A DNA stretch of 20,172 nt. Source: a virus. The stretch is taken from the IMG/VR virus record IMGVR_UViG_3300028644_000051, positions 1 to 20,172 of that record, one strand, 5' to 3'. Of the stretch, positions 1 through 20,172 are shown piece after piece. How positions within the stretch are numbered: position 1 is the stretch's first letter; every line of letters starts with the position of its first letter. The position numbers were made by a program, and so were the translations under genes. The notes beneath the pieces were generated by a model, which saw only the letters and a list, made by a program, of their open reading frames with translations, did no database searches and was not told the DNA's origin.

Positions 1-212
1 TCCGGCAGGAAGGCGCCGTCCTCGAACGGGGCCGGGGTCTCCTTCTTCGCGTCCGCGCTCATTGTGGCGTCGCGCATGAAGACGAAGTGGTCCGTCTTCT
101 CCTTCACGAACGGGATGATGTCGAACATTACGAGGCGCGGCTCCATGATCCGGTAGAGGACCGGGAGGGCGACGTCGGACTTCAGGTATCTGTCAGTAGT
201 TCCGCTTACCAT
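1..212 (-). CDS. Probable major capsid protein, N-terminal 70 aa (runs off the left edge)
   Basis: ATG at 212, 4 nt after the previous stop; manual translation MVSGTTDRYLKSDVALPVLYRIMEPRLVMFDIIPFVKEKTDHFVFMRDATMSADAKKETPAPFEDGAFLP; strong GC3 bias; position after protease and decoration genes. Confidence 0.6.
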   Translation of the reverse strand, partial: MVSGTTDRYLKSDVALPVLYRIMEPRLVMFDIIPFVKEKTDHFVFMRDATMSADAKKETPAPFEDGAFLP

Positions 213-215
213 GAT

Positions 216-842
216 TCATGCCCCCGTGACCCAGTAGATCGCACCCGTGACGGCGACGAGGATGTTCGAGAGGTCGCCGGCCTGGCCCGCGGCGACGTAG
301 TGGAGCGGGGTCACGCCCGTCCCGTTGGCCGCGGCCTGGGTGAGGCAGAGCTTGTGCTCGCGAAGCGTGGCGGTGATATTCCCGTTGAGGGTCGCGCCCA
401 CGCCGATGATCGTGGCGTTCGAGCCGTTCTGGTAGACCTCGGCCTTCACGATCTGGTTGAGATACGGGAACTCGACGATCGCCCGCCGGTAGTACTTCCC
501 CGCAAGGCGCTTGGCGAGCGAGTCGGCCGCGGCCGTGGTCGGCGGGGAGTTGACCGGGATGGTCGGGGTCGAGGTGATCCGGCCCCACGGAAGGCTCTCC
601 GTGTTCTGGGGCGCCTCGACAGCCGGGATGCCGTCGAGCGCGGCGAAGGTGAAGTCGTTATCGTTCGCGATCGTGACGATGTCGCCCTCGTGGAGCTCCT
701 CGGCCCAGGTGATCGTCGGGCTCTTCAGGCCGTCGGTGCCGTAGGCGGTTCCGACGGTCGGCGCCCCTTCCATCAGGGCGCACGTCTGTTTTACGCCGGT
801 CGAGGGATACGACCCGGCGATGTTGGATCGGTTGTCGGTCAT
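216..842 (-). CDS. Virion structural protein, probable head decoration/cement protein (208 aa)
   Basis: Clean ORF rich in G/T/A/V (beta-type composition) between protease-scaffold and probable MCP; function assigned from position only. Confidence 0.5.
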   Translation of the reverse strand: MTDNRSNIAGSYPSTGVKQTCALMEGAPTVGTAYGTDGLKSPTITWAEELHEGDIVTIANDNDFTFAALDGIPAVEAPQNTESLPWGRITSTPTIPVNSPPTTAAADSLAKRLAGKYYRRAIVEFPYLNQIVKAEVYQNGSNATIIGVGATLNGNITATLREHKLCLTQAAANGTGVTPLHYVAAGQAGDLSNILVAVTGAIYWVTGA

Positions 843-848
843 GGTGCT

Positions 849-1865
849 CTATCCCCTCCGCGGGGCCCGGATCCCGCCGGTGCGGTCCAGGAAGTCGCTG
901 ACGGCGCCGGTCGACCCGGACCCGCCGGGGACGCCGACGGGCGCGGCGCGTGCGGCCTCCGCGATGGTCGCGGCGTAGCTCTTCTCGGCCTCGATGGTCT
1001 CCGAGACGGCGGCCGTATAGGCGGCCTCGTCGAGGGCGTGGTCGTCGGTCATCGGCAGGGCCGTCCCCGCAACGAGGGCGCGGACGCGGGCCTCCACGGC
1101 CTCGTCGAGCTTCGCGGCGGCGATGCTCTCGGCGAGGATCTCCCGCGCGCGGAAGCCGGCGATCGTGGTCATGTGCTCGGCGATCGTGGCCTCGGCGGCG
1201 GCGTGAGCCTCCTCCAGGGTCGTGATCCGGGCGTCGCGCTCGGCGATCGCCTCCTCAAAGTTCGTGATCTCTTCGTCTACCATGTGCATCTCCTCCTCTT
1301 CGACGAGGACCGACCCGCCCGCGGCGGGCCTCGCGACCCAGTCGACGGTCACGGGCGGGAGCCCGTACTTCGCCGGGTCGTAGATCTCCTCGACGATCTT
1401 CCCCGTCCTCCCCTCGGCCGTCCCGGCGACCTCCCGGCCGCGGACGCGGTGCGAGAGGCCGATGGTCTCGGCGAGCTCCAGGATACGGTTGCGATACGTG
1501 GAGATCAACCGGGCCCGGGCATAGAGGCCCGCTCCGTTGGGTTTTCCCGTCTTCGGATTGATCGGGCCGACGGGGTCGAAGTGCGCTTCTTCACTCAGAA
1601 CAGACGCGATCGCGTTCAAGTCGCCGCCGGGTTGTTCGCGTAATGCGTTCGGCCCGGGGTGGTTCCAGAGCATGTGCGTCCCCTTCCGGTAGATGGAGGC
1701 CGCGCGCGTCAGAACGCTCTCTGAATAATAGCGCTTGTTCTTCGACCAGCCGGCTTTAATCACGCAGACAGGGATGGTTCCGTCCGCCGCGATCTCGGCT
1801 TCGACGAGGGGCTGAAAGTCCTCCTGAATCAGGACTCCCGGGCCGTCACCACCTGGCGATTTCAT
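849..1865 (-). CDS. Prohead maturation protease fused to a C-terminal coiled-coil scaffold (338 aa)
   Basis: N-half has VIKAGWSKNKRYYS, LWNHP (His) and IGLSH (Ser), as in HK97/assemblin-type phage proteases; C-half is an acidic Ala/Glu helical region; located upstream of capsid genes. Confidence 0.75.
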   Translation of the reverse strand: MKSPGGDGPGVLIQEDFQPLVEAEIAADGTIPVCVIKAGWSKNKRYYSESVLTRAASIYRKGTHMLWNHPGPNALREQPGGDLNAIASVLSEEAHFDPVGPINPKTGKPNGAGLYARARLISTYRNRILELAETIGLSHRVRGREVAGTAEGRTGKIVEEIYDPAKYGLPPVTVDWVARPAAGGSVLVEEEEMHMVDEEITNFEEAIAERDARITTLEEAHAAAEATIAEHMTTIAGFRAREILAESIAAAKLDEAVEARVRALVAGTALPMTDDHALDEAAYTAAVSETIEAEKSYAATIAEAARAAPVGVPGGSGSTGAVSDFLDRTGGIRAPRRG

Positions 1866-1889
1866 CCGAGGAAGTCTCTCTGGTTACCC

Positions 1890-1905
1890 GACTTAAAACT
1901 ATTGG
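1890..1905 (-). promoter_or_regulatory. Putative archaeal promoter (TATA box) for the protease-capsid operon
   Basis: Minus strand AATAGTTTTAAGT in an AT-rich gap about 27-33 nt upstream of ATG 1865. Confidence 0.5.
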
Positions 1906-1941
1906 AAAATCTAAGGGGGGTGGCGGGCCCGGAAGGGCCCC

Positions 1942-4308
1942 TCAGACGGTGTACGTCACCCGGATGCCGACGAAGTCGATCGCCGGGGCGCAGGTGCCCG
2001 CGGGGCTCGTCGTGGTCGCCGCGATCGCGACCCCGAAGTCGCCGTGGTTGATCATCGCAGGCGTCCAGGTCTCGCCCCAGAGGTCGCCCGCCGAGCCGTA
2101 GCGCGATATTTCGGGCGCGTCGATGGTCCCGGTCCACTTGTAGGCCTCACCGATCCACGCCCTGTTCTGTGCCGAGAGCCCGCCGCCCGGTTTGATCAGC
2201 TTGACCACCGCGTCGATGACGTAGTTCGTTGCATTGCCGTTGACCACGTAGCGCCAGACGTCGACGGCGATGGCCGTGATCGTCGCGTTCGGCGGTATGT
2301 TGAACCCGTATCCCTGCGCGACCAGGAGATGAGTAAGCCCCGCGCCCGGTTCCGTGGACGTTGCCCCGCCGTCATGCCGGATGATCTTGAGCGGGGCGAG
2401 CCAACCCTTCGTGCCGCCGTTGGACGGATCGGACCAGGCCACGTACGGCGCGGTCGGTTGCGACGCGAACGTCACGGACTGCGGGTAGTTGAACGCGTCC
2501 CGGACGCTCGTCGTCACGGTCTCCGTGGCCGCGACACCCTCGCGCCCGATGTACTCAAGCCGGGTGCCGTAGACCCGGTCCTCGACGACATAGTAATTCT
2601 CGCTGCAGTCGGTACACATTGGGCCGGCAGCGTCGCCGGATGCCCACGACCCGCCCATGACGATCGGGCCGTCACCGGAGTCCGGCGGGGTCCAGAGGTC
2701 GCAGCAGTACCCGGCCGCGCCGTTCGCCGCGCTCGGCAGGAAGAGGTATCGGGTCAGCGGCTCGAAGAGCAGGTCGGAGATGTAGCCCTGCTCCGCCGGG
2801 GTCGTGCCGACCGTGCGCTCCCACGCCCGGTAGAGCCAGATCCCCATCGCGGACAAGCCGTCGCGCGGCGCGATCTCGACGTAGTCGAACGGGCCGTTGA
2901 CGATCAGCCCGTCGGTCATGACGCCGACGTTGCCATAGAGATTCTCGATCCCGCGCCAGACGACCGGGGTCTGGCCGTCGGCCCCGGTGCCCTTCCCGGT
3001 GCCGTTCGTGCCGACGACCGTGTCGGCGGCGTCGGCGCCGGTCAGCTTGCCGGCAAAGCCCGTGCCGGCGGCGAGGTCGACGATCCCGCGCCCGAGCACG
3101 CTCTGCGTGTTCCATGTCTGGAACTCGATCAGCTGCAGCAGCAGGATCGCGCCGCGCGTCCAGACGTTCATCAGGCCCCAGCCCTGGCCGATGTTCTCGG
3201 CATACTCGCGCGCAGCATTGATATTGAACTTCACGAACACGACCGCGGAGCCGCCGATGGTCATGCAGTTCGCGCCCGAGGCCGAGCCGTTCAGGTTCTC
3301 GCTCCCGAACGTGCCCGAGACCTGGCGGAGGATGAGCGTGCCGGCCGCGTCTCCGGCGGCCCATGTGCCGGAGGTGAGGTTATAGTCGACGAGGACCGCG
3401 GTCACGGCCGAGGTCGCGCCCGTCAGGGTCTCGCCGACGGTTGGCGCGCTCGGCCCTCCGGACGTGAAGGCGAGCGCCCGGATCGACCCATTGCCCGTGG
3501 CCGGTTGGGCGCCGGAGAATGAATGGAGGGCCAGGACGGTCGAGGCGTGGGCCGGGTAGTCGCGATAGGCGAGCGCGGCCTCGTAGGCCCCCACATAGAT
3601 GAAGTCCCGCTCGACCCCGCCGCGCTGGCGGAAGGCCGGGTGGACCTCGAAGCCCGACTGGGGGACGGACGAGACCCACCAGCTATAGACCCCGGTCGCC
3701 GTGCGTTCGGCCTTAACCCAGAACTTCGGGATCTCCACCATGACGCGCCCCGCGCTCCCGTCGAGCGTGAGCCCGTCCCCGCGGGCGTTCGTCCCGCGCG
3801 TGACGGCCCCGGTCGCCGAGACCGTGACCCGCCGGATGTTGCCCCAGAGCATGTGGTTATCAAAACTATCGAACGGGAGCGATGGGATCGCGTTCCCCTT
3901 GTCGTCGATCAGGACGAGTTCGGTGTGGTTCGTGCCGCCGGCCCCCCGGTCCCACCGGACGCCGATCACCTGTTTCTCCATCAGATACCGGATGTTCTCG
4001 GCGAAGGCGATGTCGTCGAGGGCGCAATCGCCCCGGTAGACGGCGACCCCCGCGTCGTGCGCGACCGGGGCCCCGAGGGCCCCGTTGAGCGAGACGCCCC
4101 GCGTCAGGGTGTAGAGCGAGGTCGCGTCCATCGACTCATATCGAACAATCTCGTATTTGCCGGCGTCGTTGATGATGCAGACGTTCGGCGCGGGCGGAAG
4201 CCAGGCGGTCGTCGTCAGGTGCATCTCGGCCACTTCGCCGATGGCGAGGGGCTGGGTCAGATAGGCGTCGGGCGAAAATTCGGCCGGCGGGAGCATTTCA
4301 CGAACCAT
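1942..4308 (-). CDS. Multidomain fibre/adhesin protein with a C-type-lectin (Mtd/FGE-like) core (788 aa)
   Basis: N-terminal virion-attachment-type domain (LPPAP...EIVRY...LTRG...AH.AG..V); DGS.G.VMVEIPKFW, HPAF...YVGAYEA, WRGIENLYGNV and GGSW..G..AG...G.RLEY motifs; extra C-terminal beta domain (YGFNIP..ATI, DLWG.TWTP..IN..DFGV). Confidence 0.72.
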   Translation of the reverse strand: MVREMLPPAEFSPDAYLTQPLAIGEVAEMHLTTTAWLPPAPNVCIINDAGKYEIVRYESMDATSLYTLTRGVSLNGALGAPVAHDAGVAVYRGDCALDDIAFAENIRYLMEKQVIGVRWDRGAGGTNHTELVLIDDKGNAIPSLPFDSFDNHMLWGNIRRVTVSATGAVTRGTNARGDGLTLDGSAGRVMVEIPKFWVKAERTATGVYSWWVSSVPQSGFEVHPAFRQRGGVERDFIYVGAYEAALAYRDYPAHASTVLALHSFSGAQPATGNGSIRALAFTSGGPSAPTVGETLTGATSAVTAVLVDYNLTSGTWAAGDAAGTLILRQVSGTFGSENLNGSASGANCMTIGGSAVVFVKFNINAAREYAENIGQGWGLMNVWTRGAILLLQLIEFQTWNTQSVLGRGIVDLAAGTGFAGKLTGADAADTVVGTNGTGKGTGADGQTPVVWRGIENLYGNVGVMTDGLIVNGPFDYVEIAPRDGLSAMGIWLYRAWERTVGTTPAEQGYISDLLFEPLTRYLFLPSAANGAAGYCCDLWTPPDSGDGPIVMGGSWASGDAAGPMCTDCSENYYVVEDRVYGTRLEYIGREGVAATETVTTSVRDAFNYPQSVTFASQPTAPYVAWSDPSNGGTKGWLAPLKIIRHDGGATSTEPGAGLTHLLVAQGYGFNIPPNATITAIAVDVWRYVVNGNATNYVIDAVVKLIKPGGGLSAQNRAWIGEAYKWTGTIDAPEISRYGSAGDLWGETWTPAMINHGDFGVAIAATTTSPAGTCAPAIDFVGIRVTYTV

Positions 4309-4468
4309 TCACATAAACCTCTTGGAGAAGCCCCGCCGGGACGTGCACCGTATGGCGAGGGGCTGGGTCAGATAGGCGTCGGGCGAAAATTCGGCCGGCG
4401 GGAGCATTTCACGAACCATTCACATAAACCTCTTGGAGGAGCGCCGCCGGGACGTGCACCGTATGGCG
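4241..4468. repeat. 111-bp tandem duplication (4241-4351 and 4352-4462, 2 mismatches) with ATGGCG junction microhomology
   Basis: Read directly; the units differ only at gagaagcccc versus gaggagcgcc. Confidence 0.95.
4309..4419 (-). pseudogene. Abortive 36-aa copy of the fibre gene start, created by the duplication
   Basis: MVREMLPPAEFSPDAYLTQPLAIRCTSRRGFSKRFM then stop, directly followed by the true ATG at 4308. Confidence 0.55.
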
Positions 4469-4801
4469 GAGGGTCTTGGACTCGGCCGTGGTCTCGATCA
4501 CGACCCCGGCATAGGAGACGCGCGATCGCCCGTCGTCCCCGTCGGCCGTTGGGAAGAGGCGCGTGGCCCCGAGCCGGACGGGGAGGAGGCCGGCGAGCTC
4601 GGGGTCGGTCCCCCGGAGCCGGGCCTCGTACTCGACCTCCGCGGTCGCGTCGTTCACCGTGACCGTGACCCGGGGGTCCGCCTGGGTGTCGAGCCGGGCG
4701 ACCTCGTTCATATCGACGTCGTAGACGGCGAGATAGCGCCAGCGTTCGGCGACCCGGGCCCGAAGCCATCGGTACCCGGCTGGGTCGAGCTCGTGCGTCA
4801 T
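4409..4801 (-). CDS. Hypothetical protein (130 aa), probably fibre-associated
   Basis: Clean ORF overlapping the start of the first fibre-gene copy; pattern GY..LR......W.Y...D...LRHTVHVP resembles small proteins I associate with fibre genes. Confidence 0.75.
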   Translation of the reverse strand: MTHELDPAGYRWLRARVAERWRYLAVYDVDMNEVARLDTQADPRVTVTVNDATAEVEYEARLRGTDPELAGLLPVRLGATRLFPTADGDDGRSRVSYAGVVIETTAESKTLRHTVHVPAALLQEVYVNGS

Positions 4802-4804
4802 GGG

Positions 4805-4939
4805 TCAGTCCGAGAGCCCAACGAAGGGGAGGTCCGGGTCGGGCTCGTCGGGAGGCATGTCCGCGCGCCGGGTGATCGTCGGTTGGCCCCGGGCCAGGTG
4901 CTTCTCCCACGGCCACCCGGGCCAGTCGTCGGCGGCCAT
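4805..4939 (-). CDS. Small hypothetical protein (44 aa, MAADDWPGWPWEKH...)
   Basis: ATG at 4939 overlaps the previous stop (TGATG); ends 4 nt before the next ATG. Confidence 0.5.
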   Translation of the reverse strand: MAADDWPGWPWEKHLARGQPTITRRADMPPDEPDPDLPFVGLSD

Positions 4940-5310
4940 CAGAGCCACCCCTTCGTCTTCGCGTACCCGGCGATGATGAGTGCGAGGCCGGCGCCGACCT
5001 TCAGGGCGTGCTCCTTCAGGAAGCCGCCGAGGCGCTCCAGGGCCGAGTCCGCGGTCCACCCGATCGTCCACCCCCAGTTATAATAATGGTATTCGCCGAC
5101 GATCGCGTCCCGCACGGCCTGGGGATACCATACCGGGATTAAGTTCACGTCGAACTTGAGCGCGGGGTCGTCCGCCATCCACCCGGCCGTAAAGCCGTAG
5201 GTCATGGCGTGCCACTCGTTTCCCTCGGGATCGTTGCAGAACTCCGCCGCGAGCCCCATCCCATTCTTGAGCGCGGCCTCCACGACCGCGATCGCCGACT
5301 CGTTTGCCAT
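4939..5310 (-). CDS. Hypothetical membrane-anchored protein (123 aa) with an internal ExH repeat
   Basis: GGAGG-type SD upstream; C-terminal hydrophobic helix ALKVGAGLALIIAGYA followed by basic residues. Confidence 0.8.
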   Translation of the reverse strand: MANESAIAVVEAALKNGMGLAAEFCNDPEGNEWHAMTYGFTAGWMADDPALKFDVNLIPVWYPQAVRDAIVGEYHYYNWGWTIGWTADSALERLGGFLKEHALKVGAGLALIIAGYAKTKGWL

Positions 5311-5318
5311 CTCTCTCT

Positions 5319-5359
5319 TCCCTCCTTACGCTAAAATTTCAACCCTCCCTATTTAATAA
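5319..5359 (-). promoter_or_regulatory. Putative promoter and SD site for the fibre cassette
   Basis: Minus strand TTATTAAATA (5350-5359) followed by an AGG-rich SD before ATG 5310. Confidence 0.5.
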
Positions 5360-6251
5360 TGGCGTAAAATTCGACGGGTGCCGGGTTCGGGGACCGGGCG
5401 AGCATCGCCCGGGCCCGTTTCGTTGCCACCCGGTAAATCGTAGTACACCGGCACGCGATGTGGAAAGGAGAGCGCTGGTGCTCGACGTTGTCCTTCTGAA
5501 GGTGGGTTGTGAAGGGTTGGTCGAGGGGGATCCACTTCTGTGCCTCCTTTGCCAGACATTCAGCGTCGACCCGGTCGTCTCCCACGGTGATCGACGACTT
5601 CTCAATGGGGATCCCCTTCTTCGCGATGGTGTCCGCGACCTCCCGGCTCGCGGCCTCGTAGGCGGTGGCGGTCTCGTACGTGGCGATGAGCTCGGCCCGG
5701 TTGCGGAGGTGATGCTGGGGGACCGGGGTGCCGAACGCGGCATACCGGGCGACCATGCGGGCCGCGATCTCCGTGTAGGAGGCGCCCTCATAGAGCCCCT
5801 GGTAAACGATCCCCTTCATGATCTTCAGGGTCGTGGCGTCGATCTTCTTGATCTCGTTGAGACAGTAGGTCTTGAGGTATCTCTGGGCCGCCGGGTTGCG
5901 AAGGGAGAAGGACATGGCGTACCCAAAATCGAGGAGCCGGTGCTTGATGGCGCCCTCCATGGCCGCCATCAGGATCTCGCGCATGGCGTCGGCCGTATCG
6001 ACCGCGAACTCGTCGAAGATCGTGATCATGAGCCCCGCGACGGCGTCCCCGAGCCCCTCGCGACAGACGGACTCGTTCAAATGGGCGCCCCGTTCGCGGA
6101 GTTTTCGCTCCAGGACGATCCGCTGATTGTCGAAATGCACACCGGCCACCCGGGCCATGCGCGACCGGAGCGGGGCGAGGAAGAGCTCGCGCCGGGCCAC
6201 CTCGACCCGGACGAGGGCTTCGGCCGCGGCCTCCGCGAGGGCGAGGGTCAC
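5349..6251 (-). CDS. Phage head morphogenesis protein, MuF/SPP1 gp7 family (300 aa)
   Basis: RAELIATYETATAY, TVGDDRV, WIPLDQPF and FHIACRC motifs; GTG at 6251 overlaps the upstream stop (GTGA), so I place the start there rather than at 6341. Confidence 0.85.
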   Translation of the reverse strand: MTLALAEAAAEALVRVEVARRELFLAPLRSRMARVAGVHFDNQRIVLERKLRERGAHLNESVCREGLGDAVAGLMITIFDEFAVDTADAMREILMAAMEGAIKHRLLDFGYAMSFSLRNPAAQRYLKTYCLNEIKKIDATTLKIMKGIVYQGLYEGASYTEIAARMVARYAAFGTPVPQHHLRNRAELIATYETATAYEAASREVADTIAKKGIPIEKSSITVGDDRVDAECLAKEAQKWIPLDQPFTTHLQKDNVEHQRSPFHIACRCTTIYRVATKRARAMLARSPNPAPVEFYAIIK

Positions 6252-6463
6252 ACCTTCCGCCCCCAGAGGTCCACGATGGTCACCGCGGGCGCGTCGGCCG
6301 TGGCGACGGCCCCGGGGCGCGGCCGGAACTCCCCGCACCATTGATCGCGCGAGACACAGGGGTAGCCCCTCCCGGGCCAGGGCGGGTGCCGGCGGCAGTC
6401 GCCGGTCCCGAGCTTCGCGTCCTCAATGGCGGCGAAGCGGCAGTCCTCGCACCGGGGCGGCAC
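6248..6463 (-). CDS. Small Cys-rich protein (CxxC...GxCR...WCGEF), 71 aa
   Basis: Four conserved-looking Cys; coupled to MuF by a GTGA overlap. Confidence 0.7.
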   Translation of the reverse strand: MPPRCEDCRFAAIEDAKLGTGDCRRHPPWPGRGYPCVSRDQWCGEFRPRPGAVATADAPAVTIVDLWGRKV

Positions 6464-6465
6464 GG

Positions 6466-6576
6466 TCAGCCCCCGCCGGCCTTCGTCTTAGCGCGGCGTG
6501 TGTGTGAGAGCGCCAGGAGTCGCTTCCACTCCGCGGTCTCTTTTTCGGTCACGGGTGCGTGACCGGCGGGCTCCAT
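6466..6576 (-). CDS. Possible 36-aa basic microprotein (MEPAGHAPVTEKETAEWKRLLALSHTRRAKTKAGGG)
   Basis: Fills the gap between ART and the next gene; stop lies 2 nt before the next start. Confidence 0.4.
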   Translation of the reverse strand: MEPAGHAPVTEKETAEWKRLLALSHTRRAKTKAGGG

Positions 6577-6589
6577 CTCTGCTGTAAAT

Positions 6590-7624
6590 TTACCCTTCAT
6601 TCTTCGGCTCCTCCGCGATCACGTCGATCATGAGATACGGGCGGCTCATCATTCCGTCCAGGTTGACGATCGACTTTCTGATGATCTTCCACTTCTTCTT
6701 CCGGGGATAGAGGATCTCGTACTCGTCCGTGTTCATGTACCGGGCGGGCTCGTCGTTCCTGGTGAACGCCCGGAGGAGTACGCCCTTGTACAGGTGGTTC
6801 GCGTCGCCGACGGTCGAAGAAAAATCGCGCGAGATCCGGGCCGATAGCGACCACGACTGATAGCCGGCGTCCGTGTAGAAGTCCCCGACCTTCGCGGCCA
6901 GGAGGCGGGCCCCGGTCGTGTCGCCGACCCCGCGGAAGATCTGATGGCCCTCCTCGACGCGCCCGATCTTAATGACATAGTCGAGGTGGGGCATAACCTC
7001 CATTTCCATGTCGAAGTCGGAGTCGAGGGCCCCCTTCGCCTTGTCGCGGCAGTAGTTGTTAATCTCGTTGTGAAACTCCGTCTGGTACCCCAGGAGGGTG
7101 TCGAGCTCGATGTCGCTGATCTCCCCGTTCTGTTGGGCGAGCTCGTGTGGGATCCACTTCGGCGACTCATACAGGTAATCGCCGATCGCGTCGTCTTCTT
7201 TATCGCCCCACCCGGCCACGTCGACATAGCCCTCGTCCCCGGGCTTGAGGACGATCGGGGTCGCGCTCGTCTCGGGGTCGGTCGCCGTCTCCCCGTCGCC
7301 TTTCGGGTGCCCTCCCGGCAGGTCTTCGATCCGCGTCCCCTTGGGGCAATCGCCGGATATGCAGACGCGCCGGCCTTTGATGGTGCGCCACTCCGTCCCG
7401 GGATACGCTTCGGCCTCGGCGATGGCCGCGAGGGGCTCGAACCGAATCCCGTGGTCGCCGTCGACGGGCGAGGTGTGCTTGTTCTCGCCGTCCCAGATGG
7501 CGAACGGGATCCCGTCGGGGAACGCGGCGCACTTGAACCGCGTGGTCTCGTCCAGGTGCCGGCAATGGGCGCACACCGGGGAGTAATACAGGTGCTCGTG
7601 TGCCGAGTCGTCAATCCCGATCAT
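6590..7624 (-). CDS. ADP-ribosyltransferase (R-S-E, VIP2/exotoxin-like) with an N-terminal Cys/His metal-binding domain (344 aa)
   Basis: Y....HNEINNYCR, IFRGV (Arg), GYQSWS (STS-like) and DEYEIL (ExE) motifs; N-terminal CAHCRH...CAAFPDGIP..I..G...H..P..GD.GI.FEP; ATG 7624 overlaps the portal stop (ATGA). Confidence 0.85.
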   Translation of the reverse strand: MIGIDDSAHEHLYYSPVCAHCRHLDETTRFKCAAFPDGIPFAIWDGENKHTSPVDGDHGIRFEPLAAIAEAEAYPGTEWRTIKGRRVCISGDCPKGTRIEDLPGGHPKGDGETATDPETSATPIVLKPGDEGYVDVAGWGDKEDDAIGDYLYESPKWIPHELAQQNGEISDIELDTLLGYQTEFHNEINNYCRDKAKGALDSDFDMEMEVMPHLDYVIKIGRVEEGHQIFRGVGDTTGARLLAAKVGDFYTDAGYQSWSLSARISRDFSSTVGDANHLYKGVLLRAFTRNDEPARYMNTDEYEILYPRKKKWKIIRKSIVNLDGMMSRPYLMIDVIAEEPKNEG

Positions 7625-10134
7625 CGTATCCCCATCCCCTTTCCGCGGATCCACCGGGTGTAGTGAATCCCGGGATACTCGGACGCCACGATCTGCATGG
7701 TCTCGTGTGTGTGCTCATTGCTCGCCTCTTTCTCGCCCATCTCTCCAGACCGGACCTTCGGGCGATATTTCGCATACAGGGAGCCCTCGGCGACCGCGTG
7801 CCGGGCAAGGGCCAGGTGCGCGTCGTGATCGGAGTACGCCGTTGTGTCGAGGGAGAAGACGTACTTCGGCGAGACGACGACGTGCTCGGCGATCCCGTGC
7901 GTTACGGTCATCGCGAGATCCTTATCCGAAAAGGAATTGTCGCTCGGGTGGTTGTGGATCGCCGTGCATCCCGGGAACTTCGCCGCGTCCTCGGGGTCGA
8001 ACGGGACGCCTCGCACGTCCCCGGTCCCGTAGAAGACGGTCGAGCCGTCGGGGGCCACGACGAGGAGGCTCTCGACCCGGTCCTCGGCGTGCCATTCGGT
8101 GAACTCGTCGAGCCGTTTCCGCACGGCGGCCGGCCGGCCGCGCTCGTCGACGGGCCCGGGTGCCAGTTGCTCCGGTGCCGGTGCCGGTTCCGCCCCGAGC
8201 GTCGACTGGGCGGTCCCGGGGCCCATCGGGCCCGTGCCGGCCCCCTTGTCCTTAATGTAGACCCGCCGGCCGTCCTTCAGGGTGACCCACTTCCCCGGGG
8301 CCGTGGGATCGAAGGCTTCGGCGAGCTCCGCCTCCACCAGGGCCGTCCGGGCGACCTCCTGGAGCGCGGTCGCGACGGCCGAGAGCGACTCTTCGATCCC
8401 TTCTTCGACGTCGTTGTCCCGGGAGCGCTTCGTCGGCTTCTTCACGCCCTTCTTCGCCGGCGGCGCGTCCTCGTCGTCCTCGTCGGGCTCCTCCCCGCCG
8501 AGCTTCGCGGCCTGGGCCTGGCGGGCGAGCTCCAGCTCGGGCGGGTTCTCATGCCGTTCAACCTGGCGGGCGATGTCCTCGTCGTCCATCTCGGCGATCG
8601 CATCGTCGACGTTCGGGATGTTGAGGGCCCGCAAAAGCAACCGCTGGAAGGTGGCCCGGTCCATGATCCCGGCGAGAGACCCCGTGCCGGCGGTCGCGGC
8701 GCTGATGATGGCGGCGACCTCCGAGACCGGGTCGTGTTCGAGGATCGCGGGGAACTCGACCGTGACCTCGGCGACCTCTTCCCGGACGGGCCCGAGGTTC
8801 GCGTCGGCGGCCTCCTTCTTCGTCGCCTTCGTGCCGGGCGCGGCCTTCGCGGCCCGGGCTTCCGTGACCTCGCGATCCGTCTCGTGGTCCTTCACGACCC
8901 GGCGGACGGAGACGAGCACCTGGCGCCGGCCCCAGTCGTCGAACTCGACCTTGCCGGTGAGGGGGGCGAAGCCGTCGGCGAGCACCCGGGCCTCGACCGC
9001 GAACGACCCCAGGAGGGTGAGGGTATCGACCCACCACGCCTGACGGTCGAGCACGGCGAGCTCCAGGGGGCGCTCCATCGTCTTCGTGGTCGCGAGGTTC
9101 CCCGTACTGGGATCCCCGAGGAGGATATGCTCGGGGACGTCCGTGTCGGAGCACACCATGAGCGCGAAGCGGCGGGCCTCGTCCGCGCTCGTGGCGACCC
9201 CGGCCGTCCGGATCGGCTCCATGGTGACCCCGGGGGTCGAGGCGAGCGTGGACCCGGCCGGGATCGGCGTCCTCTTCTGGCGGTCGACGATGTCCGCGAC
9301 GGCGCGGGCCGCGGCCGGGTTCGCCCCGGTCGCTTTCCACGCGAAGGTCGCGAGGGCCGCGTTGATGCTCGCCACGTTGCTCAGGTGTTGCGTGTAGGCT
9401 TTGCCCCACGGGATCCCCGCCACGATCGCCGGGAGGCCGTACACGCCCTTTCCCGCGCGCGGGAGGGGCGCGTGGTAGAGCCGGTCGGTCCAGACGACGG
9501 GCGTCCCCCCGATCGTCTTCGGTTGCTTTTCGGGATTATGCCCGAGCGCCGGATACCAGTAGGTTTGGCTCTTTCCCGTACTCGTGCCGTCCTTCTGGAC
9601 CGTGTACTCCGTAAACGTCCGTTTCCAGTACCAGACCTTCCGCGGGTTTTTCGGGTCGCGGAGGTAGCCGGCGATCTCGCTGATCGGGACGGTCACGACC
9701 TCCACGGCGCCGAGCTCGTCGACCTGGCAGAGTAAGAATAAATTGCCGCCGATCTGGACCTGGATCTCCTTCTCGACCCGCCCCAGGTGGCCGAGCTCTC
9801 CCTGGTTTCGTTCGAGCCAGTCGGTGAGGACCGCGTTGACCTCTACCTGGTCCGAGGTGATGGTGACGCCCCGGCCCCAGACGAAGTGGCTCTTGACGTT
9901 GACGGCCCGGCGGATGAGGGCGTTCGCGTGGTACGCCTCGTAACAATTCCGCGCGGCCTCGCGGATCTGATCCACTGAATACTCGTCCTCGCCGTCGCCG
10001 AGCGCGAGGGTGAGGGTGAGGGGGTCTTTCCACGAGGCGTTCGCCGAGACGGCCTCGGTGAGTGAATCCTCGATAAACGTTTCTAATTCATCGATCCGTT
10101 CGGCGATCACCCGGTTGGAGACGCGGGCGGCCAT
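7621..10134 (-). CDS. Portal protein fused to a C-terminal JAB/MPN-like domain (837 aa)
   Basis: Portal-type N-terminal 550 aa (LIRRAVNVKSHFVWGRG, DVPEHILLGDPSTGNLAT..TMERP); acidic/basic low-complexity linker; then VESLLVV...IHNHPSDNSFSDKDL. Confidence 0.85.
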   Translation of the reverse strand: MAARVSNRVIAERIDELETFIEDSLTEAVSANASWKDPLTLTLALGDGEDEYSVDQIREAARNCYEAYHANALIRRAVNVKSHFVWGRGVTITSDQVEVNAVLTDWLERNQGELGHLGRVEKEIQVQIGGNLFLLCQVDELGAVEVVTVPISEIAGYLRDPKNPRKVWYWKRTFTEYTVQKDGTSTGKSQTYWYPALGHNPEKQPKTIGGTPVVWTDRLYHAPLPRAGKGVYGLPAIVAGIPWGKAYTQHLSNVASINAALATFAWKATGANPAAARAVADIVDRQKRTPIPAGSTLASTPGVTMEPIRTAGVATSADEARRFALMVCSDTDVPEHILLGDPSTGNLATTKTMERPLELAVLDRQAWWVDTLTLLGSFAVEARVLADGFAPLTGKVEFDDWGRRQVLVSVRRVVKDHETDREVTEARAAKAAPGTKATKKEAADANLGPVREEVAEVTVEFPAILEHDPVSEVAAIISAATAGTGSLAGIMDRATFQRLLLRALNIPNVDDAIAEMDDEDIARQVERHENPPELELARQAQAAKLGGEEPDEDDEDAPPAKKGVKKPTKRSRDNDVEEGIEESLSAVATALQEVARTALVEAELAEAFDPTAPGKWVTLKDGRRVYIKDKGAGTGPMGPGTAQSTLGAEPAPAPEQLAPGPVDERGRPAAVRKRLDEFTEWHAEDRVESLLVVAPDGSTVFYGTGDVRGVPFDPEDAAKFPGCTAIHNHPSDNSFSDKDLAMTVTHGIAEHVVVSPKYVFSLDTTAYSDHDAHLALARHAVAEGSLYAKYRPKVRSGEMGEKEASNEHTHETMQIVASEYPGIHYTRWIRGKGMGIR

Positions 10135-10196
10135 TAGTGCCCCCCGCGGTCGCGCTGAGTGTTCCCCGGCCTCCGATAACGACCCCGACCCACCAT
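10134..10196 (-). CDS. Possible 20-aa Arg/Gly-rich leader ORF (MVGRGRYRRPGNTQRDRGGH) coupled to the portal
   Basis: Its TAA overlaps the portal ATG; both starts lie in the same 13-nt context GGGGCACTAATGG. Confidence 0.35.
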   Translation of the reverse strand: MVGRGRYRRPGNTQRDRGGH

Positions 10197-10228
10197 TAGT
10201 GCCCCTTTACTTAGAGATCGCGGCGGGG

Positions 10229-10243
10229 TATAAAAAGACTTTT
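10229..10243 (-). promoter_or_regulatory. Putative BRE plus TATA promoter for the portal operon
   Basis: Minus strand AAAAGTCTTTTTATA directly after the stop of the zinc-ribbon gene. Confidence 0.65.
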
Positions 10244-10246
10244 GGT

Positions 10247-10513
10247 TTATTCCTGGGGGTGGGGCGGGGCGGTCGCCCCCTTCAGGCAGACGGAGCACAC
10301 GAAGGCCGACTCGCCATCGATCCGGCAGACATTGAGCTCCGCCTTCGGATACCCGCAGAGGTCGCAGGTCGTCTTGAGGGGGACGCCCCGCCCGAGGACG
10401 ACGATGTCGACCGCGGGGCGGGGAAACTTCCGACCGCAGTTGGGGCAGGTGATCCGATCCCTCCCGGCGTCCGATCGCCAGACATACGAGCAATGGGGGC
10501 ACGTTGCGATCAC
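10247..10513 (-). CDS. Double zinc-ribbon protein (4 CxxC pairs, 88 aa), paralogue of 12882-13133
   Basis: GTG at 10513 after a GGTGA SD; IATCPHC...ITCPNC...TCDLC...VCSVC; about two-thirds identical by eye to 12882-13133. Confidence 0.85.
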   Translation of the reverse strand: MIATCPHCSYVWRSDAGRDRITCPNCGRKFPRPAVDIVVLGRGVPLKTTCDLCGYPKAELNVCRIDGESAFVCSVCLKGATAPPHPQE

Positions 10514-10517
10514 GGGA

Positions 10518-10880
10518 TCACCGGCAATCGTCGCAGTAGCCCGATCCCGGGTTGGTCGAGAAGGGGTAGTTTCCCGAGCGCCCGCTCTGGCCACAGGACC
10601 GGCAGTTGAGGACCGGCCCGTGCCGGGCCTCTTGATCGCGCTCGTGTGCCTCCCGTTGCGCCCGGGCCCGCGCTTCGAGCGCGTCGGCGGCCTCGCCGTC
10701 GCGGCAGAACGAATACCAGTCGTTCGGATCGTTCCGGACCTTGTATCCGTTGGCCAGTGTCGCGAGAACGGTGGCGCGGTCGGGGAGGTTTCCGAACCGG
10801 ACACACATATCCAGGAACTCGTCGGTGCGGTCGCCACAGGCGTACCATGCCCCGCTTGGGAGTTGATATTCGAGTCGCAT
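10518..10880 (-). CDS. Hypothetical protein with a C-terminal zinc ribbon (CRSC...YCDDC), 120 aa
   Basis: Clean ORF directly behind a TATA box (probably leaderless). Confidence 0.8.
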   Translation of the reverse strand: MRLEYQLPSGAWYACGDRTDEFLDMCVRFGNLPDRATVLATLANGYKVRNDPNDWYSFCRDGEAADALEARARAQREAHERDQEARHGPVLNCRSCGQSGRSGNYPFSTNPGSGYCDDCR

Positions 10881-10881
10881 A

Positions 10882-10912
10882 CAAGACTACCGTTGGTAGT
10901 CTTGATTTAAAA
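10882..10912 (-). promoter_or_regulatory. TATA box plus palindromic operator CAAGACTAC-N5-GTAGTCTTG
   Basis: TTTAAAT about 25 nt upstream of ATG 10880; a 9-bp inverted repeat (10882-10904) lies between them. Confidence 0.65.
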
Positions 10913-10915
10913 ATG

Positions 10916-11386
10916 TTACCGCCGCTTCCGCACCGGCTTTTTGTTGTCGTGGGCCCAAAAGTTCGGGTTTGTGGCCCTCTGCTGCTTCCAGTGGCTCGGG
11001 TTGTCGTTCCACCCCTCGTGATAGCCCATGTTATACGCCGAGGTCGTTCTGGCTTCGGTGTACGACACGCCCCGGATGCGGTCGAGCTTGCCCTGGCCGA
11101 GGCCAAGGCGGTAGTCGACCGAGCTCATGAGCTGTTGCCGGGCGAGTTCGCGCTTTCGCAAGGGGTATTTCCTCCCCAGGCGGGCCTTCTCGGCGTCGAG
11201 TGCGGCGAGGGCTTCCGCGGCGGCCTTGAGGCGCTCGTCTTCCGGGACGGACTTCTTGAGGTCGTTCCGGGTCATGCGGTACGTTACGCCGTCGTACGTC
11301 TCGCCGACGATCGCCTGGCCCGCGACCGGGTCGGGGTATGTGGTCCGGTTGGGTGCCGGCCGCGAGGACGCCCCACTTCCACCCAT
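10916..11386 (-). CDS. Basic hypothetical protein with N-terminal MGGSGASS tag (156 aa)
   Basis: GGAGG SD upstream; starts MGGSGASSR; ends KKPVRKRR. Confidence 0.85.
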   Translation of the reverse strand: MGGSGASSRPAPNRTTYPDPVAGQAIVGETYDGVTYRMTRNDLKKSVPEDERLKAAAEALAALDAEKARLGRKYPLRKRELARQQLMSSVDYRLGLGQGKLDRIRGVSYTEARTTSAYNMGYHEGWNDNPSHWKQQRATNPNFWAHDNKKPVRKRR

Positions 11387-11389
11387 GGA

Positions 11390-11761
11390 TCACGCCCTCC
11401 GGCGGATTGCAGCCACGATGCGCTCGAATACACTATCCGACAACCCCTTCTGATTGAAGGTTTTTGTCTTCACGTCGTACCAGACCTTTCCGAATTGGAG
11501 ATCCGTGGCGAGCGCCCTGGCTTTGCTATTGCTGATAGCCACGCCGTCGATAGACGCCGACGAGATGTTGCCCGTCCCGTAATAGGTTACATCGAGGCCG
11601 TAGAGCGACCGGAGATCGTTGAAGTAGATCCGATGGTTGTCCCCGCCGGTCCACTCCTTTCCGATCGCTTTCAGGCGCTCCAGATCGTCCGCGGGCGCGA
11701 TCGCCGCGTTCTTCGCGGGCGCCGACCCGGCCCCCTTGCTCGATGCTCCGTTACCTCCCAT
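11390..11761 (-). CDS. Hypothetical phage protein with N-terminal MGGNGASSKGAG tag (123 aa)
   Basis: Start set at ATG 11761 (SD GGCGGTGA); body has KEW.GG..HRIYFN...ISNSKA...KVWYD, a pattern I recognise from uncharacterised phage proteins. Confidence 0.85.
   Translation of the reverse strand: MGGNGASSKGAGSAPAKNAAIAPADDLERLKAIGKEWTGGDNHRIYFNDLRSLYGLDVTYYGTGNISSASIDGVAISNSKARALATDLQFGKVWYDVKTKTFNQKGLSDSVFERIVAAIRRRA
11726..11761. repeat. 36-bp exact repeat, copy 1 (encodes MGGNGASSKGAG)
   Basis: cccggcccccttgctcgatgctccgttacctcccat, identical to 15621-15656. Confidence 0.97.
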
Positions 11762-12077
11762 ATTTGTCACCGCCTGGTTGTGTTCTCTTTTCTCTTGTCC
11801 GCATATCAACATTTCCACATTTGTCCGGGGCTCCGACGCACCGGGCGCACGCGAGCACGGGCTCGTCCCCGACCGCGGCCGGCGCGAGGGCCTCCGCGAG
11901 CTCGTCGCAGACCTGGCACCGGGCGCGGCCGGGATAGACGACCGCCGGCCCGAGGGCCCGGGGCGTCACGTCCCCGCGCTTGTGCTTCCGCTGGCACCGT
12001 GAGCACGTCAGCCAGGGGGCCGTCGACCGGGCGACCCATCGGTGTCCACATATCGGGCATACGGCCGTCTTAACCAC
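11751..12077 (-). CDS. Divergent double zinc-ribbon protein (108 aa)
   Basis: CPICGHRW...LTCSRC...RCQVC...ACARC, same architecture as 10247 and 12882. Confidence 0.8.
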   Translation of the reverse strand: MVKTAVCPICGHRWVARSTAPWLTCSRCQRKHKRGDVTPRALGPAVVYPGRARCQVCDELAEALAPAAVGDEPVLACARCVGAPDKCGNVDMRTREKRTQPGGDKYGR

Positions 12078-12210
12078 CCCGGGGGGCCGTGCGGTATTCG
12101 CAGTTCGGATCGCACGGGCCCGCCGGAAGGGGCGTGCGCCTGGCGTTGCACCAGAGGCCGCACCCGCACCCGGGCATGGGGCCCCGGTGGGGGCAGTAGT
12201 CGTCGTTCAT
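12070..12210 (-). CDS. Cys-rich microprotein (46 aa, MNDDYCPHRG...)
   Basis: ATGA overlap at 12207-12210; six Cys. Confidence 0.55.
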   Translation of the reverse strand: MNDDYCPHRGPMPGCGCGLWCNARRTPLPAGPCDPNCEYRTAPRGG

Positions 12211-12506
12211 TGGTCGATCGGCTCCCATGTCCCCTTCGGCGCGACCATGGCCCAGATCTCGCGGCCGGGTTCGGCGGCGATCTTTCCCCGGGCCGGCCGG
12301 ATCATGAGGGCCGCGGTCCCGTCCTCGTTCGTCGTCTTCGAGCGTGCGATCAAGACATCGTCCGCGTCGCACTCACAGAGGGCTTCCACGATCGCGATCG
12401 TGCGCTTCAGGTAGTCGAGCCGGAAGCGCCCCACTGGGATCGGGTTCTTGCTCTCGGCACTACCGACGCCGATCGTGTTGATCTCGTTTGCGAGGATCCC
12501 GGTCAT
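12207..12506 (-). CDS. Small protein resembling a single sliding-clamp (PCNA-like) domain (99 aa)
   Basis: ATGA overlap at 12503-12506; GRFRLDYLK...D.V.I...L.I....MVAP echoes the PCNA C-terminal F.LDYL...LAP pattern. Confidence 0.45.
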   Translation of the reverse strand: MTGILANEINTIGVGSAESKNPIPVGRFRLDYLKRTIAIVEALCECDADDVLIARSKTTNEDGTAALMIRPARGKIAAEPGREIWAMVAPKGTWEPIDQ

Positions 12507-12718
12507 GCCGACCTCCCGGCCGTGCCGGTGCCCGGACACCGATGGAGCCCGCCCCTGATGGCCCGCATCACGGCCGCGGGGTCGTCGGCGTGGTCGCCGC
12601 ATATCCAGACCGCGGGGAGCCGGCCGGCGCCGTCGAGGTCGAGGTGAAACCATCCCCCGGCCATGAACTCGGCGGGCCCGGCGGGCGCGGGCTTGTTGCA
12701 GACCTCGCACGAGCTCAC
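12503..12718 (-). CDS. Small zinc-finger-like protein (71 aa; CEVC...ICGDH)
   Basis: GTGA overlap at 12715-12718; CxxC plus CxxH. Confidence 0.65.
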   Translation of the reverse strand: MSSCEVCNKPAPAGPAEFMAGGWFHLDLDGAGRLPAVWICGDHADDPAAVMRAIRGGLHRCPGTGTAGRSA

Positions 12719-12882
12719 GCGTACCCCTCCCGCCAGGCGATCGGGCCGGGCCCGTTGCCGGTCTTCCGGTCGGCCGCGTGCGAGACCTCCAGGGCGGCCT
12801 TCGCCTTCGCGATCGCCTCGGGGACCGTGTCGCATTTGCCGGTGCGGTGCGCGAGCACGGGCCCGCCACGCCCCGAAGCCAT
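12715..12882 (-). CDS. Hypothetical microprotein (55 aa, MASGRGGPVLAHRTGKCDTVPEAIAKAKAALE...)
   Basis: Not in the ORF track; TGATG overlap at its start and GTGA at its end fill the gap exactly; high GC3. Confidence 0.6.
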   Translation of the reverse strand: MASGRGGPVLAHRTGKCDTVPEAIAKAKAALEVSHAADRKTGNGPGPIAWREGYA

Positions 12883-13133
12883 CAGTCGTCATTGAGCAGA
12901 TCCTTCGCGCAGCGGTTGCAGACGAACGCCGCCTCGCCGTCAACCCGGCAGACGTTCAGCTCGGTGTATGGGTAGCCGCAGACGTCACAGGTCGATTTGA
13001 GCGGCACCTTCCGACCGAGCACCTCGATCACAGGCGCGGGCCGCGGGAACTTCCGCTGGCAGGATGGGCAGGTGATCATCTCACCCTTTGCCCGCGTCTC
13101 CCACTCGTACCCGCACTTGGGGCAGGTTGCCAT
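12882..13133 (-). CDS. Double zinc-ribbon protein (CPxCG type, 83 aa)
   Basis: CPKC, CPSC, CDVC and CNRC; GGAGG SD. Confidence 0.88.
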   Translation of the reverse strand: MATCPKCGYEWETRAKGEMITCPSCQRKFPRPAPVIEVLGRKVPLKSTCDVCGYPYTELNVCRVDGEAAFVCNRCAKDLLNDD

Positions 13134-13134
13134 C

Positions 13135-13575
13135 TCAACCCTCCTTCACGATCCGGATCGCCCAGTACGGCCCGACATTGATCGGGGCGTACCTCTCTCC
13201 CGTCCGGTTGTAGTGGTTGAACTCGCGGGCCAGATCCTTCGCATCCCCCTCGGCGAACGGTTTGATCTGGCAGAGGCATTCGCTTTCATCGAGGACGGGG
13301 GGGGCGATCTTCGCGGCGCTTTCTTCTATCTCGGTCGCCACCGCCCACATCACACGCGCCCACTCACGGGCGGGCATCGGGGAGCCGTCCCCGTGAGTGC
13401 CGATTACGAGGTGGGCCGGTATCGGGCACTCCGTTTTGGCAGACGGGGCGAACACGACGCCGACCGGCCGGGCGCTGTCCAGTGTGCGGAAGGCAAAGAT
13501 CGTGCCGCCGAGCCGAGCCGCATCCACCTTTTCAACCATTTCGACGAATTGGGTTTGGCGCTTGGTTGCTGTCAT
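13135..13575 (-). CDS. Hypothetical protein (146 aa)
   Basis: Strong SD GGAGGT and an upstream TATA box. Confidence 0.8.
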   Translation of the reverse strand: MTATKRQTQFVEMVEKVDAARLGGTIFAFRTLDSARPVGVVFAPSAKTECPIPAHLVIGTHGDGSPMPAREWARVMWAVATEIEESAAKIAPPVLDESECLCQIKPFAEGDAKDLAREFNHYNRTGERYAPINVGPYWAIRIVKEG

Positions 13576-13589
13576 GTGTCTTACCTCCT

Positions 13590-13618
13590 ACTACTATAGT
13601 AGTTAAGAGTATAAATAA
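13590..13618 (-). promoter_or_regulatory. TATA box (TTATTTATA) plus palindrome ACTACTATAGTAGT
   Basis: Perfect 14-bp palindrome at 13590-13603 between the TATA box and the SD of ORF 13575. Confidence 0.65.
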
Positions 13619-13662
13619 CTATTGGTAGACCACTCGTAGCCGCACTTGGGGCAGGTGACCAC
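13603..13662 (-). pseudogene. Truncated zinc-ribbon gene stub (VVTCPKCGYEWSTNSYLYS)
   Basis: TCPKCGYEW matches the start of 12882-13133 (26 of 27 nt identical), then runs into the AT-rich promoter and stops. Confidence 0.7.
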
Positions 13663-13664
13663 GA

Positions 13665-13906
13665 TCAGTCGAGGATCCGCTTCCGCTCGGACCACGCGTA
13701 GTCGACCAGCTCGTCCACCGTCGTGATCCCGCGCTCGACCTCATCGGCGAAGCCGTCGGCCTGAACGCGGCCGTTGTAGACGTGGAACCGGACATTCCCC
13801 CGACCGTCGTCGCCGAGTCCAGGCAGAAAGGCCCGTCCCGGTTCGCCGCGTCGCAGGACTCGATGGTCTCGCGGATCATCTTCTTCGACCATTTGTGCGA
13901 TCCCAT
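13665..13906 (-). pseudogene. Gene of about 80 aa split by an apparent 1-nt frameshift near 13820
   Basis: GGAGG SD and ATG 13906; GC3 bias follows frame MGSHKW...GPFCL, then switches to frame GLGDDGRGNVRFHVY...RKRILD ending at 13665. Confidence 0.6.
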
Positions 13907-13929
13907 GATTCAGTCCTCCTCTTCGGCCA

Positions 13930-14271
13930 TCAGGCGCACCTCCAGCACCCGCACCGCTGGCTCCAGGAGGTCGGATCGCCCGTGTGCCGGCACGTCCCGA
14001 CATAGAGGTTCGTCTCCTTTCCCGGGAGGCGCTCGGGCGCGAAGTCGGCGCACGTCCCGCACCACTCGCGCGAGAGCGCGTCCTCGGTTGCATCCAGGGC
14101 CCGGCGCTTCTCCGCCAGGTCGCGCTCGGCGAGCTCGATCTCCGCCGCGATCGTCGGGTCGGGGGCCCCATGCTCGCGCACGGCCTCCAGGCGGCCGAGC
14201 CGGGCCTCCGCGGCCTCGACCGCGGCGCGCGCGAGCTCGACCCGCGCTGTGTGGTTGTCGGTGATGGTCAT
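13930..14271 (-). CDS. Coiled-coil protein with a C-terminal Cys cluster (CGTC...GTCR...CGCW), 113 aa
   Basis: GGTGA SD; first gene after a palindromic operator. Confidence 0.8.
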   Translation of the reverse strand: MTITDNHTARVELARAAVEAAEARLGRLEAVREHGAPDPTIAAEIELAERDLAEKRRALDATEDALSREWCGTCADFAPERLPGKETNLYVGTCRHTGDPTSWSQRCGCWRCA

Positions 14272-14283
14272 TCAGTTGTCACC

Positions 14284-14330
14284 GACTACCATATGGTAGT
14301 CAGAGAGAAAAAGGTTTTGATTTTGTTTTC
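14284..14330 (-). promoter_or_regulatory. AT-rich promoter-like region plus perfect palindrome GACTACCATATGGTAGTC
   Basis: 18-bp palindrome at 14284-14301; upstream AAAACCTTTTT is a weak BRE/TATA match. Confidence 0.6.
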
Positions 14331-14511
14331 AATAGAGCGCGAACGAGAGGCAGAGGTCGCACATGAGGACCGCGTCGCCGTCGACCCGGACCACGTTGAC
14401 CTTCTCGAAGCATCGGTCGCACATATCGCACGCGGCCCCGTTGGCCTTCTTATCGGGCCGGAGCACGAGGCGCCCCAGGGGCTCCACCACGGCCTCACGG
14501 GGCCGGCTCAC
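14329..14511 (-). CDS. Zinc-ribbon protein matching the C-terminal half of the double-ribbon paralogues (60 aa)
   Basis: GTGA overlap with the DUF4417 stop; VEPLGR...CDMC...VNVVRVDGDAVLMCDLC aligns to IEVLGR...CDVC...LNVCRVDGEAAFVCNRC. Confidence 0.75.
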   Translation of the reverse strand: MSRPREAVVEPLGRLVLRPDKKANGAACDMCDRCFEKVNVVRVDGDAVLMCDLCLSFALY

Positions 14512-15275
14512 GCGAGCGCCTCCACGAGCTCCCGCCGGGGCCCGTCCGGCGTCTCCAGGTGCACGAGGGGCCCGTCCTGGGGGATGAGCCGGGCGTCCCG
14601 TCTGACATATTTGTAGAGGGGCGAGACCTTCGCGACGAGGTCGGGCTTGTAGGGGTAGAAGTGCTCCGGCACCTCCCCGAGGAGCTTCTCGATTCTCCCG
14701 TAGCATATGACGGCCCGCGGGTGGATCCGGTCGAGCATCTCCTTGAGCCCCGCCTTGAACATCGCCCGCGCCTCGCGCTCGCGGTGGACGCCGACGGTCG
14801 AGACCGCGACCATGGACCCCTCGGGGATCCCGTCGAAACAGAACGAATACGTCTTGGGCCCGGCCCACGAGACGATCGGGATCACGGGGATCCCGTTCGC
14901 TTGCCAGTAGGCGCCGAGGAGGCGCGAACGGTAGACGTTATTCCGCTGGACGTGGATATTCCAGTCGCGGAAGAGGGAGAAGTCGGGCGAGAATATCCCG
15001 GCGAACGCCTGGATCTTGGGTAAATAAAACTCCGGCCGGCGCCAGAGTTGTTCAAATCGATAATCCTCCGTGTAGAGGTGCACGAACTTCCCCGCATAGA
15101 GCCGGGGCCGGCCCTCCCAGATCATGATCTCGGCCGGCGGACTCAGGAGGGTGTCGTGGATGATCGGCATTTCAGAATCATCCGTGACGTCGACATAGTC
15201 GAGAAGCCGGGTGTTCTGGGTGTCGAGCGACCCGCACGGCTTCACGCAGTTCCGCATGGCATAGCCGGCGCCCAT
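14508..15275 (-). CDS. DUF4417-family protein (255 aa)
   Basis: VHLYTEDYRFEQLW, SPDFSLF, NVYRSRLLGAYWQANGIPVIPIVSW, FCFDGIP and VAVSTVG motifs, characteristic of DUF4417. Confidence 0.85.
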   Translation of the reverse strand: MGAGYAMRNCVKPCGSLDTQNTRLLDYVDVTDDSEMPIIHDTLLSPPAEIMIWEGRPRLYAGKFVHLYTEDYRFEQLWRRPEFYLPKIQAFAGIFSPDFSLFRDWNIHVQRNNVYRSRLLGAYWQANGIPVIPIVSWAGPKTYSFCFDGIPEGSMVAVSTVGVHREREARAMFKAGLKEMLDRIHPRAVICYGRIEKLLGEVPEHFYPYKPDLVAKVSPLYKYVRRDARLIPQDGPLVHLETPDGPRRELVEALA

Positions 15276-15656
15276 CTACGTCGCCTTCTTCCTCTTCCGG
15301 GCGTCCGCCGCCTTCTTCCGGGCCTTCTCGGCGTTCGCCAGGGCCTTATCGATCGTTGATTCCATCGCCTTCACGGTCGCCGGCCCCCCGCCCTTCTTGG
15401 GGTAGCCGTACCGACTCAGCCACTTGAGCTGGTCGTAATAGAGCGGAGCGATGTAGCTCCCGTCCGTCTTTCGCCGCAGGATGATCCCGCGGTAGTTGTA
15501 ATCAACGAACCCGTTTTGTGCGGCGAGCTTGCGCCCGGCAACGGTCGCAGTCTCGGCCGGCATGTCGCGCGCCGGCATCGTGTAAAACCGCTTCGATGTC
15601 ACGGGGACGGTTGCCCCGCCCCCGGCCCCCTTGCTCGATGCTCCGTTACCTCCCAT
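15276..15656 (-). CDS. Basic hypothetical protein with N-terminal MGGNGASSKGAG tag (126 aa)
   Basis: SD GGAGGGTG; stop abuts the DUF4417 ATG; Lys/Arg-rich tail ARKKAADARKRKKAT. Confidence 0.85.
   Translation of the reverse strand: MGGNGASSKGAGGGATVPVTSKRFYTMPARDMPAETATVAGRKLAAQNGFVDYNYRGIILRRKTDGSYIAPLYYDQLKWLSRYGYPKKGGGPATVKAMESTIDKALANAEKARKKAADARKRKKAT
15621..15656. repeat. 36-bp exact repeat, copy 2
   Basis: Identical to 11726-11761. Confidence 0.97.
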
Positions 15657-15724
15657 CTACACCCTCCGCTGATTTGGTAAATGCTCAGTCTCGCGAGAGA
15701 TAAGAGTTGTTTTTGCCGCCGGGG

Positions 15725-17074
15725 TCACCAGGACGTGATCGGAGCGGGCACCTCGTCATAGACCGTGGCCTCGTATTCAATGTCGAGCATCAGGTCCGTT
15801 ATGGCCCACACCAGGGCGTCGACACGATCCGGCGACCGCATACCCTGGCCCGGTACCCACTCTGTCATTTGATCTTCGAGCTCGGCGAAGACGCCGACGT
15901 GATGGACGAGCCCTTGAGCATACAGGGCGCTCACGGGGTCGGCGCGGGCTTCTTTGCTATGGGACGCCCGGACGGCCCGGTACGGTACAAAGACGTTGGC
16001 CGCGTTCGCGCACGTCCCGACCACATACCCAACCATCTCGCCGCCGTTGTTGACCTCGCCCACGACCTTGTTCGCCTCCCACCGGGAATAGGCGCTCACG
16101 GCTTGCGCGCCCCACTCCCCGGGCGTCCCGCGGATCGTCACGTCGTCGAGGACGTACCCGTGGCCGTCGGCACCGAGTCCCACGACGAGGATCCCGGTCT
16201 CGGCGGACTCCTCTCCGCTGGACGCTTCGGGGTCGACGCCGACGACGATCCGGACGAGCTCGGGGAGGGCCGATACCCGGTTGGCGTCGATGATGGCCCG
16301 GGTCCAGAGGGCCCCGGGGTTGTCCTCCAGGAGCTCGGCGTTCAATTCCTGCCGGCCGAGCCGCGTCCCCTCGTATTTCTTGATGATCTGACGGAAGAAG
16401 CCCGGGGCCAGGTTGGCCCGGTTGTCGTAGGTCGAGCCCCGAACGACGATGCAGAACGGATCGGCAACGAGATCCTTGATGATCTTGGTCGGCCGCGGCG
16501 TCGTGGTAATGCAGCACTGGGGGTTTTCTCCCAGGCGGAGGCCGAACTGAAGCATATCCCAGGTGTCGGGGTATTTCCAGGCGGCGAGCTCGTCGGCCCA
16601 CGCCCAATGGAACGCGGGCCCGCGGAGCGCGTTCGGCTCCTCTCCCGAATAGAGGAGGGCCGTGGACCCGTTCGGCCATTCCAGCCGGCGCTTCCCGGGC
16701 CGGTATTCTGGCATGAAGTCCTCGGGACTGTCGGCGAGGATCCCCGAGACCCCCTCGACCATGACGTCGCGCACGTCCGCCGCGGTCCTGGCGACCATGG
16801 CGCCCCGGCTCCCGGGCATCTCCCGGGCCTTCTCGATGCACCACTCGGCGCCGCTCCGGCTTTTTCCAAACCCTCTGCCGGCCAGCATGAGCCAATACGA
16901 CCACTCACCGGCCGGCGGGAGTTGGTTATCCCTCGCCAGGAGGAGGCGCCAGTCCGTCGCCAGCCTCTTCGCCGTCTGAGGGCTCAGGCTCTCTATGAAC
17001 GGCCGGCGGAGCTCCGGCGGTAAAGACCTTATCGAGGACCGAAGCGAGCTCGGCGTGATAGTTTCGGACGTCAA
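15725..17074 (-). CDS. terL: Terminase large subunit (449 aa)
   Basis: Walker A LAGRGFGKS, Walker B AWADE, CCITTTPRP, nuclease motifs VVGVDP and SPDRVDALVWA; TTG start uncertain. Confidence 0.96.
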   Translation of the reverse strand: MTSETITPSSLRSSIRSLPPELRRPFIESLSPQTAKRLATDWRLLLARDNQLPPAGEWSYWLMLAGRGFGKSRSGAEWCIEKAREMPGSRGAMVARTAADVRDVMVEGVSGILADSPEDFMPEYRPGKRRLEWPNGSTALLYSGEEPNALRGPAFHWAWADELAAWKYPDTWDMLQFGLRLGENPQCCITTTPRPTKIIKDLVADPFCIVVRGSTYDNRANLAPGFFRQIIKKYEGTRLGRQELNAELLEDNPGALWTRAIIDANRVSALPELVRIVVGVDPEASSGEESAETGILVVGLGADGHGYVLDDVTIRGTPGEWGAQAVSAYSRWEANKVVGEVNNGGEMVGYVVGTCANAANVFVPYRAVRASHSKEARADPVSALYAQGLVHHVGVFAELEDQMTEWVPGQGMRSPDRVDALVWAITDLMLDIEYEATVYDEVPAPITSW

Positions 17075-17474
17075 TGGGCCCGCCGTCCTTCCCGGTCAAT
17101 TCGACCCGTTGCGCGGCATAGAGCCCCTGGAGCTTCGCACGTTCGCCCCGGACCCGGACGAGCGCGGCCTCCGCGGCGATCCGGGTCGCGGGGGTTTGCT
17201 CCGCGTCTTCGGCGATCGCCAGAAGGTTCGCCTCCGAGGCGTTCAGGCCGGCGATCTCGTTGGCGAGCGCGTCCTCTATATCGATCTGGGCGTGCTTCCG
17301 GCGTTCCGCGATAATGGCTTTGACGTCCCGGACGACCGTGGTGTGGTCGCACCCGAGCATTTCGGCGATCTGCCTCGTGGTCTTCTTCTTGCGGTACTCT
17401 TCGGCCACGATTGCTCTCCGGCCGGCTATCTCCGCACGTTTCTGTGCTTCGTTGCCTTTTCCGCGTCCCGCCAT
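16926..17474 (-). CDS. terS: Terminase small subunit with an N-terminal HTH (182 aa)
   Basis: HTH TTRQIAEMLGCDHTTVVRDVK, helical middle, ELTGKDGGPI motif; immediately upstream of terL. Confidence 0.85.
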   Translation of the reverse strand: MAGRGKGNEAQKRAEIAGRRAIVAEEYRKKKTTRQIAEMLGCDHTTVVRDVKAIIAERRKHAQIDIEDALANEIAGLNASEANLLAIAEDAEQTPATRIAAEAALVRVRGERAKLQGLYAAQRVELTGKDGGPIDVRNYHAELASVLDKVFTAGAPPAVHREPEPSDGEEAGDGLAPPPGEG

Positions 17475-17476
17475 AG

Positions 17477-17524
17477 TGGTGCATTCCTATATGGTGCATT
17501 ATTGTACGCCGCATTATATGCATT
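17477..17524. repeat. Phased GCATT repeats (15-bp period) upstream of terS
   Basis: gcatt at 17481, 17496, 17511 and 17520; tggtgcatt occurs twice; AT-rich island. Confidence 0.7.
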
Positions 17525-17678
17525 GTGATGCTTTCGCCCCCCTCCCGCATCGGCACGGCGTACACCCTCCCGAGCACGTCCGGCCGTCGTGGTGGGCCCG
17601 GGGGCATGTTGTGGAGGCACACACGAGGCAGACGTCGTGCCCGTCCGTGACGATCCCGCAGGGCGTGGTGTCGGTCAT
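17514..17678 (-). CDS. Cys/His-rich microprotein (54 aa)
   Basis: ATGA overlap at 17675-17678; eight Cys. Confidence 0.5.
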   Translation of the reverse strand: MTDTTPCGIVTDGHDVCLVCASTTCPRAHHDGRTCSGGCTPCRCGRGAKASQCI

Positions 17679-17836
17679 TTGCACACGACCGCGGTCAACC
17701 GTCGCCGCCATGCGATCTCCTCTTCGAGGTCGGCCGTCGGGACCGCCTTGAGCCAGCCGCGCCGCGCGAACGGGGCCGGGGAATACAGGTGTGACAGGTC
17801 GGTCCTGCTGTCGACCCGTGGGGGGATGTCGGTCAC
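17675..17836 (-). CDS. Hypothetical microprotein (53 aa, VTDIPPRVDSR...)
   Basis: GTGA overlap at 17833-17836. Confidence 0.6.
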   Translation of the reverse strand: MTDIPPRVDSRTDLSHLYSPAPFARRGWLKAVPTADLEEEIAWRRRLTAVVCK

Positions 17837-18021
17837 GGCGACCACCCGTCGGGCGTGTCTATCTTCCGCACCGTCTCGATCAGGTCGATCCCGTCCATCG
17901 CGCACGACTTGAGATCCGCGAGCCAGCCGTCTGTCTCTCCCGTCCGGATCATCTCGTCGAGGCAGGTGTCGATGGCCGCCGCAAATGCCTCCTGGAGCTT
18001 GTCGAGGTCGGGGGCGGTCAC
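17833..18021 (-). CDS. Hypothetical acidic microprotein (62 aa)
   Basis: GTGA overlap at 18018-18021; GGAGG SD. Confidence 0.7.
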   Translation of the reverse strand: MTAPDLDKLQEAFAAAIDTCLDEMIRTGETDGWLADLKSCAMDGIDLIETVRKIDTPDGWSP

Positions 18022-18125
18022 GGGCGGTCCTCCACGATTCGGAACGACCGGGGGCGGCGGAGCGCTTCGGCGAGGAGATCGACGAGCTCGGCCATTGCCT
18101 GTCTGAGGGCGTCGATGTCGGTCAT
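18018..18125 (-). CDS. Hypothetical microprotein (35 aa, MTDIDALRQAMAELVDLLAEALRRPRSFRIVEDRP)
   Basis: Not in the ORF track; ATGA and GTGA overlaps at both ends; amphipathic helix. Confidence 0.6.
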   Translation of the reverse strand: MTDIDALRQAMAELVDLLAEALRRPRSFRIVEDRP

Positions 18126-18385
18126 GGTATCCACTGCCATCGGAGGTTCTCGTCCCCGAGCATTTCGATCCGGAAGCGGAGGGGGGTCGGGGTCTCGCTC
18201 ACGGGCCAGAGGATCCAGACCATCGCCACGTCGCCGTCGACGCTCTCGACCCAGGACCGGGTCGTCGGGGGGAGTTTTTCATAGGCGATAACATCGGCGA
18301 TTGCCTTCGTGAAGCGCTCGGCGCCCTCGGGTGCCGGCGGCGGGATAAACCCGGCCTCTCCCGGGTAGGTTATGGGTTCGGTCAT
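18122..18385 (-). CDS. Hypothetical protein (87 aa)
   Basis: ATGA overlap at its start; GGAG SD. Confidence 0.7.
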   Translation of the reverse strand: MTEPITYPGEAGFIPPPAPEGAERFTKAIADVIAYEKLPPTTRSWVESVDGDVAMVWILWPVSETPTPLRFRIEMLGDENLRWQWIP

Positions 18386-18504
18386 GGCCGGACTCCTGCC
18401 GGGACGTGGACGCGCCCGTGGGCGAGCGACGGCGCATCCCCCATGATACGGAGGAGGACGACCGCGAGGAGGGCCAGGAGGGCATACCGCCAGAACGGGA
18501 TCAC
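18382..18504 (-). CDS. Single-pass membrane microprotein (40 aa, VIPFWRYALLALLAVVLLRIMG...)
   Basis: Not in the ORF track; GTGA and ATGA overlaps at both ends; hydrophobic helix. Confidence 0.6.
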   Translation of the reverse strand: MIPFWRYALLALLAVVLLRIMGDAPSLAHGRVHVPAGVRP

Positions 18505-18848
18505 GGTTCGGCCTCCGGTGTGTTCACGGAGTTAACCGTCCCGAACTGGATATTTACCGTACCCGCCCCGAGATCCTGGATAATGAACGCATGGGTCGGG
18601 ACGAACTCGCCGGCCCCGTCGTTGACCCGGTAGTCGTGGTTCGGCTCGAACTCGCAACAGGTGACGCGGAGGGCCGGGTTACATGCGGCCTTGATGGTCC
18701 GCGGATACCGGGCCTTGCCGACGATCTTATCCTCTATCTCCAGGTCGAACTCGCCCGTGACGTGCTCGGTGTCGAGCCGGTCTTCAGTCAAATAGTCCAT
18801 CTCGCGCTCCGTCAGCGCGATCGGTTCGGTGTCGGTCATATTCGTCAA
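18501..18848 (-). CDS. Hypothetical protein (112-115 aa)
   Basis: Clean high-GC3 ORF; start is either TTG 18848 or ATG 18839. Confidence 0.75.
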   Translation of the reverse strand: MTNMTDTEPIALTEREMDYLTEDRLDTEHVTGEFDLEIEDKIVGKARYPRTIKAACNPALRVTCCEFEPNHDYRVNDGAGEFVPTHAFIIQDLGAGTVNIQFGTVNSVNTPEAEP

Positions 18849-18884
18849 GGCGCCTCAGTACCTTCTCCGTGTCGACAAAGCGGT

Positions 18885-19238
18885 TCATGCGGTCCCCCGG
18901 AGCCTGGCGATCGTGGCCGCGATCTCGGCGTGGGCGATCCGTTCTGCCGGCGAGGCCGTGAGAGGCGCCGGGGCGTCCCGGAGGAGAAGGATCTTCTCCT
19001 CCCGGAACCGGGCCAGGTCGGCGAGGTGCTCGGTGATCGCGTCGATGGTGTCCCGGGCGGCCGGGTCACGGGTCGCCCGGACCTCGGCGGTCAATGTCGC
19101 GATCGCGGCCTTCGCGGCGGCCACCGTGGCGGCCGGATATTCGCAGAGGGACGGGACGTCGCGCTCCGTCGAGACGGCCAGGAAGAGGGCGTCGAGGGCC
19201 TGGGATCCCTCGTCGCGGGCGTCGGTGTCGACCGTCAT
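18885..19238 (-). CDS. GINS-like protein (helical A-domain only, 117 aa)
   Basis: ATGA overlap and GGAGGT SD; ER..PSL...P......I..L..E...DP......L.DL...R..KIL.L.....LT...E pattern, as in the N-terminal domain of archaeal GINS15/51. Confidence 0.6.
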   Translation of the reverse strand: MTVDTDARDEGSQALDALFLAVSTERDVPSLCEYPAATVAAAKAAIATLTAEVRATRDPAARDTIDAITEHLADLARFREEKILLLRDAPAPLTASPAERIAHAEIAATIARLRGTA

Positions 19239-19813
19239 ACCTCCCCCTCCACGATCCCGTCTATCCACGCGAGGGACGCCTCACGGTCGGCCTCGCGAGA
19301 CGGCTCCACCATCGCATGAAACGTCCTGGTGATGGCCCGGGCCATGGTCTTGTTTGCGTGTTCTGTTTCGAGGGTCGCCTGGAACGTCCCCGATCGCAGT
19401 TCGTCGAGGGTCTCGGCGTGATCCGCGAAGTACCCCTTGAGCGCCTCGTGAATCTCCGCGTCCCCGGGAACGAGTCCATAGTGCTCGTACCACCACCGCC
19501 GGACCTCGTGGGTGAGCATCTGGAGGATCTTCCGTTTGAGGCCGAACTTCGCCACGACCCCCATCGATCCCTTTCCGACTTCCCGGAGGCAGGTTTCAAA
19601 CCTCAATTTCCTGTTGCGCGCTCGCTCTATCCCGAGCTGGATCTCTTCTATCTCGATCCGGGCATCGTCCGAGAGCCCCGAGAGCGGGCGCCCCATCAGG
19701 AGGTCGTCGATCATGATCTCGCCCATCTTCTGAATGGCCCCGTAGCTCCAGTGTTTCTTGAGGAGCCGGTGCTTCTCGGCGGTGATCCTGAAATGGATTT
19801 GATTGGTTTTCAT
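19235..19813 (-). CDS. Putative DNA-binding protein with an N-terminal ribbon-helix-helix-like motif (192 aa)
   Basis: ATG 19813 after GGCGGTG; QIHFRIT strand followed by two helices; the longer ORF start lies inside the inverted repeat and was rejected. Confidence 0.6.
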   Translation of the reverse strand: MKTNQIHFRITAEKHRLLKKHWSYGAIQKMGEIMIDDLLMGRPLSGLSDDARIEIEEIQLGIERARNRKLRFETCLREVGKGSMGVVAKFGLKRKILQMLTHEVRRWWYEHYGLVPGDAEIHEALKGYFADHAETLDELRSGTFQATLETEHANKTMARAITRTFHAMVEPSREADREASLAWIDGIVEGEV

Positions 19814-19828
19814 GTTCGCACCGCCGCG

Positions 19829-20055
19829 AACAACATGGTACATGGTACCATGTTTGATCTTCTCTTTTTTCCCGGAGACAACGGGGGCCGGAGCGCCGTT
19901 TTTTTTCTTAGAGAGAGTATATATAGATTGAAAAGCAATCTATACAACAAGCCCCCGGAAATGGAGGTCAGAGGAGGCCGAACGGCCCCCTCGACGGCCT
20001 GGGGTCTCGGGGCGCGGATCAAAAGATCAAACATGGTACCATGTACCATGTTGTT
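19829..20055. repeat. 33-bp perfect inverted repeat (19829-19861 and 20023-20055) around a 161-bp spacer
   Basis: aacaacatggtacatggtaccatgtttgatctt and its exact reverse complement; each arm contains palindrome acatggtaccatgt; partial third copy at 20115-20126. Confidence 0.97.
19898..19944. promoter_or_regulatory. AT-rich core with T-tract, TATATATA and 9-bp hairpin TATAGATTG-AAAAG-CAATCTATA
   Basis: Read directly; lies between the inverted repeats. Confidence 0.6.
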
Positions 20056-20172
20056 TTGGCGATCCCGAACGACTTTGTCGTGAGACGCTCCCCATTTCTG
20101 AGAGAGAAGTTGGGACATGGTACCATTCCACCGGGCACGGTGGCGGTTCAAGTCCGGCGATCGCACCACGAT

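Follow-up and report, generated by a model that had tools for sequence, protein, structure and literature searches.

A portal protein bearing a C-terminal JAB/MPN domain as a candidate capsid-carried effector in a probable virus of methanogenic archaea

What is a metal-hydrolase domain doing at the end of a portal protein? The question is raised by a 20,172 nt stretch of viral DNA (IMG/VR record IMGVR_UViG_3300028644_000051; hereafter the window), in which one open reading frame of 837 codons on the minus strand (7621–10134, stop codon at 7621–7623) encodes a portal followed by a predicted C-terminal cargo domain of the JAB/MPN type. It belongs to a tailed virus from anaerobic digesters whose host is probably a methanogenic archaeon; related portals are present in viruses of Methanoculleus and, among 300 other genomes from the order of the metagenome-assembled genome (MAG) that carries the virus, in proviruses of 6.

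The 837-residue product matches the portal family phrog_10963 across residues 50–556 (E 2.9e-60), and tblastn matches it to annotated portal proteins in 48 phage records, so that its preliminary description as a portal is borne out, even though none of the Pfam portal models matches the protein (P0001). The portal core extends from residue 1 to ~607 (8314–10134, minus strand) and includes a lineage-specific acidic/basic insert at about residues 520–575 (8410–8502 corresponding to about residues 545–575) within the portal C-terminal region, followed in the structural model by a terminal helix at residues ~575–607. Shorter relatives of ~540 residues (P0160–P0167) share this helix and end at the equivalent of residue ~601, just before the linker. 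The long acidic/basic stretch first described as the linker to the JAB domain is indeed present, but it is an insert within the portal, and the true linker occupies residues ~608–663. Genes for the large terminase subunit (15725–17074), an SPP1 gp7-like MuF head protein (5349–6341; PF04233, E 7.4e-9; phrog_2468) and a head maturation protease (849–1865) lie on the same strand as the portal gene, with small genes filling the ~5.6 kb between it and the terminase gene. The MuF gene stands by itself, carries no cargo and lies at the far end of the cargo island; Pfam and PHROG searches detect no MuF domain in the portal protein itself. Judged from sequence, the 837-residue protein is a genuine portal within a packaging and head module. 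The portal C-terminus points into the capsid interior in all solved portals, and from portal stoichiometry it is reasonable to expect up to 12 JAB copies per virion.

The same 837-residue frame is open in three independent assemblies (L002, L005 and L006), which argues that the fusion is real and rules out the sequencing error that had initially been considered as a source of two artificially joined genes. Two relatives (P0004 and P0005) do carry the JAB domain on a separate protein of ~300 residues, as might be expected if assembly or sequencing error had joined two genes here or if the fusion were a decayed, inactive remnant. However, the differences from the window (10 nt and 1 amino acid) are mostly synonymous, the cluster of 837-residue proteins has four distinct members on more than 20 contigs, the catalytic residues are all conserved and the structural model is confident, all of which make an artefact or relic exceedingly improbable.

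The C-terminal domain (residues ~664–837; 7624–8145, minus strand) is predicted to be a RadC-like JAB/MPN metal hydrolase. Its AlphaFold2 model has a pLDDT of 92.2, and the top Foldseek matches are RadC (2qlc; E 2.6e-3, probability 1.0), PfJAMM1, AMSH, Cap3 and AF2198. The top 11 VIA-align matches are likewise all JAB/MPN proteins (Z 5.4–7.2), the best four having Z scores of 7.2, 6.9, 6.5 and 6.2 with rmsd values of 3.5–4.5 Å over 99–122 residues; these are moderate scores, with Z below 8 and Foldseek E values of ~1e-3. The metal-site motif H727-N-H729-P-x5-S736-x2-D739 is encoded at 7918–7956, with HNHP (residues 727–730) exactly at 7945–7956, and the predicted catalytic glutamate, E688, is encoded at 8071–8073 at the start of strand β2. 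An 85-sequence alignment shows complete conservation of H727, H729 and D739 and at least 90% conservation of E688, N728, P730, S736 and Y825; E688 is invariant in alignment A4. The motif is therefore present as it was first read from the DNA and does not reflect chance. In the model the glutamate lies at a strand start, the HxH pair at a strand end and the serine and aspartate at a helix N-terminus, which is the canonical arrangement, although the spacing from HxH to serine is one residue shorter (x6) than in classical JAMM proteins (x7). Structural modelling thus agrees with the MPN fold originally proposed and predicts a divergent, RadC-like zinc hydrolase with an intact metal and catalytic site.

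Even at E 10, none of the sequence models in Pfam, NCBIfam and PDB matches the JAB sequence (P0002), the curated JAB models PF01398, PF14464 and PF04002 included, and PF04002 has no match on the window. With the C-terminal 208 residues as query, HMMER finds 284 relatives across the library at E ≤ 1e-3, and one exact motif places the family on at least 115 IMG/VR contigs. Phage_Mu_F is present on 16 of the 50 long homologues, and ART, NUDIX or 2H domains are found on others. Pfam RadC matches 3 of the 50 long homologues (best 1.3e-6) and, weakly, 9 of 85 short ones; apart from a weak link to Prok-JAB, the only Pfam connection is to RadC-like JAB. The family occurs mainly in bacterial phages with MuF, and outside the present virus MuF head proteins are the usual carriers of the domain, consistent with the preliminary view of JAB domains as MuF-associated effector tips. 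A second portal-JAB fusion was also identified. In a provirus from the same archaeal order as the MAG (L022:3891–7106), a PF04860 portal, unrelated to the phrog_10963 type, is followed by a linker-like motif, a middle domain and a JAB domain of the present family, and the gene adjoins a terminase gene. The fusion is thus unusual, as had been suggested, but it is not unique.

Comparison of close relatives indicates that the position occupied by the JAB domain is exchangeable. The lineage-specific linker (8146–8313, minus strand) opens with a conserved segment, EAELAEAF..PGKW-VTLKDGRRVYIKDKG, in which a small beta-hairpin, WVTLKDGRRVYI, lies at 8254–8289, and continues as a disordered, Pro-rich spacer; pLDDT is ~70 for the hairpin and below 55 for the spacer. 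The motif WVTLKDGRxVxI is common to P0158, P0159, P0004, P0010 and P0173. DNA identity to one relative, L003 (92.6%), stops at window position 8239, directly past the linker motif, and L003 has a second linker to which the linker DNA is also similar, identifying this segment as a recombination joint. The portal core of P0158 is 98% identical to that of the window and its C-terminal cassette is an ART; P0159 has a 96% identical portal but a JAB domain just 26% identical to the one described here; and L009 carries a second, different ART as its portal cassette. In all, four different cassettes are found on portals that are 96–100% identical, with the breakpoint at the linker, which recurs in front of other enzymes in the genes lying between portal and MuF. 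In L003 the series runs portal-JAB, then plug-Zn-X-JAB, then plug-Zn-ART, where the plug is the peptide described below. By sequence comparison, the portal C-terminal cargo position is polymorphic, and the present JAB domain is one allele. The swapping of cassettes and reuse of the linker indicate a portal-borne version of the capsid-carried effector design of MuF and polyvalent proteins. Capsid-carried effectors are known chiefly from MuF proteins of bacterial temperate phages; here the portal itself can serve as the carrier, and its cargo is exchanged between nearly identical viruses like a polymorphic-toxin tip.

The gene that follows offers a further clue to function. It is on the minus strand (6590–7624) and encodes a 344-residue cargo protein composed of a candidate plug peptide, a CxxC..C.AFP.GIP zinc module (7505–7573), a second linker, WRTIKGRRVCI (7358–7390), and an ADP-ribosyltransferase (PF03496, E 4.5e-5; phrog_33375); the protein is 45% identical to the C-terminal cassette of P0158. 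Its ATG (7622–7624) overlaps the portal stop codon in an ATGA arrangement that couples the two genes, and its first 16 codons (MIGIDDSAHEH...; 7577–7624) encode the peptide predicted to lie over the JAB active site. Complex prediction places the first ~16 residues of this protein on the JAB catalytic residues with an ipSAE of 0.74 (runs of 0.86, 0.68 and 0.74), compared with 0.01 for the best of three controls. In calibration, 58 of 80 solved complexes reach this mark, as do 2 of 110 mismatched pairs; the present prediction differs from that calibration in using its own small alignment (5 rows) and including zinc. The runs have at least 75% of contacts in common, with a partner pLDDT of at least 79, and model the peptide as extended, running along both the cleft and the 78–85 loop of the domain; the tightest predicted contacts join partner residues I4, D5 and D6 to domain residues E59, H98, H100, S107 and D110. 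The predicted pose could also be that of an enzyme with its substrate.

The distribution of this partner extends beyond the present locus. An open reading frame begins between -40 and +30 nt from the JAB stop codon in 72 of 73 IMG/VR loci, and the 60 distinct partners have a median length of 68 residues. Sixteen of these 60 contain [ILVFM]DD (phi-D-D) within their first 30 residues, against 1.3% of control ORFs, a comparison in which the controls include many spurious frames and the partners are de-duplicated only roughly. The zinc module directly follows all four distinct JAB genes observed in the virus group and the G066 provirus taken together. The phi-D-D peptide is found only in partners that follow a JAB, and the sole zinc module that follows a zincin gene lacks it. 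The JAB domain is thus nearly always accompanied by a tiny, translationally coupled downstream gene, which in this locus is the N-terminus of the next cargo ADP-ribosyltransferase. A coupled partner peptide predicted over the active site resembles a toxin-plus-immunity layout rather than that of a harmless deconjugase.

The explanation that we favor, with moderate confidence, is that the portal C-terminus has captured a cargo cassette and that the JAB domain is a capsid-carried hydrolase effector inhibited by a plug. The domain would be made together with the protein encoded directly downstream, whose phi-D-D peptide is predicted to enter the catalytic cleft with its aspartates beside the His/His/Asp metal site. 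The plug would act as a substrate mimic in an immunity-like role, keeping the domain silent in the producing cell and in the virion. Upon ejection with the DNA the JAB domain would be freed, presumably once the disordered linker is cut, and would hydrolyze a host target early in infection, most likely at a peptide or isopeptide bond. Plug binding is a structural prediction in this scheme; the steps of packaging, release and ejection, like the kind of substrate, are inferred. One point against an effector is that the cargo is held covalently on all 12 portal subunits and must be cut loose. The preferred peptide substrate is also weighed down by published arguments (PMC5512222, PMC3482391) that JAB domains of the RadC clade have no groove for the tail of ubiquitin-like (Ubl) proteins and that nucleic acids may be their substrates.

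That last proposal leads to an alternative that we consider unlikely: a RadC-like enzyme that would process or protect the end of the viral DNA as it enters, or break down nucleic acids or signalling nucleotides of the host, a role suggested for JAB domains of the RadC clade in mobile elements. The best Foldseek match is to RadC 2qlc, the Pfam links of the homologues are mainly to RadC, NUDIX, 2H phosphoesterase and ART domains accompany relatives of the JAB domain, and a portal or MuF position adjoins the DNA end. RadC and Tox-JAB clades have been argued to lack the Ubl groove and to be possible nucleases (Iyer et al. 2017, PMC5512222; Zhang et al. 2012, PMC3482391), but in the literature examined no documented nuclease activity of a RadC or JAB protein was found. 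Moreover, VIA-align places the peptidase JAMMs Sst2, PfJAMM1 and Cap3 level with or above RadC, and an extended peptide as the predicted partner suggests a peptide-shaped site. A peptide groove occupied by the predicted plug would also suit a function put forward in the preliminary description, that of an injected deconjugase. It would free proteins of the host or virus from Ubl modifiers, either archaeal SAMPs or antiviral conjugates of the Bil/Bub/Cap2 type. Among the fold matches, at Z 5.6–6.9, are the SAMP2 protease PfJAMM1, Cap3 and a Ubl deubiquitinase from bacteria (8tyy), and the host is probably a methanogenic archaeon. Nevertheless, most of the family resides in MuF-bearing phages of bacteria, which rules out a SAMP-specific role as the general one; the sequence is nearer to RadC than to Ubl-specific JAMMs; and one would not expect a harmless deconjugase to have a dedicated partner resembling an inhibitor. 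Pfam finds no Ubl, E1 or E2 family among 20 scanned ORFs of the window, although the targets could be host-encoded. With RadC-like and weak Prok-JAB links, no Ubl or E1 gene among the scanned ORFs and a plug layout, Ubl removal finds no specific support, and we regard it as quite unlikely.

An assembly role is rather unlikely as well. The portal JAB domain might dock the N-terminal peptide of the next cargo protein and thereby load that protein at the portal, or might trim or release cargo within the capsid as a maturation or releasing peptidase. Such a role would fit the predicted JAB-peptide binding, the position of the plug at the N-terminus of another cargo protein (the ART), the serial repeat in L003 and the occurrence of the same linker, a possible cleavage site, before every cargo domain; releasing peptidases are known in polyvalent and polymorphic toxins (PMC5512222). 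However, the partner in most phages is a free protein of ~68 residues with no attachment, so docking is not the general function, and the replacement of JAB by ART in near-identical portals indicates that JAB is dispensable for assembly. In addition, a separate head maturation protease gene is present (849–1865), and docking alone needs no strict conservation of catalytic residues. A related idea, in our estimate also improbable, is that JAB-plug pairs couple cargo enzymes non-covalently, daisy-chaining them on the portal: the portal JAB would grip the phi-D-D peptide of the next cargo, and a cargo itself ending in JAB, as in L003, would grip the one after, giving up to twelve strings of enzymes that docking would keep inactive until ejection set them free. 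Should the plug also serve as a loading tag in this way, it would represent a new way of packing proteins into capsids.

Returning to the plugged effector as the preferred explanation, its closest counterparts are the MuF polymorphic toxins of phages and prophages (Zhang et al. 2012, PMC3482391; Jamet et al. 2017, PMC5576092). Both comprise a head protein of the packaging module whose variable C-terminal enzyme differs by exchange among close relatives, a small and putatively cognate gene directly downstream, and presumed delivery with the DNA. Here, however, the carrier is the portal, a structural protein present in 12 copies, MuF is separate and without cargo, the partner is fused to the next effector rather than being a free immunity protein, and the virus probably infects archaea. 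Neither "JAB" nor "RadC" occurs in the text of Jamet et al. 2017 (PMC5576092), so that JAB is not one of the toxin domains it names. Effector domains fused to portals have already been published: Iyer et al. 2017 (PMC5512222) describe portal or MuF proteins fused to PBECR, 2H and InPase domains, for which packaging and injection were inferred, and report polyvalent proteins to be scarce in archaea. The present locus shares with those proteins an effector enzyme on a portal in a virion module, a cargo repertoire of ART, zincin and JAB, and split or merged multi-domain forms (P0006, P0173 and L022). It goes beyond them in having a JAB domain on the portal and in the polymorphism between ~97% identical portals with a defined breakpoint in the linker.

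At the level of the domain, the likeness to RadC (PF04002, 2qlc) comprises the fold, the HNHP...S..D style of motif, a conserved upstream glutamate and an association with incoming mobile DNA. Unlike RadC, the domain has no PF04002 match at E 10, has an HxH-to-serine spacing one residue shorter, and has an added helical hairpin of ~55 residues and a conserved C-terminal strand (Y825). The fold and catalytic constellation are also those of the JAMM/MPN+ isopeptidases (PfJAMM1/HvJAMM1, AMSH/Sst2, Rpn11, Cap3 and BilC-type enzymes), with Z scores equal to those for RadC, but there is no sequence-level match to them and no Ubl partner or conjugation gene among the window ORFs scanned. The present case gives a large unannotated JAB family a concrete, testable handle, and a predicted plug supplied with the enzyme makes co-expression of enzyme and inhibitor possible in the search for substrates. 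The portal-JAB protein is a new arrangement of the known phage habit of packing enzymes in the capsid for injection, and extends this design to probable viruses and proviruses of methanogenic archaea; it is best read as a variant of the MuF- and portal-fused polymorphic effectors.

The window, an entire IMG/VR viral contig (20,172 bp, about 66% GC, estimated completeness 39%), carries most of its genes on the minus strand, among them the open reading frame 7621-10134 (-), which codes for an 837-aa protein matching the portal family phrog_10963 over residues 50-556 (E 2.9e-60). With this portal as query, tblastn matched annotated portals of 48 phage records; the Methanoculleus viruses Blf4 and L4768 gave the best matches (33% identity). 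The HNHP sequence reported in the preliminary description is encoded at exactly 7945-7956, and the full motif reads E688 ... H727-N-H729-P-x5-S736-x2-D739. The fusion of portal and JAB is real and not an error, as the 837-aa frame recurs in three other assemblies: a 50.7-kb contig of a metagenome-assembled genome (MAG; L002), a 54.7-kb metagenome contig (L005) and an ENA contig (L006), each with 10 nucleotide differences and a single amino acid difference from the window. Clustering at 90% groups four distinct 837-aa sequences from more than 20 contigs. An internal start at M637, which would yield a free JAB, was set aside because a convincing signal was not seen.

A DUF4417 protein (14508-15275, -; PF14386, E 1e-52; phrog_940 'nuclease') lies directly downstream of the terminase large subunit gene, and an 83-aa double zinc ribbon (12882-13133, -; PF07191, E 2.3e-6) is the sole Pfam match among ten ORFs scanned between terminase and portal. 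The 788-aa product of 1942-4308 (-) matches a 'tail protein' PHROG (phrog_5302), and its gene sits between the MuF region and one resembling a head maturation protease (849-1865, -; phrog_15531), an odd order for a head module. An exact 36-bp repeat, which surfaced as a 100% side match in blastn comparisons of the window with L005 and L002, is present at 11726-11761 and 15621-15656, each copy at the start of a small gene.

For the C-terminal 208 residues, searches of Pfam, NCBIfam and PDB sequences are empty up to E 10; PF04002 does not match the window at E 10, a JAB family profile finds only chance coiled-coil matches among PDB sequences, tblastn of the domain against 50,697 GenBank phage records gives no match, and a related-locus search of viral contigs returned no relatives of the 208-residue segment. 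HMMER, run exhaustively against 1.8 billion representatives, identified 284 relatives at E<=1e-3. When 85 short relatives are aligned, H727, H729 and D739 never vary, and conservation is at least 90% at E688, N728, P730, S736 and Y825. The AlphaFold2 model built from this alignment is confident (pLDDT 92.2, pTM 0.83), and in it the Glu begins a strand, a strand ends with the HxH, and the next helix is capped by the Ser and Asp, a placement that corresponds to the JAMM layout. Structure prediction and Foldseek bear out the JAB assignment of the preliminary description, with JAB/MPN chains as best PDB matches: RadC (2qlc; E 2.6e-3, prob 1.0), PfJAMM1, AMSH, Cap3 and AF2198. An aligner independent of Foldseek ranks eleven JAB/MPN chains first, followed by the related deaminase fold; these include Sst2 (Z 7.2, rmsd 4.5 A over 122 aligned residues), PfJAMM1 (Z 6.9, 3.5 A over 109), Cap3 (Z 6.5, 3.8 A over 110), RadC (Z 6.2, 3.5 A over 99), and Rpn11, a bacterial Ubl deubiquitinase, CSN5 and AfJAMM (Z 5.4-6.1). 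These scores for the predicted fold all agree and are moderate in size. Pfam RadC matches 3 of 50 homologues (best 1.3e-6) and, weakly, 9 of the 85; some homologues also match Prok-JAB, and the nearest neighbours in a protein atlas are unannotated clusters, then Phage_min_cap2, Prok-JAB, RadC and DUF4329. We conclude that the domain is a divergent, RadC-leaning JAB with an intact site, lying outside every curated JAB model.

Portal relatives of ~540 aa (44–53% identity) stop at the position equivalent to residue ~601. The acidic/basic stretch previously described as the linker does exist; it is an insert within the portal's own C-terminal region and not the junction, which instead consists of a conserved segment ending in WVTLKDGRRVYIKDKG (a hairpin in the model, pLDDT ~70), a Pro-rich disordered spacer and the JAB domain. 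Portals that are 96–98% identical across 600 residues bear different cassettes after this common linker: an ADP-ribosyltransferase (ART; PF03496) in portal P0158, a second ART variant in contig L009, and in portal P0159 a JAB just 26% identical to that of the window. The DNA identity between the window and the related contig L003 (92.6%) breaks off at window position 8239, immediately past the linker motif, and the window linker DNA has a further match, to a second linker in a downstream gene of L003. The motif, W.T..G..V.I, is lineage-specific, occurring in 3 of 150 family representatives.

The interval between the portal and MuF is a mosaic cargo island. In the window the island is one gene (6590-7624, -), whose 344-aa product comprises a plug peptide, an N-terminal, phrog_33375-like zinc module (CxxC..C.AFP.GIP), the linker WRTIKGRRVCI and an ART domain that is borderline for PF03496 (score 23.3 versus a cut-off of 23.4) and 45% identical to the P0158 portal cassette. 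The L003 island has two genes. A 515-aa protein with two payloads (10448-11995), containing the zinc module, WVTINGNHVLI, an uncharacterised middle domain, WVTLRDGRRVFI and a third JAB variant, is encoded between portal-JAB and an ART gene, with an ATGA overlap at each junction. The L005 island (10511-13990), and likewise that of L002, encodes a zinc module-linker-zincin protein (HEYGH), a zinc module-linker-uncharacterised domain protein and a DNA methyltransferase (SPPY motif) before MuF. Apart from the single residue, portal-JAB is identical in L005 and the window, yet their cargo islands differ. Cargo genes have been exchanged between genomes with ~99% identity over the portal.

The JAB is regularly followed by a partner gene. 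A degenerate DNA motif for HNHPxGxSFSxxD, used as an IMG/VR query, is found in at least 115 contigs, and the family HMM matches 81 of 81 ORFs (80 loci listed). In 72 of the 73 loci with downstream room, the start of an ORF falls between -40 and +30 nt relative to the JAB stop. The 60 distinct partners are 68 aa long at the median; the zinc module accounts for at least eight of them, and 16 contain [ILVFM]DD within the first 30 residues, compared with 1.3% of control ORFs (Fisher p about 1e-15, the controls being crude). In the window the portal stop and the ART start codon overlap as ATGA, and the ART protein starts MIGIDDS... with the zinc module next; a separate tiny partner ORF was rejected here, as the overlap leaves no room for one. 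Both L003 JABs are followed by the same arrangement, and in an independent provirus (G066) the partner is a free 79-aa protein. In the one case where the zinc module follows a zincin gene and not a JAB, the hydrophobic-Asp-Asp peptide is absent. On a low-GC, 85-kb phage contig (L004, 7659-10699) the JAB is a free 297-aa protein, and the overlapping next gene encodes a 716-aa protein with an N-terminal F-D-D motif (…NIFDDMY…).

A complex predicted for the JAB domain and ART-protein residues 1-72 passes clearly, with an ipSAE of 0.74 (runs 0.86, 0.68 and 0.74), whereas the best-scoring of the three controls has 0.01. Among solved complexes 58 of 80 attain that mark, and among mismatched pairs 2 of 110; the calibration is rough here because own alignments were supplied and zinc was included. 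At least 75% of contacts are common to the runs, and partner pLDDT is at least 79. In the model, partner residues 1-16 cover E688, H727, H729, S736, D739 and the loop at residues 707-714, with I4, D5 and D6 nearest the metal site. The prediction supports binding of the partner by the JAB, and an inhibitor and a substrate would fit it alike.

By local phmmer, this portal is absent from all of the 150 best domain homologues. A survey of 301 genomes from the order of the MAG (binned as Methanospirillum sp.; Methanomicrobiales by NCBI taxonomy) revealed related portals in six further genomes. One provirus portal (L023, 5503-8151, on the 3.17-Mb contig G230:C1; phrog_10963, 35% identity) has a RWVTINGAHIFI-type motif and an unrelated ~170-aa C-terminal extension without an assigned family, and is not followed by a zinc module. 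The search for other portal-JAB fusions found one on a different portal family: a 1071-aa protein, encoded beside a terminase gene in another genome, combines a PF04860 portal (E 6e-16), a similar motif, a middle domain and a JAB 33% identical to that of the window. The architecture has therefore arisen at least twice. The bin label is weak proof of host because the MAG contig (JAAYEG010000006.1, 50.7 kb) has ~67% GC over its whole length and lacks both a host flank and a terminal repeat; it resembles a free viral contig, and the true host may differ from the label. A methanogen host is probable given the similarity to Methanoculleus viruses, the related proviruses in genomes of the order, some of them with a GC content of 62–65%, and the origin of the sequences from digesters, bioreactors and fermentations.

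On the best-supported reading, portal-JAB belongs to the capsid-carried polymorphic effectors, with the portal as carrier, and its translationally coupled partner is a plug that would be the counterpart of an immunity element. From portal topology and the MuF precedent we infer that the protein would be packaged, cut in the linker and ejected. As the predicted plug sits extended in the cleft, we lean towards a peptide or isopeptide bond as the putative substrate. A nucleic-acid role, argued for RadC-type JABs in the literature, is a serious rival. Our literature search returned no characterised phage JAB effector, nor RadC activity. Deconjugation of SAMPs or other ubiquitin-like proteins, proposed in the preliminary description, is a low-probability alternative that gained no specific support: the JAB family occurs mainly in bacterial phages, Ubl machinery was not detected in the window ORFs scanned, and a dedicated plug better suits a harmful effector.

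Published work already describes MuF toxins and portals fused to other domains (PMC5512222, PMC3482391, PMC5576092). JAB as phage-type cargo appears to be new, as do the direct joining of this cargo to a portal, allele swapping on near-identical portals, and a plug carried by the next cargo protein. The portal-borne effector proposed here would belong to the same class as the MuF toxins, where the effector is carried on MuF (PMC3482391, PMC5576092), and as the portal- or MuF-fused effectors and polyvalent proteins (PMC5512222).

Follow-up and report, generated by a model that had tools for sequence, protein, structure and literature searches.

Internal proteins of phage T4 carry an N-terminal capsid targeting sequence, which attaches to the scaffold core and is cut off by the prohead protease. 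Among phage-encoded effectors, MuF-fused polymorphic toxins (Jamet et al. 2017, PMC5576092) and polyvalent proteins (Iyer et al. 2017, PMC5512222) have been described. DpdA, which acts in DNA 7-deazaguanine insertion, requires the ParB-like protein DpdB (PMC10164549), and Prp processes pro-L27 of Bacillota as well as capsid and scaffold proteins of the S. aureus phage 80alpha (PMC9405229, PMC5744158).

We analysed a stretch of viral DNA of 20,172 nucleotides, hereafter the window, in which three genes with a common N-terminal tag accompany a gene of the DUF4417 family. These ORFs are best explained as members of a widespread, undescribed phage module consisting of a label, effectors and DUF4417 within the DNA-packaging operon. 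The features are as follows.

5349 to 6341: separate MuF gene (PF04233), not fused to any tagged protein
7621 to 10134, minus strand: portal, 837 aa (phrog_10963, E 3e-60)
10916 to 11386, minus strand: tagged gene 3, 156 aa, starting MGGSGASS
11363 to 11386, minus strand: codons of tag 3 (MGGSGASS), different from those of tags 1 and 2
11390 to 11761, minus strand: tagged gene 2, 123 aa, starting MGGNGASSKGAG
11738 to 11761, minus strand: codons of tag 2 (MGGNGASS)
14508 to 15275, minus strand: DUF4417 protein, 255 aa, standalone, without a ParB domain (Pfam E 1e-52)
15276 to 15656, minus strand: tagged gene 1, 126 aa, starting MGGNGASSKGAG, basic, with a K/R-rich tail
15633 to 15656, minus strand: codons of tag 1 (MGGNGASS)
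15725 to 17074, minus strand: large terminase subunit (terL), Pfam Terminase_6N and Terminase_6C
16926 to 17474, minus strand: HTH protein, likely the small terminase subunit, judged from weak HTH Pfam matches and its position upstream of terL

The sequence-only reading had described the three tagged ORFs as alike at the start only, preceded by Shine-Dalgarno sites, ending in Lys/Arg-rich tails and lying between terL and portal, with one abutting the DUF4417 gene. All of this was recovered. No BLASTP match was found between the bodies, which fell into separate clusters; SD-like GGAGG or GGTGA sequences lie 5' of each ATG; and the last 20 residues of the proteins from tagged genes 1, 2 and 3 contain 9, 5 and 7 Lys or Arg. 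The TAG stop of tagged gene 1 is followed directly by the DUF4417 ATG, and this downstream position of DUF4417 recurs in two other loci (L023 and L199). The description of the source as an archaeal virus was unsupported, since the top TerL matches are bacterial phages, with Brevundimonas first at 51%.

The consensus of the widespread phage tag is GGRGASSG. The window form, GG[N/S]GASS, is on its sequence a variant of this motif, with N or S at position 3, where Arg occupies 110 of 117 tags. The module was defined operationally by a start of M-G-[GS]-x-G-[AS]-S-S, or the same motif after a short leader, together with DUF4417 in the genome (as a rule next to the tagged gene and in the same orientation), placement within the packaging module (terS, terL, portal), and unrelated basic bodies with untagged homologues. 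The window shows all four: the tag motif, DUF4417, the packaging location, and basic, portable bodies.

The association of DUF4417 with small genes that start MGGRG(A/S)SS, put forward in the sequence-only reading, turned out to be real and very strong in both directions. Starting from DUF4417, tagged genes were present at 66 of 80 loci with the broader motif and at 58 of 80 with the strict motif; each such locus has one to six of them, and of all these tags 106 share the strand of DUF4417 and none is on the opposite strand. A further nine DUF4417 loci have GGRG behind other leaders, and D29 is among the DUF4417 phages with no tag nearby. In the other direction, DUF4417 lay directly upstream in six of the seven true tag starts from a first pattern scan. 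A second scan gave 95 matches against an estimate of about one by chance (79 of 80 were real ORF starts), and DUF4417 was present in 59 of the 63 loci with enough flank, in 57 cases on the same strand and no more than 2.5 kb upstream. Five tag loci had no DUF4417 in the fetched stretch; three of them have it elsewhere in the record, and two are fragments less than 21% complete. The window DUF4417 was matched by 495 of 50,697 phage records, a base rate of ~1%. Tag and DUF4417 co-occur in ~83-94% of loci, in either direction, and the phages concerned differ widely in packaging genes and in host (Streptococcus, Mycobacterium, gut Bacillota, and the high-GC phage of the window among them). Having three tagged clients in one genome is common and not special: two or three tags occur in 23 of 80 loci (strict motif), and one locus has six (broader motif). 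Within the literature naming DUF4417 or matching the motif strings, we found no paper describing the pairing; PMC5576092 and PMC5512222 are not part of that literature.

The 117 tagged proteins fall into ~55 unrelated body clusters. The proposal that the tag is a portable signal is borne out by tagged genes 2 and 3, whose body families are widespread without it. The body of tagged gene 2 belongs to a family of ~100 aa (RIYFNDL...YGTGNISSASLNG) whose members mostly have no tag; one tagged relative adjoins DUF4417 (L007). Tagged gene 3 has an orthologue at 96% identity that begins MGGRGASS, and remoter homologues lacking the tag. The body of tagged gene 1, with only two relatives among 1.8 billion representatives, is a rare, lineage-specific family. 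No Pfam domains were found in the three tagged proteins. Their net charges are +16, +5 and +12 (genes 1, 2 and 3); overall, a net basic charge is seen in 90% of tagged proteins and in 38% of background ORFs, and the tagged proteins end in K/R-rich tails. Tagged bodies elsewhere include ADPrib_exo_Tox (ADP-ribosyltransferase), Gln_amidase (Tox-PL1) and PBECR3 domains, and in other phages such effector domains are fused to MuF or portal. These observations support a description of the tagged bodies as effector-like, basic and swappable.

Both arrangements are also seen for phrog_5057. The window portal has an effector-like C-terminal extension, with a KWVTLKDGRRVYI linker and an HNHPS motif, that matches phrog_5057 (E 3e-4); in other phages this family is a free GGRG-tagged protein, and a tagged protein of locus L038 matches at E 1e-7. 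The portal of a relative has an ART domain in place of this extension. The window phage encodes an ART-like protein beside its MuF gene. It combines, in a single genome, this protein, three tagged cargos and a portal-fused effector.

Ten tags are preceded by a leader, M..(D/N)(L/I)Q(F/L/M)F, that matches the published Prp site, and one phage holds both the plain and the leader-bearing forms. About 10% of motifs lie behind leaders or 75-aa N-domains, the removal of which is putative. Because some tags stand behind a leader of the L27/Prp type, selection may act on the exposure of a Gly at the N-terminus. The tags in the window begin directly at Met-Gly without such a leader, which was seen only in other loci.

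The AF2 model of DUF4417 has pLDDT >90 for most of residues 21-200. VIA comparison of this model gave Z scores of 9.6 for ArcTGT, 8.8 for DpdA, 8.8 for QTRT2 and 7.6 for TGT, with 159-167 residues superposed at 3.3-3.8 A on TGT/DpdA structures; other TIM barrels scored Z <=7.4, and in a second VIA pass TGT was level with other TIM barrels at Z 7.6. Foldseek against the PDB returned nothing significant. Among the BFVD matches, phage TGT-like proteins of DpdA type (queuine tRNA-ribosyltransferases) ranked 4, 6, 11, 21 and 39 (E 0.01-0.2). Pfam yielded DUF4417 only, with no TGT match, and a profile search of PDB sequences found ParB domains only, with no TGT or DpdA chains. The core of DUF4417 models as TIM-barrel-like and nearest to TGT/DpdA, with moderate likeness. 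A ParB domain is fused to half of the DUF4417 proteins.

Enzymes of the TGT/DpdA superfamily use one Asp as nucleophile and another as general acid/base. Residues D71, D98 and D104 of DUF4417 are invariant or nearly so. At three near-invariant positions the window protein departs from the family, with E70, N112 and I134. In locus L199, a homologue of tagged gene 1 begins MGSRGASSQG, and DUF4417 has E70 and Q112 yet accompanies Arg-containing tags; locus L205 mixes GGNG and GGRG tags. Covariation between the tag Arg and DUF4417 residues is not clean. Cassettes are swapped among close relatives, and tags are uniform inside one genome.

We propose, with a probability of roughly 0.55, that the tag is a portable N-terminal label on swappable effector cargo, that DUF4417 is its reader, and that the cargo travels with the packaged DNA. 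For the label to act, its N-terminus probably has to be exposed, mostly by Met removal and otherwise by cleavage of an L27/Prp-type leader. DUF4417 would then read the label or use it chemically; its predicted TIM barrel lies near the base-exchanging enzymes TGT and DpdA, and half of its members are fusions with a ParB-type NTPase, as DpdA acts with DpdB. Cargo would be loaded or tethered so as to reach the next host together with the packaged genome, making the label an alternative to fusing the same effector domains onto MuF or portal. Counting against this proposal are the disordered tag in a read-through model and the Str01 virion data (both given below), the moderate TGT likeness, the leaders and N-domains ahead of some motifs, the imperfect covariation, and DUF4417 phages such as D29 with no tag nearby. 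In a chemically explicit version, which is distinctly improbable, DUF4417 would be a DpdA-like DNA transglycosylase that opens a base position, and the Gly-Gly alpha-amine at the cargo N-terminus would resolve the intermediate. Bound covalently to the genome in this way, the effector would be packaged by the terminase and injected with the DNA, and ParB, when fused, would power DUF4417. Known chemistry comes closest in Fpg/Nei and T4 endonuclease V, which attack through an N-terminal amine, or in the HMCES crosslink.

A serious but minor contender is that the tag is an intracellular handle unrelated to packaging, with DUF4417 modifying or activating effector N-termini, or with the tagged proteins acting as adaptor or specificity subunits docked on a DNA-modifying DUF4417. 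The same co-occurrence data fit this explanation, as does the enzyme-like conservation of DUF4417 (18 invariant and 22 near-invariant positions), and the ParB fusion and DpdA-like fold point to work on DNA. Moreover, the sequence-only reading had suggested virion proteomics as a check, and published mass spectrometry of phage Str01, covering 12 virion proteins at stringent cut-offs in this one phage, contains neither the tagged APZ81907 nor the DUF4417 protein APZ81899. Against a purely intracellular role, the cargo domains are elsewhere fused to the head proteins MuF and portal, the genes are placed in the late packaging operon, and 55 body clusters are too diverse for the specificity subunits of one enzyme.

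It is unlikely that structural proteins instead read the tag as a signal for targeting to capsid, portal or scaffold, with DUF4417 an unrelated DNA-modifying enzyme that shares the pre-terminase position. T4 provides a precedent for N-terminal capsid-targeting peptides, and the cargo types and basic charge suit head-internal proteins. Furthermore, co-folding, suggested earlier as a check on binding of the tag by DUF4417, gave no docking: in an AlphaFold model of the read-through tag1-DUF4417 protein, which serves as a pseudo-cofold, the tag was disordered (pLDDT <50 for residues 1-36; block means 27-36 for residues 1-30). However, tag and DUF4417 co-occur even when far apart in a record and across very different packaging genes and hosts, and position alone does not explain 94% against a base rate of ~1%.

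The common start could also matter as nucleic acid, for instance as a cassette for translation initiation, as an element in the RNA, or as a recombination hot spot that spreads through gene conversion. The identity of all 36 opening nucleotides of tagged genes 1 and 2 would fit, as would the uniform tags within a genome and the cassette swaps among close relatives. Tag 3, however, keeps the peptide while differing at 10 of 24 bases, indicating that conservation in the window is at the peptide level. Synonymous variation affects each codon position across the 117 tags, with Arg encoded by AGA or CGN and Ser by AGY or TCN, and in leader-bearing forms the motif lies 8-15 codons past the start. 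The tag is conserved as a peptide, not as DNA, and we regard a nucleic-acid explanation as very improbable. The tagged ORFs look coding from their GC3 of 0.84, 0.77 and 0.86 (genes 1, 2 and 3) with GC2 of ~0.5; the same three genes were called independently on further contigs of this virus, and a degenerate tag pattern matched the coding strand of the window three times, the opposite strand 0 times and a reversed control 0 times. Chance likeness or mis-called ORFs, conceivable for a short, Gly/Ser-rich motif in a genome of 66% GC with many spurious ORFs, are contradicted by these controls and by the database scan and can be dismissed.

If label and DUF4417 do cooperate, phages would possess a general plug-in system in which eight N-terminal residues make any small protein the cargo of one conserved enzyme. 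This would account for a large class of unannotated terminase-side genes in phages of Streptococcus, Mycobacterium, gut Bacillota and high-GC bacteria, give a role to DUF4417 and many ParB-fused phage proteins, and allow new anti-bacterial or anti-defence effectors to be sought simply as ORFs starting MGGRG near DUF4417. The window is a natural variant, with tags lacking the near-universal Arg, a DUF4417 altered at three near-invariant sites, and relatives with swapped cassettes, and is therefore useful for testing which residues read the tag.

Compared with the known systems, ten tagged proteins resemble Prp substrates in having a leader that matches ML..(D/N)LQ(F/L)F; their P1' residue is Gly rather than Ala, their cleavage is putative, and the tags in the window are plain Met-Gly. 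DUF4417 would resemble DpdA/DpdB in pairing a TIM-barrel enzyme with a ParB-type NTPase, a likeness drawn from the predicted model. It differs in being about half the size of DpdA/TGT and in lacking both detectable sequence similarity to them and a Zn site motif; genes for 7-deazaguanine synthesis were not seen, and it has tagged proteins as obligatory partners in place of a free base. T4 internal proteins, which are packaged and injected, share the use of a short N-terminal signal on unrelated basic proteins (T4 head proteins are cited in PMC9503650). The T4 signal has no sequence likeness to the GGRG label and is removed, whereas the label seems to need exposure and pairs with DUF4417. MuF toxins and polyvalent proteins likewise comprise swappable effectors (ART, Tox-PL1, PBECR, RadC/JAB-like) whose genes neighbour those of terminase and portal and which are presumably carried inside the head. 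MuF polymorphic toxins are recognised by an effector C-terminal to PF04233, an arrangement absent from the three tagged proteins. Tagged cargo is free and carries an 8-residue label, in contrast to fusion with a head protein of ~100-300 aa, and the tag module has a dedicated enzyme-like partner in DUF4417.

The window is a 20,172-bp IMG/VR record of ~66% GC with an estimated completeness of 39%; its genes lie on the minus strand, and no tRNA genes were found in it. The three open reading frames (ORFs) with a common N-terminal tag that the sequence-only reading had described are all present, as listed here. Its assignment to an archaeal virus was rejected as unsupported, since nothing points to an archaeal host.

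Features of the window (coordinates, strand, description)
15725-17074, minus: terL
15276-15656, minus: tagged gene 1, N-terminus MGGNGASSKGAG
14508-15275, minus: DUF4417 (Pfam E 1e-52), starting directly after the stop of tagged gene 1
12882-13133, 10247-10500, 11751-12077 and 14329-14500, all minus: small paralogous double zinc-ribbon proteins
11390-11761, minus: tagged gene 2, N-terminus MGGNGASSKGAG, as in tagged gene 1
10916-11386, minus: tagged gene 3, N-terminus MGGSGASS
7621-10134, minus: portal
6590-7654, minus: ADP-ribosyltransferase (ART)-like protein of 354 aa, downstream of the portal; borderline ADPrib_exo_Tox match (23.3 bits vs a cut-off of 23.4)
5349-6341, minus: MuF-domain protein, beside the 354-aa ART-like gene, which precedes it

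All three tagged ORFs have coding-type composition (GC3 0.77-0.86), and on other contigs of this virus all three are also called as genes by independent callers. The tag pattern gave three matches on the coding strand of the window, 0 on the opposite strand and 0 in the reversed control. The remainders of the proteins (bodies) are mutually unrelated and basic, with K/R-rich tails at the C-terminus, and had no Pfam or PHROG match even at E <= 1; phage genomes had no tblastn match to tagged proteins 1 and 3.

The tag and DUF4417 were found together from both sides, which bears out the neighbourhood of DUF4417 and MGGRG(A/S)SS genes given in the sequence-only reading. A first scan, with a degenerate DNA pattern for MGGRGASS, returned 8 viral contigs; seven of these matches, all from low-GC phages, coincided with true ORF starts, and DUF4417 lay immediately upstream in six. 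The second used a pattern from the commonest codons (~1 chance match estimated) and matched 95 places, 79 of the 80 fetched being real ORF starts. Of the 63 second-scan loci with 1.5 kb or more of sequence upstream, 59 contain DUF4417, and 57 of those 59 have it in the same orientation and no more than 2.5 kb upstream. Five tag loci without DUF4417 in the fetched stretch were rechecked: in three it lies in another part of the record, and the remaining two are fragments <21% complete. For the converse test, relatives of DUF4417 were gathered with an alignment query, giving 80 viral loci. The strict motif MGG[RKNSQ]G opened at least one ORF in 58 of them (two tags in 19 loci, three in 4), and a broader motif, adding MGSRG and leader forms, was found in 66, with six tags in one locus; nine further DUF4417 loci carried GGRG behind other leaders. 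In the 80 loci, 106 tags lay on the DUF4417 strand vs 0 on the opposite strand, and the usual order was (ParB-)DUF4417, tagged gene(s), terS, terL, portal. As a base rate, 495 of 50,697 phage records (~1%) matched the window's DUF4417 by tblastn.

In cluster A mycobacteriophages, DUF4417 is gene 1 at the left genome end (392-2097 in phage D29, L001; 367-2066 in phage Ebony, L002). The gp2 of D29 has no tag, that of Ebony begins with VKNPSGGGKGSAGGGGSS, and in many relatives (L030, L072) DUF4417 is followed by an MGGRGSKGGPGPGT ART or Tox-PL1 protein. Literature titles and abstracts yielded nothing usable on cluster A gp2.

Comparison of related proteins shows that the tag is portable. The body of tagged protein 2 belongs to a widespread, mostly untagged ~100-aa family, some members of which start with MGGRGASS plus a ~45-aa linker; on one contig with such a tagged relative, a DUF4417 gene lies two genes upstream. 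Untagged homologues also exist for body 3, and a 96%-identical orthologue begins MGGRGASS. Body 1 is rare, with a single clear relative, which begins MGSRGASSQG. The sets of tagged genes differ between related contigs. L023, whose DUF4417 is 96% identical to the window's, has three tandem MGGSG genes at the site of one in the window and lacks tags 2 and 3; in L199, where DUF4417 identity is 61%, five MGSRG genes stand between terL and DUF4417; and L205, which shares 97% DNA identity with the window across 3.9 kb, carries MGGNG as tag 2 and MGGRG as tag 3. The tagged genes thus act as cassettes.

The 117 tagged proteins fell into 55 clusters. Their domains include ADP-ribosyltransferase (two clusters), Tox-PL1 glutamine deamidase, PBECR3 nuclease and DUF6883, and PHROG matches were to a zinc-finger protease PHROG and to phrog_5057. 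The latter also matches the C-terminal extension of the window portal, so one and the same effector type can carry the tag or be fused to a head protein. Net basic proteins made up 90% of the clusters vs 38% of background ORFs, with K/R-rich tails, a charge profile that by analogy resembles that of known DNA-associated head proteins. ARTs beside terminase genes have been noted in comparative work, with head packaging proposed (PMC9503650); the relevant passages of that paper do not mention the tag, and it is not among the papers naming DUF4417.

The C-terminal end of the window portal (7621-8265) is a swappable effector with a HNHPSDNSFSDKD (RadC/JAB-like) motif and the phrog_5057 match, and had no Pfam match even at E <= 1. 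In the 97%-identical relative (L205:4819-7389) the portal ends in an ART domain in place of the window's HNHPS domain, with the breakpoint near window position 8265. The 354-aa ART-like protein has a Cys-rich N-terminus and a EWRTIKGRRVCI motif resembling the portal's KWVTLKDGRRVYI linker. The zinc-ribbon genes (CPxCG...TCPxCxRKFxRP...CDxCGY...C..C) are interspersed with the tagged genes of the window, and small zinc-ribbon genes of this kind also follow a tagged gene on L006 and L007, two unrelated contigs; their products may act in immunity or regulation, or as a partner.

With a probability of roughly 0.55, we read the label as an address on effector cargo, of which DUF4417 would be the cognate reader or enzyme and whose purpose would be co-delivery of the cargo with packaged DNA. 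Functional coupling of tag and DUF4417 is more likely than the packaging step. Two results count against this reading, both from checks that the sequence-only reading had proposed. Its co-fold of DUF4417 with the peptide was approached by reading the in-frame TAG between tagged gene 1 and DUF4417 as Gln; in the resulting 382-aa product, folded with a DUF4417 alignment that ParB columns may have disturbed, the tag had pLDDT below 50 and no sign of docking. As to virion proteomics, mass spectrometry of phage Str01 virions had neither the tagged protein nor DUF4417 among the 12 proteins passing that study's filters. An intracellular enzyme-plus-handle system is a rival with which the Str01 result is consistent; the sharing of phrog_5057 with the portal speaks for the head. 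A structural targeting signal, with DUF4417 there by coincidence of position, would suit the undocked tag and is harder to reconcile with co-occurrence counted from both sides.

A third rival, that the shared start is a nucleic-acid feature, might draw on the identity of the first 36 nt from the ATG in tags 1 and 2; tag 3 differs from these at 10 of its first 24 bases with the peptide kept, and synonymous codon variation at every position across the tags indicates that selection acts on the peptide. The logo of 117 tags reads G 100%, G 90% (S 10%), R 94%, G 100%, A 78%, S 61%, S 61% and G 55%. A leader M..(D/N)(L/I)Q(F/L/M)F stands before ten of the tags and fits the motif published for cleavage by the L27/Prp protease, an enzyme that trims phage 80alpha capsid and scaffold proteins too (PMC9405229). 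Cleavage at this leader would expose the same GGRG N-terminus as Met removal, and one phage has leader-bearing and plain forms together. These sequences suggest that an exposed N-terminal Gly is the selected feature, a suggestion limited by the motifs, approximately one tenth, that follow some other short leader or a conserved ~75-aa N-domain, putatively removed.

A ~255-aa family directly after DUF4417 in loci L043, L059, L062, L078, L082 and L090 has this conserved ~75-aa N-terminal domain and then an internal GGRG(A/S)S (for example ...MEHLPLIELK followed by GGRGASSDTS), and may represent the tag in a pro-domain form. In Streptococcus phage Str01 (L208, KY349816.1; 36428-36838), the deposited annotation of STR01_54 begins at a Met inside the ORF (MSDKG...); the actual start, MGGRGASSGMSDKG, lies nine codons before that Met, and the ORF overlaps the DUF4417 gene at its end. 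Start-site calls can thus conceal a tag. Many terL genes in L024-L103 have a Walker A loop, GGRGS(L/T/G)KSSF, like the cargo tag GGRGASSG, a likeness that may have arisen by chance among Gly-rich phosphate-binding sequences or may point to phosphate or nucleotide binding by the tag.

A literature search found no paper naming the tag motif or linking DUF4417 to it; searches with the motif string gave nothing relevant, and only four of the papers covered name DUF4417 itself.

Across the DUF4417 family, 18 positions are invariant and another 22 nearly so, with many Asp, His, Arg, Tyr, Ser and Cys residues among them. The window protein has E70, N112 and I134, where other sequences have D (52/52), W (49/52) and T (50/52), and E70, N112 and I/F134 are found in the window and L023, whose tags lack Arg. 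Covariation with the tag Arg was rejected: the signal comes from one lineage and is not clean, because L199 has E70, Q112 and T134 yet its tags keep Arg, and L205 mixes GGNG and GGRG tags in one genome. No DUF4417 column separates GSRG from GGRG lineages.

The AlphaFold model of DUF4417 has pLDDT above 90 for most of residues 21-200. Foldseek against the PDB gave nothing at E <= 0.001. A VIA search against structure representatives ranked ArcTGT (Z 9.6), DpdA (8.8), QTRT2 (8.8) and TGT (7.6) best, only just above generic TIM barrels; a second pass, on Foldseek's list, returned generic TIM barrels only, with TGT tied at Z 7.6. In a viral structure library, the best non-family matches were phage queuine tRNA-ribosyltransferases. 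A profile search of PDB sequences found ParB domains only, and neither it nor Pfam placed DUF4417 in the TGT/DpdA superfamily by sequence. About half of DUF4417 members carry an N-terminal ParB domain, a fusion likewise noted in a preprint. DpdA needs the ParB-like ATPase DpdB (PMC10164549); the ParB-DUF4417 fusions thus mirror the DpdA/DpdB pair, though only as a resemblance.
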